Shown here: positions 1 through 64,000 of the stretch, piece after piece | Layout: each line of letters starts with the position of its first letter | Numbering within the stretch: position 1 is the first letter of the stretch | Source: Candidatus Poseidoniaceae archaeon | GTDB lineage: Archaea; Thermoplasmatota; Poseidoniia; Poseidoniales; Poseidoniaceae | Direction: 5' to 3' | Length of the DNA stretch: 64,000 nt | NCBI GenBank assembly: GCA_965662895.1 | Contig: CBFIJH010000002.1 | Span: forward strand, 148,125 to 212,124 | Notes under the pieces: generated by a model | Told to the model about the DNA's origin: nothing | Seen by the model: only the letters and a program-made list of their open reading frames with translations | Databases searched by the model: none | Made by a program: the position numbers and the translations under genes

Positions 1-1371
1 CAACCCCTGCACCATGACGATAGCGTTTGATTTCACTTGTTCACAAACACGCACTGCAAATTTCATCGAATCCATTTCGTCCCGTGTCACTTCTTTTTCA
101 GTAACGGTTCGTGCGGAATCCCAATCGATGATTGGAGGCTCTTCTGTCTGAACAATCCAACCGCCTTCAATTTGCTTCAGAATTCGCTTTCTTTCAAGCG
201 GAGCAAGGCGATTGTTTGGAGATTCAATTGTCAGAAGCCTTCGATTGCCTTTCTTCATAATGAATTCCTTTGCTTCTTCAGTGTACCCGGGTGCAATGAG
301 AACTTCAATGAACAAATCAGCCATTGCTTGAGCAGTTTCAATGGTGACGATTTCATTGAAACAAATGATCGAACCAAAAGCGGATTCAGGGTCACTTGCG
401 AGCGCATTCTTGTACGCTTCGGTTTGATTTGCGGCCAAAGCAACGCCACACGGGTTGTTATGTTTCACGATGACACAGGCATGCGGGGTTTCTGGCCATT
501 CATTGGTCGAGAGTGAACGGCACAGGCGAAGCGTCGCATCGGCATCCGAGTAATTGTTGTACGACATTGCCTTACCGCCTTCGACATGGGCCGTGACGAG
601 CGTTGAATGGCTTCCAAGTTCAGCATCATCAACAAAGAGAGCTGCGCTTTGATGTGCATTTTCTCCGTATCTCAGTGTCTGTGATTTTATCGAAGATGCG
701 AGCAGAGTTTCGTGGAATCTTCCTGACTGATCATCAATAGCATCAAACGATTCTGGAACTCCATTCCAACGTTCGTGAAGAACGTTAGCGATAGCAACAT
801 CATAGGAAGCTGTGTGCTGGTATGCGGTCAGTGCAAGTTCCTGCCGTCGAGACACAGGCACACCGGACGGGTCGCCTTTGGCACGTTCCAAATCATCGAT
901 AATCGAGTCGTAATCGTCAGGATTGCAGCAGATGATGACGTTTGCGTGATTTTTTGCAGATGCACGAACCATGGTTGGCCCGCCAATATCAATCATTTCC
1001 AGCAAAGCGTCCTTTTCAAGAGGAGGTTCGGCTGAAGCCGCCGATACAAATGGGTATAGATTGCAAGCGACCAACGCAATTGGAGTGTATTGAAGTTCTT
1101 CCATTCCAATCCGATCTTCCTCTTTTTGTAGACGTGCGAGCAATGGCCCGTGAATTGCGGGGTGCAGCGTTTTTACCCGACCATCAAAGATTTCAGGATG
1201 TTGTGTCACTTCTGATACACTTTTGACCTCCAAACCCGACTCCATGAGTTTTCGAGCAGTCCCTCCGGTTGAGACCAGTTCAAAACCGAGATTTGAGAGC
1301 GAAGTCGCAAATTCAACGATACCTGTTTTATCCCATACGCTAAGTAGCGCTCGAGGTTTTACCGAGTCCAT
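1..1371 (-). CDS. purH: Bifunctional AICAR transformylase/IMP cyclohydrolase, 3' end truncated by the window edge (absent from the ORF track)
   Basis: Manual minus-strand translation from ATG at 1371: MDSVKPRALLSVWDKTG, then in-frame GRVKTLHP (~1182) and ACVIVKHNNPCGVA (~465), all PurH motifs. Confidence 0.93.
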   Translation of the reverse strand, partial: MDSVKPRALLSVWDKTGIVEFATSLSNLGFELVSTGGTARKLMESGLEVKSVSEVTQHPEIFDGRVKTLHPAIHGPLLARLQKEEDRIGMEELQYTPIALVACNLYPFVSAASAEPPLEKDALLEMIDIGGPTMVRASAKNHANVIICCNPDDYDSIIDDLERAKGDPSGVPVSRRQELALTAYQHTASYDVAIANVLHERWNGVPESFDAIDDQSGRFHETLLASSIKSQTLRYGENAHQSAALFVDDAELGSHSTLVTAHVEGGKAMSYNNYSDADATLRLCRSLSTNEWPETPHACVIVKHNNPCGVALAANQTEAYKNALASDPESAFGSIICFNEIVTIETAQAMADLFIEVLIAPGYTEEAKEFIMKKGNRRLLTIESPNNRLAPLERKRILKQIEGGWIVQTEEPPIIDWDSARTVTEKEVTRDEMDSMKFAVRVCEQVKSNAIVMVQGL

Positions 1372-1434
1372 GATTGCACCCGTTATCGCACTCTAGTGTG
1401 TCTTCGTTATCAAGCATGTGATGAATCCACATCC

Positions 1435-3018
1435 TCAATCTCCACGGGAAGAGATCACTTGATCGACTCGAAGCAAACCGCATGTTGTCTCAACCGCCGA
1501 TTGCAACGCATGCGATACAGTGAATGATGAGAGAAGGACACCTTCGATTTGACCCACACTTCCATCGATGCAAACACCAAATTGGCTCGATTGATTCCGG
1601 TGTGCTGCACGCAATTGCAGCAAGGTATCAATTTGATCTTCTCCGGCGTTGAGTGCGAGTGTGCTCGGGATGGTTTCCAGCGCGCGTGCAAAACCTTCGA
1701 TGGCTAACCGTTGGCGACCAGAAACAGACTCTGCATGTTCTCGCAGTTGGAGTGCTGCGGCAATATGGAAGGCTCCTCCTCCAAGCAAAGTTGTTTGATG
1801 TTCGATGACCGATTCGAGCGATCGAAGAGCATCGTACATAGCTCGAATGTATTCTTCAACAGCAGCACCATGGCCGCCCCCAACATCGATGGTTACAAGA
1901 CCTGATTTTTCTCCAGCATCGACAATTAATCGAGTCTTTCGTCCATCTTCTTGTTCCGAAACATCGACGACGGCTGATTCAGCAGAACCTAGCACTTCAG
2001 GCGACACATCGTCAAGATGATTGACCAAAGATGCCCCAGTTGCAGCAGAAATATCCTCAATACCATCGTCTTCCATCATTCCGACAATTAGAATTCCAAG
2101 GTCATTGCATGCGTGTTGAATTCGGTCATCAACTTCTTTTGAAGTAAACACAACCTTCGCTGTTGATGCTGCCAGAACATCGATTTTTGATTGAAGAATC
2201 TTCTCTTCAGCATCTAGGAAAGCCATCATTTGTTCGGGATGTTCAATTTCGACTTCCGCATCCCGCTTGGTTTTTTGAATGGTCAATGGACAGGTAAGGG
2301 CGAGAACATTCGCAGGGCCAGCAATCTTTGGTGTGCGCTCAGAATCAAACTTCTTTTCGACGACAACACCCCTGATCAATTTGGTCTCTTCTAGGGAATC
2401 GTGTCCTCGCTTTACCATTCGAACATTTTCTGCACGAACTGGACGCCCACTCGATTGAATGGTTGTCATACAATCGACCAATAGTTCGGCAAGAGATTCT
2501 CTGCCAGATTCCGCAGATTTTCCAACCATTGCTGTCTTGGCAACCGCCAACAAAGACGCTCGTCCGATATCTATCATAGAATGTTCCTCAAGGATTTTTT
2601 GAGTCCGTTCCATTGCATCTTGGTACGCTTCAACAAGCAAAAGAGGGTGGACGCTGCGTTCCAACAATCGACCAGCCTCCTTCATCAACTCGCTTGCAAA
2701 CAACAAGCAACCTGTCACGCCATCGCCACAAGCATTTTCTTGGGACTCTGCAAGTTGAACGAATGCCTTCGCAGCCGGATGTTTTACCAACAAATCGGCA
2801 ACAATCTTTGCGCCATCGTTGGTGATTGCTGTTTCCCCATTTGACTTGTACATCATTTTATCCAGACCATTCGGGCCAAATGTGCGGCGGAGTATATCAC
2901 CAAATGCTGCTGAAGCACCAATCAATTTCTGTGTGACGGCAACGCCACTCGTTACCGAGGTTGTTGGTCGAACAATGACGACTGGAGCGCGACCTGAACC
3001 ATCGTCTTGTTGCGCCAT
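1435..3018 (-). CDS. Thermosome / group II chaperonin subunit (divergent)
   Basis: TFGPNGLDKM, ITNDGAKI, HPAAK, GDGVT, GGGAFH and C-terminal LLRVDQVI match TCP-1/cpn60 motifs. Confidence 0.9.
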   Translation of the reverse strand: MAQQDDGSGRAPVVIVRPTTSVTSGVAVTQKLIGASAAFGDILRRTFGPNGLDKMMYKSNGETAITNDGAKIVADLLVKHPAAKAFVQLAESQENACGDGVTGCLLFASELMKEAGRLLERSVHPLLLVEAYQDAMERTQKILEEHSMIDIGRASLLAVAKTAMVGKSAESGRESLAELLVDCMTTIQSSGRPVRAENVRMVKRGHDSLEETKLIRGVVVEKKFDSERTPKIAGPANVLALTCPLTIQKTKRDAEVEIEHPEQMMAFLDAEEKILQSKIDVLAASTAKVVFTSKEVDDRIQHACNDLGILIVGMMEDDGIEDISAATGASLVNHLDDVSPEVLGSAESAVVDVSEQEDGRKTRLIVDAGEKSGLVTIDVGGGHGAAVEEYIRAMYDALRSLESVIEHQTTLLGGGAFHIAAALQLREHAESVSGRQRLAIEGFARALETIPSTLALNAGEDQIDTLLQLRAAHRNQSSQFGVCIDGSVGQIEGVLLSSFTVSHALQSAVETTCGLLRVDQVISSRGD

Positions 3019-3056
3019 GATTCACCGTTGCAACCGCTCTTCAAGAAGTCTCCTTT

Positions 3057-4400
3057 TCAACGTCGACGACCCTTTCTCGTCTTTTTTGAGCGCCCTTGTC
3101 GCTCATACGCACGGCTCTGATATGCACGACGGTCTTGATCATCTGTCCAGATTGAATGTTCTGAAACATCATCGGAATCGGGCAAATTGTCGAGCGATTC
3201 TATCGTTAGACGCAATCCTCCTAACTGGTCTTGGAGGGCTCGAACATTGTCGCCACCCCTACCAACCAATGTTGAGATCATATTGCTTGGAGCATAAACC
3301 GTTGCTGAAGCATCACTCGTAAATTGAACACGAACATGCACACCAGCCCATTGCCGTATGGTATGGATGAGTTGTTTTTGAGCGAGTTGTTGAATGGGCT
3401 TTTTTTGCCCCGTCTCTGTAACGGGAACGACAGCAAGTTCTGAGCCAAAAGCGAACATTTCGTGTGTGACATTACCGGATGGGAATTCAACAACTTCGAT
3501 GACGGGTCGTGCCAGTTCTTCTTGCATCCCCGATGGTGGTTTGACAGTCATTCTTAGTTCAAGCACTTGTTGTATCTTTCCGGCTTCAACGTGCAAAACA
3601 GTGTCAAGCACTTGAGAAACCAATCCGAGCTCGACTTTCCCAATCAGCCGCTGAATCGCTTCAAGCGCTGAGTTGGCATGCGTAACACCGAGTAGACCGA
3701 CACCAGCAAGTCGTACATCAGCAAAGATCTCGAAATCCCTTGCTCGGCGTACTTCATCAAAAATAACGAAGTCTGGGCGTACAAGGAAAATGATTTCTGC
3801 GGTCTTCTCTAAATCGCCTTCCAGTGGAGCATACTGTGTAATTCGGTCAGCGAGTTGCAAATCTCTTGGTGCTTCCATGGTTTTGACCATGGCTCCGATA
3901 TCGTCATCGAGATACTCAGCAATGGCTTGCGCCAACGTCGTCTTTCCAGAACCAGGACGACCACAAATGAAGACTCCTCGATGATGATTGGACAATCGTT
4001 CAATGATTTTGGAATCGAGGTTGTAATCACTGAGCGATAGTTTTGCTACAGGTCGAACCACTGTGATTTCTCGAGCATCTGAGAAAGGGGGGCTTGCACA
4101 TGTTATTCTTAGGTCACCAAGTTGCAAGACTTGGCAACCCTTACGATCGATTTCAAGAAAACAATCACTTCGGTGTTGGTTTGCTTCAACGATTGTTTGC
4201 AAAGATTCCTGGAGCGATTCCAACCGTAGGTTATCCCACTCTTCTCCTTCCAATTCGAGCTCAACCAATTCGAGGTTTCCAATCGTTCCTCGCTTGACTC
4301 GAGGAGGACAATCGGCTTTCAGAAAAATTGTGTGGACTTCTGCTTCGAGAAGATCTTCCATTTCAGAGGGGAGGCTTGGGTGTTCACCGTGCTTTGCCAT
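3057..4400 (-). CDS. PINA-like (PilT/VirB11-type) ATPase with C-terminal KH domain, apparently lacking the PIN domain
   Basis: PPFSDAREITVVRPV, Walker A GRPGSGKTT, KTMEAPRDL, RPDFVIFDEVR, GVTHA, KH loop LVGRGGDNV. Start placed at MAKHG (4400), which avoids overlap with the upstream gene. Confidence 0.85.
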   Translation of the reverse strand: MAKHGEHPSLPSEMEDLLEAEVHTIFLKADCPPRVKRGTIGNLELVELELEGEEWDNLRLESLQESLQTIVEANQHRSDCFLEIDRKGCQVLQLGDLRITCASPPFSDAREITVVRPVAKLSLSDYNLDSKIIERLSNHHRGVFICGRPGSGKTTLAQAIAEYLDDDIGAMVKTMEAPRDLQLADRITQYAPLEGDLEKTAEIIFLVRPDFVIFDEVRRARDFEIFADVRLAGVGLLGVTHANSALEAIQRLIGKVELGLVSQVLDTVLHVEAGKIQQVLELRMTVKPPSGMQEELARPVIEVVEFPSGNVTHEMFAFGSELAVVPVTETGQKKPIQQLAQKQLIHTIRQWAGVHVRVQFTSDASATVYAPSNMISTLVGRGGDNVRALQDQLGGLRLTIESLDNLPDSDDVSEHSIWTDDQDRRAYQSRAYERQGRSKKTRKGRRR

Positions 4401-4441
4401 CGAGACGATGTCTGGTAGGAAGCCTTTGACACTTCGCACAG

Positions 4442-4819
4442 TTATGCAGATGGTGTCCCCGGTTCGAGCATGCCGAAGGTCCACCAGATGTAGGCATTGG
4501 TTCCAATGCTGCCGATGATTGATCCAACCAATGGGAATTCATAGAAGTAGATGCACCAGTATGTAAGACCAGCAGTGACGACAACAAATGCGAGAATGTT
4601 GAGTATACCTCCATTTTTCATTCCGCTCAACTGGACGGTCTTTTCATAGTGGTTTGCCCCCCAGATGATGGCGATAAGGCAAGAAAGGATAGAAAACGTC
4701 ACGACTGCATCGAAGACAGAATCCTGCACAAACCAAGTCGCCAAAGAGGCAATTGTGGTGCCGGCGAGTAACCAGAGCATGACACGTTCGGGGGTCATGT
4801 TCCTCCCAGTGGACATCAT
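4442..4819 (-). CDS. Small 4-TM membrane protein, unknown function
   Basis: 125 aa with four hydrophobic segments; 4-nt overlap with the upstream oxidoreductase stop. Confidence 0.7.
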   Translation of the reverse strand: MMSTGRNMTPERVMLWLLAGTTIASLATWFVQDSVFDAVVTFSILSCLIAIIWGANHYEKTVQLSGMKNGGILNILAFVVVTAGLTYWCIYFYEFPLVGSIIGSIGTNAYIWWTFGMLEPGTPSA

Positions 4820-5757
4820 CTCTTCAATTCTCGTGTGTTCAGACTTCCTGAGCCAGCCAATTGTTGCCGAGCGATGTCGATGCAGTTGATGGTGCGTAAG
4901 ATTGACCCAGTTGAAGCTGCAGAAGAAAGAGATTCATTATGAAGAAAATCGCGAAGAACTCCTTCCAACGGTGTTTGGAAGGAATCAACGACAATGGATT
5001 GCTTTTGTTCACGGAGAACAACGAATTTTTGATGATTATCCAAAGTAACCAAAATGCTACCATCCGTGCCAACAATGCTGACCTTTCCGATATCGGTGTC
5101 GGAATTCCAACCTACATCGATGCGGACCTCGACCTGATTTGGATATTCGAGTGTCAAATTTGTGGAAATCCGAGAACCGTTGATTTCAGAGATGCGCGTC
5201 GGCCCTTGACCATCGAGCAAAAATTCTGCCAAATCAACCCCGTGTATAGCCAATGAATCAAGAGCGTGGGAGACCCCATCCCCTGCACGTATGGTTTTTT
5301 TCAGATACTCCATCGACTGAATAGCTCCAATCTCTCCTTTTCGAATACGCTCTCGGACATTGACAAGACAGGGGTGGAATCGTAAGAGGAAACCAGTCTT
5401 CAAGGTCTTTCCTTCTTGGATTGCAGTAGCAACGAGTGAAGACGCGTGTTCGAAGGTTTCAGCAATTGGCTTCTCTAAGAACACATCAACTCCCTGCTGA
5501 AGAAATTGTTTTCCTAAGTGATAATGTGAACCGTTCGGAGTAGCAATGACGACCGCGTCAAGTTGGAACAGTTTGACGAGTGTTTCTGGATCATCGTGAA
5601 CTTGAAATCCCATTGAACGGGCCTTCTGCAGTGCAACTGTGTCCACATCACAAGCAACAATCGCTTCAATTGATTCTTTTTGAGCAATCTGACGTAATGC
5701 CTGAAGATGCTTTGAGCCCCATCTGCCACAACCAACTACACCTATTCGTCGCGGCAT
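4816..5757 (-). CDS. Gfo/Idh/MocA family NAD(P)-dependent oxidoreductase
   Basis: RIGVVGCGRWG Rossmann motif, DAVVIATPNGSH, VFLEKPIA, GFLLRFHP. Confidence 0.9.
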   Translation of the reverse strand: MPRRIGVVGCGRWGSKHLQALRQIAQKESIEAIVACDVDTVALQKARSMGFQVHDDPETLVKLFQLDAVVIATPNGSHYHLGKQFLQQGVDVFLEKPIAETFEHASSLVATAIQEGKTLKTGFLLRFHPCLVNVRERIRKGEIGAIQSMEYLKKTIRAGDGVSHALDSLAIHGVDLAEFLLDGQGPTRISEINGSRISTNLTLEYPNQVEVRIDVGWNSDTDIGKVSIVGTDGSILVTLDNHQKFVVLREQKQSIVVDSFQTPLEGVLRDFLHNESLSSAASTGSILRTINCIDIARQQLAGSGSLNTRELKR

Positions 5758-5805
5758 GGTTTCAGGGCGGCTTTGGAGCAATTGAGGTTTGGCTTCTCAC
5801 CGTAC

Positions 5806-8043
5806 CTAGTACGCGTCGTAATAGGCATAATCCGGGTATTCAATGTCAAAGGTTACAACATCGGTCAATTCCATACTTGTTAGGTTGTGAACGGTGACGC
5901 CTGCTCCAGAGAAAGCATAGATGAAGTCACCCATGAAGATGGTCCGTCGAATGTTTTCGTTCCCGCCCCACCAATGGTTGACATCTTCATGATTGAGGAG
6001 AGAAGAATGATTCACTTCACCATGAACGGACATGCTTCCAGTTGCTTCATCGACATTGACAATGATAGCCTTTGAAACGTATTCATAGTTCCACAGATAA
6101 CCCCAATCTTCGTTGTAGGTCTCAACATATCGATAGGTTGAGAGTGGAACAGCGAGCATTTCCTTTGGCCCCCAATACTGGAACGCCTTGTGCTCGTACA
6201 TTGCCTCTGAATAGGACCATGTCCACTGACCATTATCCGGATCGTTCACAGGCGAGAGCATCAGTGTATCAGCCACAGCTGGTTGTGTTAAATCGCTAAT
6301 ATTGAACGTTGAAAGCCGCGTACTCGACCAATCCAAACCCAATCCATCTTCTCCAGCAGGCCCCATACCAATGGTGAGGAGCATATCATCGTGAAGTGGA
6401 TGAATGTAGGTTGAAACGCCTGGGACTTCCAATTCACCAAGGATTGTCGGTGTTGCTGGATCCGATAAATCGATGGTCCAAAGTGGGTCAATTTGCTCGA
6501 ATGTAACAAGGTAAGCCCGATCTTCGACAAATCGTGCTGACCAGATACGTTCACCTTCTGCAATACCATCAATACGACCGTATTCAAGCAGAATTTGTTG
6601 ATCGGTTTGTGGATCGACACCGCGGACGAGTGTAATGATTGAAGATGACATCGGTTCTGGATTTTCCATCCACCACCGATTCCATTGACCAACGGTCGTC
6701 GCAACACGAAGAACTCCTTCGTATTCTGAAATACTGAATTGATTCAAAATCTGACCATCAATCCGTCCCGATCCCGTATACATCGTAACCCCAGGTACGG
6801 AGATGTCGAAGGTGTGAATGTTGGTCATCTCGTCAACATCATCTTGACCCCAGAACCACCACCAATCCCATGCGTTTTCAGCGAGAACCAGTACATCCGT
6901 TGAAGCGTAAACAAGTGGATGGTTGCTGAGGAGGTGGTCGGACTCGTAATCGAAGTCAGAAGAAAACAAATCGAGGGAGAGAATGTTGGTAAATCCACGA
7001 CTAAAGCCATCCATAGGTTTTGCAAAGTTCTCACATTCCTCAGAACGCATATCGTGCTCAATGATTTGACCATCAATCCGTTGGTAGATTTTTGGCACAA
7101 GCTCCTCTAAGGTTATGGCTTCAAGAACTTCATCGTTTGCTTGAATTGTCTCGTAGGCAATCATTTCACGGTAGGTCCGCCGTTGGGGATCGTCCCACTT
7201 CAGATCATAGTAGGGGCTCGGCATGTTGAGCCAACTCACCAAGCCTGGAATGTTCAACCATGAGTGGGTGACGGCCCGAATGGAACCATCAATCTCTCTT
7301 GCATCCACGTTGTACCCTTCCAGGTAGAGTTCTTGGACAACCTCTGGATTTGATCTGTCTGATATGTTGTATGTGGTGTATTTGGTCAATGAATTAACGC
7401 GCCACTCGCTGTAATCTCCTCCCCAACGCAGATATTCGTAAAGAGCATCATCAGCGTCGATGCTCCATGGGTTATAACTTGAGAGAACAATCAATCGATC
7501 TCCTCGCAACATCATGGAAATTGGCGAACCTTCAATGGAAGAGTTGCTAGCGAATTCAATTTCACCGTATTCTGGAACGCCCATAATCGAGAGTGATGAC
7601 CCCTGCAAGGCGTAAATAAAGTACCCATCCGTCTTGATGAAATCCGCTTCATCAACACCTTGCTCTTGGTTGTTGGTACCACTGAAATCTTCGCCTTGAG
7701 TTCGCGTTTGCGGTTGAGTGGAACTTGTTGCAGCATCACCATCCATTGCAGCTTCTGCAACCATCCCATCATCGAACATTATCCCTCCGTAGTAGTACTG
7801 TTCTTCGACAGCCTGCAACAACTCCGTTCGATACTCTTCGGCAATACTTGCCTTGAGATCGTATTCCATGTCCAAACACGAATCGAACTGAACCAGGTGT
7901 GGTTGTGAAATGGTCCGACTTGTTTCGGTTCTCCAATCATCCGGCAATTCGGTGGTGATAATTTCATCACGTACACTACCAATACAACCAGCTGTGAGCA
8001 TCAAAAGTACAAGCCCGATGGAAGTAACCATCCTTTTGTTCAT
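5806..8043 (-). CDS. Secreted beta-propeller domain lipoprotein (Beta_propel family)
   Basis: Lipobox LTAGC; FSGTNNQEQGVDEADFIKTDG, GQILNQFSISEYEGVLRVATT, RAYLVTFEQIDPL, GELEVPGVSTYIHP. Confidence 0.85.
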   Translation of the reverse strand: MNKRMVTSIGLVLLMLTAGCIGSVRDEIITTELPDDWRTETSRTISQPHLVQFDSCLDMEYDLKASIAEEYRTELLQAVEEQYYYGGIMFDDGMVAEAAMDGDAATSSTQPQTRTQGEDFSGTNNQEQGVDEADFIKTDGYFIYALQGSSLSIMGVPEYGEIEFASNSSIEGSPISMMLRGDRLIVLSSYNPWSIDADDALYEYLRWGGDYSEWRVNSLTKYTTYNISDRSNPEVVQELYLEGYNVDAREIDGSIRAVTHSWLNIPGLVSWLNMPSPYYDLKWDDPQRRTYREMIAYETIQANDEVLEAITLEELVPKIYQRIDGQIIEHDMRSEECENFAKPMDGFSRGFTNILSLDLFSSDFDYESDHLLSNHPLVYASTDVLVLAENAWDWWWFWGQDDVDEMTNIHTFDISVPGVTMYTGSGRIDGQILNQFSISEYEGVLRVATTVGQWNRWWMENPEPMSSSIITLVRGVDPQTDQQILLEYGRIDGIAEGERIWSARFVEDRAYLVTFEQIDPLWTIDLSDPATPTILGELEVPGVSTYIHPLHDDMLLTIGMGPAGEDGLGLDWSSTRLSTFNISDLTQPAVADTLMLSPVNDPDNGQWTWSYSEAMYEHKAFQYWGPKEMLAVPLSTYRYVETYNEDWGYLWNYEYVSKAIIVNVDEATGSMSVHGEVNHSSLLNHEDVNHWWGGNENIRRTIFMGDFIYAFSGAGVTVHNLTSMELTDVVTFDIEYPDYAYYDAY

Positions 8044-8096
8044 GTGCGTATGAGGGGAGAGTGCATTATGAAGAAGTTGGTAAATTGATTTGACTT

Positions 8097-8909
8097 TCAA
8101 GCAATAACTTGCAATGCTTGAATGCCATCGCGTGATATTTTCCATGGTGCTTTTTTTGAAGAACCTATCCTTTCTATGAGCCCTTTGTTGCTGAGTACTC
8201 GGAGGTGATGAGATAACAACTGCCGCGAGATCTTTAATTTTGTTCGGATTACTTTCCCGTCGAGTCCAAGATTACCGGATTGAGCCAAAACCTGTAAAAT
8301 CGCTAATCGTGTTCCGGCTAATGGGCTTTTAATTGAATCAATATCATTTGGATGAATTGTCGAAACCGCAAATCGACGTAATTTTCCATCCCGCCATGAA
8401 ATTATCGAACCTTCCTTTTCGAGTATTTGTAAATGATAAGATGTTACACCATTTGCGAGACCCAACCCGTCTCGGAGTGCTGTAAAGTGGATTCCTGCGT
8501 TTGCTTCGATAAAGCCAAGAACTCGTCCCCGGTTTCGTTCGTTATCGTGCTTTTTCCGAACAATCAACGGCGTCAAAAAAGCGACTATACACAGAACACG
8601 GACGAATTCAAAGAAGAGTGAGCCTACCAGAAGAAAAGAAAGTACGCCGCCACCAATCAATATCATGATCGGGCCGTAATTTTCATGCCTCTCCACTGGA
8701 GTTTCCTCCCTATCAGGAGAGAAATCTGCTCTTGCGGGAGCACCATCACTTTCAGTAGCACTTTCTTCATTGATTGTACCTGTGGCTGGCTCATCCAAGT
8801 TGTCGTGAGGAGATGTCTCTTCGCCGTTGTAATTGATGATAGAAATTCCAGTAATTATTGAGACAAAGCACAGGAAAACGAGAAGCCGAAGAAAAACCAC
8901 CCCTCGCAT
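8097..8909 (-). CDS. Membrane-anchored tandem winged-helix transcriptional regulator
   Basis: N-terminal and central hydrophobic helices, then RGRVLGFIEANAGIHFTALRDGLGLANGVTSYHLQILE and a second wHTH (ISRQLLSHHLRVL). Confidence 0.78.
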   Translation of the reverse strand: MRGVVFLRLLVFLCFVSIITGISIINYNGEETSPHDNLDEPATGTINEESATESDGAPARADFSPDREETPVERHENYGPIMILIGGGVLSFLLVGSLFFEFVRVLCIVAFLTPLIVRKKHDNERNRGRVLGFIEANAGIHFTALRDGLGLANGVTSYHLQILEKEGSIISWRDGKLRRFAVSTIHPNDIDSIKSPLAGTRLAILQVLAQSGNLGLDGKVIRTKLKISRQLLSHHLRVLSNKGLIERIGSSKKAPWKISRDGIQALQVIA

Positions 8910-9006
8910 ACCCTCCTTTTTTCGACGAATGCATATCAAATCCGTGGTAAAATGATTTGACAATTGCTCAAACAGCATTATGTGCTGAGGTTGAGTAGCA
9001 CCAATT

Positions 9007-9585
9007 ATGCCAGAAAACGTTGAAATCGAACGACGTTTTCTTGTCGACGGTCGATTCCATCGCCCTTGGATTGATACTTCGCATCAATGCATCGAGATTC
9101 AACAATGGTATCTGAATAAAACCGGCTTGGAGGTATCAATTGACCAAGGTACAGTAGGATACGAAGGCAACCTTCTCGTATCCAACGTGTCCGAGCAAAT
9201 CTGTCGACAATTATCCGAACAACCGGAATGGACCATTCGCATACGCAAATCACATTCAGCGTACTTGCTCACACTCAAGGGGTCAAGGAAAGGCGCGGCA
9301 GCTGCAGAATTTGAATGGGGAATTGAACAAAAGAAGGCTCAATCGATTATCCAACGTTCGACGTTTCCCTACGTTGAAAAGAAACGATATCTTTGGCGAA
9401 ATACAGATGGATTTGAGTGGGAAATAGATGAGTTTGAGGGCAATCTAGCCGGTTTGATTATTGCAGAGGTTGAACTTGAGGAAGAAGAGGCTGAAGTCCA
9501 AATCCCAACGTGGACAGGGATGGAATTGACCTATTTGCGCGGTTGGTCGAATGCATCCCTAGCACGAATGCTCACTCAGCAATAA
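9007..9585 (+). CDS. CYTH-domain protein (triphosphate tunnel metalloenzyme)
   Basis: EIERRFLV (ExExK/R), IQQWYL, IRIRK, LTLKG, VEKKRY, WEIDEFEG, IIAEVEL. Confidence 0.9.
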   Translation: MPENVEIERRFLVDGRFHRPWIDTSHQCIEIQQWYLNKTGLEVSIDQGTVGYEGNLLVSNVSEQICRQLSEQPEWTIRIRKSHSAYLLTLKGSRKGAAAAEFEWGIEQKKAQSIIQRSTFPYVEKKRYLWRNTDGFEWEIDEFEGNLAGLIIAEVELEEEEAEVQIPTWTGMELTYLRGWSNASLARMLTQQ

Positions 9586-10676
9586 GTTTCCAAAGCATGA
9601 ACAATCCGTTCAATTTCAGACTCGATTAAACCGTGATGTACCGGAATCGAGACAAGTTGATTCGAAAGGATTTCGGTGACTGAGAAGTGTTCGTTTGCTT
9701 GAGCATGATCAGCATAAACGGGATGTTGGTGGCAAGGGACAGGATAGATTTGTCGAGCATCTATCCCAAATTTCTCCATGTGTTGGATGAGTGAATGAAT
9801 GTCTTCGGTTTGTATGCAGTATTGATGCCAAGCGTGCTTGGAAAATGGGCGGATTGCAGGCGATTTTAATTTCGGATTTGATTCGAGGATCGCCGTAAAC
9901 CGAGAAGCAATTGAACGTCGTTTCGCTAACCAGCCATCAAGATGTTTGAGTTGTATGCGACCAATGGCTGCAAATACCTCAGACATCCGCATGTTTGTTC
10001 CAACTTCTTGAGATTGGAGCGAACCATCCCGGCCATGGTTCACAATGGCGTTGATCCTCGCTCCAATTTCCGCATGTGCGGAGGTAATCATTCCGCCTTC
10101 TCCTCCAACCGCAACATTTTTTGATGGGAAAAATGAGAAGCATGACACTGTTCCGAGTGAACCAGCAATCCTCTTCTCATCATTCACAAGGATGGACGCA
10201 CCGTGTGCTTGGGCAGCATCCTCAATCACTGCAATACCGTGTTTTTCACAAAGATCGAGAAGTAAGGTATCGTAACATTGTCCAAAGAGATGAACACCAA
10301 TGACTGCTTTTGTTTTAGAGGTCAACCTTCTTTCAACATCTTCAACATCAAGACACCAATACTCTGGTTCAACTTCAGCAAAAATGGGGGTTGCTCCCGT
10401 CATGGAAACCGATGTTGCCGTGGCGATAAAAGTTAGAGAAGGCACAATAACCTCGTCACCAGGCCCTACGTCAAGAAGTCGCAAAGCTGCAATCAACGCA
10501 CCGGATCCACTGTTGCACGGTGAGGCATATTTGACTCCACAATAGTTTGCAAATTCTTCAGAGAAGGCCTTGCCTTGCGGCCCTTTGACCCAACGGCCAG
10601 AATCCAGTGTATTGATTGCGACCTCTCGCATCTCTTCCGTCCACGTTGGGCGAGCAAGTGGAATACGTTCAGGCAT
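9576..10676 (-). CDS. DegT/DnrJ/EryC1/StrS family sugar aminotransferase
   Basis: GPGDEVIVPSLTFIATA, IEDAAQAHGA, SFFPSKN (PLP lysine), GEGGMI. Confidence 0.93.
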   Translation of the reverse strand: MPERIPLARPTWTEEMREVAINTLDSGRWVKGPQGKAFSEEFANYCGVKYASPCNSGSGALIAALRLLDVGPGDEVIVPSLTFIATATSVSMTGATPIFAEVEPEYWCLDVEDVERRLTSKTKAVIGVHLFGQCYDTLLLDLCEKHGIAVIEDAAQAHGASILVNDEKRIAGSLGTVSCFSFFPSKNVAVGGEGGMITSAHAEIGARINAIVNHGRDGSLQSQEVGTNMRMSEVFAAIGRIQLKHLDGWLAKRRSIASRFTAILESNPKLKSPAIRPFSKHAWHQYCIQTEDIHSLIQHMEKFGIDARQIYPVPCHQHPVYADHAQANEHFSVTEILSNQLVSIPVHHGLIESEIERIVHALETYC

Positions 10677-10766
10677 GATTCGGCGAACGATTCAACCTTC
10701 AAGAGCATGCGCTTTGACCCACTTGCGCGACGCACAATTCAAGACCTCAACGGCATTTGGTCTGCT

Positions 10767-13148
10767 ATGGTGTCCGATGAAGAGCAACCCTCTCCATCAG
10801 AACTGGCTTCTTTGGTGAACGATATTCTCGAGCCACCAAGCCCAGCAGAATCCAAGGAGAAATTCAAACCCAAGGGCATGTTTTTGGGCGAGCGAAGAGA
10901 CTCTGGAACGCCAATCGATATTCCTCCACAGGTCCTTGCACGCCATGCAGCAATGTTGGGCTCAACAGGTTCGGGAAAAACTGTTATGGCAAAGGCGTTG
11001 ATTGAAGAAGCAGCCCTTGCGGGAATTCCCGCATTGATCATCGACCCCCAAGGTGATCTCGCACGACTTGCCCTTGGAATCGATGAAACCGAACTGCTTG
11101 AAAAGAACGGGGACATCGACCGGAAGCGAAACTTGCTTGAAAATTCTGAGGTCCGAATTTGGACTCCCCTTCGGAGCAAAGGCCTCCCCTTGTGCATTGA
11201 TCCATTTCGAGCTCCACCAGCAGATCTAGACCCAGAAGAAGCAATTACTGCATGGGATATGGTTGCAGCAGGATTCACAAGTTTGGCTGGTTACGATGTT
11301 GAAAAAGCGCAAGGCAAGGTTGTGAAACCTTTCCTTTACGAAATTCTCGTTGAAGGTACACGATGCGGCCTCGACGTTGGTGATTTTCAATCACTTGCCC
11401 GAGTCGTTCGTGAGCCACATCAAGAATTTACACGATACCTCTATCCACATTGTTTCGTTGAGGACGATGAAGGCGAGAAGCTAGACGCTCCGACATGGGA
11501 CGAGGTCATGTTTGAACATCGCCTCACAAATTTTGAAGAACGGTTGCCGAAAACCACGCGCAACGACTTGGCACGCCGTCTTGCAGCATTTTCGAGCGGC
11601 GTCAACCAACTTTTGTTTTCAAACGGTGTACCCATTGACATCGATTCGTTTGTTGAGCCCGCCATTCCTGGGAAAACGCCTCTCAATATTGTTTATTTGA
11701 ATACCATACAGGATGAAGCACAAAAGCAATATTTTGTTCAAGAGCTTTCTCGAGAATTGTACGATTGGATGTTGACACAACAACCAGCAGAAGGGGAACT
11801 CAAACTCCTGTTCTTTATGGATGAAGTCGCACCATACCTCCCCCCACATCCACGAAATCCTCCGGCAAAAGATCTGATCAAATTGATATTCAAACAAGCT
11901 AGAAAATATGGTGTTGCTTGTGTTTTAGCGACACAGAACGTTTCGGATGTTGATTACAAGATTCTTGCTCAGGCGAATACGACCTTCATCGGGCGGTTTA
12001 CACAGCCGCAAGACGTTGAGAAGGTTCGCCATCTACTCAAAGAAAGCGGGGGCGATCAGGATTTGGTTGCACAACTTCCAACGCTTGGACCGGGCCAATT
12101 CCAAATGGTCGCCCCAGATGTCGACCCTGCACCGGTTCCAATTCAATGCAGATGGCTGTATACTGATCACGGCGCACCACTCAATGAAGATCAGGTTGAG
12201 GAGGTTATATCTCCGGAAATTCGGGCTTGGGCCAAGTCTCGTTCTGCCGGAAGGAAGGGTAGAGGGACGGGCGCTGCACATGCAGCAAGCCGGGGCTCGA
12301 ATTGGTCAAATGGAAGCGATGAAGAAGATTCTGAAAGCATTGTTGAAACAGCGCGAATCCAAGCGATTGGAGGCATGACGGCAGCAAGTCGCGGTATCGT
12401 TGACGAGTCTGGATTCGAGGTCCGATTGATGGGAGGTCTCTCCGTTCTCAAGGATGGACGTGACCCACTCTACACAATGCAAGCCGCGGTAAATGGCGTG
12501 TCCGTTATCGCTCTAGGATGGGCGTTTGTTGCACTCCTCGAGGCATGGAGAATCGGCGATATTGGTTGGTTTGGGCTTGCCTCAAGTGGAATCATCACAC
12601 TAACCGTTGGCCTGTTTATTTCACTCGAGTTAATCCTGTCACACGATTTGGTTCTTCTTCGGAAACTAGCGAAATTTGCTCGTTTCTTCCAACTCTTCCT
12701 CGTTGCCTGGATTTGGATTCTTTTCACATGGTCAACGTGGGGGTCGCTTGATTTGATGGGGCTCGATCCTTTGTTGGAGGTTGTTGTGGTTTGGGTGACA
12801 ATTTTTACCGGCATTGACATCATCAATCGGTTCCAACTTGGAAAGATACGTTGGAATGGAGGCAGTGCGCTCGACAAGGTGGTTGGATTAACTGCAATAC
12901 TAACGGATTCACAGATGTCAGAGATGCGCGCCAATTCAACACAAATTTTGGGTGTGTTTCGCTGGGTTCTTCACGGTTTGACCGTTGTGTGGCTTACCAT
13001 TCTCATCACCTTTGCAACACCGTTTGAGGACGCACCGAATTGGCTTGAAGAGATGACCAACATGCATCTCTGGCTTGCATCGCTTTACGCATTAATCTTC
13101 TTTAGTGAAGGTTGGTTACGCATCCGGAAACGATATGTGGAGCAATAA
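10767..13148 (+). CDS. HerA/FtsK-superfamily (DUF87/DUF853-like) ATPase with a C-terminal ~6-TM membrane domain
   Basis: RHAAMLGSTGSGKT, IIDPQGD, FFMDEVAPYLPP, ARKYGVACVLATQN; hydrophobic helices in the last ~220 aa. Start at MVSDEEQ avoids overlap with the divergent DegT gene. Confidence 0.85.
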   Translation: MVSDEEQPSPSELASLVNDILEPPSPAESKEKFKPKGMFLGERRDSGTPIDIPPQVLARHAAMLGSTGSGKTVMAKALIEEAALAGIPALIIDPQGDLARLALGIDETELLEKNGDIDRKRNLLENSEVRIWTPLRSKGLPLCIDPFRAPPADLDPEEAITAWDMVAAGFTSLAGYDVEKAQGKVVKPFLYEILVEGTRCGLDVGDFQSLARVVREPHQEFTRYLYPHCFVEDDEGEKLDAPTWDEVMFEHRLTNFEERLPKTTRNDLARRLAAFSSGVNQLLFSNGVPIDIDSFVEPAIPGKTPLNIVYLNTIQDEAQKQYFVQELSRELYDWMLTQQPAEGELKLLFFMDEVAPYLPPHPRNPPAKDLIKLIFKQARKYGVACVLATQNVSDVDYKILAQANTTFIGRFTQPQDVEKVRHLLKESGGDQDLVAQLPTLGPGQFQMVAPDVDPAPVPIQCRWLYTDHGAPLNEDQVEEVISPEIRAWAKSRSAGRKGRGTGAAHAASRGSNWSNGSDEEDSESIVETARIQAIGGMTAASRGIVDESGFEVRLMGGLSVLKDGRDPLYTMQAAVNGVSVIALGWAFVALLEAWRIGDIGWFGLASSGIITLTVGLFISLELILSHDLVLLRKLAKFARFFQLFLVAWIWILFTWSTWGSLDLMGLDPLLEVVVVWVTIFTGIDIINRFQLGKIRWNGGSALDKVVGLTAILTDSQMSEMRANSTQILGVFRWVLHGLTVVWLTILITFATPFEDAPNWLEEMTNMHLWLASLYALIFFSEGWLRIRKRYVEQ

Positions 13149-13165
13149 CCTTCTTTCAAACCACT

Positions 13166-14509
13166 TTACAGCAGAATATTGACCATTGCTCCTAGATAGT
13201 AGGCAAAACAGAAGATTGTAAAATAAGAAACAACCAGTATTGTTGAATCGTTGCATTTTTGCGGTGCAGAGAAATCGTTGTCTTTGTTCTTGAGAAGTAT
13301 GACAGCCCAATAAATCCAGAACGCCCACATCACAGAAGCAAACGTCAATTGGATTGCACCTATTGTATTGAACACTGAATTTTTCCTCCACATTCTGTGA
13401 ATGAGAATAAGGAAGAAACTGAGGCCACTTAAGCCAATGAGTCGTTTTGGATAAGGCAACGCCCAGGGAATGAGCAGTGAGAAAATCATGAGATGGTATC
13501 CATAGTGAATCTTTGAGTAAAAGATGAAGATCCATAATATGCAGAGCGTAAATGCAGGAAGAATTTCAATTTTCTTCATCAATGCAGCACCCCATGTCAG
13601 CACAATCATTGAGACAAAAAGAATGTGAAGATATGTGCTTGGAATGTAAACCACGTACTCGCCCAAAAATCGCCAAAACGACATACCTCGTTGATCAATG
13701 TCCGACACAGTTTCAGACAACTGAGCTCCGGATGCAGGTTGTTGACCGGTCAAGTAAAAATTGAGGAATTGGAGGAATTCTTCGGTAGCATACATCAAAA
13801 ACGGTAAGGTAACAACGATGCCGATTCCTAATCCCATGGTTGTGGCAAGAAATCGCTTTTTCCAAGTTTTTGGGCCTATAGCTGCAAGCGGAGCACAGAG
13901 AGCTGGAAACAATTTTGTCATTGCACCAAATCCGAACACAGCAGATGCTTTGTACCAACTTTTTCGAATCATGAAGAGAAATGCAAGGAGAAGAAAGTTG
14001 ACAATAATTGCATCATCTTGCATCATCATGATGGATGTATAATGAGAAAATGGTGAAGCGATGTAAAAAATCGATCCTGCTAAAGCATATTGTTTCTCGA
14101 AAAAGGAATTTAGAATATGGTACAAAATCACTGAAGACGAGAAAATAAACACGGCAAACCACATTGTCCAGATAAGCGCGGTATTCCCAAGTAAAACTGC
14201 AGGCACGAACAAATAATTGATCAATGGAGGCGACAGAGTGACGTGTTCCGTATCACTGTAGAGCATTTCTCCGTCAAGAATCGTTTCTGCACGATCTCTG
14301 AAAATGTCCAAATCTTTGTGTTCAAATCGGCCATCATCATCATTAATTTCGTATCCAATAAGCATTGGAGCAGCCATGACGAACGTCAAGAAAAACAACA
14401 ACACGTAGATTCTTTTCGTCGAAAAGGTTTCCATCTTTTTGAACAATAAAATGAATTTATTGTTAAGCGAGTGGACCGAATCACGAACCTTTCCGGATGA
14501 ATTTGACAT
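13166..14509 (-). CDS. Polytopic GT-C glycosyltransferase (GT87-like)
   Basis: About 11 TM helices; first-loop DLDIF..LYSD..SPPL; QDDAI; GAMTKLFP motif typical of GT87/PigM-like enzymes. Confidence 0.65.
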   Translation of the reverse strand: MSNSSGKVRDSVHSLNNKFILLFKKMETFSTKRIYVLLFFLTFVMAAPMLIGYEINDDDGRFEHKDLDIFRDRAETILDGEMLYSDTEHVTLSPPLINYLFVPAVLLGNTALIWTMWFAVFIFSSSVILYHILNSFFEKQYALAGSIFYIASPFSHYTSIMMMQDDAIIVNFLLLAFLFMIRKSWYKASAVFGFGAMTKLFPALCAPLAAIGPKTWKKRFLATTMGLGIGIVVTLPFLMYATEEFLQFLNFYLTGQQPASGAQLSETVSDIDQRGMSFWRFLGEYVVYIPSTYLHILFVSMIVLTWGAALMKKIEILPAFTLCILWIFIFYSKIHYGYHLMIFSLLIPWALPYPKRLIGLSGLSFFLILIHRMWRKNSVFNTIGAIQLTFASVMWAFWIYWAVILLKNKDNDFSAPQKCNDSTILVVSYFTIFCFAYYLGAMVNILL

Positions 14510-14597
14510 GCTGCTTACTCAAATTGCGTCGTTGAAATGCGACATATATATGTTCGGGAATGAATATCTATTTTACCACCACCACGCAGGGTTGCAC

Positions 14598-15533
14598 ATG
14601 AGTACCGAGGCGTTGGAACTCTCAATCATCGTTCCAGTTCTTGATGAGGAGGAGAATTTGATTCCACTCGTTGAAGAAATTAAATCAACATTGGAAAACA
14701 CTGCCTATGAGATCATATTCATCGACGACGGTTCGTCTGACAATTCGCTTGAGGTCATGATGGGCTTGAAGGAATCAGAGGGAAATGTCCGGGTCATCAA
14801 ACACCGTCGAAATTTCGGTAAAGCGGTCGCCTTGAAAACTGGGTTTGCAGCAGCGAGCGGAAAGATTTCCATTACAATGGACGGAGATTTGCAAGACAAT
14901 CCAGCGGAAATTCCTCGGTTCATCGAGGAAATTGAGAACGGCAATGACATCGTTTGTGGTTGGAGGGCGAAACGGCGTGATAATATCCTCAAACGTTGGC
15001 CATCAAAACTCTACAATCGTCTTGTACGTATGATGTGCGGAATCAAGATTCATGATATGAATTGCGGATTCAAGGCTTACGACACCGACTTGGCAAAATC
15101 ACTCAATTTGTATGGTGATATGCATCGCTATACCCCTGTTCTTGGGAAAATGAACGGTGCAACGATTACTGAAATTGCCATCAACCACCGACCTCGCTTA
15201 CATGGAAAATCAAAATATGGAACAAAGCGACTTGCTCGTGGCTTCTTTGATTTGATTACAATATCGTTCCTCATGGCGTTTCTTGAGCGACCGATGCACT
15301 TGTTTGGGAAGGTAGGAGGATTTCTATCAACAGTGGGACTTGCAGTCTGCAGTTACCTTGTTGTCATCAAGTATGCCTACGATGAGGGGATTGGCGATCG
15401 ACCATTGCTCTCGCTCGGGGTTTTACTAATTATCATCGGCGTCCAATTTTTCCTTCTCGGTTTGTTGGGTGAGACAATCACCTATCGGGCGAGTGAGAAC
15501 AACACAAACACATCATCGAGCAAGGAGCTTTAA
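14598..15533 (+). CDS. GT2 polyprenol-phosphate glycosyltransferase (ArnC/GtrB/DPM1-like)
   Basis: LSIIVPVLDEEEN, IDDGSSD, RNFGKAVA, MDGDLQD, DMNCGFKAY, HRPRLHGKSKY, two C-terminal TMs. Confidence 0.92.
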   Translation: MSTEALELSIIVPVLDEEENLIPLVEEIKSTLENTAYEIIFIDDGSSDNSLEVMMGLKESEGNVRVIKHRRNFGKAVALKTGFAAASGKISITMDGDLQDNPAEIPRFIEEIENGNDIVCGWRAKRRDNILKRWPSKLYNRLVRMMCGIKIHDMNCGFKAYDTDLAKSLNLYGDMHRYTPVLGKMNGATITEIAINHRPRLHGKSKYGTKRLARGFFDLITISFLMAFLERPMHLFGKVGGFLSTVGLAVCSYLVVIKYAYDEGIGDRPLLSLGVLLIIIGVQFFLLGLLGETITYRASENNTNTSSSKEL

Positions 15534-16466
15534 TCACTCTTCTTCCAGTTCTTCTGGCGACATCATTGTCAAGCCAAGAACAAAGACAATGATTTCGACA
15601 AGGACGTTTAACGTTCTTGAAAGGACCGCAACAATACCTGCAATCCCTCCGCTCAAAAACAGTGACAAGTTGAACGTGAAAACGCCTTCTCGAGCCCCGA
15701 GACCTGCAGGTAAGAAGAACGCAAAAAAACCAACCAACCAAGCGATCGAGAAAGATCCAATGAGTAACGTAAGAGAAGCATCCACACCAAGCCCCAAGAG
15801 AATGAATTGATGTGCAAGTCCCCACAGAACCCAAGAAACGATCATGAGGAAAAGGGCGATACTGTAGTACTTTCTTGTCATCGACGTATCATGATTCCAT
15901 TCGCCTCTTCCCAGAATAGAAAACGGTTTCCGGACGATTGCCTGCGTAAACTTTGGACTCATTATTGGTAAGAGACTTGCAAGGCCAACGCAGACCAGAA
16001 TCCACTTTGTTGATGTTGGAATTCCTTCCAAATGGAGCAAGAAAAGTCCTGCAATCACTGCGGATGATACACTGATAATCAATTCCCAAACGAAGGATTC
16101 GAGTACGACTTTGCTTCCATATCTTCGAGCAACGTAGGCTCTCCCTGCAATGAGACTTATTTTTCCAGGAACATATTTTGCAACGTTTGTTGTCCACCAA
16201 ATACCAAAACAGAGTCGGTATGGGACGTCTGCTCCACTTCCCAACATCAAAAATTTCCAAACAATTGGGCTCAGAATCAATACGCCAAAAATGCAAACAA
16301 TCGACATAAAGATGATCGGTTTTGCATCAAAGAGCGTGTCAAGTATGTTGATGTTGCTCGATTCAATCTGTTGATGAATGAACCAAAATGAAAGTATGAC
16401 AATCAAAACAGTTAGTATTCTCCCAAGCAATTGGGCGGAAGAAGTTGATGCAGTGTCACTTTTCAT
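15534..16466 (-). CDS. Flippase-like membrane protein (UPF0104 / LPG synthase TM domain)
   Basis: About 8 TM helices; KYVPGK and PAGLGAREG signatures. Confidence 0.8.
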   Translation of the reverse strand: MKSDTASTSSAQLLGRILTVLIVILSFWFIHQQIESSNINILDTLFDAKPIIFMSIVCIFGVLILSPIVWKFLMLGSGADVPYRLCFGIWWTTNVAKYVPGKISLIAGRAYVARRYGSKVVLESFVWELIISVSSAVIAGLFLLHLEGIPTSTKWILVCVGLASLLPIMSPKFTQAIVRKPFSILGRGEWNHDTSMTRKYYSIALFLMIVSWVLWGLAHQFILLGLGVDASLTLLIGSFSIAWLVGFFAFFLPAGLGAREGVFTFNLSLFLSGGIAGIVAVLSRTLNVLVEIIVFVLGLTMMSPEELEEE

Positions 16467-17680
16467 TCAACCACACCATACCATTGCTTCATCGTATTCG
16501 ACAACGATTCATCGGTGTATTTCTGATCGATTTCTGTACGAGCATTATGCACCAATTCGTCGCGATATTCAGAATTCTCAAGAATCCTGACCATTGCATT
16601 TTGCAAAGCATTGACGTCGTTTTCAGGAACGATGAGTCCGGTCTTCTCATGAATGATCGTCTCCGCAATTCCTCCACAATCCGTTCCAATAACAGGGATG
16701 CCTGCAATCATTGCCTCGAGAACAACAAGTCCGAGCCCTTCTTTCTCACCAAGTGCAGTCGTCTTTGAAGGCAATACGAACAATTCAGCCTGATTGTAAA
16801 ACTCTTTGAGTTCGCCTCGAGGCTTCGAGCCGTGAAATTCGATACGATGATCAATTCCATTTTTCTGCGACAAGGCTGTCAATCGTTGACGTTCAGGACC
16901 GTCGCCAACAATGTCGAGTTTCCATTCTTTGAATTCATCATGTTGCAACAATTTGCTAAAGGCATTGATGAGGACATCGACCCCCTTGACCTCCATTAAT
17001 CGGCCAACAAAGAGGATGCGCTTTGTTTCTTTAGGCGTCGTGAGAGGTTCTTGGCGAAAATCCTCAAGCCCGAAGACCATAGGCAATACGAGCCCTTTTC
17101 CACGAGATTGTCCATAGTGATTGGTGACGATTTCCTGCAGTGCTTCGGAGACAAAGTGAAGTTTTTTGGCAGAATGAATCGATTTCTGAGCGAGCCGTTT
17201 TGCAATTTTCATTTTATTGATAAGAAAAACATCTGTTCCATGCATTGATATCCATAGATTCGATTGATTCACCATTGCCTTCTTTGTGATGTAAGCGCCA
17301 GGAATCAACCAGTGTGCATGAACAATGGTTGGTTTCAGTTCTTTGATGAGTTTCCTCGTCGCCTTTCTCCACTTTCGAAGAAAGGAATAAAACAAGAACG
17401 CCTTGAATATTGAACGCTTCACCTGTTTATGCATATCGCCCTGGTAGGCGAGCGTTTGTTTGTGTTCTCGTGCATATCGGAACCGCCGAATTTCGATGCC
17501 ATCGATCGTTTCAGTTAACGGTAGGCCGGGGGCGTGTGGGCAATGGACGACAACACGTGCAAAGCCGGAACAAACCTTCGCCAATTCATGCATAAATGGC
17601 GCAACATGGTCGTCTTTGTATCGTGGATAAACGTGGGTGTTGAAGAGGATGATTGGCTCTGACTCCATCGTATCATCCAT
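16463..17680 (-). CDS. GT4 (GT-B) glycosyltransferase
   Basis: HAHWLIPG, ILFVGRLMEVKG, EGLGLVVLEAMIAGIPVI (Ex7E). Confidence 0.92.
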   Translation of the reverse strand: MDDTMESEPIILFNTHVYPRYKDDHVAPFMHELAKVCSGFARVVVHCPHAPGLPLTETIDGIEIRRFRYAREHKQTLAYQGDMHKQVKRSIFKAFLFYSFLRKWRKATRKLIKELKPTIVHAHWLIPGAYITKKAMVNQSNLWISMHGTDVFLINKMKIAKRLAQKSIHSAKKLHFVSEALQEIVTNHYGQSRGKGLVLPMVFGLEDFRQEPLTTPKETKRILFVGRLMEVKGVDVLINAFSKLLQHDEFKEWKLDIVGDGPERQRLTALSQKNGIDHRIEFHGSKPRGELKEFYNQAELFVLPSKTTALGEKEGLGLVVLEAMIAGIPVIGTDCGGIAETIIHEKTGLIVPENDVNALQNAMVRILENSEYRDELVHNARTEIDQKYTDESLSNTMKQWYGVVE

Positions 17681-17804
17681 ACGCTTGCCTTTTGTTCATC
17701 ACTTATTATTGATGTCCAATTCTATGTCTCGTTCAGATGGTGTTCAGACTTCGCCAAGCGTTTTCAAGATATATGCTGATAACCAACAACCTTCACCTTG
17801 AGAC

Positions 17805-18476
17805 ATGGTGGACGACGAATTCATACCACTTGATTGGACGGAGGTCTCAGAAGATGAGATGAACGACCGGTCTGAGGCGTTGTTGAATGGAATGAGAAAG
17901 CGACGCACGACTCGACATTTCTCAAACCGGAAGGTATCAAAACAGTTGATTGAGAGAGCCATTCTGTGTGGAGGAACTGCTCCAAGCGGAGCTCATCTCC
18001 AGCCATGGACATTCGTAGCAATCTCGCAACAAGAATTGAAGCAAAAAATTCGGGAAGCGGCTGAGGCTGAGGAACGAAAAACCTACCAAGATCGCATGCC
18101 TGACGCTTGGAGAGAAGTGCTTCAACCTCTTGGAACAGATGCTGTCAAAGAGCATCTCACAGAGGCACCATGGGTTGTCGTTCTTTTCCGTCAATCGAAA
18201 CGCCTTCGACCAAACGGAGAATGGGGTCCAACCTACTACAGCAATGAAAGCTGCGGGATTGCAGCGGGAATGTTCATTTACGCAATTCACAACATGGGTT
18301 TGGTAACGTTAACGCACACACCATCACCAATGGGATTCCTAAGAGAAATCCTCAACCGGCCAGACCATGAACATGCCATGCTCGTTTTGCCTGTAGGATA
18401 CCCAGCAGAAGATGCAAAAGTACCAAATTTACAACGAAAGACACTAAATGACATTGCCGTATTCTTTGAAGAATGA
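17805..18476 (+). CDS. Iodotyrosine deiodinase-like nitroreductase-family flavoprotein
   Basis: RRTTRHFS, TAPSGAHLQPWTFV, lid EAEERKTY...LQPLGTDAVKEHL, LVTLTHTP, LPVGYP, VPNLQRK. Confidence 0.85.
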   Translation: MVDDEFIPLDWTEVSEDEMNDRSEALLNGMRKRRTTRHFSNRKVSKQLIERAILCGGTAPSGAHLQPWTFVAISQQELKQKIREAAEAEERKTYQDRMPDAWREVLQPLGTDAVKEHLTEAPWVVVLFRQSKRLRPNGEWGPTYYSNESCGIAAGMFIYAIHNMGLVTLTHTPSPMGFLREILNRPDHEHAMLVLPVGYPAEDAKVPNLQRKTLNDIAVFFEE

Positions 18477-19256
18477 TTACTTGCGAAGCCCGCCTCGTGC
18501 CCACTGGGTGTCGACCTCCAGTTCAGGGTGGTAGTGCGACCGTCGCACTGCTTGTCGATGTTGTTGGGCCTCATTTGTCGCTATGTCATCCGGACTGTTC
18601 CGCTTCTTGTGCCAACGCTGTACGAGGAGGCTGACAATGACGCTTGGAATGACAAGAAGTGGGGCGAGTGAAGATTCCAAGTCGAGATATTCCATTGGCA
18701 GGTCGAGAACAATACACACGCCCACATACAGTCCGATCGAGGCAAGCAGCGCTGCTACAATCGGAGGCAGAATATGTCGAAACGACATGCCAACAAAGAA
18801 GGCGATGATCGCCGTGATCCCAGGGAGAAATTCGCCTCGCTCGGGATTGATACCGTAATTCTTCAACAACTGAATTCCATTGGAGATGACGATGAACACG
18901 AATCCTGTGGCAAGCAGACGAATGGACATGGATGTAATCATGACGGCGATGATGGCGAATGCCATTGCAGCAAACAGCTGGAACCGGTCGAGTGAAATGA
19001 CGAGGCCTAGTTCCAGTGCAAAAGAATAGAGCGTACTTGCAGAGAGATATCCAATAGCAGCACCGGCAATGGCTGTAATCAAGCTCAATCTTCGATAGCC
19101 TTGAACGAACAGATAAAGCGACAGAATAATGATTGGAATCGCTGTAACATATCCCCCTTCAACAATCTGCGTGATAACAGTATCACGAATTTCATCGACA
19201 TCAGGGGTATCATCCGCCACGGCGATCGGTCTATCCATAACAAAATAGAATGTCAA
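18477..19256 (-). CDS. Multi-pass membrane protein, unknown function (DUF4203-like)
   Basis: About 7 hydrophobic helices, FVQGYRR motif; true start may be downstream (MDRPI). Confidence 0.6.
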   Translation of the reverse strand: MTFYFVMDRPIAVADDTPDVDEIRDTVITQIVEGGYVTAIPIIILSLYLFVQGYRRLSLITAIAGAAIGYLSASTLYSFALELGLVISLDRFQLFAAMAFAIIAVMITSMSIRLLATGFVFIVISNGIQLLKNYGINPERGEFLPGITAIIAFFVGMSFRHILPPIVAALLASIGLYVGVCIVLDLPMEYLDLESSLAPLLVIPSVIVSLLVQRWHKKRNSPDDIATNEAQQHRQAVRRSHYHPELEVDTQWARGGLRK

Positions 19257-19270
19257 CTTGTTGGATGATG

Positions 19271-19357
19271 TGGTGCAGAGGGCAGGATTCGAACCTGCGA
19301 ACCGTTACGGACTGGGACCTCATCCCAGCGCCTTTGACCAAGCTGGGCGACCCCTGC
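19271..19357 (-). tRNA. tRNA-Leu(GAG), CCA encoded
   Basis: Reverse complement GCAGGGG...CTGGG-AT-GAG-GT-CCCAG, long variable arm, GGTTCGAATCC, CTCTGC-A-CCA. Confidence 0.95.
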
Positions 19358-19440
19358 AGCAATCACAACTGCCACACTCGCGTATATCAAAACCACGACG
19401 CGTTCAAATGACGAGAATTGCGATGTCGGTAATCAATAGG

Positions 19441-19450
19441 TCTCAATAGA
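19441..19450 (+). promoter_or_regulatory. Candidate operator TCTCAATAGA upstream of the metallophosphoesterase-GT operon
   Basis: An identical 10-mer lies upstream of the convergent kinase pair (23037-23046, minus strand); a partial repeat TCAATAG is at 19433. Confidence 0.35.
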
Positions 19451-19516
19451 ACATAGGACTTTCCGAAGTATCTGGCTATGTATCTTGAATGTCTGAGACA
19501 GCACGAGAGGCTATTT

Positions 19517-20365
19517 ATGGAAGCAAACGAGCATTACCGTACAATGTTCCTCTCCGATTGGCATCTTGGCATGAAGGGCATCAAGTCGGCTGAACTTCTT
19601 GCATTCTTAGAAACTCATGACGCTGAGACGATTTATCTGATTGGGGATATCGTCGATCAATGGGTTCTCGGCAGAAAGTGGTCATGGAATTCGGACTGCG
19701 ACAATATCCTGCGCAACCTCTTGGAGAAAGCAGAGCGTGGAACAAAAATCATCTACATACCCGGGAACCACGATGATGGGTTTAGGGCTTGGGCGAATAC
19801 CTCCGTCAATGGAATAAGAATCCAAAAAGACGCAGTTCATACAACAGCGGATGGCCGCAAGCTCTGGATTCTGCATGGTGATGAATTCGATTTGTTCATG
19901 AGACATAGTAGATTTTTGGCAAATCTTGGCCATTCCATTGTTCAGTTGCTCATGAAACTGAACCGTCCCGTGACTTGGTTCCGAAAGAGAGTAGGGCTGA
20001 AACCTTGGTCACTTGCAACAATGGCAAGACGGGCTTTTCAAGGAAGCAGTAAGACCTACCGTAGATTCTCAACAGCGGTTACAGAAGAAGCGATGAAACT
20101 CGGTTACGATGGTGTTGTTTGTGGTCACATCCACAAGGCAGAATTCAAATTGATCAATGGAATTGAGTACTGGAACGATGGTGATTGGGTCGATTCATGT
20201 ACAGCAACCGTTGAGGCAATGGATGGAACGATGCAAATTGTCCATTATCAGCCGGCATCTGAGACCATCAAGGCATTGTGTGAGCGTGCTTCAATCCGAG
20301 ACTCAGAGATAACAAACAAACCCATTCTCCATCTTCCTGAGATTCTGGAACAGGTGGCTTCATGA
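19517..20365 (+). CDS. PlcP-like metallophosphoesterase (family usually annotated UDP-2,3-diacylglucosamine diphosphatase)
   Basis: YRTMFLSDWHLG, IYLIGDIVD, IYIPGNHDD, HTTADGRKLWILHGDEFD, GVVCGHIH, YWNDGDWVDSCTA. Confidence 0.82.
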   Translation: MEANEHYRTMFLSDWHLGMKGIKSAELLAFLETHDAETIYLIGDIVDQWVLGRKWSWNSDCDNILRNLLEKAERGTKIIYIPGNHDDGFRAWANTSVNGIRIQKDAVHTTADGRKLWILHGDEFDLFMRHSRFLANLGHSIVQLLMKLNRPVTWFRKRVGLKPWSLATMARRAFQGSSKTYRRFSTAVTEEAMKLGYDGVVCGHIHKAEFKLINGIEYWNDGDWVDSCTATVEAMDGTMQIVHYQPASETIKALCERASIRDSEITNKPILHLPEILEQVAS

Positions 20366-21501
20366 AAATCGCCTATGCACTTGCTGGAGAGGGACGAGGT
20401 CACGCAGTCAGAGCCATATCGCTTGCAAAAGGTCTCATAGAGCGCGGCCATGAAATTGATTTCTTTACCTGTGGTGATGCCCTCGAATTACTTCGGGAAA
20501 CGTTTGGTGCCAACGCGGTTCATGATCTCGAAACACCGAGATTTGTTATCGTTAGAAATCGAGTATCAATCTTGCGGACAGGAATTGCCTCAATTCGTTT
20601 CTTTGGCAAACAAGGTCGCAGAAAAAGAAAGTTTTCAAAGACATTACGCTCGATGAACATCGAAGCAGTTATTTCCGATTTTGAGCCAACGTTTCCAAGG
20701 GTCGCTCGTCGACTCAAACTTCCTTTGATTTCATTTAACTCTCAACGATTTGCCTTGGATGCAAAATTGGATGAAGTGCTGACATTTCGGCAACGGATGA
20801 AACTCTTTCCGATCAAAACCTTATGCTGGTTTTTTGCCCCAAAGCCACAACTTAGTTTGGTTTCAAAAGGGTTTAACCTGAAACCGAACAAGCCAACTGC
20901 ACATATACTCGGTCCAATGTTGCGGCCAGAATTTTTCCCAGGGGCATGGAGGCCAACAGGCACACATGCGATTGCCTATCTTCGAACAAGTGTGCTCCAA
21001 CACCTCCCAGCTATTGCTGCGCATGCTCAATCGCATGGCCTGTCTCTCAAATTGTACGGACATTACCCTGAAAATGTTCCTGACAACGTCGAGATCCGAC
21101 CTATATCGAACGACGGGTTCATTGAGGATCTTCTGACTGCAGACTGGATGATTCAAACCGCGGGTACACAACTCCTTGGAGAGGCCGGAACAATCTCTAT
21201 CCCATCGATCTGTATCCCCGAACCGGGACAAGTTGAGCAGGAAATCAATGGGATTCTCGCAGAAAAAACGTTGCCTAATGTGAAGGTTCTGCGTCCAAAG
21301 TCAACATCGATTCAGGAGATTGATGCAATGCTTGAGACATGCCGCAAAGCATCGACGACTTCAAACATCGAAAACGGAAAAAAACAGGCCGTTGCAATTG
21401 TTGATGAATTTTTAAACGGTTTAGAACGAGAGACAACCTTGTCTGAACCAAAGCAAGACCTTGATCTCCAGTTAACAAATGAACAACCTTCCTCAAATTG
21501 A
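20362..21501 (+). CDS. Glycosyltransferase, MJ1255/VC2487-like GT-B family
   Basis: MKIAYALAGEGRGHAVR, VISDFEP, TAGTQLLGEA, PEPGQVEQEIN; ATGA overlap with the upstream gene. Confidence 0.82.
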   Translation: MKIAYALAGEGRGHAVRAISLAKGLIERGHEIDFFTCGDALELLRETFGANAVHDLETPRFVIVRNRVSILRTGIASIRFFGKQGRRKRKFSKTLRSMNIEAVISDFEPTFPRVARRLKLPLISFNSQRFALDAKLDEVLTFRQRMKLFPIKTLCWFFAPKPQLSLVSKGFNLKPNKPTAHILGPMLRPEFFPGAWRPTGTHAIAYLRTSVLQHLPAIAAHAQSHGLSLKLYGHYPENVPDNVEIRPISNDGFIEDLLTADWMIQTAGTQLLGEAGTISIPSICIPEPGQVEQEINGILAEKTLPNVKVLRPKSTSIQEIDAMLETCRKASTTSNIENGKKQAVAIVDEFLNGLERETTLSEPKQDLDLQLTNEQPSSN

Positions 21502-21563
21502 TGAGGTTTAATCATTCAACGAGATTCTGTCAATTGTTTGCCTATTGGTTCCAGGCGTCGAAA

Positions 21564-22235
21564 TTAATCGCGAATGGTTTGGAGCATATCCGAAACGTAT
21601 GGTTTGACACTGGCCCATACCTCGCTGTGGACCTCGCCGACCGAACCTCGAGTGTGAACTACGGGGTACCCCTCAAGTTCTGCTCTTTTCTCGAAGGCCT
21701 TTCTGAGGAGCTTCTGATACGCCAAAAATGAGTGAGTGATGGAGGGAGACAATCCCATGTCAGCCCCAGCTTCGTAATGGTTGAGTTTTGTCAGCGATTC
21801 GTTGTACATCATACGGTTGAGCAGGCGGCGTCCGCCCGCAAGAAGTGTCACGGTCACATCCGCCTCTGGCATGTCTCGGTACAATCCCTGAATCCATTCC
21901 GCATCGCCGCCTCGGACGGTCTCCCGAATCAACGGCGTTGTGGTGTAACGATCGGCGATGACAACAAAACCGGCCTCCATGAGCGGCTGGACCTCGTGAA
22001 TGTACTGGTCGTGCAAATCGGTCGCATAGAGAAGGGCACGAGTTCGCCAGTTCAATTGATGAAGATCTGAATGTGAACGCTTGATGAGGTCTCCGAGAAG
22101 TTCCGAACGGGCAAGCCCAACAACCACCACGGCGACGCCGTGGGCTTGTAGCCGTTCACTCAGTAACCGCACGTGCATTGAACGGCCAACATTATCCGGC
22201 CCTTCGATGACAATGAGTTTCCCTCCTGTCGTCAT
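21564..22235 (-). CDS. Thymidylate-kinase-like protein with degenerate P-loop (putative second PPK3-like subunit)
   Basis: LIVIEGPDNVGRSM (Lys to Arg), LLYATD, VIADRY, YEAGADM; 4-nt overlap with the upstream paralog. Confidence 0.75.
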   Translation of the reverse strand: MTTGGKLIVIEGPDNVGRSMHVRLLSERLQAHGVAVVVVGLARSELLGDLIKRSHSDLHQLNWRTRALLYATDLHDQYIHEVQPLMEAGFVVIADRYTTTPLIRETVRGGDAEWIQGLYRDMPEADVTVTLLAGGRRLLNRMMYNESLTKLNHYEAGADMGLSPSITHSFLAYQKLLRKAFEKRAELEGYPVVHTRGSVGEVHSEVWASVKPYVSDMLQTIRD

Positions 22236-22987
22236 GCGTCATCCTCCAGAGCACTCCAGTCAAACGATGATGTGCGAATCATCTCGGCTACCCGGTCGTT
22301 TTCGTCAATGGGTTGAATGTTGTCGAGATCCACGTGCTCTGAAATCATTGCACGCACGCGAGATTGGACCTCTGCAACGGTCCCCAAGGCGTCTACTCGG
22401 ACAATACGACCATCTCGAACCAGAGCGTCGTAGATTTCCTTGATTTTACCCTGAAGTATCTTGTAGGATTCAAACGGGTCGAATGTCCATCCCATGTCCA
22501 GGCCAGCTTCGTAATACTTCAGTGTCGGCCGGCCTTTGATAATCCGGTCGTATCCAATTTCAGGAGGGATATCAAAGTACAGGGTTATGTCTGGTTCTCT
22601 AGCAAACGAATAGTTCGATTCGATGGTATCTCGTTTGACACCTCGGGCACCATCTCTCGCCATTGCCGTGAATTTGTATCGGTCGCAGATTACGATGCCA
22701 CCAACCTCCAGCATCGGCTCAATTTGCTTGCTCCAGCGGTCTGCAAAGTCTGCAGCATGGATGAGGTGGAAGGTTTGTGGCTTGAGTCGTTTTGTGTTCT
22801 TGCCGGCCTTCGTGGCTTCTGCAACAACCGGACTTGAGTTCCATTCAGTGTGGTGTACCGGCAGTCCCAGTGCACGAATCCAGTTGAACAAAAGCATAGC
22901 CTGAGTTGATTTACCGCTTCCATCCATGCCTTCGACAGCAATCAATAGACCCCGTTCAAGTGGTAATTTTTCACGTACTTCGGACAA
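22232..22987 (-). CDS. Thymidylate-kinase-like protein with canonical P-loop (putative PPK3-like subunit)
   Basis: LIAVEGMDGSGKSTQ, TEWNSS, LIHAADFADR, CDRY, YYEAGLD. In-frame TTG start at 22987 follows SD-like GGGTGTGAT; the ORF track start is 23059. Confidence 0.8.
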   Translation of the reverse strand: MSEVREKLPLERGLLIAVEGMDGSGKSTQAMLLFNWIRALGLPVHHTEWNSSPVVAEATKAGKNTKRLKPQTFHLIHAADFADRWSKQIEPMLEVGGIVICDRYKFTAMARDGARGVKRDTIESNYSFAREPDITLYFDIPPEIGYDRIIKGRPTLKYYEAGLDMGWTFDPFESYKILQGKIKEIYDALVRDGRIVRVDALGTVAEVQSRVRAMISEHVDLDNIQPIDENDRVAEMIRTSSFDWSALEDDA

Positions 22988-23036
22988 TGCATCACACCCG
23001 TTCGATTGTTTGTAGAACCTTCCGAATTTATTACCA

Positions 23037-23046
23037 TCTATTGAGA
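23037..23046 (-). promoter_or_regulatory. Candidate operator TCTCAATAGA upstream of the kinase pair
   Basis: Plus strand TCTATTGAGA is the reverse complement of the 19441 motif and lies just downstream of a TTATAATA TATA-like box. Confidence 0.35.
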
Positions 23047-23089
23047 TATTATAATCCAAGTTTTTTTGTAATCTCAGTGTATGAATTCT

Positions 23090-23902
23090 TCAATAAAAGA
23101 TGGAACAACAGGTGATTGAGCCATCAGCTTCTCGAATCTGATCCATCTTGAGAACAATCGGTTCCAAACCTTTCTGCTTGAGTGCCTTTAGAACCGTTGG
23201 ATAGCCTTCTGCAACGAGGACTTTCCCGTTTTCAAAACCAATCGTGTTGCACCCGTAGACTTCTTCTTCAGGCATCAGCAGGACTTCGCAACCTTCTGGG
23301 AGTTCACCGAAATCCTCCGCAGTAAGGTAACCCTCTGCGGTGAGAATAATGTTGTCGGTTGGTGTTGAGGAAATGGAGGTGAGATGGAGGGCTTTCTCTA
23401 TTGGAATGTCGACAATACGCAACTCATGACCAAGGTGTGTCAGAAGGTTGCGTAGTGTTTCAATTCCTGCTTCATTTGTTCGCTCTGAGCGACCAACGAA
23501 GAAGATGTCACCGAGTCGTAGAATGTCGCCACCATCCATTCGAGCATCGCCAAACATACCACAGACTTGGAACCCGTTGAGTTGTCGTGAAAGGAAATCT
23601 GCGATTGGCGGTTGTTCTCCAACACGTGACGGGTGGCCAGGTACTGGTAGGAGCACGTGACCGTCGATAACGATGGCTTGATCTTCAACAAAAATACAGT
23701 CAGGGTGGTTGTTGTCTGCAGGAAGGATGGTCACCTCAAGGCCGATGTCCAAAAGCGCTTGGACATAGGCTGCATGTTGTGTTTTTGCCAATGCAATATC
23801 GGTTGGTCCAGAACCGAAATAGTTGGCTATTGCATCGGAGAAAGAGCGAGGAACGGCCCTCATGAGGACACGTTGCTTCTGGTCCGTGCGGACAGTAGCC
23901 AT
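23090..23902 (-). CDS. Dimethylarginine dimethylaminohydrolase / amidinotransferase family
   Basis: QHAAYVQAL, PDCIFVED, HPSRVGE, MDGGDIL, VGRSERTNEAG, LHLTS, DGSITCCS (catalytic Cys). Confidence 0.88.
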   Translation of the reverse strand: MATVRTDQKQRVLMRAVPRSFSDAIANYFGSGPTDIALAKTQHAAYVQALLDIGLEVTILPADNNHPDCIFVEDQAIVIDGHVLLPVPGHPSRVGEQPPIADFLSRQLNGFQVCGMFGDARMDGGDILRLGDIFFVGRSERTNEAGIETLRNLLTHLGHELRIVDIPIEKALHLTSISSTPTDNIILTAEGYLTAEDFGELPEGCEVLLMPEEEVYGCNTIGFENGKVLVAEGYPTVLKALKQKGLEPIVLKMDQIREADGSITCCSIFY

Positions 23903-23999
23903 GATTGACCGGCCAATCATCGTCATTTAATCCTTGGTGAGTGATTGAAACGTGCCAAAGACCATTGAATTGAAACATAAGTTGCGAGTGGGGTTTAGT

Positions 24000-25592
24000 A
24001 TGCGCCTCTCAGTACAGGCTTTTGGACTCATGTTCTTGATGGTTCTTGCACCGTTATCCGGGTGCTTTGGTGAAAATGAGGTTGAAACTCTTGACGCAAC
24101 TTCTCTTTCTGTCCTGGAATCCGAATCGTTGCAGGCCGGAATGTGGCAAACCATTACGCTGGAGGCAAGTGACGATCTCGCAGTCTTCGTTCCATACTTT
24201 GTTCAAGATCCTGGCTCAATGCGCGCACAAAACGGAACCGTCCTTGATATGAATTCTGGAGATAAAGCAAGCGTGAACATCCTCTTCCCGCCTCGAAATG
24301 AAGAAATTGTCTTCTTCTTGGGCGACTTTGGACGCGTTGATTGGCCGATACGTGAACCGGATCAGTCGTGGATGGCATGGCTTGAGAATCCAAGCACCGG
24401 TTCCGCTGTACAAGCTGTCGAAAACCAAGATACTGGCGGACTTTGGCCTTGGCTGGTTCCAGGAAACGAAACAGGAAACATTCCCGTCCCAATGGTTATG
24501 GAAACAAGTCGTCCATCCCGTGCAGATTTGGACGAAGACAATGGCGTTGGGGCGAGTGCAGGATGGGTGAACGGACGTGATGTCTATGACTGGGTGGATT
24601 TCATCACGGACGATACACCATGTGCAACGTGTGGGCCAGATGGAGCGGTTGGCTATCTTGACCGATGGATTGGAAATGCAAATCCTTCTTACGAACACGC
24701 CGTGACCTACTTTGAAGGCGTCATGCTTGGATATGGATTGGACCGGGTTGAAGTCCACCGTTTCCAATCAAACACTGCTTGGTCGGTCAATATTTGCGGA
24801 TACAAAGATGGCTCTGTTTACCCCAACGAATGGCTCATTTTCGGAGCGCACTTCGATATCGCACCTCCCGTTGCATACACGCCCGGTGCAGAAATCGGCA
24901 TTCCCGGATACGGCACTCGTCACGGCGCATACGACAATGCTGCAGGTTCGAGTATGGTGCTTACAACAGCCAGCGTTCTTGCTGATTTTGATGCTCGACG
25001 AACGATGGTCTTCTGTCTCTGGTCTTCAGAAGAAGAAGGTCTCTGGGGATCACGTTCCTTTGCAAACGACTTGCCTGATGGCGTCACCGTTAGCAATTAT
25101 CTCAATCTTGACATGGCTGGTGTGAACTATCCGGGCGATTATGCACTTTCTGTATATCTTGGCCCAGATGGAACGCAAGAAGGGATTGATCAAGCAGGAA
25201 TGTTCCACCTTGCAGAGTGGATTGGTGCAGATGCACTTGACCTTGGCTACGAGATGGAACGGGGACGCGAAGCATGGCTTGAAGGTGGAGAGAGCCCGCT
25301 GTGGGGAGACATCTACGAGGATACGGTAGCAATCTACGAATCGCCAACAGCTCGAAGCGATCATGATTCGTTCCAAAACATCGGTGTAGCAACTCTTGGT
25401 TGGAACGGACTTGTCGATGGATATCCGTGCTATCACAGAGAATGTGACACGATGGAGACGATGATTGATTACATGGGAACGGACAATTCTACCGGAATCA
25501 ACAATTTGGTTCACTCATGGGATATCGTGACCTGGTGGGCTGTTTATGCGTTCTTGCACATGGACCAGACGCCAGTTCCAAACGAGTTGTAA
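24000..25592 (+). CDS. M28 family metallopeptidase, lipoprotein
   Basis: Lipobox LSGC; GAHFD, GAYDNAAG, SEEEGLWGS, NLDMAG, RSDHDSF, YH..CDT. Confidence 0.9.
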   Translation: MRLSVQAFGLMFLMVLAPLSGCFGENEVETLDATSLSVLESESLQAGMWQTITLEASDDLAVFVPYFVQDPGSMRAQNGTVLDMNSGDKASVNILFPPRNEEIVFFLGDFGRVDWPIREPDQSWMAWLENPSTGSAVQAVENQDTGGLWPWLVPGNETGNIPVPMVMETSRPSRADLDEDNGVGASAGWVNGRDVYDWVDFITDDTPCATCGPDGAVGYLDRWIGNANPSYEHAVTYFEGVMLGYGLDRVEVHRFQSNTAWSVNICGYKDGSVYPNEWLIFGAHFDIAPPVAYTPGAEIGIPGYGTRHGAYDNAAGSSMVLTTASVLADFDARRTMVFCLWSSEEEGLWGSRSFANDLPDGVTVSNYLNLDMAGVNYPGDYALSVYLGPDGTQEGIDQAGMFHLAEWIGADALDLGYEMERGREAWLEGGESPLWGDIYEDTVAIYESPTARSDHDSFQNIGVATLGWNGLVDGYPCYHRECDTMETMIDYMGTDNSTGINNLVHSWDIVTWWAVYAFLHMDQTPVPNEL

Positions 25593-25638
25593 AACCGTCG
25601 GCAAAAAGCATATAATTTTGAGATGCATATACGCATTC

Positions 25639-26253
25639 ATGGTTCTTATTGAGTGTCCACATTGCGAGGAACATATTGAATTGGAAGACGATGCAGTTGG
25701 GTTGTTTTCATGCCCGCATTGCGAGGGTGAATTTGAATGGGGGGAGGAGACTCCTTCCTCAAATGTAATGAACGAATACGCCTCGATGAGCCATGATCAC
25801 TTTCTATCACATCCAGCGACACGAATTACAGTCGGTTCAACGGTTGCGACTGTTTTTGGTGCTATGGGGATATTTACTGGAATTTTGCCCCTTCTCGGAG
25901 GGCTCTTTTTCTCCGAATTGGGATTGGGCAGTCTCGGCGGTTTCCTCATCCTGACCGGCCTGTTTTTCTTCGCTATCGGGGGATTCGGAATTTTTGTTGG
26001 TGTCAAGATTGCCCAGGGAAAACTGTGGGCTTTGGTGACGAGCTTCGTCCTTTCCGTTCTTTTGACATTGATTCAAATCGTGGGATGGCTGTTCTCAGAG
26101 GACGGTTGTGCTGAATATGATTTCTGGACGGGTGAGTGCGTGGAAACGTATTCCGCGCCATTCCCAATTTTGGGATTCTTACTGTTCGTCACGCTTGCAG
26201 GAAGCATCGGAACCTTGCTTTTCCACCCAGCAGGGCGATACCAGTTCGATTGA
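25639..26253 (+). CDS. Zinc-ribbon membrane protein
   Basis: N-terminal ECPHC-x14-SCPHC followed by ~4 TM helices. Confidence 0.7.
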   Translation: MVLIECPHCEEHIELEDDAVGLFSCPHCEGEFEWGEETPSSNVMNEYASMSHDHFLSHPATRITVGSTVATVFGAMGIFTGILPLLGGLFFSELGLGSLGGFLILTGLFFFAIGGFGIFVGVKIAQGKLWALVTSFVLSVLLTLIQIVGWLFSEDGCAEYDFWTGECVETYSAPFPILGFLLFVTLAGSIGTLLFHPAGRYQFD

Positions 26254-26254
26254 A

Positions 26255-26677
26255 TTAATACTGCTCGAGCACAAGTTCAGTGGTTGTGGATGCGATTTCG
26301 TTGTCTGCAGCCATCCACATCTTGTCCAAAAGTGAGCGAAGCGCTACCGTATCGTCGACGTGTACGAGTGCAACCAAATCTGCCTCACCAGACACCTCAT
26401 AAATGATTTCAACACCTTCCCAACCGGTTACTTCGGATGCAAACGATCCGATTTCAACACCGGGCGAGACTTTGATTCGAATAAGTGCAGTAAGGCCAAT
26501 CCCGCTCTCTCGAACGGTGTATCCTCGAATCGTTCCGTTTTCTTCCATGGTGCGGATATGCGTTCGAACGGTGCGCTCGCTGGCACCGACTTCCTTTGCA
26601 AGATCAACATAGGACATTCTGCCGTTTTTTCGGAGTTGTGCTAGAATGGCTCGATCAATTTCTGAGATGCGCGTCAT
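26255..26677 (-). CDS. Lrp/AsnC family transcriptional regulator
   Basis: IDRAILAQLRKNGRMSYVDLAKEVGASERTVRTHI...GTIRGYT; YEVSGEADL. Confidence 0.93.
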   Translation of the reverse strand: MTRISEIDRAILAQLRKNGRMSYVDLAKEVGASERTVRTHIRTMEENGTIRGYTVRESGIGLTALIRIKVSPGVEIGSFASEVTGWEGVEIIYEVSGEADLVALVHVDDTVALRSLLDKMWMAADNEIASTTTELVLEQY

Positions 26678-26859
26678 GACATTCGCTCCGCATATCGGTA
26701 TATCAAACCTTTCACGAACGATTACTGTAAATTAATTTAAAATTTAGGACAGAATCCGGAAAAACACCAGCATAAAATGGAATGATTTGAAGAGAGATTT
26801 TTCACATCGGACATTCCATTTAATTCAAAGAGCGCCTTCATGTGGAAGAAATGAGACAC

Positions 26860-28110
26860 ATGGCGGATTTGATTTCTAGTTTAGATGCGCGAATGGTTTT
26901 GGATAGTCGAGGGAATCCCACGATAGAAGTCGATTGTTTCGTAGACGGACGCCTCCAGGGCCGGGCGATGGTTCCCTCAGGCGCTTCCACAGGCCAGCAC
27001 GAGGCGCTGGAAATGCGTGACGGTGACATGGAAAAGTGGCTTGGTAAAGGTGTTGACCTGGCCGTAAATCACGTCAAGACTACAATTGCAGACGCTCTTG
27101 TTGGAATGACCGTCGACAATCAAAAAGAAATCGATCGAACGATGCTTGAACTTGATGGAACACCAAACAAATCCAATCTTGGTGCAAACGCAATGCTTGG
27201 CGCATCACTTGCAGTGCTTCATGCAGGTGCAGCCTCACAAGGTGTCCCACTTTGGAAATACATCAGCGGAGATTCAGCGGGTCGAATGCCTGTTCCAATG
27301 TTGAACATCCTGAATGGCGGAGCTCACGCAGCATCGAACGTTGATGTGCAAGAGTTCATGGTCATGCCGCATGGTTTCTCCTCGTTTGGAGAAGGCCTTC
27401 GTGCGGGCGTCGAAATCTATCATCAACTGAAGAGTGAGCTGAAAGCAGATGGGTTGCTTGGAGGCGTTGGTGATGAAGGAGGGTTTGCTCCAAATCTTCC
27501 TGCAAACGAAGATGGTTTGCGATACATGGTTCGGGCGATTGAAGGGGCTGGCTACACCATCGATGATGTAGGAATTGCGCTTGATGTGGCAGCAACAGAG
27601 TTTGAGAAAAACGAAGGCTATCACATGGATGGAAAGGTTCTCTCTTCCGATCAAATGGTGGATATGTACAGCGACTGGTTGGATGCGTACCCGATTTTGT
27701 CCATTGAGGATGGCTTGGGAGAGAACGATTGGGATGGATGGACTGCACTGACAAAACAAGAAGGACATCGAGTCCAAGTTGTCGGGGACGATTTGTTCGT
27801 CACACAATCCGAGCGACTTGCTCAAGGCATATCGATGGGTGCAGCGAATGCAATGCTGGTCAAAGTCAATCAGGTTGGTACGGTAACTGAAACACTCGAA
27901 GCGATGGAATTAGCAACTTCGAATGGATACAGAAATGTTGTTTCGCATCGCAGCGGAGAGACCGAAGACACAACCATTGCAGATCTTGCAGTGGGCACGC
28001 GTGCAGGACAAATCAAAACCGGGGCCCCTGCTCGATCAGACCGCGTCTCAAAATACAACCAACTCCTCCGGATTTCAGAAGAAGTGAAAGAATATTTTTC
28101 ACCTTTCTAA
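26860..28110 (+). CDS. eno: Enolase
   Basis: LDSRGNPTIEV, VPSGASTG, LGANA, GDEGGFAP, VGDDLFVT, SHRSGETED, GQIKTG. Confidence 0.98.
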   Translation: MADLISSLDARMVLDSRGNPTIEVDCFVDGRLQGRAMVPSGASTGQHEALEMRDGDMEKWLGKGVDLAVNHVKTTIADALVGMTVDNQKEIDRTMLELDGTPNKSNLGANAMLGASLAVLHAGAASQGVPLWKYISGDSAGRMPVPMLNILNGGAHAASNVDVQEFMVMPHGFSSFGEGLRAGVEIYHQLKSELKADGLLGGVGDEGGFAPNLPANEDGLRYMVRAIEGAGYTIDDVGIALDVAATEFEKNEGYHMDGKVLSSDQMVDMYSDWLDAYPILSIEDGLGENDWDGWTALTKQEGHRVQVVGDDLFVTQSERLAQGISMGAANAMLVKVNQVGTVTETLEAMELATSNGYRNVVSHRSGETEDTTIADLAVGTRAGQIKTGAPARSDRVSKYNQLLRISEEVKEYFSPF

Positions 28111-28161
28111 CATTCCTGCGTGTATACATTGGGTTATAAGGAAGGTAACATCGCTGAGACC

Positions 28162-29691
28162 ATGCGCAAATCAATCGTTTGTACACTCGTAGCCTGCCTT
28201 TTGCTCTCTGCAATGCCTTTTTCCGTGACTGCAGATGAAACAGAAGATATTCCAACAAACGCTGCAGCAACGGGTGTCCACGATTCCCTCGTTGCAGCCC
28301 TCGCCCACGCCGGGCTCGTCTCAACACTCGAAGGCGAAGGACCATTCACGGTCTTTGCCCCGACCGATCAGGCATTTGCTGACGCCGGAATCGATTTGTC
28401 CACATACGACACACCTGAGAAGAACGCAACACTCGCCGACATCCTCCTCTACCACGTTCTTGCTGGTAACGTCTCATCCTCCCAAGTCACGGATGGTCTC
28501 TCAGCAGTCATGGTAAACGGTGACAAAGCCACGTTCACCGTGGAAGACAGCACCGTCAAAATCGGAGATGCAACAGTGACCACAGCCGATGTTGCAGCAA
28601 GCAACGGAATCATTCACGTGATTGACAAGGTGCTGATGCCACCTCCCGGTGACATTTGTTACAACGTCGTTTCCCACACAATCATTCCAGGGGCCACCAA
28701 CCTGATCTGCAACTCCCACATGTACGTCGAGAATTACACCATGGGTGGACAAACTATCACAGGTTGTTACAACACGGTAACACACCAAGTGAGCAACATC
28801 AGCGCTGCTGAATGTGGCGCATACATGTGGACGCCCGCCGTAAACATCGCTATGACTGCCCAAGCAACAACCATCCACACAGCTCTCGTCGCAGCGCTTG
28901 GCGCAGCCGACCTCGTAACAACGTTGAGCGGAGATACAGAATACACCGTTTTCGCGCCAAGCGATGATGCATTCGCAGCTGCAGGCATCGATCTCGATAC
29001 ATTCGATACGCCCGAAGAGATTGCAGTGCTTTCGGATATTCTCCTCTACCACGTTGTCGCTGGAACAACACTCTCCACAGATTTGGCTGCAGGTGCGAAC
29101 ACTGTCACCGCAGCAAACGGTGATGAACTAACGATTACAGTTTCCGACACTGGGGTCGCAGTTGGCGCCGATGGTGCAGTGGTTACTCTCGCGGATGTAC
29201 CAGCATCCAACGGAGTCATCCACGTCATTGACAAGGTACTCACACCACCGGCCGACGATCCATTCGAAGGTATTGACTGTGCAGAAACAATCGGACTCAC
29301 ATCCGATGGGTACGGATTCACACCATCTGTGGTTAACATCGAGCCAGGTCAAACTGTTTGCTGGTCGTGGACCGATGCCGGAATGGCACACAATGTCAAG
29401 GAAGTTGACGGATTCCAATCCAGCACTTACGTCGATGGAGGAGTCACTTCTGGTGCTCCAGCAACCACAGTTGCTTTCCATCACACATTTACCGAGAATC
29501 AAACATTCTACTACGCTTGTGAACCGCACATCTCCATGAAGATGCACGGTGAGATCGTTGTCGGAGACGGTGGTGCAACCACAACAACAGGTGACGAGGA
29601 ATCCGAAGACGCCCCAGGCTTTGTCGCATCCACCATGATGCTTGCAATGCTCGGAGCGGTTTTGTTTATGAGCCGACGACGTAACCTCTGA
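28162..29691 (+). CDS. Surface protein: two fasciclin (FAS1) domains + plastocyanin/halocyanin-like cupredoxin + PGF-CTERM anchor
   Basis: Signal peptide; TVFAP(T/S)D, DILLYHV and SNG(I/V)IHVIDKVL each occur twice; type-1 Cu ligands HNV...CEPHISMKM; C-terminus PGF-TM-RRR. Confidence 0.88.
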   Translation: MRKSIVCTLVACLLLSAMPFSVTADETEDIPTNAAATGVHDSLVAALAHAGLVSTLEGEGPFTVFAPTDQAFADAGIDLSTYDTPEKNATLADILLYHVLAGNVSSSQVTDGLSAVMVNGDKATFTVEDSTVKIGDATVTTADVAASNGIIHVIDKVLMPPPGDICYNVVSHTIIPGATNLICNSHMYVENYTMGGQTITGCYNTVTHQVSNISAAECGAYMWTPAVNIAMTAQATTIHTALVAALGAADLVTTLSGDTEYTVFAPSDDAFAAAGIDLDTFDTPEEIAVLSDILLYHVVAGTTLSTDLAAGANTVTAANGDELTITVSDTGVAVGADGAVVTLADVPASNGVIHVIDKVLTPPADDPFEGIDCAETIGLTSDGYGFTPSVVNIEPGQTVCWSWTDAGMAHNVKEVDGFQSSTYVDGGVTSGAPATTVAFHHTFTENQTFYYACEPHISMKMHGEIVVGDGGATTTTGDEESEDAPGFVASTMMLAMLGAVLFMSRRRNL

Positions 29692-29703
29692 TGATGTGAT
29701 ACG

Positions 29704-30615
29704 TTGAACGTAAAGCGATGGTTGGTGGCTGCCGCTCTGGCGGCCACCACCGTTCTTGCGGCTTGGACCTATCTTGTCGTGTCCTATGACTCGCCTCTAG
29801 GTACGGACAACACGATTCTCATCAAACCAAATCCATCGACCACGGATGGTAACGATGATCTCCTTGCAACCCTCTCGTTTGGACAAGGAGCAGAAAACCT
29901 TGATTGGTCTTCGATGCGAATTGACCTCAATGTTGATGAGAACATCTACACATGTTCCTTTGGTCGTCAGTCTGCTTCAACAAACAGCGACTCGAAGGTT
30001 GACTCAAGACTTGCATCCGACGGTGTAACCTTCTCGACGATAATGGATGCAACATCTGAAACCGAGTTCACCTACTTTTCAATCCCATTGCAACAAGAGG
30101 GAAACCAATCGGAATTTACGATACGTGCCTCAAAAACAGATATCTTCCTCGCTGATGACGTTGCGTGGACTTACGTACCTGGAAAGTCGCTCCAAGAGGT
30201 TCAGTCTGTCAACCAGTCCGATTTGTCCAATGATACCTCGGAACGGTTGGAGTGGTATACGTACGACCTATCGGCCCACCGAATTACACCGAACGATGGA
30301 ACCTACATCCTGCTTCAAAACGACGTTTCTTTCAAATTGCAATTCCTGAGCTACTACAATGAGAAAGACGAGAGTAGGCACATCTCGATCCTTACATCAG
30401 CTCTCATCGCCGAAGAACATCCTGCTCTGCAAGATGATACGTTGGTCGTTCCTTCCCCTTGTTTGATTGAAACGCAAGGGAACTCAACCCTTTGGGGAGC
30501 AAATGAGACGATATTCCTTCGTGAGCAAGATGTGAACATATGTAGCGAGCAATGTGCAATTCGCTTTATGATTGCATATGAAATGGTTGAAGTGAAAACC
30601 GAAAATACGACCTAG
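29704..30615 (+). CDS. Membrane-anchored secreted protein with an HmuY-like segment
   Basis: N-terminal TM; WYTYDLSAHRITPNDGTYIL...FKLQFLSYYNEKDESRHI resembles the HmuY C-terminal motif. Confidence 0.6.
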   Translation: MNVKRWLVAAALAATTVLAAWTYLVVSYDSPLGTDNTILIKPNPSTTDGNDDLLATLSFGQGAENLDWSSMRIDLNVDENIYTCSFGRQSASTNSDSKVDSRLASDGVTFSTIMDATSETEFTYFSIPLQQEGNQSEFTIRASKTDIFLADDVAWTYVPGKSLQEVQSVNQSDLSNDTSERLEWYTYDLSAHRITPNDGTYILLQNDVSFKLQFLSYYNEKDESRHISILTSALIAEEHPALQDDTLVVPSPCLIETQGNSTLWGANETIFLREQDVNICSEQCAIRFMIAYEMVEVKTENTT

Positions 30616-30629
30616 TTTGAGCGGACGAT

Positions 30630-31676
30630 ATGAAGAACGTGCTCCGGAATGTTGGTCCAACATTCTTGCTTCTGTTTGTTCTGTTGGTTGCCCGTCAAAT
30701 CTATCCATATTCGTCATTTAACACGCCTACTGTTGATGAGGGATTCGGGATTGAGGTTGTTGCAACGAACCTTGGTGGTCCAACCTGCCTTGAGTGGTTC
30801 AATCAATCAACACTAATCGTTTGCGATCGGGATGGTGGCCAAATTTTCACCCTCGATGCCAACATGAATCGAACAACGCTCATTACCGGTTTGGACCGTC
30901 CTCACGACATTGCAATAGCAAACACAACGCTCTTTGTTAGCGAAGCAGGCCAACTTACGCGTTTTGACCACAACGGAGATCTTGGTGAAATTACGAATCG
31001 GACACAACTTGTTTCAGACGTTCCAACTGGAAATCATCAAACGAATGCGGTCAACATTCTACCAAATGGGACGCTTGTGTGGCACAGCGGGTCGACATGC
31101 AACGTTTGCGTCGAAGATGATGAACGAAACGGAGCGCTGTTGTGGGTGAATGCATCAACAGGTGAACATGGAGTTCTTGCGAGTGGTGTTCGAAATTCGT
31201 TTGATGGGGTTTGGGTTCCAAACATTGGTTACGTCTTCACCGATAATGGACGGGATTGGGAAGGTGACCATCCAGATGAAGAACTCAACCTTCTCACCGA
31301 AGGCGGCGATTATGGATGGCCAAATGACGATCCATCCAACCCGGTACCAGCTGGAAGTATTGCTCCGATTGCATCATGGACTCCTCATACATCGATGAAT
31401 GGCGTTGCAGTCCGTCCAGTTCATTCCCCGTTGCCGGGGGGGAACTCAACAATCTATGCAACTGTCTACGGGTCATGGAACACACTTCTTCCTCAAGGAC
31501 ATGAAATTGTTCGCATTGATTTGGACTCTACGAATGAAAACGTTGTGGGAACGACGTCGGTTTTTGCTGAGGATGTTGGAACTCCACTACCGATTGCGTT
31601 TCATCCAAATGGAGACCTTTACTTTGCAGTGTTTGGCTCAAACGGAAAGTTGTACAAAATAACAGCAAATAATTAA
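30630..31676 (+). CDS. PQQ-dependent sugar dehydrogenase (GSDH / sorbosone dehydrogenase-like beta-propeller)
   Basis: GSTCNVC, ASGVRNS, TDNGRD, DEELNLLTEGGDYGWP, PHTS, GSWN. Confidence 0.82.
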   Translation: MKNVLRNVGPTFLLLFVLLVARQIYPYSSFNTPTVDEGFGIEVVATNLGGPTCLEWFNQSTLIVCDRDGGQIFTLDANMNRTTLITGLDRPHDIAIANTTLFVSEAGQLTRFDHNGDLGEITNRTQLVSDVPTGNHQTNAVNILPNGTLVWHSGSTCNVCVEDDERNGALLWVNASTGEHGVLASGVRNSFDGVWVPNIGYVFTDNGRDWEGDHPDEELNLLTEGGDYGWPNDDPSNPVPAGSIAPIASWTPHTSMNGVAVRPVHSPLPGGNSTIYATVYGSWNTLLPQGHEIVRIDLDSTNENVVGTTSVFAEDVGTPLPIAFHPNGDLYFAVFGSNGKLYKITANN

Positions 31677-31706
31677 AATGCATAAGGAGATATGCAATCT
31701 ACATTT

Positions 31707-32837
31707 TTATGATAACCACGCATGCAATCTGGCAATACCTTCTCGGATATTTTCGAGAGAAGTTGCGTATGAGAGCCGAATGAGGCCAGCGCCTCCTTCC
31801 ATAAGTGAGCCTGGAATGACTTGAACACGCGCTTCAGCGAGCGCACGGTCGGCGAATTCGATATCAGACATTCCGGTACCTGTTATGTCAGCAAGGATGT
31901 AAAACGCACCTTCAGGTTCAGGAGCGTTGACTCCAGGAAGGCCATTTAATCCTTCATGCATAACGATACGCCGCTCGGCAAAGGACTCAGCCATGTGCTG
32001 GGTTTCTTCCTTAAGTTGAAGGGCAACTTCTCCCGCAGGCATGAGGAAGGTTGGTATGTGGGTTGCTGCCGATGTTTGGCATGTTTTGACAGCCTCCATG
32101 AATGCCTTCGGACCCGTAATCCATCCCATTCTCCAACCTGTCATTGCCCAACCCTTCGACCAACCTCCTATGGTGATGGTGCGGTCTTGTCCTCCTGGAG
32201 AATTGATCGGCGACGTGTATGGATGGTTGGACCAGACGAGCGTTGAGTAGATCATGTCATCAACAATCCATAGGTCATGTTTCTCAGCAAACTCAGAGAT
32301 TTTTCGAATTTCTTCTGGCGTGTAGACCGCCCCCGTTGGATTGTTTGGTGAATTCAACATGATTGCCTTTGTTCGTGGCGTTACGCTCGCTTCCAATGCA
32401 TCAAAATCTGGATGGTAAGAGGGCCTCGAGACTGGGACATGAACTGGAACGCCTCCAAAAATTCGAATCATTCCATCGTAGGATGGCCAAGCCGGGGCGA
32501 ACAAAAGGACTTCATCTCCTGGAACAAGCATTGTCATGAGTGAATAAAGAAGCGCCTGCTTGCACCCCGGTGTAATCACAACGTCTTCAGGGTCCGATGA
32601 GATATCCAATGTGTTGAGATGCGATGAAACTGCTTCACAAAGCGATGCGCTTCCTTGGGAACGGGTATACGCTGTTTCTCCTCGCTGTAGAGCATCGACA
32701 GCGGATTGAACGACAACTTTGGGCGTATCAAAATCTGGTTGTCCAACAGTGAATCGGATAACGTCAGGTGACGGAGGTGCGAGATACGCAGCGAAACCAC
32801 GACCTATATCGGAAAAGGCTGGGCTAATTTCTGGCAT
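31707..32837 (-). CDS. Class I/II PLP-dependent (aspartate) aminotransferase
   Basis: GQPDFDTP, GCKQAL, NSPNNPTG, DDMIY, GWSKGWAMTGWRMG; SD GGAGGTGA before MPEISP. Confidence 0.92.
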   Translation of the reverse strand: MPEISPAFSDIGRGFAAYLAPPSPDVIRFTVGQPDFDTPKVVVQSAVDALQRGETAYTRSQGSASLCEAVSSHLNTLDISSDPEDVVITPGCKQALLYSLMTMLVPGDEVLLFAPAWPSYDGMIRIFGGVPVHVPVSRPSYHPDFDALEASVTPRTKAIMLNSPNNPTGAVYTPEEIRKISEFAEKHDLWIVDDMIYSTLVWSNHPYTSPINSPGGQDRTITIGGWSKGWAMTGWRMGWITGPKAFMEAVKTCQTSAATHIPTFLMPAGEVALQLKEETQHMAESFAERRIVMHEGLNGLPGVNAPEPEGAFYILADITGTGMSDIEFADRALAEARVQVIPGSLMEGGAGLIRLSYATSLENIREGIARLHAWLS

Positions 32838-32916
32838 TTCATCACCTCCCGATATCGCTTCGAATTCATTATTCCTCTTCAAGACTTTCCAATTGTTTGA
32901 GTTTGTAATGGATTTT

Positions 32917-32990
32917 TGGAGCACGGGCGGAGATTCGAACTCCGGTCTCAGGATCTGCAGTCCCGCTCATAGCCACTCTGACACCCGTGC
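32917..32990 (-). tRNA. tRNA-Cys(GCA), CCA encoded
   Basis: Reverse complement GCACGGG...CGGGA-CT-GCA-GA-TCCTG...GAGTTCGAATCTC-CG-CCCGTGC-T-CCA. Confidence 0.95.
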
Positions 32991-33070
32991 GGTAGTTGTG
33001 CGACCAGCACGATGTATTTCAACGCGCCTCATCAAACATGCTTATGAAAAATCGTGTGCAGGAAGGAATC

Positions 33071-33586
33071 ATGCTTCACATTCATGGGCCAGGATGGACG
33101 CCGACAAAAGCTTATTATGCTTGCAGGTATGAAATTCTCAGGAAACCGTTAGGATTTTCTCAAGGTGCTGAAATTCTTCAAGACGACGAACAGGCCCTCC
33201 ATGCCTATGTGGAATTGGATGGAAAGATCGTAGCTGTTGGACGCAGCCATCTTATTCCACAAGCGAGCGATGGTTCGCAATCGGACTTCCCTGGTCAAGA
33301 TGGCCCAAAGACCCCTCCTTTTTCTGAACTCCACGCTGCAAATAGGCCAGCAATACAAATTCGACAAATGGGAACCTTGGACAAGTATCGTCGTCGAGGG
33401 TTTGCTGCCCAAATCCTTCGTGCATTGGAAACCGCATCGCAGACCCATTTCGGAGCAACATGTGGATTCCTTCAAGCTCGAAAAGTTGCACTCTCATTCT
33501 ACGAATCTCAAGGATGGACAACCCTCGATGCGCCGTATTCAATACCCAATGTCGGGCCACATCGCTCAATGATGAAACGATTTTGA
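33071..33586 (+). CDS. GNAT family N-acetyltransferase (YiiD/ElaA-like)
   Basis: RYEILRKPLG, VAVGR, QIRQMGT..KYRRRGFA, LQARKVALSFYESQGW. Confidence 0.85.
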   Translation: MLHIHGPGWTPTKAYYACRYEILRKPLGFSQGAEILQDDEQALHAYVELDGKIVAVGRSHLIPQASDGSQSDFPGQDGPKTPPFSELHAANRPAIQIRQMGTLDKYRRRGFAAQILRALETASQTHFGATCGFLQARKVALSFYESQGWTTLDAPYSIPNVGPHRSMMKRF

Positions 33587-33705
33587 ACACTGTCGCCTTT
33601 ACAAAGAGTGGACTGCTTGATATCTTGGCGATAGGTTGCTATGATACAAGTCACAGAAACTAACAAGAACGACTCTTATTATATGAATACAAGGAGGAGA
33701 GACAG

Positions 33706-34380
33706 ATGGAAATGAACGCTGAGGACCTTTCCACGAAAAAAAAGAACGAGCGATTCCTTGAAGCTCTGAGAACACTGAGCAATCAAGACCCCGTCTCTTT
33801 TTCGGAGATTGCCCCAGAATTGCTTCAGCGCTGTGCATACTATTGGAGAGGGTCAGATCCTTATTTCTCAACGAAACTCAATTCTTGGCTTTCTTATGAC
33901 ATGATGTGGAAACCCTTTGGAGAGATTATCCCAGATGATGCGAACTTTGCAAAACGCATAGATTCCGATGCATTTGACATAAAAATGTACAGTGGCGCAA
34001 CAAAGGCGCTCCTTGAATCACTGCAAACTCGATTTCCGGAAGATTTCAACCAGTGGGATGCATCAATCCGTAACCAGTTTATCATCCTCGGGATGATCGC
34101 CATGGGTCGTGAAAAAGGAGAATATCAAGGAGCACTTGTTCACAGGCTCGGCCTGGGATCGGGAGATGTACGAATCAGAGGATCCAATGTTATTCGGGCC
34201 GCGAAAATCGCCCTTGCCCGACTGGGGAAAGATAGCGGTGCAGAGCTTTTTGCACCTGCTTCCGGCCATGGTGTTGAACGAGTACACAAAATCTCAAGCG
34301 CTAAATTATCAGAAACGATTGAGCGCTTCGTCCTTTCTCATTCTGCTTCCGTGCTTCTGCCCCCTCCGAGGAACCTTTGA
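33706..34380 (+). CDS. Hypothetical protein, possible C-terminal winged helix
   Basis: 224-aa ORF with SD AGGAGGAG and an AT-rich upstream region; ILGMIAMGREKGEYQGALVHRLGL has a wHTH-like pattern. Confidence 0.6.
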   Translation: MEMNAEDLSTKKKNERFLEALRTLSNQDPVSFSEIAPELLQRCAYYWRGSDPYFSTKLNSWLSYDMMWKPFGEIIPDDANFAKRIDSDAFDIKMYSGATKALLESLQTRFPEDFNQWDASIRNQFIILGMIAMGREKGEYQGALVHRLGLGSGDVRIRGSNVIRAAKIALARLGKDSGAELFAPASGHGVERVHKISSAKLSETIERFVLSHSASVLLPPPRNL

Positions 34381-34392
34381 CTCCTTGAAGCG

Positions 34393-34406
34393 TTGCTTTC
34401 ATATAC
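34393..34406 (+). promoter_or_regulatory. Putative TATA-containing promoter element TTGCTTTCATATAC
   Basis: Near-identical TTGTTTTCATATAC occurs at 36345-36358 upstream of the next gene. Confidence 0.45.
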
Positions 34407-34429
34407 TCTCGGGCTTTTGTAGAAAGTAG

Positions 34430-34710
34430 AGGGAACGCTGGGTTCCCTAAGAACACCCCCGTGAAAAGCGATGAATTTGGAGGAAAAAGTCAAGCAAACA
34501 GACGGAACAATATCGATGCACGCCGCCCTTTTCAAGCAGCACAAGCACCAGACAGATGTTGTACCTCAATCCTCCCTCCTGCAACATGCAGAGCGTACGC
34601 TCTGCACCTCTCCCGAGATTGAATGTACCAGCCCGGGTACCTTTGGTTCGGAAAGAGAGAACAGCGGGTTCTCTGTGTAAACACAACAAAAAAATTGGAA
34701 GTGAAAAAAA
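34430..34710 (+). ncRNA. Candidate long structured 5' leader or ncRNA
   Basis: Hairpins AGGGAAC-N5-GTTCCCT (34430-34448) and AGAGAAC-N5-GTTCTCT (34656-34674), a perfect 20-bp palindrome TGCAGAGCGTACGCTCTGCA (34587-34606), and an enclosing TCAATC/GATTGA stem. Confidence 0.45.
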
Positions 34711-36204
34711 ATGAACACGAATACGAAGACAAAGACAATGAGCATGCTTTTGGCTTTCCTTCTCGCTCTATCAGCAGCATCTGCTGTAAGCGGTGACGGA
34801 TCTGACCCTCTGGACCCCAACGATGGTGGTGCAGACTGGGACGGCGATGGTCTCACCAACGCTGAAGAACAAGCCCAAGGCACAAACATGAACAACGCAG
34901 ACAGCGATGGCGACGGTCTGCCTGATGGATGGGAGGTTGCCAATGGCCTCAACCCAACCAACGGCGGTGATGGCAATGCGGACTCTGACAACGATGGTCT
35001 AACCAACGCACAAGAGTACCAAATGGGTACCAACCCAAACAATGCTGACACCGACGGCGACGGCAAGAACGACAACGTCGACTCGTTCCCAACCGATCCG
35101 AACGATGGAGAGTACTCCGATTCCGACGGTGACGGTATCCCAGACGCATACGACCCAGACTTCCAGGAGTCTGATGCAGGCGCTGGTGATGGCGGCACTG
35201 AAGGCGGCGGCGAATCCAGCGATCAAGGACAGGGACAAGGTCAGGGACAAGGTCAGGGACAAGGTCAGGGACAAGGTCAGGGACAAGGTCAAGGACAAGG
35301 TCAAGGACAAGGTCAGGGACAAGGACAAGGCCAACAACAAGGCCAGGGTCAAGGACAACAGGGTCAACAAGGTCAGCAAGGTCAACAAGGCGAACAGCAA
35401 GACAATGGACAAGGTCAGCAGCAACAAGGTGGACAGCAAGGTGGCCAACAAGGCGATCAACAAGCTGGAGACCAAAACGGCGACAACCAAAACGGTCAGA
35501 GCCAACAGCAGCAAGGCCAGACCCAAAACGGTCAGCAAGGTCAACAAGGTCAGCAAACCGACCAACAACAAGGTCAACAGCTTGACAACCAGGAACAAAA
35601 CGGTGAAACAGACAACGATGGCGATGGTATCCCAGATAACCTCGACAACGATGACGACAACGACGGAATTCCTGATGATCTTGACTCCAGCCCACAAGAC
35701 CATGACAACGATGGCATCGATGACGCTGAAGACAGCGACGACGATGGCGATGGAATTGACGACGATGAAGAAGTGAACGACAATGATCCGAACACGAACA
35801 TTTACGATCACGACAACGACGGTATCAGCGATGCTGTCGATTTCGACATCGACAACGATGGCGTTGACAACTGGAACGACGTAGACGAGAACGGCGAAGA
35901 CCTCTCCCGTGACCACGACAACGATGGCATGGATGACGGTGTAGATCCTGATGACGACAACGACAACATTCTTGATGTCGATGAAGCAGACGGTGACTTC
36001 GGTAACTATCGCTACGATCACGACAACGATGGAATTTGGGATCTCAGTGACACCGATGACGACAACGACGGTCTAAGCGACTGGTTCGAAATCAACGATG
36101 GAAACGATCTCACAGGTCAATTTGACTCCGACAACGACGGAATCGAGAACCAACTCGATGACGACGATGACGACGATGGAATCCTCGATTCCCTCGAAAA
36201 CTGA
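34711..36204 (+). CDS. Secreted Asp-rich Ca-binding (thrombospondin type-3-like) repeat protein with a central Gln/Gly low-complexity region
   Basis: Sec signal (MLLAFLLALSAASA); DxDGDGL repeats; (QG)18; four DHDNDG repeats; no C-terminal TM; strongly C-ending codons (GAC/AAC). Confidence 0.88.
   Translation: MNTNTKTKTMSMLLAFLLALSAASAVSGDGSDPLDPNDGGADWDGDGLTNAEEQAQGTNMNNADSDGDGLPDGWEVANGLNPTNGGDGNADSDNDGLTNAQEYQMGTNPNNADTDGDGKNDNVDSFPTDPNDGEYSDSDGDGIPDAYDPDFQESDAGAGDGGTEGGGESSDQGQGQGQGQGQGQGQGQGQGQGQGQGQGQGQGQGQGQQQGQGQGQQGQQGQQGQQGEQQDNGQGQQQQGGQQGGQQGDQQAGDQNGDNQNGQSQQQQGQTQNGQQGQQGQQTDQQQGQQLDNQEQNGETDNDGDGIPDNLDNDDDNDGIPDDLDSSPQDHDNDGIDDAEDSDDDGDGIDDDEEVNDNDPNTNIYDHDNDGISDAVDFDIDNDGVDNWNDVDENGEDLSRDHDNDGMDDGVDPDDDNDNILDVDEADGDFGNYRYDHDNDGIWDLSDTDDDNDGLSDWFEINDGNDLTGQFDSDNDGIENQLDDDDDDDGILDSLEN
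35224..35331 (+). repeat. Coding tandem repeat, 12-nt unit GGACAAGGTCAR, encoding (QG)18
   Basis: Directly visible: ggacaaggtcag x4, ggacaaggtcaa x2, ggacaaggtcag, plus flanking variant units. Confidence 0.95.
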
Positions 36205-36258
36205 GTCAGATTTGATTGAGAATCAAGTCGTAACTCTGCTCCCTCGGAGTGGATGGCC

Positions 36259-36300
36259 GAACCTCAGGGGAGTCCGCTCCCCTGAGGTTCCTTTTCTTTT
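36259..36300 (+). terminator. Intrinsic-type terminator: 14-bp perfect stem + U-rich tail
   Basis: GAACCTCAGGGGAG-TCCG-CTCCCCTGAGGTTC-CTTTTCTTTT. Confidence 0.8.
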
Positions 36301-36344
36301 GATATCCTTCTTATCCGGGTGATACTTTCGACTTCAATCACCCA

Positions 36345-36358
36345 TTGTTTTCATATAC
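36345..36358 (+). promoter_or_regulatory. Putative promoter element TTGTTTTCATATAC
   Basis: 13/14 match to 34393-34406; lies ~37 nt before the ATG at 36395. Confidence 0.45.
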
Positions 36359-36394
36359 AGTTCCAAGGTCAGAGGACTGTTTAGAGGGGCTCTT

Positions 36395-39300
36395 ATGCTA
36401 GAAAATCGAAACAAAATCACTCGACGACCAAATGCCTTCAAATCACTTCTGCTTGTATTTCTCATGGTGATGAGTACAACGCTAGCGATGATGATTCCTT
36501 CAGAGTGGGAACAAGAAGAAACGGTAATTGATGTCGAATACCGATCGATGCAGAGCACTCCAGCACTCCAATCCATGGACCAAGCAGGTCAGGGTGAATA
36601 CGAAGGTGCAACAGAGTTCCACTCAGAAGACATCCACCCTGCATTGCGCGACATCATGTGGGCTGACCCTGGCGTTTCATCGGGAATTATCACCGATTTA
36701 GCGGCTGTTGAAGCAATTATGTCTTCAAACAACTTCCTTGTCGAAGAGTCCAACCGGAACGACCACGATAACGACGGAATCAGTGATTTGTACGACCTTG
36801 ATGATGACAATGATGGAATTTACGACCTCATTGAGCGATTTGACGGATGTTATGGAACAGATCCTTTCGACCACGATAACGATGGGATTCTTGATATCGA
36901 CGATTATGATGATGACAACGATGGGATTCTCGAAGGGCCAATCGACTATGCAGCCCTTGAAGCGCAAGGATATGACCCACTGAACGTCTCTACCGACCGT
37001 TTCGTTGTTTCAACAACCGTCCATCCATGGGCGAATGTACAAGTCGGCGACTTCTATCTTGCTGACCAGAACCCCTTCGACCACGACAATGACGGTGTAA
37101 CCGACGAAGACAGCGATGGCTCGGGCGCAGGCCGCTTCGATGAAGATGACGATAACGATGGCCGTATCGATCAATTTACTTGGCCGTGTGATTTTGACTC
37201 CGATGGTCTCATGGATTATTTCGATCCGGATGACGATAACGATAACGTAGCTGATGTTGACGATTCCCACCCATACGACGCCAGCATTACGACAAGCAAT
37301 GCCGCAGCTGGAAACCTCTTCAATGCACCAGTTCCGTGGGATTTTGTCAACTATCGTGACTACTCCGGAGGCGTCAATTACGTGACATGGGAAGCTGCAC
37401 GTGTCAATGCTGATGGCCAAGGAGCAGGTTCTGAGGGCGCACAGGGCACTCCTGCGTTTACCAACATCGTTGATGGTGACTTGGATGGAGATGGTATTCC
37501 AAACTTCCTTGACCCGGATAACGACGATGATGGGACTCCTGACTCTGCAGATACCGATGATGATGACGATGGAATCCTCGATATGTTTGATCCAGATGAC
37601 GATAATGACGGAATACCGGATACGTGCGTCAATGTTGACAACAATGGTGATGGGCTCGGGGATTATACTCGTGAAGACGATTCACCGTATCAAACTCCAG
37701 GAGGCGACACCGATAGCAAATCTGGTCTTGATTGCGAAATTGACTATGACCAAGACCTCGATGATGACCGACTCCGGCCATTCGACCAAAACTACAACGG
37801 AGTCTATGACTGGCTCGACCCAGAACTCGGAGGAACGACAAGCCCAGATAATCTAGGCAATGTTTTGGTGAGTGGCGATGCAACAAATTTCGAGTACGAC
37901 CTTGATGACGATAACATCGACAACGAAAACGACAGCTTCCCCCTTGACAAGGCTTCGGATGTGATTGCATGGAATTGCCCTACTTCTTCGAACCCTAATC
38001 CACTCAACCCCGACCCAAGATGTCAAACCCGCCGTGCTTCGCACGCACAGTTCAATGACTGGGACGGAGACGGTGTCCTAAATTGGGAAGATATCGATGA
38101 TGACAATGACGGAATCATTGACATTCTTGACATTGACTGGGATTGTGACCTTGACAATGATGGCGACCTCCATTCCCTCAACGGTGCGCTGTATCGCGAC
38201 GATGGTCCGAATGCAGTTGACTCCGACATCGATGGCGACGGTCTCGAAAACGACATCGACTGGGATGATGACAACGATGGTCTCTCTGACCTTTTCGATC
38301 CTGATGATGGAAACTGTGGGCTGGTCGACCCCGATCTCAATGATGCCTTCCAAACACCTTTCTATCCTGTCGGCGACCTCGGCTCGCTCGACGGAAGCGC
38401 TGACAATCAAGATTACACCACAAACATTGATTCGTACTGGGCAATGGTATTCTGGCACAATCCGTTTTCAGACATGATGATTGATTACAATGGATACGAC
38501 AGTACAACCAACCCACCAACGCCTGGAAACGTTCCAGAATTCTACTGGTTCCTATTCGCTCGCTGGTCCTCATACAATGGAGGAAACGAATGGGATATCG
38601 ACAGTGATGGAGACTCTCTCATCAACGGTCTTGACATCGATCAGGATGCCGACGGTCTTCCAGATTGGTGGGACCAAGATGAAGGAAACGATGGAATTAT
38701 GGATGTCAATGACGTTAAGCTAGGTGGAACCTTCAATATGAGTATCTGCGGACATACCGTTGGTAATCTCGGCCAAGGATTCGTCTGCGGTTACTCCTAT
38801 GCTATTGCTTATCAAATGCCTCTCAACGGTGTGACGGCTCAATTCGGCCTACCCTATTCGACACGCCCAGATGCTGCTGTTGATCAAGGCGCCACAGCTG
38901 GCGGGGTATCAGGCAACTGGTCGTGTACTCCTGGAGCACAGGGTGGCTGCTGGCACTACGACTTCGGAGGCGACGGCGTAATTGATTCAGCGATTTCCTT
39001 TACACAGATGCAAAACAACCGAGATGCGTTCGTAACGTGGATTGGGTTAACGACTGGCATTTGGCAGTGGAACTCAGACAACGGTCCCGATGCTGACTTC
39101 CCAGACGAATTGGGTGCTGATTTGGACAAGAACGATGCCGACGGCGACGTCGATGGGGATTTCTTCAACAACACAATCGACCTCGACGACGATTACGATT
39201 CCATCTTTGATTGGTTTGATGTCGATGACGATAACGATGGTCTATGGGATTATTTCGAAATCGATTCCAACGATGATCTTGATGATGATACAGGTCAGAA

Positions 39301-42300
39301 CAATGGCAATTTCTTCTCAGGAACGAACTGTGTCGATAACGATGATGACGGAAACGATGCAGATGCTGATGGTGACGGGTTTTACCAAGCAGTTTGGGAC
39401 CGAGGCCAAATGACATTAGGTCTACAACAACCGAAGGTTTACGATGTTGACAACGATAACGACGGCGTACCCGATGGAGAAGACCCAGATGACGACAACA
39501 ACGGCATTCTTGATGGGGATCAAGAACTGCTTGCCGGCTGTTTCTGGGGTGAAGAACAATCCACATGGGATCACGATAACGATGGTATTGTCAATTGGGC
39601 GGATGATGATTGGGATGGCGATGGTCTTTCGAACACGGAGGAACTTGCTGTCTCCCTAACACGAGCTTTTGACCATGACAACGACGGTGACCGTGATGAT
39701 ATCGATGTTGATGACGATCAAGATGGTATGCATGACGAAGATGAAATTATGCTTTGGCCGGAGCGATTCAACCGCAATTCAACCAATCCATGGGACCATG
39801 ATGACTTTGGTGGAGGAGAAGCACTTGCTAACCCGAACGATTTGACCACTGGTCCAGACGTCAACGATACCGATGACGACAATGATTCGCGCAACGACCT
39901 TGACCACGACCATCTCGAAGAGGGCTTTGCACCTGACCCCCCATGCCAGGCTGCCACCTCATCCGATTGGGACCATGACAATGACTGTGTCCTTGATGAG
40001 GATGATAAGGCGCTGACGTTCATCACATTGGATCTTCCAGGTAACTTGTGGCTTGATGCACGAAGTCCAGCGATTTTCAGCGGACAAGTTGAGTGGATTA
40101 ACCCAATCTCCGGAGTCCGAGAAAACGCAAGTGGCCTACCGGTGCAAATTCACATCGAATGGGCGGACAACGGCACAACTGCTATTGAAACGACCAATAT
40201 TCTGTCCGATCAAAACGGACAATTCTCTGTCGGACAATTCCTTTATCCTGAAGACATTGTTGTAGGTGACAACACCACATACAAGGTATACGCAGTTGTG
40301 ACTGAGATGTTCGCGTTTAACGGAGCAACATCCTCCGATTATCTTGTTGGGGTTGAAGCGAATATGACGATCGACCCGAGCAGTAACAACTGGGAATACT
40401 TCCGTAGTGATGAACAACAACTCTGGTTGGAATTTTATTCGTACTACGCTGCCGATTATGAGCGAGGAATTTACTCCAATCCGATTCCATATGCTCCGGT
40501 AACCTTCTCCTTCTACGGTGGATTGTTTGGCAACCTTACCCATCCAACAAATTTCACCAACTTTGATGGTAATGGATACCGTGCGAACTCATTTGGTCTC
40601 ACATCTGTTTCCTTCGAGCAAATTGGAGGCGCTAGCGGCGTATGGAAACAGGTTCAATTCAATTCAACCATGGATAACGGGCCGGGTAAAGCTCCCGGCG
40701 GTCTTGAAGAGATTATTTGGAACAACAACACAAAGATGCACGATATTGTTCAAACCAATGGCCTTTCAGATCAGTATGTCCGCGTAAACACGAGTTTACC
40801 GAAAGGCGATTACAATTACATCGGACGAGTTCAGCCGGAACTTGCAACCGAATACCCGTTCCCATTCTTGCATGGTGACGAAGATGACAATGCCCGTTCG
40901 ATGCGTGTCATGCACCGCATGAACATCGATGGTACAATGACTTTCGAAGGCGTTCATCCAATCACTTTCTTTGATGCAACCATCAACAACGGAGATGGAA
41001 CCTTTGGAAACTGGCGCTATCTTTACCACGGGCCAGCGTTAACAGAAGCGGGCTTGGACTACAACGAGATTTCCGCCTACAAAGCCTACAGCATGTTATG
41101 GGATGGAACAATGAACATGACAACAAACAAGCCAATGTTCACCGGTGAAGCCGAGGATATTGTCGATTTCGTTGACGTCAATTCAACGCACTGGTTCATC
41201 AAGCTGGTCAATGGCGGAGATGGTGACCTACCGCCTTGTGGCCAAGTCGACCCAACAGACCCTGAAAGTCCGGTACGGTGTGAAATCGTGCCTGAAATGG
41301 ATACTGGTTCTTCGATTGAATTGACTGGTTCAGTAACGAATCGATCTTTGGTACCATGGACCGTCGAACCAGTCGCCGTGCAACTTGACAAAGACAAGAA
41401 CGGAATTTTCAGCAGTGGCGGAGAAACGCAATTCACCCAGAAACCAAACTGTATGGATGCCCAAAACAACAGAATCCCAATGCAGAGCATTGACGACGAA
41501 ACCGAGTGCACAACGAAGGGAGGCATCGTTGCAGAATACGACTATGATTTCACCTGGGAGAGTCAGTATTCTTCCGGAACGTATGGAATGCGCGTCGACT
41601 TCACGAACTCCGGTTATTATTTCACTGGCAATTCGACGGCACTCGCAACAACTGGTGCGTACATCAACGTTACAGTGGTTGGAACAACATCGTTTGAATT
41701 GACTTCCATTGCACGACTTTACCGAAACACAAACACATCGATTCAGGCACGACTTGTTGACAATTCATTGCAGCCGGTTCGAGAAGCACCTGTGAACTAT
41801 ACCTGGTCCTTCGATGGCCGAACGGAAACAAGCTACACGGACACAAACGGCTTCTTTGAAATGCCTTTCAACATTACAGCAGAAGATGACTTGGGTCTGT
41901 TCTCATTGTCGTTTGAATATGAGGGGACGCCACTGCTCAAACCAAGCAGTGCAATCCAAGATGTGTGGGTCGTATCTCGAACTTACCTTTCGGTTGTATC
42001 GACCGATGGGAATCGACGTCAATCGGGTGACTTGTGGGATTTCACCGCTCAAGTCAAGGATGATAACAAGACCTTGGAATACGATACGGGCGGCCGAGAC
42101 CTTGACGGAGAAACCGCTCCGAATGGCGGTTTGGTCGATGTTATCTTTGAGGGAACCGACTTCGATAACGTTCAGCACCGACAAGTTGTCGCAACACTTG
42201 CGCCTTCTGCCGGTGTCATTTCACTACCAGAAACTCAACCAGATAGTTCTCACCTCTGTTATTACGACGGTAACGACGACGGGTTCGCCGATCGTGATTT

Positions 42301-44332
42301 GAACCAAGATGGTGAACTTGACCGACTTGAAGCAGTTGGCTGTCTCAAGGCAGATATTAGCCCACTATCACCGACAAACCTGCGAGCCGACCCGGACTCT
42401 TTCCTACCTGACGGCTTCGGACCGGTCAATGTTATTCTGCGATTTGAGGAATCTCTTCCGAACGAAGGATGTGCGCCGCTTGATGCCAGCTACCTTGGCC
42501 TCCAAGGCCAGTGGGATCCATGCGCCAATGTTCCTGGTAACAACCACTATCGGACCGTAATGACCTACAATGCGAACGGCTTCTCATTGATTGGACGAAC
42601 ATCTCTGTCGGTTGACGATCAAATCGTCTACACAAGCGAAGTCGATTCTGTTACAGGATTGGTTGTTCCCAAACCAATGGTCGTCACTGGTCAACTCACT
42701 GACGAACTCGGAGAAGTCCTCGCAGGAAGAACCATCCGTGTAAGTTATGAAATGGTAAACGGGCAAAGCGGACCAGTCAACTGTAACGCTGCAGTAACGG
42801 ATGCCGATGGAAACTATTCCATCACGTGTCCGCTTTCTGACGCATTGGCAGGGAAAACGAAAGTAACTGTTTCCTACTCGTCTTATGACAACAATGATGC
42901 ATTCCGCTACGACAACAAGACCGTTCAAACAGAGTTTGATGTGTTTTCAAATTCGACCCTAGCCATTACCGAGGTTGGGCCGTTCAAGTCCAGTGTAGAT
43001 ACCTACGCAGTTGATGGAATTCCTTATCCTGTACTCTACCTGAAGGAATCTTTCCATATTGACGCATTACTGACGCAGAGCAATGGCCAGGCTGTCGGTG
43101 GAAAGTGTCTCAACATTTACCTCGACCCGGAAGAGAATGTACGCCCGATTGCGACCATCCGAACAAACGACCTTGACGGAACGGTTGAATGGTTCAGTGG
43201 CGATCCATTGCAAAATCCAACGCTACGTGGTGTTGAATTAACAGGTGGCAAGAAGGAAGGTTTCCGAACGCTGAAGGTTGCATTTGAGCCAGATTTCAAT
43301 GTTCCAGGCGGATGCGATAAAGACGTTGAAAACGTCCTGAATGGATCGGAAGTCGAGATGCAAGTCCTTGTCCGCTCTCGCGTTGATTTGCAAGTTGAAA
43401 CCAACTGGTACTATGGCGCAGAAGCGGGCGTACCTGAAGGCACACTCATTGTCGGAGAAGTTGCACTCTTGCGCGACCGACTCGACATCGCCATCGAAAA
43501 TGAAGAAATCCAATTCATCCGACAATATCGCAATGAATCTGGTGCTTGGGTGACCATGAGTGCAGCTACAAACAAGACCATTACCAACGAACAAGGAATC
43601 GCGCGATTCGAATGGTCATTCGATGGGCGCTCTTGCGATGGGGTTGAGTGCAGCGGTGAATGGCAGGTCATTGCAGTGTATGCTGGAAGTCAAAACTTCC
43701 AAGCATCGCCGAACAACATTTCGTTCGCTGTGGATTACAAGGCTGCGACTGTTGCCGAGGAGAAAGGCTTCTTTAGCCCGGAGAATGCGATGGCGTTCAG
43801 TATCGTTCTCATGGCCTTGCTGGTTGCGAGCGCATTGTATTACCGACGCGTGATGAGTCGACGGCAAGTTCAGTCACTACGTGGAATCCTCACGGATACG
43901 ATGATGCAGCTAGAAGCAAGCAATGAATACATCAAGATCATCTTCGATTGTTACAAGAACCTAGTACGCCACTTCCGCAAGTACGGCTTCATGAAGAAGG
44001 TTTACGAAACAACTCGTGAATTTGAAGCGGCGGTTCGTGCAGCGTTCAACATGGTTCCTCCACAGCAACTGGATGCATTCTTGACCATCTTCGAAGAAGC
44101 GCGATATTCCGATCACAACATTGGTGTCATGCAACGTGACCAAGCGATATCAACGCTAGGAGCCATCACGACCTCCATTACCAGTGCAATGGGTGAGGAA
44201 GGACAGGTCAAGCGCTACGAAGCAACTGGTCTCTACGAGAAGCAAACGAAGGCTGGCGAGTTTGTCGCAGCAGACGGCTCAGTCCGACAAGCTGGAATTG
44301 TTGAAGGCGAATCCACAGATTTCAAGATTTGA
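36395..44332 (+). CDS. Giant (2645 aa) membrane-anchored surface protein: TSP3-like/DHDNDG repeats, Ig-like stalk, TM, cytoplasmic DUF4129-like domain
   Basis: N-terminal signal/TM; ~1100 aa of DxDNDG repeats; beta-rich modules; TM AFSIVLMALLVASALYY; ETTREF...FLTIFEEARYSDH matches the DUF4129 pattern. Confidence 0.87.
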   Translation: MLENRNKITRRPNAFKSLLLVFLMVMSTTLAMMIPSEWEQEETVIDVEYRSMQSTPALQSMDQAGQGEYEGATEFHSEDIHPALRDIMWADPGVSSGIITDLAAVEAIMSSNNFLVEESNRNDHDNDGISDLYDLDDDNDGIYDLIERFDGCYGTDPFDHDNDGILDIDDYDDDNDGILEGPIDYAALEAQGYDPLNVSTDRFVVSTTVHPWANVQVGDFYLADQNPFDHDNDGVTDEDSDGSGAGRFDEDDDNDGRIDQFTWPCDFDSDGLMDYFDPDDDNDNVADVDDSHPYDASITTSNAAAGNLFNAPVPWDFVNYRDYSGGVNYVTWEAARVNADGQGAGSEGAQGTPAFTNIVDGDLDGDGIPNFLDPDNDDDGTPDSADTDDDDDGILDMFDPDDDNDGIPDTCVNVDNNGDGLGDYTREDDSPYQTPGGDTDSKSGLDCEIDYDQDLDDDRLRPFDQNYNGVYDWLDPELGGTTSPDNLGNVLVSGDATNFEYDLDDDNIDNENDSFPLDKASDVIAWNCPTSSNPNPLNPDPRCQTRRASHAQFNDWDGDGVLNWEDIDDDNDGIIDILDIDWDCDLDNDGDLHSLNGALYRDDGPNAVDSDIDGDGLENDIDWDDDNDGLSDLFDPDDGNCGLVDPDLNDAFQTPFYPVGDLGSLDGSADNQDYTTNIDSYWAMVFWHNPFSDMMIDYNGYDSTTNPPTPGNVPEFYWFLFARWSSYNGGNEWDIDSDGDSLINGLDIDQDADGLPDWWDQDEGNDGIMDVNDVKLGGTFNMSICGHTVGNLGQGFVCGYSYAIAYQMPLNGVTAQFGLPYSTRPDAAVDQGATAGGVSGNWSCTPGAQGGCWHYDFGGDGVIDSAISFTQMQNNRDAFVTWIGLTTGIWQWNSDNGPDADFPDELGADLDKNDADGDVDGDFFNNTIDLDDDYDSIFDWFDVDDDNDGLWDYFEIDSNDDLDDDTGQNNGNFFSGTNCVDNDDDGNDADADGDGFYQAVWDRGQMTLGLQQPKVYDVDNDNDGVPDGEDPDDDNNGILDGDQELLAGCFWGEEQSTWDHDNDGIVNWADDDWDGDGLSNTEELAVSLTRAFDHDNDGDRDDIDVDDDQDGMHDEDEIMLWPERFNRNSTNPWDHDDFGGGEALANPNDLTTGPDVNDTDDDNDSRNDLDHDHLEEGFAPDPPCQAATSSDWDHDNDCVLDEDDKALTFITLDLPGNLWLDARSPAIFSGQVEWINPISGVRENASGLPVQIHIEWADNGTTAIETTNILSDQNGQFSVGQFLYPEDIVVGDNTTYKVYAVVTEMFAFNGATSSDYLVGVEANMTIDPSSNNWEYFRSDEQQLWLEFYSYYAADYERGIYSNPIPYAPVTFSFYGGLFGNLTHPTNFTNFDGNGYRANSFGLTSVSFEQIGGASGVWKQVQFNSTMDNGPGKAPGGLEEIIWNNNTKMHDIVQTNGLSDQYVRVNTSLPKGDYNYIGRVQPELATEYPFPFLHGDEDDNARSMRVMHRMNIDGTMTFEGVHPITFFDATINNGDGTFGNWRYLYHGPALTEAGLDYNEISAYKAYSMLWDGTMNMTTNKPMFTGEAEDIVDFVDVNSTHWFIKLVNGGDGDLPPCGQVDPTDPESPVRCEIVPEMDTGSSIELTGSVTNRSLVPWTVEPVAVQLDKDKNGIFSSGGETQFTQKPNCMDAQNNRIPMQSIDDETECTTKGGIVAEYDYDFTWESQYSSGTYGMRVDFTNSGYYFTGNSTALATTGAYINVTVVGTTSFELTSIARLYRNTNTSIQARLVDNSLQPVREAPVNYTWSFDGRTETSYTDTNGFFEMPFNITAEDDLGLFSLSFEYEGTPLLKPSSAIQDVWVVSRTYLSVVSTDGNRRQSGDLWDFTAQVKDDNKTLEYDTGGRDLDGETAPNGGLVDVIFEGTDFDNVQHRQVVATLAPSAGVISLPETQPDSSHLCYYDGNDDGFADRDLNQDGELDRLEAVGCLKADISPLSPTNLRADPDSFLPDGFGPVNVILRFEESLPNEGCAPLDASYLGLQGQWDPCANVPGNNHYRTVMTYNANGFSLIGRTSLSVDDQIVYTSEVDSVTGLVVPKPMVVTGQLTDELGEVLAGRTIRVSYEMVNGQSGPVNCNAAVTDADGNYSITCPLSDALAGKTKVTVSYSSYDNNDAFRYDNKTVQTEFDVFSNSTLAITEVGPFKSSVDTYAVDGIPYPVLYLKESFHIDALLTQSNGQAVGGKCLNIYLDPEENVRPIATIRTNDLDGTVEWFSGDPLQNPTLRGVELTGGKKEGFRTLKVAFEPDFNVPGGCDKDVENVLNGSEVEMQVLVRSRVDLQVETNWYYGAEAGVPEGTLIVGEVALLRDRLDIAIENEEIQFIRQYRNESGAWVTMSAATNKTITNEQGIARFEWSFDGRSCDGVECSGEWQVIAVYAGSQNFQASPNNISFAVDYKAATVAEEKGFFSPENAMAFSIVLMALLVASALYYRRVMSRRQVQSLRGILTDTMMQLEASNEYIKIIFDCYKNLVRHFRKYGFMKKVYETTREFEAAVRAAFNMVPPQQLDAFLTIFEEARYSDHNIGVMQRDQAISTLGAITTSITSAMGEEGQVKRYEATGLYEKQTKAGEFVAADGSVRQAGIVEGESTDFKI

Positions 44333-44402
44333 TTGTTGAATCTGTTGCACTGAAAGTTGGTTCAGGCCAACCTTCAAGGGCAGGAGGCGCTCTCGCATAG
44401 CC

Positions 44403-44846
44403 ATGGAAGACTGGAAGTTACTCATCGACCAAGCCATGCAAGTTGAAACGAACAACACGATTGAAGCGCACAAAATCTACGGTGATGCCGTCCGTTCTGC
44501 TCTTGCTCAAACCCAGATGTTGTTGGGCGATCTCGAAGCTGCACAAGTCATCGAAGCACTCTACGGAGCTCTTGTCGCTTACTCCCAACAGGTCATGTTG
44601 CGCATGAAGGCAGAAGATCCAGAAGTCGGAGGCGTTGACCATGCATTCCGTGCCGGACAGGCCTATGGAGTCTCATGTGTTCTTAACCATCTCATCGATC
44701 AATTGACCGATGTAGCTGGAATCACAGCACTCGGAGCGCTGGATGATTTCTCTGATACACTCCATGACGAAATCATCATTCAAGGCCGGGCTGCAGGCTT
44801 GACTGTGGAATTGCTCGATGCGAAGGGCGAGATTCTGCTCGAATAG
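44403..44846 (+). CDS. Hypothetical all-alpha acidic protein
   Basis: 147-aa ORF filling the gap, codon usage like its neighbours; no recognised motif. Confidence 0.7.
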   Translation: MEDWKLLIDQAMQVETNNTIEAHKIYGDAVRSALAQTQMLLGDLEAAQVIEALYGALVAYSQQVMLRMKAEDPEVGGVDHAFRAGQAYGVSCVLNHLIDQLTDVAGITALGALDDFSDTLHDEIIIQGRAAGLTVELLDAKGEILLE

Positions 44847-44921
44847 ACCCTGTATTCGCGTCGGTGCCTTCATAACGGGTTGGTTGGTCGCGAGACTGCC
44901 TCAAAGCATCGAGGGAGTCAT

Positions 44922-45287
44922 ATGAGCAAGCCAACACGAAAGACAAACGCTGATTTGGTCGGCCTAATCGACCAACTGAAAGCCCAGTCTCGTGACACCG
45001 GAGCTGCACTATGGCGAGATGTTGCTCAGCGCCTCTCAAAGAGTCGCAAGAACTGGGCTCAACCAAACCTAAGCCGCGTAACACGTTACGCTCCAGAAGG
45101 TGCGACAATTCTCGTACCAGGAAAACTGCTGGGATCTGGTGAAGTTACAGGAAACCGCACCATCGCCGCCTACAGTGTTAGTTCCAGTGCACGAGCCAAG
45201 ATTGAAGCCGCAGGTGGGCGCGTTCTCACCTATGGTGAATTGATGAACGAAAATCCAAACGGAAACGGGGTGATTATCCTTGGATGA
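44922..45287 (+). CDS. rpl18e: 50S ribosomal protein L18e
   Basis: RKTN..L..LI..L, LWRDVAQRL, NLSRV, VPGKLLGSG, SARAKIEAAGG. Confidence 0.95.
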   Translation: MSKPTRKTNADLVGLIDQLKAQSRDTGAALWRDVAQRLSKSRKNWAQPNLSRVTRYAPEGATILVPGKLLGSGEVTGNRTIAAYSVSSSARAKIEAAGGRVLTYGELMNENPNGNGVIILG

Positions 45288-45768
45288 AGCAACCACTTAC
45301 GTTTTTGACGCGGATGGCCTCGTCCTTGGACGTCTCGCCTCCGCAGTCGCAGATTTGCTTCTCAAGTCTGCACGTTCAGACCGTGATGACAAGGTCGTTA
45401 TCATCAACGCTGAGAAAGCCGTTGTAACCGGAAGTTCACGTTCTGTTCTACAAAACTATCACGACAAGTATGCACTGAATCACGCACGCAAGGGGCCTTA
45501 CTTCCCACGTATGCCAGACATGATTCTGAAGCGAACAGTCCGCGGCATGCTTCCGTACCAACGAAAGAGCAGCGGTCGACGCGCTCTACGCAACCTACGG
45601 GTTGAGATCGGCTGTCCTTCGCACCTTGCCTCAGACCTACCAGAAGGGCACGTTGCAGGTGACGCAAGCAAGATTCGCAAATCATTGCCGGAGAGTTTCG
45701 TCAGATTGGGCGACATCAGTGCAAGCCTCGGTGCGCCAGCGCATCGATGGACTGGAGGTGAACAATGA
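45280..45768 (+). CDS. rpl13: 50S ribosomal protein uL13 (TTG start)
   Basis: DADGLVLGRLAS, INAEKAVVTG, GPYFPRMPD.ILKRTVRGMLP. Confidence 0.96.
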   Translation: MDEATTYVFDADGLVLGRLASAVADLLLKSARSDRDDKVVIINAEKAVVTGSSRSVLQNYHDKYALNHARKGPYFPRMPDMILKRTVRGMLPYQRKSSGRRALRNLRVEIGCPSHLASDLPEGHVAGDASKIRKSLPESFVRLGDISASLGAPAHRWTGGEQ

Positions 45769-46199
45769 TGGCACGAAAGAAGAAATCCGTTGAAAGTTCA
45801 GGAAAGCGTAAGACTGCGATTGCACGAGCCTCCGTTAAAGCAGGCAAAGGGCGAGTCCGTGTCAACAGCGAACCAATTGAAATTCTCCAACCTTCGCTTG
45901 CACGGCGCAAGGCCATGGAACCACTCATCATTGCAGACGCTATGAATCGATTATCAAAGGTTGACATTAATTTGACAACCATCGGAGGTGGCATTATGGG
46001 CCAATCAGACGCGATCCGAACTGCTATTGCACGTGGACTTGTTCACTACAATGGTGGAGCAGAAGGCCTAGATGAAGAACTTCGAGATGAATTCTTGCGA
46101 TTCGATCGTAGCCTATTGGTCAACGATCCACGTCGTAAGGAACCGAAGCACCAACTTGGTCGCGGTGCTCGTCGCAAGAAGCAAAAGTCGTATCGATGA
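45765..46199 (+). CDS. rps9: 30S ribosomal protein uS9
   Basis: GKRKTAIARA, GGGIMGQ, DPRRKEPK, GARRKKQKSYR. Confidence 0.97.
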   Translation: MMARKKKSVESSGKRKTAIARASVKAGKGRVRVNSEPIEILQPSLARRKAMEPLIIADAMNRLSKVDINLTTIGGGIMGQSDAIRTAIARGLVHYNGGAEGLDEELRDEFLRFDRSLLVNDPRRKEPKHQLGRGARRKKQKSYR

Positions 46200-46211
46200 G
46201 GTGTAAAAGAA

Positions 46212-46415
46212 ATGATTATTCCAATCCGTTGTTTTAGCTGTGGTTCCGTAATTGCTCACAAGTGGGATGAGTTCAACAATAAAATTGCAGAAGGCACGAA
46301 TGTTGATCAAGCACTTGATGACATTGGTCTTGAGCGATATTGTTGTCGACGCATGTACGTTGGACACATCGATTTAATCGAAGAGATTGTCCCGTTCAGC
46401 GCTCATCACAAGTGA
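46212..46415 (+). CDS. rpoN: DNA-directed RNA polymerase subunit N (Rpo10)
   Basis: MIIPIRCFSCG...LERYCCRRM. Confidence 0.97.
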   Translation: MIIPIRCFSCGSVIAHKWDEFNNKIAEGTNVDQALDDIGLERYCCRRMYVGHIDLIEEIVPFSAHHK

Positions 46416-46425
46416 GGAGATTCAC

Positions 46426-46500
46426 GGGCCTGTGGGTTAGCTTGGCCTATACTTGGCGGCTGGGGGCCGTCAGACCCCAGTTCAAATCTGGGCAGGCCCA
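46426..46500 (+). tRNA. tRNA-Pro(GGG), CCA not encoded
   Basis: GGGCCTG...GGCGG-CT-GGG-GG-CCGTC...CCCAGTTCAAATCTGGG-CAGGCCC-A; usual position after rpoN. Confidence 0.93.
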
Positions 46501-46573
46501 CTCCTCGCAAGTTTCTTGTTTTCTTGAGACCGATATGCCTTGCATTGATATGGCTTGAATGCTAGCATATTGC

Positions 46574-49500
46574 ATGCGCTCACGTGCAGTTCTTCTGATT
46601 CTTCTGATGGTTGGAGTTTCAATGGGTCCTCTAGCATCATCAGATTCAACGATATCAACCAATACGACATGGAGCGGAACGGTTGTTTTGAATGGAAATG
46701 TTACGGTTGATGCTTCAACAACACTCACACTTTCTCCAGGAACAACCGTTGATGCCCAATCTTATTGGTTGCAAGTTGATGGTGAACTGCAAGCAACTGA
46801 TTCTGTATTTATGACAACTGAGACATCCACAAGCCCCGGCTCGTCTGGTGCAGGGCTTTGGGGAGGAATACAGGTGTCATCTTCAGGCTCGGCTGACTTA
46901 ACCAACGTCACCATTTCTGGAGCCGAGTCCGCTCTGGAGGTTCATGGGGACGTTACCATTCACGAATCGGTGACAATTACAAACAGTTACATCGGTTTCG
47001 ATATTTCCTCGTCAGGAACGATTGATGCAGAAAATGTGACGATGTCAACCATCGACATTCAATCGATCGTGAACCATGGTGATTTGACCATCGATACTGG
47101 AATGTTCACGAATACAGCAACTGGCATCATGTCCTCAAATACGCTCACAATCACTGATGTATCGTTTTTCGAAACAGGAGTTGCAATTGATGTTCTGTCT
47201 GGAACTGCGAACATTGCAGGACTCGGACTTGATAATGTAAGTGTCGGGATTGGTTCAGACGCTGGTGCATCCACAACGGTATCGAGCATTTACGGCCAAC
47301 ATGTTGCACTGGTTGTTGATGGGACAGATGCTGATGATCTCACCGTATCAAATGCACTAATGTCCGGTGACCGACTTCTGTGGGGGGCGATGGAAAACAT
47401 CTCCATGCACGATGTCAACTTTACACAAGAAAATTTAGGGCGTTCTGCAGTTGATCTTCGCTGTCTTTTGAGCTGTTCATTTGACAACCTTTCCATTCAC
47501 AATGCAGACATTGGTATGGATGTCGATGGGGCCGGCACAACCAGTCTGCTTCATTCAGAAATTCATGCGAATCAATTGGCAATCCGCGCCTCAGGAACCG
47601 GTTTACTCGATTTGGAATCAACAACCATTCTTGCTAATGAAACTGCAGTATCTCTTTCAGGCTTGAATTCTGTCATGACTCAGTCAACCATTTCTTTGCA
47701 CGATGGTATCGGCCCAGCAGCAATTCTTCTTGAAGGCGAGCATGAGTGGAATGACGTTGAAGTCTCAAAACAATACAGTGGCCTCGATACTGAATCGAAA
47801 GGCATTGATGTTTGGTACTCCACCGTTCAATCGACTTCACTCACAACAAATGGTTTTGCTTTGGGCATCGAACTTGAGGATTCAACGTTGAATGCCGATG
47901 TTGCATCATTCATCAACGGAAAACAACGAGGCCTCCATGCAATTGACTCTGTTGCTTCCATTGGCACGCTTACGACGACTGCTCAACAATATGGCCTCGT
48001 TCTCAGCGATGAATCGACAGTTGTGGTCGAAGATTGGACAGCAAATCTGCACAACACCCCTCTTCTGCTCGAGGATGCCTCTGTTGCTCATGCTCGAGAT
48101 TTTGTTCCACTGAATACTCCTCAAGGCATGAGTCATGCTGTTGGTGATGGAACATTCCTTTACGGTGGTCCTACGACGACCAGTGTTTCAACAACCAACT
48201 CTGGGTACCTTTACGAGACATATGTCTCATTCGTTGATGTTAACAATCAACCTGTCCAAGCCAAGACGTTTGCCCATGGGTTTGAATCCACTGCAGATCT
48301 CAACGGAGTCGCATCTCTACCACTTCTTGCATCCGGAAGTGTTGTTGAGGTATTGTACGATGGACAAGGAGTGAGCACAGAATTGTTTGGAAATCAACAA
48401 GGTCAGACGGTTCAAGTCATAACCTTACCAGATGGAGACTGGAGTATACCAGCATCCTCAACTGTTGTTTTGGGTGCACGGCCAGATGGGCAACCCCATC
48501 AACTCAACGGAGACCTAACATTTGGTACCAATTCAAACCTCAAACTCATCGATACTATGCTTGTTGTCGATGCATCCTCTGTGGTGGATCTTGGCGCTTC
48601 AGGTACACTCACTGGTGATAACGGGGTGCTGAACGCATCATCTCTGGTAATGAGCGTTCAATCGACTCTTGAATCCGTGGGTCAGGGATTGGAAATTCAG
48701 TCCCCAGTTCAGTGGTCGTGCTCACAACTGCAAAATATTGCCGATATCCGATTCATGTCGACAATTTCACTCGCCCCTCTTTGTACAGTTGAAATGACGG
48801 GTGGTCAAGCGAAGGAGTCGATATCCGTTGGTTCAGAGGCCTCGTTTTCATTGATTTCAAAACTTGATATCGAAGTTCTCGATAAAGGTCTTCCAGTTGA
48901 AGGAGCAACAATCATCGTCGACGGTCAAACCGTTCAAACAAATTCGTTTGGCCAAGTTACCGCACAAACAACAGCACGAACAGTCAACTCTCAAGGAGAT
49001 GTCCAAGAGGGTACCAAAACAGTCACGATGCAAATAGGGTCGTTTACCGAGTTTTATGCGTGGAATGCTCAACAATCGACATCCCATACATTCATGGCAT
49101 CAACAGTTCAAACAGGGACAATCACGTCCTGGCTGGTTCTCGAAAAAACATGGAGCCCTTATCGACTTGAAGGCGACCTTACAATCGGATCAACCACGAA
49201 GATGACAGTCAATGATGGTGTTGAACTGCGTATTGCTGCTGATGCAATTATTGATGTTCAGGGCGTTTTTGAGGCGGGCAAAGCAACCATCTCTTCAACA
49301 GGCTTTGGGGCTCGATGGGGAGGCCTAATGTTGGATGGAATTGTTGGCTCTCGTATTGATCTATCTGGCACGCTTCTGACAGAAGGCTCACCGCTGATTA
49401 CGATGGCAGGGCGGGGTGAGGTGACTGTACAAGGTGCTCACTTTGCTCGTTCGGCAGGCGCCGACCCATTGATTAGCGTCTATGCATCCTCTCAGTCATC

Positions 49501-51226
49501 GTTGACATTGATCGATTCAGAATTGCGCGATGCGGGTTCAATGTGCATTCAAAGTCAAAGTCAAGATGCAACCATTGTTCTTCGCGATGTTACGTTATCA
49601 GATTGCAATGGAGACGGCTTTTGGGCTCGTCTCTCCACAATTGACGTTCAAGGAATTGTACTTGGAATGGGACTTGATGATGGAATCGATTTGACAGGAA
49701 CATCCGGTCAAGTGAGTGGAATCAACTCATCTTCGTTCGATGGAGATTACGTTGTTCGCATGCAATCCATTAATGAGGCATTCCACTTACGCGATTCAGC
49801 CATTCATTCAGGAGAAAATGGCGGTGTATTTGCGTTCATGTGTGAAAATATTCTCATGAGCAACCTGTCCGTGTTTGGGGCGCCTGGTGTCGACCTTGAC
49901 GAGACCTCAGCCCAGATGCACAACCTTGTGTTCAATGGGGACAATTCTGGTGTTGGTTTAACAATACGCCACGGATTGTCTGAACCAGTTGTTGCCGAAG
50001 AAATCCAAATCACAGACTATTCTGTTGGAGTCAAACTTCACGCTCATGACTTTGAAGACCCCGCCCAAGCTACCATGAGAAACGTATCGATTGACGCAGT
50101 TGAAGCCTTATCGGCTGAATACTTCGATGCACGCATTGAAGACTCTTCATTGAATGGCGATTTCTCTCTTGCAGGCAGTACTGTCGATGCGATCGATTCC
50201 TCCATCGCTGGCCTTGAATCAATCGACGAAAATGGACTGCTTAACGAATGGTCAACCCATTCACTTCATGCAGTACTCAAAGGAGAAGTCGTCGAAGCAT
50301 CGTATTCGTTATCCTCGGCGCTGTTGAATTCCCCATACGGATTTACAGGAACCTTTGTTGACGTTGAATTGCTTTTCAATCGAACGACGATTGATGGTTC
50401 TACCACGGTGACAATGGCAACGGTTGAGGTTGTTTCTGCGTTGAGTCTTCCAACAAGTTATGAATTCCCCATTGGTCCTGCGTCGCAACAGAATGTTCAG
50501 ATTTCATTGCTCGCCAACACACCTCCTGACCTTTCCATTCAAGCTCCATATTCAGGTCAACGTTTCATGGAAACCATGCCAGTTGAAGTCTCGCTAACGG
50601 TTTTGGACGATACTGCTGCGCTATCTGACATCACTCTCACGTGGAAAGTGTTCAATGCCCAGAATCAACTTGTCAAAGAAGGAACGACCGAATTGACCAC
50701 ATTCAACATCACATCTCTTGAGACGGGGCTCTTCGTTCTTCAATTGATGGCTGTGGATGACCTTGGCTTGTCGACCATCGCCGAAGTCGATCTCGAGGTA
50801 ACCCAACTCGATACAGATGGAGATTGGATTTCAACATGCAGCGCTGAAACCTGGTTTGATGCAACGAATGGGTTGCAATGTGGGCCCGATATTTATGATC
50901 CAGATGATGATAACGATGGCCGTCTCGATGACAGGGATGCATGGCCGAGAGACCCATGTGCATGGATTGACACCGATGAAGATGGACAACCCGATCGGAT
51001 TCAATGTCCACCAGGGGCATCCACCACATTATTCGAAGATCAAGATGATGACGGTGATGGAATTCCAGATGAACTTGAAGGAAAAACACTCGATGAATCA
51101 GAAGATTCAGCAACCCCGCTCATACTCATCGCATCAATACTTATTGCCGTGCTTATCATCTTCTTCGTCCGAATACGTGGCGGTGGACCCAAGACGTTGG
51201 GCGAGGTCGATGAACGAATGCTCTGA
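46574..51226 (+). CDS. Large membrane-anchored surface protein with parallel beta-helix-like regions and C-terminal TSP3-like repeats
   Basis: Signal peptide; two WGG(I/L)-containing beta-helix-like modules; DTDGD/DDDNDG repeats; TM LILIASILIAVLIIFFV. Confidence 0.8.
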   Translation: MRSRAVLLILLMVGVSMGPLASSDSTISTNTTWSGTVVLNGNVTVDASTTLTLSPGTTVDAQSYWLQVDGELQATDSVFMTTETSTSPGSSGAGLWGGIQVSSSGSADLTNVTISGAESALEVHGDVTIHESVTITNSYIGFDISSSGTIDAENVTMSTIDIQSIVNHGDLTIDTGMFTNTATGIMSSNTLTITDVSFFETGVAIDVLSGTANIAGLGLDNVSVGIGSDAGASTTVSSIYGQHVALVVDGTDADDLTVSNALMSGDRLLWGAMENISMHDVNFTQENLGRSAVDLRCLLSCSFDNLSIHNADIGMDVDGAGTTSLLHSEIHANQLAIRASGTGLLDLESTTILANETAVSLSGLNSVMTQSTISLHDGIGPAAILLEGEHEWNDVEVSKQYSGLDTESKGIDVWYSTVQSTSLTTNGFALGIELEDSTLNADVASFINGKQRGLHAIDSVASIGTLTTTAQQYGLVLSDESTVVVEDWTANLHNTPLLLEDASVAHARDFVPLNTPQGMSHAVGDGTFLYGGPTTTSVSTTNSGYLYETYVSFVDVNNQPVQAKTFAHGFESTADLNGVASLPLLASGSVVEVLYDGQGVSTELFGNQQGQTVQVITLPDGDWSIPASSTVVLGARPDGQPHQLNGDLTFGTNSNLKLIDTMLVVDASSVVDLGASGTLTGDNGVLNASSLVMSVQSTLESVGQGLEIQSPVQWSCSQLQNIADIRFMSTISLAPLCTVEMTGGQAKESISVGSEASFSLISKLDIEVLDKGLPVEGATIIVDGQTVQTNSFGQVTAQTTARTVNSQGDVQEGTKTVTMQIGSFTEFYAWNAQQSTSHTFMASTVQTGTITSWLVLEKTWSPYRLEGDLTIGSTTKMTVNDGVELRIAADAIIDVQGVFEAGKATISSTGFGARWGGLMLDGIVGSRIDLSGTLLTEGSPLITMAGRGEVTVQGAHFARSAGADPLISVYASSQSSLTLIDSELRDAGSMCIQSQSQDATIVLRDVTLSDCNGDGFWARLSTIDVQGIVLGMGLDDGIDLTGTSGQVSGINSSSFDGDYVVRMQSINEAFHLRDSAIHSGENGGVFAFMCENILMSNLSVFGAPGVDLDETSAQMHNLVFNGDNSGVGLTIRHGLSEPVVAEEIQITDYSVGVKLHAHDFEDPAQATMRNVSIDAVEALSAEYFDARIEDSSLNGDFSLAGSTVDAIDSSIAGLESIDENGLLNEWSTHSLHAVLKGEVVEASYSLSSALLNSPYGFTGTFVDVELLFNRTTIDGSTTVTMATVEVVSALSLPTSYEFPIGPASQQNVQISLLANTPPDLSIQAPYSGQRFMETMPVEVSLTVLDDTAALSDITLTWKVFNAQNQLVKEGTTELTTFNITSLETGLFVLQLMAVDDLGLSTIAEVDLEVTQLDTDGDWISTCSAETWFDATNGLQCGPDIYDPDDDNDGRLDDRDAWPRDPCAWIDTDEDGQPDRIQCPPGASTTLFEDQDDDGDGIPDELEGKTLDESEDSATPLILIASILIAVLIIFFVRIRGGGPKTLGEVDERML

Positions 51227-51235
51227 GGTCGTATC

Positions 51236-51763
51236 ATGCTACCGAATGCAGAATCTGTGGCCGTGATGATGGTTCTTGTCTTAGGCGCCATCGTGGCATG
51301 GGATGCGTGGTGGCTTACTCGCCAACGTCGAGATATTCCTGACATTGGATTTTTACCGAATGGCGGGTTTTCTTGGAAAAGCGAACGAAATCACGAAATG
51401 TTTCGCCAATGGGCAAACCTGGGTTCAATGGCAGCAATGATGGCATTGCCGTGGGGTTTTGCTTCCTTCTCAAACACACCAATAACCTATGTGATTCTCT
51501 GGGATCTTCTACTTGGCCTGCACATCATTTCTTTGTTGGTTCCAAAACGATATGCGGTAACGTCTACTCATCTTTTTGCTGATGGACAACGTTACGAATG
51601 GGGTCGTCTTATGCTTGCGAAGCGTCAGCCAAAACACAGGATCATGCTGTTGAGGAAAGGCTGGGGGCCATTCGGCCCACTTCCGCTCGGTGGTGATCGA
51701 AGCGACCTTGACGTTGCTGCGGACAAAATCCTTGAAATTCTTCATCCAAACCAAGAGGAATGA
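51236..51763 (+). CDS. Membrane protein, unknown function
   Basis: Three TM helices plus a short soluble C-terminal region; follows the upstream gene by 9 nt. Confidence 0.7.
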   Translation: MLPNAESVAVMMVLVLGAIVAWDAWWLTRQRRDIPDIGFLPNGGFSWKSERNHEMFRQWANLGSMAAMMALPWGFASFSNTPITYVILWDLLLGLHIISLLVPKRYAVTSTHLFADGQRYEWGRLMLAKRQPKHRIMLLRKGWGPFGPLPLGGDRSDLDVAADKILEILHPNQEE

Positions 51764-51803
51764 CAAGGGGTATGGCTAAGTGATTCCTTGAGATGTTCCA
51801 TTC

Positions 51804-52244
51804 ATGGAATGGGCACGTAGTGGCGATGATGTTGTTGTTGTTCTTGAACCGGGGGAGGAAATTCACACTTCACTTCGACAACTTGCGGACGAACTTGGGA
51901 TCAATGGAGCAGTGATTACGAGTGGGATTGGTCGCACAGTAAATTCAACGTTTGGCTACATGGATGAGACGTTTACCTATCATCGTCGAACCCTTGAACA
52001 ACCCGCAGAACTTGTTACGCTTCAAGGAAACTTAGCCCGTCACGAAGACGGATCTGCATTTACTCATCTTCATGCTACGTTTGCGGATGATGATTTTGTA
52101 ACAAAATCAGGCCACATGTTCCATGCTACGGTCTTTGTTGTGGCCGAAATACATCTCCGAATCATGTCAAAAATCATTATGACACGTTGTCCAATGGTCG
52201 ATGGTGAATTTGTTGAACTTACGTTGCAGAATCATGAACCTTAA
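51804..52244 (+). CDS. PPC domain (DUF296) protein
   Basis: VLEPGEEI, SGIG, ELVTLQGN, HLHATF, GH, VAEI. Confidence 0.88.
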   Translation: MEWARSGDDVVVVLEPGEEIHTSLRQLADELGINGAVITSGIGRTVNSTFGYMDETFTYHRRTLEQPAELVTLQGNLARHEDGSAFTHLHATFADDDFVTKSGHMFHATVFVVAEIHLRIMSKIIMTRCPMVDGEFVELTLQNHEP

Positions 52245-52268
52245 ATGGGGACAATGTGGTGATGAAAC

Positions 52269-54389
52269 ATGGCTCAGGAAGGAGGAGAATCCGCCAGCAA
52301 TCAGAGCCGTGTAGCATGGTTAGCTGAACAGATCGCCTACCATTCCGACCTATACTACAATCAAGCAACAACGGAAATTTCAGATGCTGAATTTGACGCT
52401 CTTTGGGACGAACTAAAGGGGCTTGAGCCGAATCATCCGCAATTGCAAAGGGTCGGGGCTGAAGTCGATCCTGGAACGGTAAAAGTCGATCACATGTTTC
52501 CGATGCGTTCACTAAACAAAGGAACCAATGACGAGGACATTGCTCATTTTGTGAAAGAATCTTCACTTGAATCAACCCGTTTCATTTCCCAGCCAAAACT
52601 CGACGGCTCTGCATTATCACTGGAATACAGAAAGGGCCGCCTGATTCGAGCAGCGACCCGAGGTAGCGGCGACCGTGGGGAAGACGTCACCAAGAATGCA
52701 CGCAAGGTGGAAAACGTACCCCATAGGTTGGGCGCTGAAGTTGATGTTCACATACGCGGTGAAGTCGTGATGAGAAAATCGGTCTTTGAAGCAACGTATC
52801 GTGATATTTCTCCGAATCCTCGTAATCTTGCCGCTGGAGCGCTTCGCCAAAAGAAGTCAGACGGAAAAGCCAATGCAAGCGATCTGGTGTTTCTTGCATA
52901 CGATGCCAAATTCCCGCCAGCGGAAGCCCGTCATCCGGATTCTGTTTCACCCCCAAACGATGCCTTTGATAGCCTCATTCTGGAGTGGTTAAGCAAAACA
53001 GCTGGTGTTGAGCCAGCACCGTGGACTGTTCACGATTCGGATTACGAAGATGCATCCATTGAATCTCTTTGTAAGGAAACTGAGAAATGGAGTGAAGAAC
53101 GAGAAACCTATGCCTATGAAATCGATGGTCTTGTCTTCAAAGTTGACGACCTAGAAAAACGAGATTTGCTCGGAATGACTGCACATCATCCGCGATGGGC
53201 GCTCGCGTGGAAGTTCCCCCCAGAAGAAGCGACATCGGTCTTGCTCGATGTTGACTGGCAAACCGGCCGAACGGGTACTGTTACGCCTGTTGCTCGCATT
53301 GCTCCTCAGCGAGTAGGTGGTGTAACGGTTGAGAATACGACGCTGCACAATCTAGGTGAGGTCGAACGATTGGGCATCCATATCGGTGACAAGGTTCGAA
53401 TTGTCCGACGCGGCGACGTGATTCCGAAGATTGAGGCAAGTCTTGGTGTTGCAACCCAACACGACATCAACGGCCGAGTCCATGCCAATGGAGATCCATT
53501 TCTTGGCCAGCTACCACGACGCCGAGCAATCACTCCCCCAGATGCATGTCCAGCATGCAACGGTCTTGTAGAGATTGATGGGGCTTTTCTTCGTTGCATC
53601 AACGTCCAATGTTCTGCTCGGCTCGGTCGAAGCATTCTGTACTATTGCAGAGCATTGGAGATGGATGGAATTGGCGAGAAACTCGTTGAACAACTCATCG
53701 ATGAACGTCTCATATCGAGCATTGGGGACCTGTACAGGCTTGATGCGCAGAAGCTTTTGTCTCTTGATCGAATGGGGCAAAAGTCCGCAAACAAGGTTCT
53801 CAATGAAATCAAGAAGAGCCGTTCAATGACATTCTCAAAATTCCTTAGTGCGCTTGGATTGCCCGGTATCGGCCCGGAACTTGCCGCAGCGATATCAAAT
53901 CACTTCAAACGTCCAGAACAACTTCTTTCTTGGGTTGAAGAAAGTGCCGAGGACGATTCACGTATCTCCGAATTAACAACCATCGATGGTGTAGGTGAAA
54001 TCGTTGCGCTTCAGTTGCGAGATGGTGTGAATCTCCGTAGAACACCCATCACTGACCTGCTTGCTTTGTTAACTGTCCAACAGGAGCAGCAGGTGACTGT
54101 TGAAGGGCCATTCGAAGGGATGACCTTCTGCGTGACTGGAACACTTTCAGAATCTCGGAAGAGTGTACAAGCTCGAATTAAGGCAGCTGGTGGTAAGGTC
54201 GTAAGCAGTGTGTCAGGAAACCTCGCCGTACTTGTCGCAGGAGAAAATGCCGGGTCAAAACTCGCCAAAGCAGAAAAATTGGGCATTGAGATATGGGAGG
54301 AAGCGACTCTGCTCAAGCGCCTGTCTCAATCGAGCCAACCCGATGAATCGAATCCAATGGCGACGCAATCAACACTGTTTGATTATTGA
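52269..54389 (+). CDS. ligA: NAD+-dependent DNA ligase
   Basis: ISDAEFDAL, PMRSL, KLDG, ATRG.G..GEDVT, NPRNLAAG, EIDGLVFK, PRWALAWKF, GRTG, C4 zinc finger, HhH, BRCT (FCVTGTL...GSKLAKA). Confidence 0.97.
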   Translation: MAQEGGESASNQSRVAWLAEQIAYHSDLYYNQATTEISDAEFDALWDELKGLEPNHPQLQRVGAEVDPGTVKVDHMFPMRSLNKGTNDEDIAHFVKESSLESTRFISQPKLDGSALSLEYRKGRLIRAATRGSGDRGEDVTKNARKVENVPHRLGAEVDVHIRGEVVMRKSVFEATYRDISPNPRNLAAGALRQKKSDGKANASDLVFLAYDAKFPPAEARHPDSVSPPNDAFDSLILEWLSKTAGVEPAPWTVHDSDYEDASIESLCKETEKWSEERETYAYEIDGLVFKVDDLEKRDLLGMTAHHPRWALAWKFPPEEATSVLLDVDWQTGRTGTVTPVARIAPQRVGGVTVENTTLHNLGEVERLGIHIGDKVRIVRRGDVIPKIEASLGVATQHDINGRVHANGDPFLGQLPRRRAITPPDACPACNGLVEIDGAFLRCINVQCSARLGRSILYYCRALEMDGIGEKLVEQLIDERLISSIGDLYRLDAQKLLSLDRMGQKSANKVLNEIKKSRSMTFSKFLSALGLPGIGPELAAAISNHFKRPEQLLSWVEESAEDDSRISELTTIDGVGEIVALQLRDGVNLRRTPITDLLALLTVQQEQQVTVEGPFEGMTFCVTGTLSESRKSVQARIKAAGGKVVSSVSGNLAVLVAGENAGSKLAKAEKLGIEIWEEATLLKRLSQSSQPDESNPMATQSTLFDY

Positions 54390-54446
54390 GAAATTTTCTG
54401 ACGTTCGGAACGAACATTCTTAACAAGAACGGAACAAATTTCTCTC

Positions 54447-56966
54447 ATGCAACTGAGAGCAATCGTCCTTTCTGCCGTCGTTGCAATGGTCATGTTCACT
54501 CCCATGATCGAAGCGAATTCAAACGGCCGACACAATTCATCTGGAGGATGTGGTTGCCACGGAGGTAGTTCTCCAGGAGTGACGATTTCGGAAAACTTCC
54601 CATCAACCTATGTCGCTGGCCAATCTTACTCCATTCAGGTTTCAGTATCAGGAGGCGTATCCGGTACGGCTGGTGGGTTCAATGTTCAAGTTGACAAAGG
54701 AACGTTGTCGACCGGAGGAAATTCAGGCGTCAAAGTAAGCGGATTGTCTGTAACCCACTCAAACAAGGCTAATCGAGCATGGAGTTTCGATTGGATTGCT
54801 CCTTCTTCGGGCAGTGGAACAGTATCTGTGGGAATTGCTGGGATGTCAGCAAACGGTGGTAGCGGTAACAACGGAGATGCTTGGTCGACCATCACCCGAA
54901 CGATTTCTGAAACAGTCGTTGCTACCAACAATCCACCGGTTGCATCGAATGTCCAAATTTCACCATCTGCGGCAACATCGAGCGATGATGTCTCACTCAC
55001 CTATACGTTCTCCGATCAAGATGCCGGCGATACTGAATTAGGAACGACCATCCAGTGGTCAAAAGATGGCGTTCATGAAGTACAGTTTGACGGGCAGATG
55101 ACAATTTCAGGTGATGAAACAATTCGAGGTGAAGATTGGCAAGCATCCGTAACGCCGAGTGACGGTGAAGACTTCGGAGCCACAGTGCAATCAAACACAA
55201 TAACAATCATGAATTCCCTCCCTTCGATCACTTCCCCAACCATATCTCCTTCGAACCCAACTTCTGCTGACGACCTTACCGCCTCGATTTTAGGTGCCAA
55301 CGACGTCGATGGCGATGCACTTTCATTTGAGTATCGATGGTATCTTGATGGTGTGTTACAAGGCGATCTAAACGATTTCGATACGGTTCCATCGATTGCG
55401 ACAAGGTCCGGTGATGAGTGGGAAGTGGAGGCTCGTGCTTTCGATGGTGAAGGGTATTCATCCTGGGTTCGTTCAACCGCTTTCCTCATAAAAAATCAAA
55501 ATTCAAATGCGGCACCAACCGTTGAGAGCATTACAATCTCCCCCATCAACCCAAACTCATCGGATTCGCTTGCTGCAAGTTCGACATACTTTGATGCAGA
55601 TATGGACCCCATCACTGATGTCCAATATCGGTGGTGGAAGAATGGAGTGATGACAGCGATATCGTCATCAACGCTTGAATCATCCACGACCACGAAAGGA
55701 GACTTCTGGTCAGTTGAGGTTCGTGTGAGTGATGACACCGATTGGTCCGCATGGGCATCATCATCAAACGTAGAGATTCTAAATAGTGCTCCTGTGATTC
55801 AAGCAGCGTCCATAAGCAGTACAGGTGCAACCACTACTGAAGATGTAGTCTTGAATACAAGCTTTAGCGATATTGATGGCGATACGCTGACAGCGGTCAT
55901 AGACTGGTATTTGGACGGAGCAATTCAACCAGAGTACAACAACCTTGTATCGCTTCCGTCCTCTGCAACGAACAAAGGAGATGTTTGGACTGCTGTTGTG
56001 CAAGCAAGTGATGGAGAGACATTAAGCGCTCAAAGCAAGACCCTTACAGTTGCAATTCTCAACTCGAAACCTCTTCTTTCTGTTCATCTCGATGAAAACA
56101 TCACATCTCAACAAGACCTTTCCATTGAATCGATCATGAGTGATGTTGACGGAGATGTGACCGAAATATCAACGGTTACATGGTTCCGTAATGGGTTCAG
56201 AGAAGGGTCACTTGATAACGCTACATACGTTCCATCCTCATATCTTGGTCCAGGGCAAGAATGGAGCGTCGAAGTGGTTGCAACTGACGGTGAATCCTCA
56301 GTACTTTCAATAGCCTCGGTCTTCATCAACAATGCGCCGCCCGTTGCTCAAATAACCGTACTGACTGCGTCACTTTATGCAGGGGAGCGAGTGAGGCTAT
56401 CAGCGTCTCAATCGACAGATTCAGACAATCTGATTATTCGTTACCAATGGATTCTGGCGAACGAAATTCAGACTGGAGTTGATGCTTCGTTCCTTCTGCC
56501 AGCTAGTGGCTCAATTGAGGTTTCACTTGCAGTTACCGATGAATCTGGAGCAACAAATACGACGAATCTCACTCTCGACACGATTCCAGCTTTGCCGTGT
56601 CCCAGCCTTACGCAAACATTGTCTGGTGGTGCGGTCCAACTCGATTGGACTTGGACCTCTTCAACTCGACCTTCGTTTGAAGTTTCACGAAATGGCGTAG
56701 TTCTTGGAACGACAAATGAGACAACATTCGCAGATTCACCGAATTTGATGGGAACTTCAACGTATCAAATTCAAACAATACTTGATGAAAGAATTCTCGA
56801 ATCCCCCTGTCAGTCTCCTTCGGTCGATGTTGAGATTGAATCGGCATCGATTGAATTGGATCAGGGACCTTCGGCGATTGCAGGCCTTGGATTGGGTTTT
56901 GTCTACGTCCTCGTTGGAATTCTGTTGCTTGTTTCGAGTCATTTGCGCCGAGGTGATGAAGAATGA
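54447..56966 (+). CDS. Surface protein: Reeler-like (choice-of-anchor V) domain with CxCH, Ig-like repeats, PKD, C-terminal TM
   Basis: Signal peptide; NSNG...GCGCHG; GGFNV, WSFDWIAP, ANG..GNNGD; repeated Y.W..(D/N)G/W.VEV...DG modules; TM. Confidence 0.8.
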   Translation: MQLRAIVLSAVVAMVMFTPMIEANSNGRHNSSGGCGCHGGSSPGVTISENFPSTYVAGQSYSIQVSVSGGVSGTAGGFNVQVDKGTLSTGGNSGVKVSGLSVTHSNKANRAWSFDWIAPSSGSGTVSVGIAGMSANGGSGNNGDAWSTITRTISETVVATNNPPVASNVQISPSAATSSDDVSLTYTFSDQDAGDTELGTTIQWSKDGVHEVQFDGQMTISGDETIRGEDWQASVTPSDGEDFGATVQSNTITIMNSLPSITSPTISPSNPTSADDLTASILGANDVDGDALSFEYRWYLDGVLQGDLNDFDTVPSIATRSGDEWEVEARAFDGEGYSSWVRSTAFLIKNQNSNAAPTVESITISPINPNSSDSLAASSTYFDADMDPITDVQYRWWKNGVMTAISSSTLESSTTTKGDFWSVEVRVSDDTDWSAWASSSNVEILNSAPVIQAASISSTGATTTEDVVLNTSFSDIDGDTLTAVIDWYLDGAIQPEYNNLVSLPSSATNKGDVWTAVVQASDGETLSAQSKTLTVAILNSKPLLSVHLDENITSQQDLSIESIMSDVDGDVTEISTVTWFRNGFREGSLDNATYVPSSYLGPGQEWSVEVVATDGESSVLSIASVFINNAPPVAQITVLTASLYAGERVRLSASQSTDSDNLIIRYQWILANEIQTGVDASFLLPASGSIEVSLAVTDESGATNTTNLTLDTIPALPCPSLTQTLSGGAVQLDWTWTSSTRPSFEVSRNGVVLGTTNETTFADSPNLMGTSTYQIQTILDERILESPCQSPSVDVEIESASIELDQGPSAIAGLGLGFVYVLVGILLLVSSHLRRGDEE

Positions 56967-57919
56967 AACAGCGTCTTGTTCTCTTTTTGGTGCTTTTGTT
57001 GGTCGTTCCATTTCACGTCACTGGGAATCCAGGCGGAGTTGGAAATAGCCTAGAAAACATGCAATGTGGAGGTGCCTGCCATGGTGATGCCAATCAGAAT
57101 GCTTCATCAGACCTGCAACTAAGTCTTCAACCATCAAGTACGGTTTGGGTTGGTCAACCTTCCGAAATTACAGTCGAGATATCTGGCTTCGATACATCCC
57201 ATGATATCGATCAAATTGGAATCTTTTTACTCTCTTCTACCAATGCTAATGGTGACATTCCCACCACAGACGGATGGAATATTCTATCTGATGGGATGGG
57301 AGGTTCAAACAACTACATCGAGTACACATCCGTTGAATCCAATTCTCTAACACATTCGTGGATTCTTCGAGCAGATGAAGTTGGTGAGAAAATGCTCTAC
57401 GTTTCCGTGCACCATGGTGATAATTCAGGTAATGATGCAGGAAGCCCATTCTTTGGTGTTTCTCAGGCCTTTGCGATTACTGTTGAGCCAATCCCTGAGA
57501 ATCTTCAACGCATCAACCCTGAGTATGAACCGCCAACTTCTAGAGAAATAGGCCAGACAACAAATCTGTGTCTTGAAACAATTGCGGCCAGTAATGTTGT
57601 CATCGAATGGAGAGAGCCTTCAGGTCAAAACTACCAACTTCAGACGTCGAAGAACGATCAGTGCTGGCAGGCTGAATTACCAGCAGCGTTAAGTGCATCA
57701 ACGGTTGAATGGCGAGCAATTCTTGACGGTGAAGGCCCCCAACAAACAACGCCATGGTTTTCCCTGACAAGTGTTGAACCGGCATGGGAGGCCGATGAAT
57801 CAGCACTTCTCCTCCAATCAATCGCCCATCTCTTTCTCTTCTTCGGTGTTGTAATTTTGCTACAAAAACCAAAACGACAGAACGATGAATACAAGGATTA
57901 TGTGGGGGAGATCATTTGA
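56963..57919 (+). CDS. Second Reeler-like surface protein with CxxxCH and C-terminal TM
   Basis: Signal peptide, NPGG...CGGACHG; ATGA overlap with the upstream gene. Confidence 0.7.
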   Translation: MKQRLVLFLVLLLVVPFHVTGNPGGVGNSLENMQCGGACHGDANQNASSDLQLSLQPSSTVWVGQPSEITVEISGFDTSHDIDQIGIFLLSSTNANGDIPTTDGWNILSDGMGGSNNYIEYTSVESNSLTHSWILRADEVGEKMLYVSVHHGDNSGNDAGSPFFGVSQAFAITVEPIPENLQRINPEYEPPTSREIGQTTNLCLETIAASNVVIEWREPSGQNYQLQTSKNDQCWQAELPAALSASTVEWRAILDGEGPQQTTPWFSLTSVEPAWEADESALLLQSIAHLFLFFGVVILLQKPKRQNDEYKDYVGEII

Positions 57920-58467
57920 TTGAATCAGCGACATTTCATGTCATAACGACTGAACTTGTTGTCGGATCGTTTGCACTTGCCGGGTTGTGCTTTGTGGCCC
58001 ATTCAGTCCTTTTGATGCGAAGTAAAAAGCGTCAATTCATGGCGATGATGGACTCCACTGCGCATATCGCTTTGTCCTTTGGACTTCTTGCGCTACCTTT
58101 TGCAATACTTTCCGGGCTTGGTTCTTCACCAAGTGGGGCTCATACATCACCTCTCCTCGCAAACAAAATGCTCCTTTCGACTGCAGGAGGAGGACTTGCT
58201 CTGGGCGTATTGTTCGTGCGTTGGAGGATGGGTGATGACGCAACACCCCGACACCTCCACAATGCCTTCGGTTCCATTTCAACAGGTTGCATGCTCCTAA
58301 CAGCATCCCTCGGAGGATCCTATTCGAGAGCCGATTCACTCACTGAATTCCTACCGTTTGTGAAAGAGAACACGCTCTTGCTTCCAACATGGATGAGCAT
58401 TTCTGTCATCGTCGTCGTTCTTGCAGCACTCATCGTGCGGCAAACATCAACCGTAAAGCATGGATGA
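57916..58467 (+). CDS. 5-TM His-containing membrane protein (DUF2231-like)
   Basis: FHVITTELVVG, TAHIAL..G, AILSG, LLTASLGG; TTGA overlap with SD GGGGGAG. Confidence 0.6.
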   Translation: MIESATFHVITTELVVGSFALAGLCFVAHSVLLMRSKKRQFMAMMDSTAHIALSFGLLALPFAILSGLGSSPSGAHTSPLLANKMLLSTAGGGLALGVLFVRWRMGDDATPRHLHNAFGSISTGCMLLTASLGGSYSRADSLTEFLPFVKENTLLLPTWMSISVIVVVLAALIVRQTSTVKHG

Positions 58468-59244
58468 TGGAGATGGGGCTTCCGATGGGGCAGCTTGGCT
58501 TAGAAGTGATTTCAATTGTTCTTCGAGAAGTTGAGCCTCTTCAAGCAATGGTTGGTCATCAAGATGCGTTGTTGGTAGAATGGCATTGAGTTTCTTGACC
58601 AATGCAGCAGCAGCTCGCGCATCCGGAAACCGGGGGTCAGCCTCAACCATCACACTCATGACATCGATGGCTCTCCTTCGGGCTTCACTTAGTAAAACGC
58701 CGTTAATGCCGCGAATGACGCCACTTGACAAAAGAGGCATGTCCATTTTCTTGAGCATATCACAAACATGGTCTGTTGCACCAATGCCGAGCAAATCAAT
58801 TCCTTCCGTATCCTCATAATCGACAGTAGGTTCTTCAATTCCTGAATTACCACCAAGCCCTTCTTTGGAAAAGGCATCGACTAAGATCCCCATACGAATT
58901 TTCGAACCTTTTGACCAATCGTACAATGCCCAAACGATATCGTGGACAAGCGGGCTTGGAATCACAAGCTCACTCATGAGCAGGATAATTTTGTCACATC
59001 CTTCAATGCTGCACTCAGGCTTCCCTGCGTAAGCCCGGATGATTGGCATTGGTTTCCCATCGGTCACCAAGGTAAGCGGCGGGAGACGGGAGTCTACAAC
59101 TCCCCCGACAAATTCGAGACCCAGATTATCGATCAAGTAATGACCAACAACGCTTGACACCATTCCAACACTCGGGAAGCAGGTGATAACAAGCGCACCC
59201 TCTGTAACAACGTCGGCTCGAATTTTGACAAGTGTCCCTTCCAT
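58447..59244 (-). CDS. Proteasome assembly chaperone PAC2 / PbaA-like
   Basis: FPSVGMVSSVVGHYLID.L, GVIRGINGVLL, FPDARAAAAL, LLEEAQLLEEQL, C-terminal HbYX MLYG. Confidence 0.88.
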   Translation of the reverse strand: MEGTLVKIRADVVTEGALVITCFPSVGMVSSVVGHYLIDNLGLEFVGGVVDSRLPPLTLVTDGKPMPIIRAYAGKPECSIEGCDKIILLMSELVIPSPLVHDIVWALYDWSKGSKIRMGILVDAFSKEGLGGNSGIEEPTVDYEDTEGIDLLGIGATDHVCDMLKKMDMPLLSSGVIRGINGVLLSEARRRAIDVMSVMVEADPRFPDARAAAALVKKLNAILPTTHLDDQPLLEEAQLLEEQLKSLLSQAAPSEAPSPSSMLYG

Positions 59245-59324
59245 GAACACAACTCTGCAAGGAGGCATTCAACACTTTCGCCTTCAAGCGCAGGTTTCAT
59301 GTCCATTGAGGACCGCCGTGGTTC

Positions 59325-60479
59325 ATGGTCGAACAACGCAACCACAGTCTTTCACCTTCTGCGTGGAATCGATACGAGACATGCCCTCGAATGTACTGGC
59401 TTAGCCGACAAGGCTTGCCCAAAAAAACAGGCATGGCAGCATCACTGGGTACTGCAGTTCACGCATCAATTGAAGATTTGTTGCAAATCGATCTTGCCGG
59501 TCGCGAACCTGCAGAATCAAACTGGATTCTTGGGGAAGCAGACGCATTGCTGCGAAAACGATGGGAAGAAGAAAAACAAATTTTTCATGAGACGCCGCGC
59601 CATCCTAACTGGAAAGAGGACAAATACAGAGAAGCCCAAAAACAACAAAAAGGAGCCATCAATATGCTTCTTGATCACGTTGGCGTACAGGGCTTGTCGC
59701 ATGAAAGAATCACCATCGCATTGTGGAAGAAAATACAATCTCTTGTTATTGCAGTTGAAGGCGAGTTGGTTACACAAGATGGCCGCCTAATGGGGCGTTT
59801 GGACCTCCTGCTCGCGAGTGTTGACGATTCTGGAAACCTTACCGGCTGGCTGGTTGCTGATTTGAAAACAGGAAAACCACCCCAAGGTAAACTCAAGCCA
59901 GAGGTTAATCGACAATTACGAATGTATCGAGATATTCTATTGTCAAACAATGAAAGAGCCCCTCCTGTCCATGCTCAAGGATGGTATACAGACACATCTT
60001 CGAAATGGGATGCAATCGGAGACAACGTTCTCGAAGCGGCCTACGAGGCATGGAATGCAACGCAACCCACTGATACGCCACTCGAGCCAACGCCGGGTCA
60101 GTCTTCCTGTGGAGGGTTTTGCGATTGGAAAGCATGGTGTCCGCATTGGTGGAACTGGCGACACGAAAACAAGTCCCTTCACAAGGGTGATTTTGCAGAT
60201 GGGGTTGTCCTTTTGCAGCAATACGATGAACAGCGTTCAACAGCGATTGTCGAAGAATGTATACCTGCCAATAAATCGGGCGGTGTTAAGCCAACAGGAC
60301 ATACTCGTCATGTAACGTTCGATGGAAGAGGAAAGGAAGCACTTGAAGCATTGTTGGACGAAGGCCATCAAGGACCAATCTTTCTTGGAAGTGCGATGAT
60401 GAATCGAGAAACTTGGCGCGTGGGGCCTTGGTGCGATGTGTTACCTTGGGCGCCTATTCTTGATTCAGATACGTTTTGA
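59325..60479 (+). CDS. PD-(D/E)XK nuclease (RecB/Cas4/AddB-like), probable Fe-S cluster
   Basis: LSPSAWNRYETCPR, LGTAVH, GRLDLL, DLKTG, QLRMY, CGGFCDWKAWC. Confidence 0.85.
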   Translation: MVEQRNHSLSPSAWNRYETCPRMYWLSRQGLPKKTGMAASLGTAVHASIEDLLQIDLAGREPAESNWILGEADALLRKRWEEEKQIFHETPRHPNWKEDKYREAQKQQKGAINMLLDHVGVQGLSHERITIALWKKIQSLVIAVEGELVTQDGRLMGRLDLLLASVDDSGNLTGWLVADLKTGKPPQGKLKPEVNRQLRMYRDILLSNNERAPPVHAQGWYTDTSSKWDAIGDNVLEAAYEAWNATQPTDTPLEPTPGQSSCGGFCDWKAWCPHWWNWRHENKSLHKGDFADGVVLLQQYDEQRSTAIVEECIPANKSGGVKPTGHTRHVTFDGRGKEALEALLDEGHQGPIFLGSAMMNRETWRVGPWCDVLPWAPILDSDTF

Positions 60480-61269
60480 TTTCTTCAATTGCACCTTCAT
60501 CTTCAATACCATTTGGAGAGAGGAGCCACTGTATGTAGCGAGGATCGATCTCGATTAATTCCTCAAGGTGCCGCCCTCGATGGCGTCCAACTGCAAGAAC
60601 CATATGTTTGCCATCTCGGCGTACCATTCCATTCGGGTCAACGACTTCCAAGTCATCGAGTTGTGGGCCAAGGTCGGATTGAATGGTTGCTGTTGAACCT
60701 GTCGCACACCACTGTTCAACTTCTTTCAATGATTTACGAAAGTAACTGGGATGATCAAGCCCTAATTTCCACATGAGAAGCAGGGACGCAGCAGCATCAG
60801 CGGATGCGGTGTGGGCGTTTTCGAGGGAAATTCCATGGCGATTGCATTGCGCTCCAAGGCGGTGAGGTCGAGGCAATTTGAGTCGGCGAACCATTTCCAA
60901 TGTGTCGAGAACGGCTTTCGGTTCTGGAGGTAAAGCGCCGATTCGTAAGAATTCATTTCGCAACATCGCCAGGTCAAACTGCCGAACATTGTGACCGATG
61001 AGGACACAACCTTCGATCAACTGTGCAACATCATCTGCGATTTGTGAAAAATCGGGTTGGCCACGAACGTCTTCGTCAGATATCCCATGAATCCGTTGTG
61101 AGTCGTAGGGAATGGGGCGTCGCGGATTGACCAGTTGGTCGTAGGAAATTTCTGAACCATCCACATCAGAACCGATCAGGGCCAATTGGACGATACGGTC
61201 TCGAGAGGTACTGATACCTGTTGTTTCCAAATCGAAAGCGAGGACACGTTCGCCTTCGAGTAGTTCCAT
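60454..61269 (-). CDS. DEDDh 3'-5' exonuclease (DnaQ-like)
   Basis: AFDLETTG, IHGISDE, GHNVRQFD, AHTASADA; C-terminal GRHRG...DPRYIQWLL (exodeoxyribonuclease X-like tail). Confidence 0.9.
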   Translation of the reverse strand: MELLEGERVLAFDLETTGISTSRDRIVQLALIGSDVDGSEISYDQLVNPRRPIPYDSQRIHGISDEDVRGQPDFSQIADDVAQLIEGCVLIGHNVRQFDLAMLRNEFLRIGALPPEPKAVLDTLEMVRRLKLPRPHRLGAQCNRHGISLENAHTASADAAASLLLMWKLGLDHPSYFRKSLKEVEQWCATGSTATIQSDLGPQLDDLEVVDPNGMVRRDGKHMVLAVGRHRGRHLEELIEIDPRYIQWLLSPNGIEDEGAIEEIKTYLNQE

Positions 61270-61356
61270 GAGAACACCCAACCAGATGCGATTCAAGAAC
61301 TATCGCCTCATTCATGCAGTCAAGAAAAATGATTCACGCAAATTAATGAAGCCCCC

Positions 61357-61752
61357 ATGACAGCGGATAGTATGGGCTTTTTCCGACGTTTTTTTTCGAA
61401 GCGCTCACCAACGGTTGAGTTGGAAGACACTTCAGAGGATCGGGTGCTTTCCAAACTCAAAGAACAATATCAACGGGATATCGAACAAGATGTCTCAACG
61501 ATTGAATCGATTTTGGAATCTGATGATGAGCAACCCGAACTCGTTGAAGCCCTACCTGCGCCGGACTACGATGAAAACGATGCCTCTGTAGAGGACGTGT
61601 TTCTTGACACAGAAATGGAGAACTATTCAGAAAAAAACGTTGTTGAGCATCAATCGGTTGAAGACCTTGGAAATCACTTGAAATCTGCAAGAGTTGTTGG
61701 TGACGTTCCATCAGAGGTTTCCTTTGATTCGACGGATTCGAATCATTCTTGA
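61357..61752 (+). CDS. Hypothetical acidic protein
   Basis: MGFFRRFF amphipathic N-terminus followed by D/E-rich sequence. Confidence 0.6.
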   Translation: MTADSMGFFRRFFSKRSPTVELEDTSEDRVLSKLKEQYQRDIEQDVSTIESILESDDEQPELVEALPAPDYDENDASVEDVFLDTEMENYSEKNVVEHQSVEDLGNHLKSARVVGDVPSEVSFDSTDSNHS

Positions 61753-61815
61753 ATTCCTAAAAATAGGCGCAGTAGAACAACATGGTTAGATATATGACAA
61801 GAATGTGGTGAGGTC

Positions 61816-62991
61816 ATGCAAGAGAAATCCCTGCGACTACGAGGATTGTTTCTCGTTGCTGTTCTCTTGGCCGTATCGCTTGCAGGATGCCTTGAGGCTC
61901 TTGACACGACGACAAAACCTCGAGCAACACTTGATGCCTATCCGCTCCTCATTCAAGAAGGCGAGATGGTTACCTTTGATGCACGTGAATCCGACGCAAT
62001 TGAAGGAATCATTACAGCGTATCGTTGGGATTTTGGCGATGGTGAGAAGTCGGAAACGGTGACCGGCTTTACCTCACACATCTACGATGTTTTTGGGGTT
62101 TATACAATCTCCCTTGAAGTTGAAAACGACCAAGGAGGTATTGACGAAGCATTCACGATTGTTACAGTTAATGGAGTTCCAACAATCGAACTCAATTACC
62201 CAGAAAACCCTCGAGCAGGCGATGCGGTACTCCTCGATGCGTCTTCCTCGAGCGATCCTGAATCCGCTGAACTACAGTATCGATGGGATTTGGACTGGGG
62301 TGTCGATTCGGACGGTGATGGAGATGGTAGGAATGATGTCGATTCCACTGAACCACAAACCCTTCTCATGACCAACATGAGCGGTATCTACACTGGGTCA
62401 TTGACGATTGATGATGGGCAGGGAGGAATTGTAACCGAGGTGTTTGAAATCAATGTATCAGCTCGACAATTCAATATCCAGTGGAAAGAACGCACTCTTG
62501 AACGAACATGGTCTGAATATCTCGATGAAGGTGATGAGTGGACGGAAGAAATTCTTCCTGGCCAGCAAGGGAGAATTCTCTCTTTTGAGGCAATTTTGGA
62601 ACTTGAGGATGATGTTATCCAACCATACGACAATTTCTCGCTCATTGTTTCAATTCCAGACGATGGATTCAACGAAGAGGCCGAAACTGAGGGGGGGAAC
62701 ATTACCCAATCAGAGAATGCAGAAGCGACGATTACGGCGAACAACCTGAACTCGAAGGGTCTTGACGAGGTTGTTGAAGCTGATTCCGAAGAGGTTGTGA
62801 TGCGGATGCTTCTTGACCAGCCCGGTCAGAATTTTGGGCAAAATTCGTGGTTATTGTTTGTACGTGCACTGCAAACAAATCCTGACTCAACGGTCGAATT
62901 TCTACCAGACCCTGATCCCGGCAACGACTGGACCTTAACGCTCCGAATCGTGATCCATGAACCGATCATTACCGAAATTTCATTTGAGTGA
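61816..62991 (+). CDS. PKD-domain lipoprotein
   Basis: Lipobox LAGC; YRWDFGDG; second PKD (LDASSSSDP..YRWD) with DSDGDGD loop. Confidence 0.85.
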   Translation: MQEKSLRLRGLFLVAVLLAVSLAGCLEALDTTTKPRATLDAYPLLIQEGEMVTFDARESDAIEGIITAYRWDFGDGEKSETVTGFTSHIYDVFGVYTISLEVENDQGGIDEAFTIVTVNGVPTIELNYPENPRAGDAVLLDASSSSDPESAELQYRWDLDWGVDSDGDGDGRNDVDSTEPQTLLMTNMSGIYTGSLTIDDGQGGIVTEVFEINVSARQFNIQWKERTLERTWSEYLDEGDEWTEEILPGQQGRILSFEAILELEDDVIQPYDNFSLIVSIPDDGFNEEAETEGGNITQSENAEATITANNLNSKGLDEVVEADSEEVVMRMLLDQPGQNFGQNSWLLFVRALQTNPDSTVEFLPDPDPGNDWTLTLRIVIHEPIITEISFE

Positions 62992-63041
62992 GACACGACG
63001 AAAAGGGTTTCAATGGCCGATGCTTGGAAGGGTTGAGTGGC

Positions 63042-63395
63042 ATGGTTGAATCAGTCGAAATCAGTCGGGTCAATATTCGGGACACCCTTTCTCTGGATCT
63101 TTCTGTTTGGATGAATCATCCAGACGATATGGATTTCAGGCCAACACTTTCCTGCAAAGGCAAAACCTTCACCATTTCATCAATTACCACTGGAGAAGAA
63201 CTTGCGAGTGTCGAACTGGACGATGAACAAATGCAAGCCCTTGAAACGTCCCTTACTGCTGAGTTGCGGGTTAAATTCCAAGTTCATGGCATGCATGGAC
63301 GTTTGAACAAAATCGCACCAATTATCGCTGATGGTAAGGCAAAGAAACTTGCAACAGCAAATTGGAAGACCACACAACCTGTCAAAATGGAATAG
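63042..63395 (+). CDS. Hypothetical protein
   Basis: 117-aa ORF from MVESVE; no recognised motif. Confidence 0.65.
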   Translation: MVESVEISRVNIRDTLSLDLSVWMNHPDDMDFRPTLSCKGKTFTISSITTGEELASVELDDEQMQALETSLTAELRVKFQVHGMHGRLNKIAPIIADGKAKKLATANWKTTQPVKME

Positions 63396-63443
63396 GGGTT
63401 TCCCCCATTTCTTTGATAAGTGTAAACGTAAACATTTGCGTTT

Positions 63444-63731
63444 ATGTCTCCGAGAAGACTGGGCAAGGGTTCCCAGAAAAAGGCACGCTTTGAACGATTA
63501 AAAGAAGAAATCATGCGATTTGTTACCGCAAACCCCGGGTGTTCTGCACAATCAATTGTGGCAAGTCTTGCCCACGATCGAACGATGCGCAATCACGGAC
63601 TTACGCCACGCAAAGTGGGTTTCTTCATTCCAAGACACCTCGCTGACCGGCTGACATGGTGGCAAGACCATCGCGCAGGTCGTAGGGTCTACGGGTGCTT
63701 AGAATCTAAGGAAACTGACGCAAATTCATAG
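63444..63731 (+). CDS. Small basic winged-helix-like protein
   Basis: EIMRFVTANPGCSAQSIV...LTPRKVGFFI...RRVY pattern; K/R-rich. Confidence 0.6.
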   Translation: MSPRRLGKGSQKKARFERLKEEIMRFVTANPGCSAQSIVASLAHDRTMRNHGLTPRKVGFFIPRHLADRLTWWQDHRAGRRVYGCLESKETDANS

Positions 63732-63786
63732 AAAAATGGAATTCAATTCCGACGCCCGAGATTCGGGATGGCTGTGAAAAAAACAA

Positions 63787-64000
63787 TCACTCGGTAGCGG
63801 CTGCTGCCTTGGCTTCACGCTTCTTACGATTCTGACGCTTCTTTATGTACGGATAAATTGGCCATTTTGCCAACCCTGTCCACATGACGAGGAAAACAAA
63901 GGTTGTTGAGACGAATTTATCGATTTCTGCAGACCAAAGGGTGGTCACACCAAACATTTCTTGGTGGTAATAGGCGATTCGTGCGTGGTACACGACCAAA
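63787..64000 (-). CDS. Membrane protein, 5' part outside the window
   Basis: Open frame to the window edge; TM followed by basic tail KKRQNRKKR. Confidence 0.6.
   Translation of the reverse strand, partial: LVVYHARIAYYHQEMFGVTTLWSAEIDKFVSTTFVFLVMWTGLAKWPIYPYIKKRQNRKKREAKAAAATE

Follow-up and report, generated by a model that had tools for sequence, protein, structure and literature searches.

Two inward-facing gene pairs in a Poseidoniaceae (Marine Group II) archaeon carry the same 10-mer, TCTCAATAGA, upstream of their first genes. The initial annotation tentatively read the four genes as a phosphorus-stress module and the 10-mer as a Pho-box analogue, which raised the question of what the shared element is. 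In the present study, we analysed the window (the whole stretch of 64,000 nucleotides) together with its genome and related genomes. Our preferred answer, to which we gave a probability of about 0.62, is that both 10-mers are core promoter elements, each a TATA box with its immediate flanks, of two inward-facing promoters of one cassette.

The Shared 10-mer

TCTCAATAGA occurred exactly twice in the window, at 19441-19450 on the plus strand and, reverse-complemented, at 23037-23046 on the minus strand. With respect to the genes that follow, the two copies were oriented alike, and each was located upstream of one operon. An exact 7-nt copy, the upstream box TCAATAG at 19433-19439 (+), was 10-bp phased relative to 19443-19449. 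On the other side, TTATAATA in minus-strand reading, a second TATA-like box that is TTAAATA in relatives, abutted the second motif copy at 23047-23054. These features were all found as originally described.

The counts of the 10-mer were at expectation. With at most one mismatch, five matches were detected in the window compared with 4.49 expected, and five were reached in 47 of 100 shuffles. In the 1.86-Mb genome the exact 10-mer was counted four times, where a random 10-mer would be expected about 3.6 times, and the backward-read control pattern once. An exact 10-mer in the same orientation was common to 2272 of the 263175 pairs of upstream regions in the genome (0.86%), and at least four other exact 10-nt inverted pairs were present in the same 3.8 kb among the matches listed. 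The bare sharing of the 10-mer was not beyond chance, and the statistics alone were weak evidence.

A Four-Gene Accessory Cassette

The four genes form one accessory cassette of about 3.7 kb (approximately 19391-23078): PlcP is paired with a glycosyltransferase on the plus strand, and the minus strand encodes two thymidylate-kinase paralogues. The cassette was inserted between the promoter of tRNA-Leu(GAG) and the stop of a DDAH-like gene. The tRNA gene (19271-19357, minus strand; ARAGORN, Rfam and genus search) marked the left border and was found beside the site with or without the cassette. Its core promoter, with the TATA box TTGATATAC on the minus strand at 19381-19390 and 24 nt before the tRNA 5' end, was the last stretch common to cassette-less genomes and was conserved in both occupied and empty sites. 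The left-end segment of the cassette itself, CCACGACG..TCAAATGAC (19391-19412, +), was conserved in the alignment of 7/7 cassette carriers and in the remnant of G001. The DDAH/amidinotransferase-like gene (23090-23926, minus strand) formed the right border outside the cassette, and the two motif copies were located about 50 and 35 nt inside the cassette ends.

The initial annotation had treated the four genes as a unit, and the distribution bore this out: they were gained and lost together as one insertion. All four were found together in each of the six genus genomes whose contigs allowed the check, as well as in L086, another Poseidoniaceae genome, and the empty site was observed in 20 genus genomes. 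The distribution within the genus was patchy, with at least seven changes on a 30-genome tree. In G049, the cassette was beside a decayed tRNA-Leu copy and the empty site was on another contig. In L086, it directly followed pstC-pstA-pstB and adjoined a duplicated 3' fragment of a tRNA. Mobility genes, such as those for a transposase or an integrase, were not found in or beside the cassette, and no regulator gene was found travelling with it. The cassette is a discrete, laterally exchanged block; because its ends are defined and most congeners have the empty-site allele, it is a clean presence/absence marker for testing against phosphate in ocean metagenomes.

Proteins Encoded by the Cassette

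The first operon was confirmed to encode a PlcP-like protein and a glycosyltransferase. The PlcP-like Mn-type metallophosphoesterase (here PlcP; 19517-20365, +; Pfam and NCBIfam), whose ATG at 19517 was fixed by orthologues, matched the calcineurin-like family PF00149 with an E-value of 3.5e-11. Of its best 80 genome hits, 79 were bacterial and nearly all proteobacterial (Rhizobium, Burkholderia, Sphingomonas and others), with 40-49% identity. Judged by these genome relatives, PlcP is a bacterial-type family member that would belong to the proteobacterial PlcP/LpxH-like group. The glycosyltransferase (20362-21501, +) overlapped the PlcP stop by 4 nt. Its best Pfam family was Glyco_trans_1_3 (E 5.9e-41), and its MJ1255-like NCBIfam match was below the cut-off. 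An assignment to the GT4 Agt/GTcp group was rejected, with Glyco_transf_4 scoring 22.7 bits, below its cut-off of 28.5. The PlcP-glycosyltransferase gene pair was conserved across three Poseidoniales families, including distant Poseidoniales; a homologue of the cassette glycosyltransferase was present within 6 kb of 0 of the 79 bacterial PlcP loci.

The kinase pair had been linked to polyphosphate, and this link was not upheld. Both K1 (22232-22987, minus strand) and K2 (21564-22235, minus strand) belonged to the thymidylate-kinase family PF02223, and the best solved relative of both was an archaeal thymidylate kinase (PDB 2plr). K1, of the archaeal type, reached 91.4 bits against the cut-off of 83.25 of the NCBIfam dTMP kinase model TIGR00041, whereas K2, with the altered P-loop GPDNVGRS, was below the cut-off. 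The PPK2 family model yielded no match to K1 or K2 at E-values up to 10, with Thymidylate_kin as the only match, and the polyphosphate kinase reading was rejected on these results.

Conservation in Orthologous Promoters

The comparison of orthologous upstream regions proposed in the initial annotation covered seven genomes at site 1 and seven at site 2, in two sequence clades. The core CT[C/A][A/T]ATAG was found at the same place in both promoters of every relative examined, while the flanks had diverged. No other A/T-rich element was invariant in the two intergenic regions, where the surrounding DNA had diverged beyond alignment. The exact second copy was kept in G000, G009, G017 and G006, with a diverged downstream flank, and the upstream box was kept as CAATAG or CTATAG. 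In L086, both cassette promoters carried CTCTATA(G/C) in a completely different genomic context, one box 12 nt after the pstB stop and the other after a tRNA. Between the clades, position 5 switched from A to T in the two promoters in concert (CTCAATAG/CTCAATAG versus CTATATAG/CTCTATAG).

Not every part of the original description was conserved. A TCT-N4-AGA dyad was present in the window, but among orthologues position 1 was T, A or C and position 10 was A, G or T, so the dyad was not kept. The arrangement motif-N10-TTCSSGAAG, common to both window sites, was likewise not conserved in the orthologue alignment. A mechanical open reading frame from TTG 23059 contained 23037-23046; orthologues placed the real K1 start at TTG 22987 (ATG in G023), and the second copy was therefore non-coding. 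With the gene starts fixed in this way, the motif was non-coding at both sites. Each copy was in the promoter region of one operon and conserved there, and this non-coding, gene-oriented upstream position and orthologue conservation are those of an archaeal BRE/TATA core promoter. Because of position and conservation, the motif was above chance; the earlier caution that a single shared 10-mer could be chance held for the bare counts but not for the core.

Likeness to Core Promoters of the Lineage

Within the genome, the motif most resembled two core promoters, that of tRNA-Glu(CTC) and that of an unannotated gene on contig C7. The motif matched 9/10 bases of the bona fide tRNA-Glu(CTC) promoter TCTAAATAGA, in which the G of ATAG was 25 nt before the mature 5' end, and this tRNA box was TTTCTAAATA(G/C)A in 21/21 genus loci. 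TCTAAATAGA was also found 19 nt before the ATG of the C7 gene. Among 725 upstream regions, AAATAG was observed 28 times (5.2 expected), TATAGA 15 times (2.0), ATATAG 12 times (1.4) and CAATAG 18 times (5.9); in this genome, words of the form xATAG are generic to promoters. In 23 of 35 tRNA promoters the box ended 19-25 nt before the tRNA. At site 1, CTAT (19476-19479, +) was 27 nt after the G of ATAG and invariant in 7/7 aligned genomes, with the same 25-nt spacing from box end to CTAT in L086, and a conserved GAGG Shine-Dalgarno sequence preceded the start.

A position weight matrix (PWM) derived from tRNA promoters was used to score the boxes. An unseeded motif search upstream of the tRNA genes failed to settle on a box, so the matrix rests on a seed of our own choice. 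CTCAATAG scored 2.57, within the top 2.7% of genome positions and below the lower quartile of tRNA boxes (4.68), because the motif has C where the tRNA-derived consensus is strongly A. Further 8-mers of these intergenic regions reached equal or higher scores, namely TCAAATGA at 19404 (19404-19411; 3.81), an alternative TATA candidate in the left-end segment, and TCATACAC at 23084 (23077-23084; 7.32). Each ended 29-30 nt upstream of a motif copy; if they were real TATA boxes, the motif would sit just downstream of the start site, in an operator-like position. In addition, CT at motif positions 2-3 was invariant at all cassette promoters yet present in only 5/94 WATAG promoter words, about the chance level, which may point to some constraint in addition to that on an ordinary TATA box. 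From the tRNA promoters we also drew a first outline of the core promoter of this uncultured lineage: its sequence is T[T/C/G]A[A/T]A[T/A]A[C/G], and its end is about 19-25 nt upstream of the 5' end of the tRNA.

On the TATA-box reading, each box would be bound by TBP/TFB, and transcription would start about 20-27 nt downstream, near the candidate start region CTAT 19476-19479 and near 23013. The resulting mRNAs would be led by Shine-Dalgarno sequences, with predicted 5' leaders of about 25-40 nt. Both boxes would be sub-consensus, with the C deviation described above; upstream of each, at a distance of one helical turn, is another TATA-like box. Such an arrangement is expected of weak, factor-dependent promoters.

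Relation to Phosphorus

The motif with up to two mismatches was absent upstream of pstS, phoU, pstC and a second pst-like locus. Given this absence and the core promoters among its nearest relatives, the motif is best taken as a TATA-box variant, and the proposed Pho-box analogue was not sustained. As a regulatory signal the 10-mer appears ordinary. Since it most likely marks two core promoters, it is unsuitable as a "Pho-box" search pattern.

The claim that both operons are phosphate-related survived in part: the first operon proved to be of the PlcP-glycosyltransferase type, the cassette follows pstCAB in L086, and the kinase pair has no polyphosphate link. The support for a link between the cassette and phosphorus scarcity came from genomic context only. 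The cassette tended to co-occur with the pst operon, itself accessory, in an association that was not significant when relatedness was allowed for. The spacing WATAG-N5-WATAG occurred five times in the genome, always in non-coding DNA, and the pstS and PlcP promoters accounted for two of the five. Of the remaining three, one was next to purA, one next to a TPR-protein gene and one in non-coding DNA of contig C22 without a downstream gene, and a period-11 tandem-box site was at a cyclophilin gene. The pstS promoter contained a conserved array of roughly 10-bp-phased xTAG units.

In the literature library searched, no paper connected PlcP or phospholipase with Marine Group II/Poseidoniales. The conservation of the PlcP-glycosyltransferase pair across Poseidoniales families and its attachment to pstCAB in one lineage make phosphorus-sparing archaeal lipid remodelling a concrete, testable idea, which bears on the lipid content of Marine Group II membranes.

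Alternative Explanations

A coincidence of two unrelated, functionless A/T-rich stretches would account for the genome-wide counts. At the 0.86% sharing rate, a dozen or so pairs would be expected among the several dozen upstream regions of the 64-kb window, and the tenth identical base is luck, position 1 being variable in orthologues. The orthologue alignments largely refuted this explanation, since every carrier examined, and likewise L086, kept an unchanged 8-9-nt core at the two sites amid diverged intergenic DNA, and we regard it as highly improbable. We find it scarcely credible that the block is a mobile element with the two copies as its terminal inverted repeats or its recombination sites. 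This would account for their inverted placement close to both ends of the inserted DNA, and the insertion beside a tRNA gene, the patchy distribution with 20 empty sites, the duplicated tRNA 3' fragment in L086 and the decayed tRNA-Leu copy in G049 fit this idea. However, the repeats are not at the exact termini, the flanking ends share no further similarity, mobility genes were not found, and an inverted match of just 9-10 nt is expected by chance at this scale. Each copy is also at a promoter-like distance from a start codon, and homologous recombination through the conserved flanks explains the patchiness equally well.

It is unlikely, to a lesser degree, that the motif and its 10-bp-phased partner form the operator of a dedicated transcription factor co-regulating both operons, possibly a phosphate-responsive one and hence a functional analogue of the Pho box. 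Such a site would overlap the TATA box or sit just downstream of the start site. The invariant CT, the paired change at position 5, the two boxes about one helical turn apart at both promoters, the rare tandem boxes shared with pstS, the phased array in the pstS promoter, the cassette after pstCAB in L086 and the TATA-like boxes 29-30 nt upstream all argue for an operator. On the other side, the motif was absent at the phosphate genes, its closest relatives were a tRNA promoter and that of an unannotated gene, and the remaining tandem-box sites included purA and DNA without a downstream gene. The paired change took place once on the tree, between two states that are both ordinary TATA words; at site 2 the position of the upstream TATA-like candidates is not kept from clade to clade, and L086 lacks these candidates; and the cassette carries no regulator gene.

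A bolder proposal, which we consider quite doubtful, is a laterally exchanged Marine Group II phosphorus-stress module combining a lipid head-group swap with an extra thymidylate-kinase pair, in which both promoters and pstS are controlled by a phosphate regulator through 10-bp-phased (C/T)(A/T)ATAG boxes. If so, bacterial PlcP and an archaeal-type glycosyltransferase would replace phospholipid head groups by sugars. The phased boxes would then act, through a putative archaeal phosphate regulator, as a genuine functional counterpart of the Pho box, and the sub-consensus C would make transcription activator-dependent.

Comparison with Known Systems

The archaeal BRE/TATA core promoter, which depends on TBP/TFB, was one of the close known counterparts. 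Like the lineage's own tRNA-Glu(CTC) element TTTCTAAATAGA, the motif is an A/T-rich, gene-oriented, non-coding box of 8-10 nt, and it shares with tRNA promoters the orthologue conservation and a similar distance to conserved downstream landmarks. It differs from the tRNA-derived TATA consensus in the C at the strongly-A position and in the second TATA-like box 10 bp upstream.

The bacterial Pho box consists of PhoB-binding direct repeats upstream of Pho-regulon genes, including the plcP clusters of marine bacteria described by Sebastian et al. 2015 (PMC4796936). In both systems a PlcP-glycosyltransferase operon is preceded by a short element that recurs at about one helical turn, and the pstS promoter of the present genome also has phased repeats. 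In contrast, the host is archaeal, the element is absent at pstS, phoU and pstC, and its nearest relatives are constitutive-type promoters. We take the motif sequence to be unrelated to the Pho-box consensus.

PlcP-Agt is described as the lipid-remodelling operon of marine heterotrophic bacteria (PMC4796936, PMC8231724). In the cassette, too, a Mn-type PlcP-family metallophosphoesterase is immediately followed by a GT-B-type glycosyltransferase. The latter is of the Glyco_trans_1_3/MJ1255-like type instead of the GT4 Agt/GTcp group described in PMC8231724. The archaeal host is a further difference.

Flexible phosphorus-acquisition islands occur in marine picoplankton such as Prochlorococcus and SAR11. 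The cassette differs from them in that its association with pst loses significance when relatedness is taken into account. Within Marine Group II, Tully 2019 (PMC6336850) reports a phosphate-binding ABC subunit in some subclades only. The cassette resembles the picoplankton islands as a small accessory block that is patchy within its genus, occupies a tRNA-flanked hot spot and tends to co-occur with an accessory pst operon.

Organization and Distribution of the Four-Gene Cassette

The cassette lies beside a tRNA-Leu(GAG) gene (19271-19357, minus strand), which was the only feature found by Rfam over 19000-23400. On the plus strand, PlcP, a calcineurin-like metallophosphoesterase with an ATG start at 19517, overlaps the gene for a 379-aa glycosyltransferase (Pfam Glyco_trans_1_3). 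In five orthologues the open frame extends no more than 15-33 nt upstream of the equivalent codon, which supported this PlcP start. Two members of the thymidylate-kinase family, K1 (22987-22232) and K2 (22235-21564), occupy the minus strand and are convergent with this pair. K1 scored 91.4 bits against the NCBIfam dTMP-kinase model (cut-off 83.25), and 2plr, a thymidylate kinase from an archaeon, was its closest solved relative (E 2e-52). K2 scored 59.9 bits, under the cut-off, and reads GPDNVGRS where the P-loop GxxGxGK(S/T) would be expected. It may act as a partner of K1 with altered catalysis, and the pair was retained in all cassette carriers. No match to PPK2 was obtained for either protein at E values up to 10; the initial annotation of the pair as polyP kinases was wrong. 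A 451-aa thymidylate-kinase homologue with an N-terminal kinase domain is encoded at contig C11:56346-57701 (L211:847-2202, minus strand) and was matched in 34 of the 36 other genus genomes, so that K1 and K2 represent extra copies; the C-terminal ~270 aa of the C11 protein had no Pfam match. K1 starts at TTG 22987: ATG occupies the same codon in genome G023, and a Shine-Dalgarno-like run precedes it in all orthologues. A longer ORF from TTG 23059, which would render the region upstream of K1 coding up to and including the second motif copy, was rejected as an over-extension on the same orthologue evidence. On the other side of the tRNA, a 259-aa minus-strand ORF (18477-19256) was 73-92% identical throughout the genus and had no Pfam or NCBIfam match.

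Using the tRNA-Leu region as a query in the 37 genus genomes, we recovered 30 loci. The tRNA promoter was followed by PlcP in six genomes (G000, the genome of the window, and G006, G007, G020, G021 and G023), and directly by the 3' end of a DDAH-like gene (window 23090-23926), as an empty site, in 20; one remaining locus was a contig ending at the tRNA, and three were another tRNA-Leu. Sequence comparison placed the left end of the insertion at ~19391, just past the TATA box of the tRNA (GTATATCAA on the plus strand), and the right end at ~23078, just past the DDAH stop. The empty site of G001 retains ~60 nt of the left end, indicating a secondary deletion. The left-end segment 19391-19412 (CCACGACG..TCAAATGAC) was kept in 7/7 carriers and in the G001 remnant and was not present in empty sites; it may serve as an alternative TATA/BRE or act on the promoter of the tRNA next to it.

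K1 and K2 orthologues were detected in G006, G009, G017, G020, G021, G023 and G049. All four genes occurred together wherever the contig permitted (G000, G006, G020, G021, G023 and contig C142 of G049), the contigs of G009 and G017 ending within the cassette. These results indicated that the proposed four-gene module is a true unit, inherited as one cassette. The cassette state required at least seven changes for eight carriers on a purA+tfb tree of 30 genomes, and the cassette is often exchanged or lost. In G049:C142 (L073, ~3518-3600), the cassette adjoins a decayed tRNA-Leu(GAG) with 77% identity, its promoter kept, that ARAGORN did not recognise; in the same MAG, the tRNA-Leu on contig C11 is intact and the site next to it empty. 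Either the bin is mixed, or the cassette could occupy a second insertion locus that includes flanking DNA.

The Shared 10-mer as a Probable Core Promoter Box

The 10-mer TCTCAATAGA was confirmed at both cassette promoters, in the same orientation relative to transcription: at 19441-19450 (plus strand), before PlcP (site 1), and as the reverse complement at 23037-23046 (minus strand), before K1 (site 2). The bases 19443-19449 recur exactly, in 10-bp phase, as TCAATAG at 19433-19439, and TTATAATA (read on the minus strand) adjoins the second motif copy. On its own, the sharing of a 10-mer between two sites is unremarkable. The window contained 5 matches with at most one mismatch versus 4.49 expected, a count that 47 of 100 shuffles reached, and the genome (1.86 Mb, 48% G+C) contained 4 exact copies versus ~3.6 expected of a random 10-mer; the reversed pattern, used as a control, had 1 copy. 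Of 263175 upstream-region pairs, 2272 (0.86%) had an exact same-orientation 10-mer in common, and the same 3.8 kb held four further exact 10-nt inverted pairs among those listed.

When the carriers were aligned, the motif was found to be kept in the orthologous promoters. The site 1 10-mers were TCTCAATAGA in G000, ACTCAATAGA in G006 and G007, CCTCAATAGA in G049, TCTATATAGG in G020, TCTATATAGT in G021 and CCTATATAGG in G023; those of site 2 were TCTCAATAGA in G000, G009, G017 and G006, CCTCTATAGA in G020 and G021, and TCTCTATAGT in G023. L086, a cassette-carrying locus in another Poseidoniaceae MAG, has CCTCTATAGG and TCTCTATACC at its two promoters. The core CT[C/A][A/T]ATAG was unchanged at both sites, and most of the nearby intergenic DNA was unalignable across clades. 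The first and last letters varied, and thus the dyad and the tenth identical base are not under selection. The arrangement motif-N10-TTCSSGAAG, present at both sites in this genome, was not kept in orthologues and was dropped as chance.

The simplest reading is that both motif copies are TATA boxes, and the motif is best classed as an archaeal core promoter box. Upstream of tRNA-Glu(CTC) stands TCTAAATAGA, in which the ATAG places its G 25 nt before the mature 5' end; this tRNA-Glu box reads TTTCTAAATA(G/C)A in 21/21 genus loci (G in 18, C in 3), and the same word precedes a contig C7 gene, 19 nt from its ATG. Across 725 upstream regions, xATAG hexamers were enriched 3- to 9-fold. The degenerate pattern YCTMWATAGR had 18 genome matches, 8 of them non-coding, and only four stood in a promoter-like position, namely both cassette sites, tRNA-Glu and the C7 gene. 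At site 1, an invariant CTAT is located 27 nt past the box, and a conserved GAGG and then the start codon come after it. In L086, the 25 nt between box end and CTAT are retained. The 20 sequencing runs listed as containing the locus, from 8 studies, were DNA or unclassified, and none was RNA.

When run without a seed, motif discovery upstream of the tRNA genes yielded no TATA box, its positions being scattered. A PWM was therefore obtained by seeded refinement on 35 tRNA upstream regions, a result that depends on the seed we chose; its consensus was T[T/C/G]A[A/T]A[T/A]A[C/G], and the box end fell 19-25 nt before the tRNA in 23/35. By this seeded PWM, the motif scored 2.57, which is in the top 2.7% of genome positions and under the tRNA lower quartile of 4.68, and the motif has C at a position that is 82% A in the tRNA consensus. 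An activator-dependent promoter would also look like this, having a weak TATA box accompanied by an upstream partner.

It is unlikely, though worth weighing, that the motif is instead a site for a DNA-binding factor. Within the cassette, motif positions 2-3 are always CT, a dinucleotide present there at only 5/94 WATAG sites; position 5 changes from A to T in both promoters together between clades, and both promoters carry a second TATA-like box ~10 bp upstream. WATAG-N5-WATAG had just five genome matches, all in non-coding DNA: the promoters of pstS and PlcP, purA, a TPR-protein gene, and contig C22, where no gene lies downstream. The pstS promoter itself bears a conserved array of ~10-bp-phased xTAG units (C2:38420-38480, L172/L203, outside the window), with ~five TAG-ending units kept in 7 genomes (GTATATAGTT, GTATATAGAT, ATATTTAGGG, GAATGTAGGT and TCCGTAGGCC in relatives); an archaeal phosphate regulator is a candidate to bind this array. 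Furthermore, TCAAATGA (19404), within the conserved segment 19391-19412, and TCATACAC (23084) equal or exceed the PWM score of the motif, and the end of each is 29-30 nt ahead of a motif copy. Were these the true TATA boxes, transcription would start just before the motif, which would then resemble a repressor site. However, TCATACAC was not conserved across clades, L086 has no counterpart of either word, and the motif had no match with up to two mismatches upstream of pstS, phoU, pstC or a second pst-like locus. The suggestion that it is a Pho-box analogue was therefore not supported.

The 21-mer CAATAGGTCTCAATAGAACAT (window 19436-19456, PlcP promoter) matched the purA promoter at 20/21 positions (C9:10988-11008, minus strand, L167, where purA and a TFB gene diverge); the runner-up in the genome had 4 mismatches. 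As a regulon marker it was rejected, since the purA element was not conserved in 29 other genus genomes, cassette carriers included. The purA copy is specific to this genome; it may have arisen through a short conversion patch or by convergence.

Phosphorus Context of the Cassette

At L086, the four cassette genes and a small ParB_N-like ORF directly follow orthologues of pstC, pstA and pstB, and the first promoter box starts 12 nt past the pstB stop. These orthologues were 61-73% identical to those of the present genome over conserved parts (45% in the N-terminal part of pstA). Upstream of K1 in L086 stand tRNA-Leu(GAG) and a duplicate of a tRNA 3' fragment. This ~22-nt direct repeat of the tRNA 3' end (~9950-10110, minus-strand reading), ~70 nt past the tRNA, looks like a scar of integration at the tRNA.

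In the present genome, pstS, pstC, pstA, pstB and divergent phoU-like genes lie ~120 kb from the cassette. The single 1076-aa open frame of pstS (C2:38489-41716, outside the window) contains three PBP_like_2 phosphate-binding domains in tandem, and pstA and pstB are unusually long (frames of 1276 aa and ~390 aa). The pst locus is accessory, its DNA being found in 7/36 other genus genomes, one of them a weak partial match. In a passage of Tully (2019; PMC6336850), a phosphate-binding ABC subunit is described as limited to some MGII subclades. Above the family cut-off, pstB was detected in 14/37 genomes, comprising 7/9 cassette carriers vs. 7/28 non-carriers, a comparison in which MAG incompleteness (57-94%) makes absences less certain. 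The association, strong at first sight, was not significant in an independent-pairs test on the purA+tfb tree (7 pairs, median p 0.375); ~4 pairs pointed in the same direction, 1 in the opposite direction, and 2 showed no difference. Accordingly, the phosphorus link proposed initially draws on gene identity and one striking pstCAB adjacency, not on co-occurrence statistics; from this context it is plausible, and the cassette merits follow-up in its own right.

Relatives and Comparison with the Bacterial PlcP Operon

The closest named relative of PlcP was the protein of the 'Candidatus Poseidoniaceae archaeon' MAG carrying L086 (76% identity). Among the best 80 PlcP loci, 79 were bacterial, nearly all from Proteobacteria, at 40-49% identity, and included Sphingomonadales, Burkholderiales and Rhizobium. 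No homologue of the window glycosyltransferase, K1 or K2 was found within 6 kb of any of these 79 listed loci. The PlcP-glycosyltransferase pair was kept in two Poseidoniales genomes of other families, at ~41% identity. In the bacterial operon, as described in passages of two papers (PMC4796936, PMC8231724), the partner of PlcP is the GT4 enzyme Agt/GTcp, whereas the cassette glycosyltransferase belongs to another family (Glyco_trans_1_3). The cassette pair is therefore an analogue, not a copy, of the bacterial PlcP-Agt operon.

Follow-up and report, generated by a model that had tools for sequence, protein, structure and literature searches.

What would two overlapping genes, one for a metallophosphoesterase and the other for a glycosyltransferase, do for a planktonic marine archaeon? 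The pair lies in a 64-kb stretch of genomic DNA from a member of the Poseidoniaceae, hereafter the window, and an earlier note made from the letters alone had read it as a PlcP-type phospholipase C operon that might turn archaeol ether phospholipids into glycolipids. We favor, with a probability of about 0.65, a two-gene, phosphate-sparing module for phospholipid-to-glycolipid membrane remodelling in a Marine Group II (MGII) archaeon. The features on which the analysis bears are as follows.

19271..19357, minus strand: tRNA-Leu(GAG), the upstream neighbor kept in the genus of the window, given as context and with no functional claim.
19358..19516, no strand: intergenic region from the divergent tRNA-Leu(GAG) to plcP, with a mean column identity of 78% in a six-locus alignment.
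19517..20365, plus strand: plcP-type (LpxH2-family) metallophosphoesterase, 282 aa, no predicted transmembrane segment.
20362..20365, plus strand: ATGA overlap of the plcP stop and the glycosyltransferase start, with GGTGG 4 nt 5' of the ATG.
20362..21501, plus strand: PF13528 (Glyco_trans_1_3; MJ1255/VC2487-like) glycosyltransferase of the GT-B type, 379 aa.

The DNA belongs to an archaeon of the order Poseidoniales (MGII): the window encodes a thermosome, PAC2 and HerA, and the contig with the pair also carries a GGGPS gene, in agreement with the archaeal origin first proposed. A search of the genome for SSU rRNA gave no match. The open reading frame that encloses plcP runs from 19478 to 20365 on the plus strand (295 aa) and has an internal ATG at 19517. 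Because four close relatives of the esterase are 282 aa long and a GAGAGG stands 6 nt 5' of this ATG, 19517 is the likelier start. The protein carries a complete D..GD..GNH(D/E)..H..GHXH metallophosphoesterase signature in five blocks (D14/H16, G43-D44, G83-N-H-D86, H120 and G203-H-I-H206) and scores 44.5 bits against Pfam Metallophos (cut-off 21.5). Its translation contains SDWH (aa 13-16), GDIVD (43-47), GHIH (203-206) and all the motifs listed in the earlier note, namely GNHD (83-86), HTTADG (108-113) followed by HGDEFD (120-125), and NDGDWV (220-225). Sequence prediction finds no obvious signal peptide or transmembrane segment in either protein of the pair.

Is the esterase then a PlcP or an LpxH? 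The signature, and the criterion that a His in block 3 denotes PlcP/LpxH2 and an Arg LpxH, come from the available part of PMC3087551, where 'LpxH2' denotes the PlcP family; the three-way division into PlcP, LpxH and LpxH2 suggested earlier thus reduces to two. In BLASTP comparisons, the esterase aligns without gaps to the 281-aa PlcP orthologue of Sinorhizobium meliloti (45% identity over 235 aa, E 4e-74) and matches the 270-aa orthologue of Pseudomonas aeruginosa (43% over 242 aa, E 3e-71), as against a partial match to Escherichia coli LpxH (27% over 123 aa, E 2e-7). Both orthologue matches pass the threshold for PlcP searches, E 1e-40 to a PlcP, found in the accessible text of PMC6030836. 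The LpxH NCBIfam equivalogs stay below their cut-offs (43.4 versus 134 bits and 35.8 versus 190.35 bits). In a tree of 87 rows, three LpxH and 84 PlcP-type, a long branch with an SH-aLRT of 100 separates the two groups, and the 14 MGII-type rows come out together in a single clade (support 97) nested among bacterial PlcP sequences, both reference orthologues included. The phylogenetic check against PlcP and LpxH that had been called for therefore puts the esterase within the bacterial PlcP radiation and apart from LpxH. By sequence, its sole relative in the PDB is LpxH, a weak match (E 6e-4), and this search returned no PlcP structure. Since motif, identity, equivalog scores and tree all differ, the database label 'LpxH' borne by relatives of the esterase is a misnomer. 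Judged by its sequence, the window esterase is a member of the PlcP/LpxH2 family outside LpxH, and the original call of PlcP type holds.

The GT-B type of the second protein is likewise confirmed by its AlphaFold model (pLDDT 91.1), which has two Rossmann domains. Its best structural matches, YojK (Z 27.3), the sterol glucosyltransferase Ugt51 (24.8) and MurG (24.2-24.3), span about 300-330 residues with an rmsd of 2.8-3.8 Å and 12-17% identity, and all of these are GT-B enzymes of the inverting kind that act on lipophilic acceptors; at the sequence level no PDB match was obtained. The scores against PF13528 (141.1 bits, cut-off 25) and TIGR00661 (73.2 bits, cut-off 195.9) place the protein in the Pfam family yet outside the narrower TIGR00661 subfamily. 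We note the motifs GEGRGH (aa 9-14), DFEP (106-109), TAGTQLLGE (266-274) and PEPGQVEQEIN (286-296); the C-terminal form, ...GE...PxxxEQxxN, we take to resemble a nucleotide-sugar signature. This is the one PF13528 gene found in the genome of the window, and a search of the ESM Atlas brings PF13528 clusters only, with automatic names (MurG, teichoic acid) that offer no clue to function.

The earlier note had implied a partner of the type known beside bacterial PlcP; here that expectation failed. The usual partner, Agt, a GT4 enzyme, is ruled out by a Glyco_transf_4 score of 22.7 bits, under the cut-off of 28.5, by the lack of a match to Glycos_transf_1, by an E of 0.54 in BLASTP against the Agt1-type GT4 of P. 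aeruginosa, that is, no similarity, and by the absence from the window protein of both Agt motifs, searched as GR[VIL]AxEKN and FPSxTDTFG (GRVAxEKN and FPSxTDTFG in the portion of PMC8231724 at hand). The enzyme belongs instead to the uncharacterised GT1/MurG-like family PF13528. No published function for PF13528, TIGR00661 or MJ1255 was found in the literature searched, and a lipid acceptor is hence argued from gene neighborhood and fold.

Translational coupling of the two genes, as first proposed, is confirmed by the ATGA that the two genes share at 20362-20365. Loci L002-L004 and L010 show this zero-gap arrangement too, and the remaining relatives have gaps of 3-99 nt. Upstream of plcP, a conserved block with a TATA element (about 19373-19412) is, to judge from the alignment, probably the tRNA promoter, and a repeated CAATAG element (about 19434-19453) may be the promoter of plcP. 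No clear T-run was seen after the glycosyltransferase stop. RNA cover comes from one metatranscriptome run (share 0.08), with a single 212-nt contig in plcP (19945-20153), which could be carried-over DNA, and pieces of the tRNA; among the matches of this run no contig bridges the plcP-glycosyltransferase junction.

How widespread is the pair, and what accompanies it? The esterase is patchy in Poseidoniales (16 of 201 genomes), and the glycosyltransferase lies at adjoining coordinates in each of the 16. All 24 archaeal-type loci, at least three of which stem from the same genome fetched twice, have the esterase before the glycosyltransferase on the same strand, and Tmk synteny is kept around the pair in the Poseidoniales loci. 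Among the 14 loci whose upstream flank reaches 2 kb or more, nine, from genera other than that of the window, have pstA-pstB immediately before the pair and in its orientation, with scores of 208 bits for pstA (cut-off 193) and 388-390 bits for pstB (cut-off 343); a PstS-family gene adjoins the pair in L022 and L024. This position of pstA-pstB in other Poseidoniales genera independently supports a link of the pair to phosphate.

The same chemistry may nevertheless have a purpose other than the response to phosphate starvation: glycolipids may be made constitutively, or in answer to a different stress, for instance to adjust membrane charge or protect the surface. In the window's own genus, the pair does not adjoin pst: pstB is 118 kb off, and tRNA-Leu lies upstream, across an intergenic region that belongs to the pair alone. 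PlcP-Agt glycolipids alter polymyxin resistance in P. aeruginosa, according to the part of PMC8528852 available. Furthermore, one genome (G138, locus L114) has a glycosyltransferase of the archaeal clade at the same Tmk-adjacent site without PlcP. We nonetheless regard a role unrelated to phosphate as unlikely: in addition to the pst linkage, the characterised PlcP systems in the literature examined are induced by phosphate stress, and an accessory gene of such limited distribution suits niche adaptation better than a core pathway.

Regarding the origin of the phosphate-sparing module, the nearest non-archaeal relatives of the esterase are proteobacterial. The archaeal glycosyltransferases form a clade of their own, apart from bacterial PF13528, and unlinked PF13528 paralogues exist in MGII. 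With a PlcP nested in bacteria and a glycosyltransferase of an archaeal clade that has unlinked paralogues, the operon was seemingly assembled in an archaeon. A single transfer from bacteria, inside the order, appears to have brought PlcP together with a resident glycosyltransferase lineage, giving a chimeric operon.

Bacterial members of PF13528 provide a second line of evidence. Eleven of 65 bacterial loci have a PlcP-like gene in the flank on the same strand; the flanks of the other 54 lack PlcP, and together with the unlinked MGII paralogues this indicates that the family as a whole is not bound to PlcP. A gene of about 2.3-2.8 kb that intervenes between esterase and glycosyltransferase is DUF3419/BtaA in all four loci tested (379-407 bits), the high-GC Planctomycete loci L025, L028, L029 and L046 being left out of this identification, and a SAM methyltransferase follows BtaA in both loci tested for it. 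Clusters of the form PlcP-BtaA-methyltransferase-PF13528 glycosyltransferase are thereby found in Pirellulales. BtaA of Rhodobacter sphaeroides matches DUF3419 in the text available from PMC6642084, and the accessible part of PMC4796936 describes plcP-btaAB and plcP-glycosyltransferase as lipid-remodelling arrangements; the 'type 3/5' glycosyltransferases of that article might already include PF13528 members. An esterase-PF13528 pair also occurs in Parabacteroides, whose esterase may be a true lipid A enzyme, which makes its support for remodelling ambiguous.

These contexts also bear on another reading, in which the pair helps to assemble envelope glycans: the substrate of the esterase would be a (pyro)phosphate-linked polyprenyl or nucleotide-sugar lipid, hydrolysed in the manner of LpxH, and the glycosyltransferase would work like MurG on a polyprenyl-phosphate-linked acceptor. 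MurG is among the best structural matches, a neighboring Atlas cluster bears its name, and 2-6 kb upstream in the window are genes for an ArnC-like GT2, an LPG_synthase_TM protein, a GT4 and a PMT_2-like protein, of which the GT2, GT4 and PMT_2-like genes suggest surface glycosylation. In L114, the glycosyltransferase lies beside a PMT_2-like gene and a polysaccharide flippase. However, the upstream glycan genes of the window are not kept elsewhere, their position being filled by pst genes or a tRNA; the esterase is inside the clade of characterised phospholipases and far from LpxH; and the Pirellulales clusters join PlcP and PF13528 with BtaA, which consumes diacylglycerol (DAG). We judge an envelope role quite improbable. 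That bacterial DNA was mis-binned or misassembled into an archaeal genome, leaving no archaeal PlcP at all, could be proposed from the proteobacterial affinity of the esterase and the Flavobacteriales label of the related locus L024, but we reject this as close to refuted by the archaeal genes of window and contig, a genome contamination of 0.04%, the recurrence of the pair with kept Tmk synteny in 16 Poseidoniales species genomes, and assembled contigs from DNA runs of three studies that cover 19332-21800 unbroken, while GC and GC3 of the pair match the neighboring genes and in L024 itself Tmk, PstS and PstB are arranged as they are in the archaeal loci.

We thus return to membrane remodelling under phosphate stress. 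As family membership suggests, the esterase would be a cytoplasmic, metal-dependent, PlcP-type phosphodiesterase that acts on glycerophospholipids of the cell itself and cuts them between glycerol and phosphate. The cut would free the phospho-head group for phosphorus recycling and leave a diradylglycerol in the membrane. The co-translated glycosyltransferase, presumably an inverting enzyme of the GT1/MurG-like type, may then use a nucleotide sugar to glycosylate the glycerol hydroxyl exposed by the cut, a step for which we draw on the gene coupling and on the company that PF13528 keeps elsewhere. The end product would be a phosphorus-free glycolipid, probably beta-linked.

Which lipid would be cut? 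Archaeol ether lipids, the substrate first suggested, are doubtful, because the genome of the window gives no match to a G1P-dehydrogenase-type gene or to PlsY, because PlsC-type acyltransferases are present (three of them, along with GGGPS and CarS), and because waters rich in MGII lack archaeol and GDGT polar lipids according to the available part of PMC6962369. The same text counts MGII among the most abundant archaea of the surface ocean, with membrane lipids as yet unidentified. BtaA (PF11899) has no match in this genome, but neither has it in any of 14 control genomes, so that this negative is uninformative. We may tentatively go further, with a proposal that we hold to be somewhat short of an even chance: that MGII glycerophospholipids are near-bacterial (G3P-based, diacyl or mixed ether/ester), that the acquired PlcP works on them, and that under phosphate stress some lineages convert them to beta-glycosyl diradylglycerols by way of PF13528, which would be a widespread and hitherto unrecognised family of glycoglycerolipid synthases. 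If true, one role would unite the PF13528 enzymes of archaea, of Acidobacteriota and of Planctomycetota, in the last of which BtaA/BtaB accompany them; the 'missing lipid' problem of MGII could be approached directly by experiment through the operon; and lipid remodelling would be described for Archaea for the first time.

Replacement of phospholipids by phosphorus-free lipids is a major phosphorus-saving route of ocean plankton, documented, in the literature searched, for phytoplankton and bacteria only. That literature yielded no report of PlcP in archaea, MGII or Poseidoniales, and the main texts of PMC4796936 and PMC6030836 nowhere use the word 'Archaea', in line with the earlier view that such remodelling is undescribed in planktonic archaea. 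Several MGII genera have fixed a PlcP with bacterial ancestry, always beside a glycosyltransferase and often beside a high-affinity phosphate transporter, which points to lipid remodelling under phosphate stress in some MGII populations. The pair predicts a glycolipid class in phosphate-poor waters and gives a first functional lead for the PF13528 family. Both enzymes are small and soluble, and their substrate preference (diacyl, diether or mixed; G1P or G3P) bears on the make-up of MGII membranes.

Among known systems, LpxH, the UDP-2,3-diacylglucosamine diphosphatase of lipid A synthesis, shares the metallophosphoesterase superfamily with the window esterase but has GNR in block 3 (PMC3087551, available part) where the latter has GNHD. 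The PlcP of S. meliloti, 'LpxH2' in the same portion of PMC3087551, also has GNHD in block 3, is of nearly the same length (281 versus 282 aa) and groups with the window esterase, apart from LpxH, in the tree. The S. meliloti plcP gene has no adjacent lipid gene, whereas the window plcP adjoins a glycosyltransferase. The S. meliloti gene has the locus name SMc00171, and the products of its enzyme feed DGTS synthesis. With the inverting GT-B enzymes of GT1/GT28 (YojK/YjiC of Bacillus subtilis, yeast Ugt51, MurG) the window glycosyltransferase has in common the fold and an N-terminal glycine loop. In the plcP-btaA-btaB clusters ('type 1' in the accessible part of PMC4796936) and in those of Pirellulales, the context makes a phosphorus-free betaine lipid from DAG; the latter have a PlcP-like gene and a PF13528 glycosyltransferase on one strand, as in the window, although the window enzyme belongs to a separate archaeal clade. 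A close parallel in layout is the PlcP-Agt operon of Phaeobacter MED193, SAR11 HTCC7211 and P. aeruginosa (PA3219-PA3218), with a PlcP-family esterase and then a glycosyltransferase on the same strand; PA3219-PA3218 have the same 4-nt overlap and an esterase 43% identical to that of the window. As published in the available parts of PMC8231724, PMC8528852 and PMC4796936, this operon converts phospholipid to DAG and then to glycosyl-DAG under phosphate stress. The window pair differs in its archaeal host, with no Pho box/PhoB system to invoke, and in its second enzyme: Agt is a retaining GT4, whereas the PF13528 protein is GT1/MurG-like and presumably inverting.

The operon described in the earlier note is borne out by the sequence: two ORFs lie on the same strand, the esterase stop overlaps the glycosyltransferase (GT) start in an ATGA that couples their translation, and all the motifs are present. 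The best reading is phosphate-sparing lipid remodelling in an archaeon by PlcP, the phospholipase C of phosphate-stress lipid remodelling, and a coupled GT-B enzyme. A full-text literature search, with most subscription journals outside it, found no report of such a PlcP-GT system in Archaea. The genes concerned are:

19478/19517..20365, + strand: plcP-type esterase ORF, 282 aa from the 19517 start
20362..21501, + strand: GT ORF (PF13528)
21564-23059, - strand: two tandem overlapping thymidylate-kinase-family genes, 223 and 275 aa, convergent with the GT gene

The 19517 start is favoured because four close relatives encode 282-aa proteins, and SD-like motifs precede both ATGs (GAGAGG for the esterase, GGTGG for the GT). 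The esterase belongs to the calcineurin-like metallophosphoesterases (44.5 bits on Pfam Metallophos) and has all five catalytic blocks (D14/H16, GD43-44, GNHD83-86, H120 and GHIH203-206), as well as HTTADG, HGDEFD and NDGDWV. Neither protein has a hydrophobic stretch of membrane-helix length (maximum 19-residue Kyte-Doolittle mean below 1.0), and the GC and GC3 of both genes are similar to those of adjacent housekeeping genes. For transcription of plcP, one marine metatranscriptome run offers a weak hint at most, a lone 212-nt contig that is identical to 19945-20153; no RNA contig of that run bridges plcP and the GT gene.

That the pair is a binning artefact is all but ruled out by the archaeal genes of the window, namely a group II chaperonin (thermosome), a PAC2 proteasome-assembly protein, HerA and an HVO_0163-type regulator, by a gene for the archaeal GGGP synthase (GGGPS) on the same contig, and by contigs from DNA runs of three studies, which cover 19332-21800 without a break and with 1-10 differences. 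Relatives of both proteins are labelled Candidatus Poseidoniales, Poseidoniaceae, Poseidonia sp. or Thermoplasmatota archaeon. Together these observations identify the host as a Marine Group II (MGII, Poseidoniales) archaeon; the earlier note, too, held it to be an archaeon. The assembly comprises 1.86 Mb in 26 contigs (completeness 92%, contamination 0.04%), with no match to SSU rRNA. This archaeal genome also encodes a bacterial-type, NAD-dependent DNA ligase with BRCT and HhH domains (52269-54389, + strand). Two giant ORFs on the + strand (36395-44332 and 46559-51226; 2645 and 1555 aa), with weak matches to Big_1/CarboxypepD_reg and beta-helix models alone, are presumably surface proteins. 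At 13166-17680, a PMT_2-like GT-C (25 bits, slightly below the cut-off), an ArnC-like GT2, an LPG_synthase_TM-domain protein and a GT4 form a surface-glycosylation-like cluster, whose adjacency to the plcP-GT pair is not kept in other genomes.

An alternative for the esterase is the lipid A enzyme LpxH. Bacterial matches number in the thousands at about E 1e-72 (43-49% identity), and many bear the source label 'LpxH' (Erythrobacter, Sphingomonadaceae, Acetobacteraceae, Burkholderiales); an exhaustive scan gave 631 clusters (50% identity level) at E <= 1e-30. By sequence, the PDB relatives are LpxH structures only, at E 6e-4 or worse. The NCBIfam LpxH equivalogs score 43 and 36 bits, far under their cut-offs of 134 and 190, and BLASTP aligns E. 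coli LpxH over 123 aa (27%, E 2e-7), as against 235 gapless aa for a 281-aa Sinorhizobium meliloti protein (45%, E 4e-74) and 242 aa for a 270-aa Pseudomonas aeruginosa protein (43%, E 3e-71). The S. meliloti gene adjoins genes for an AHL synthase and a LuxR regulator; its position and length make it the orthologue of the founding PlcP, which we take to be SMc00171, with neighbours sinI/sinR. The P. aeruginosa gene shares an overlap with a GT4 gene, after which comes a gene for adenylate cyclase; this is the plcP-agt1 arrangement of PA3219-PA3218 in the accessible part of PMC8528852. In the portion available of PMC3087551, 'LpxH2' designates exactly these 270-aa and 281-aa proteins and the Arg of block 3 occurs in LpxH alone. 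PlcP and LpxH2 are therefore one family, not the separate clades assumed in the earlier note, whose use of GNHD as a mark against LpxH is sound.

Phylogeny points the same way. A quick maximum-likelihood tree (87 rows, support by SH-aLRT only) included three LpxH (E. coli, Solimonas, Nevskia), the two PlcP references, nine named bacterial matches, 46 unnamed matches, 11 Planctomycete/Acidobacteria proteins, four others (Parabacteroides, two Solimonas and one Nevskia LpxH2-type protein) and 12 MGII-type loci including the window. The unnamed matches comprised four from the protein search and 42 top cluster representatives; the latter were the members of P0216-P0261 (46 in number) that passed a length filter of 230-360 aa, which removed four. 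P0216 is identical to locus L009. LpxH split from the other 84 rows (SH-aLRT 100), and all 14 MGII-type rows, among them the unnamed P0014 and P0016, formed a single clade (97) nested among bacterial PlcP. The esterase thus falls inside the PlcP/LpxH2 radiation and outside LpxH, and by these sequence comparisons belongs to the PlcP family. Of note, PlcP/LpxH2-type genes occur as a tandem pair in a Solimonas terrae locus (L111), at 41% and 36% identity to the window esterase, and the same genome holds a bona fide LpxH (L109).

Agt, the published GT partner of PlcP, is a retaining GT4 with the motifs GRVAxEKN and FPSxTDTFG, according to the accessible text of PMC8231724. Compared with the P. aeruginosa Agt1-type protein, the window GT gives no significant BLASTP match (E 0.54); it also lacks both motifs and stays under threshold on GT4 Pfam models, which rules it out as Agt. 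It matches PF13528 (Glyco_trans_1_3) at 141 bits and the narrower TIGR00661 (MJ1255/VC2487) model at 73 bits (cut-off 196). The coupled GT-B partner of the earlier note thus stands, but its sequence assigns it to a different, apparently uncharacterised family: our literature search found no characterised member of PF13528. An AlphaFold model from a 20-sequence alignment (mean pLDDT 91.1) supports the GT-B fold; inverting GT-B enzymes rank first by both Foldseek and VIA-align, with matches to Bacillus subtilis YojK (Z 27.3), GtfD (25.1), sterol 3-beta-glucosyltransferase Ugt51 (24.8) and MurG (24.2-24.3). Family-invariant positions comprise an N-terminal G-x-G-x-G-H loop, D106-x-E108-P109 and, in the C-terminal part, G268/Q270/G273-E274 and P286-E287...E292-Q293..N296, which we take to be a nucleotide-sugar signature of the GT1/GT28 kind. 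Homologues are few (95 matches in a word-indexed search), the closest non-archaeal ones among them (30-34% identity) being from Sumerlaeia and Planctomycetota.

Within the window's order, the esterase occurs in 16 of 201 species genomes (9 of 61 high-quality genomes; 6 of 24 genera) and a PF13528 match in 24 of 201; the two adjoin in all 16 esterase-holding genomes. A phylum sample of 401 genomes yielded ten matches, all within two families of this order, with none in other families among about 300 genomes searched. In 24/24 archaeal-type loci the GT gene follows the esterase gene in the same orientation, 0-99 nt apart; three pairs of these loci (L006/L013, L007/L012, L008/L023) appear to be the same genomes fetched twice. 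Between the most distant genera both proteins retain about 41% identity, a parallel divergence. Furthermore, of the 14 loci whose upstream flank reaches 2 kb or more, nine (L011, L014-L018, L020-L022) have pstA and pstB immediately upstream and co-oriented with the pair. The pstA products score 205-208 bits with TIGR00974 (cut-off 193) and the pstB products 388-390 bits with TIGR00972 (cut-off 343), and pstB ends about 55-90 nt before the esterase gene. In L022 a PstS-family gene follows 1.7 kb downstream, and in L024 one lies upstream in divergent orientation (133-143 bits on TIGR02136, below its cut-off of 206). PlcP, BtaA and PstSABC are all phosphate-stress proteins in Phaeobacter (PMC10132767, in the part available). 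In the window's genus (window, L002, L004-L007, L012, L013) a divergent tRNA-Leu(GAG) stands upstream instead of pst, and pstB of the window's genome lies on the same contig, 118 kb from the pair. The thymidylate-kinase genes are kept downstream in nearly all related loci, tRNA-linked and pst-linked alike.

At 19373-19412, a 40-nt block with GCGTATATC is nearly invariant in six loci; it lies some 25-30 nt from the 5' end of tRNA-Leu and is probably that gene's promoter. Positions 19434-19453, about 65-85 nt ahead of the plcP start, hold a repeated CAATAG/CTATAG element, and a similar CTCAATAAAC precedes plcP in pst-linked L017. Locus L024, labelled Flavobacteriales bacterium isolate NAT179, contains the plcP-GT pair, the two downstream thymidylate-kinase genes (74% identity to the window's), the PstS-family gene and pstB, and both trees place it inside their archaeal clade; the contig is probably archaeal and was put into a bacterial MAG by binning.

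The earlier note assumed an archaeol substrate. In the 92%-complete assembly we found GGGPS (138 bits), CDP-archaeol synthase (95 bits), a GpsA-type domain and three PlsC-type acyltransferases (none in four archaeal control genomes); there was no match to PlsY or to Fe-ADH_2, the family of G1P dehydrogenase (G1PDH), which all four controls possess. This agrees with the mixed archaeal/bacterial gene set described for MGII in the available text of PMC6962369, which cites Villanueva et al. for absent G1PDH and present PlsC homologues, reports that waters dominated by MGII yielded no polar lipids built on archaeol or GDGT, and puts forward G3P-based lipids of a bacterial-like or chimeric kind. Archaeol is not required as the substrate; a PlcP merely 55% diverged from proteobacterial enzymes would fit one resembling bacterial glycerophospholipids around the phosphodiester.

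As to origin, the GT tree unites all 16 Poseidoniales GTs in one clade (SH-aLRT 99), including paralogues with no PlcP link, apart from 56 bacterial GTs (98). In two MGII genomes of the same family (L113:5002-7232 in G065; L116:5029-7279 in G078), a PF13528 paralogue (30-33% identity) stands without PlcP. After it come a FabH/KAS III-like gene and two genes lacking annotation, and L113 has an NAD-dependent epimerase as well; these genes may form a further glycosylation cluster linked to lipids or polyketides. At L114:3401-5936 (G138), a GT belonging to the PlcP-linked clade (44% identity) adjoins the same thymidylate-kinase pair without PlcP, and the GT's other flank holds a polysaccharide flippase and a PMT_2-like gene; either plcP was lost here or this is the ancestral state. 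The simplest reading of these sequences is that the order already had this GT lineage when a bacterial plcP was captured once and put ahead of it, a direction of events that we infer only, because the midpoint root of the GT tree is arbitrary.

The same GT family also accompanies PlcP in bacteria. Eleven of 65 bacterial PF13528 loci include a co-oriented PlcP-like gene in the flanking sequence retrieved, and the GTs of these eleven occupy at least five separate places in the tree. A Parabacteroides LpxH-like gene overlapping a very divergent PF13528 gene is not counted as support because Bacteroidota may use that esterase for lipid A. Radical-SAM/SPASM genes lie between or directly after the two genes in one Acidobacteriota and two Planctomycetota loci (L037:7080-8165, L055:6649-7986, L071:7157-8398). 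In four loci from Pirellulales and other Planctomycetota (L032, L040, L047 and L070, the last from Botrimarina hoheduenensis), the intervening gene is a DUF3419 (379-407 bits), followed in L032 and L070 by a BtaB-like SAM methyltransferase. Because Rhodobacter sphaeroides BtaA matches DUF3419 (P = 2e-106; PMC6642084, accessible part), we assign this gene to the family of the betaine-lipid enzyme BtaA. The embedded GT would most plausibly also consume the diacylglycerol released by PlcP, and these four-gene clusters, each on a single strand, look like combined betaine-lipid and glycolipid remodelling. Whereas the 'type 1' lipid-remodelling cluster, as given in section 13 of PMC4796936, is PlcP-BtaA-BtaB, the Planctomycetota clusters add an embedded PF13528 GT to the same kinds of genes; and whereas PlcP-Agt systems employ a GT4 partner, the MGII pair employs a PF13528 GT.
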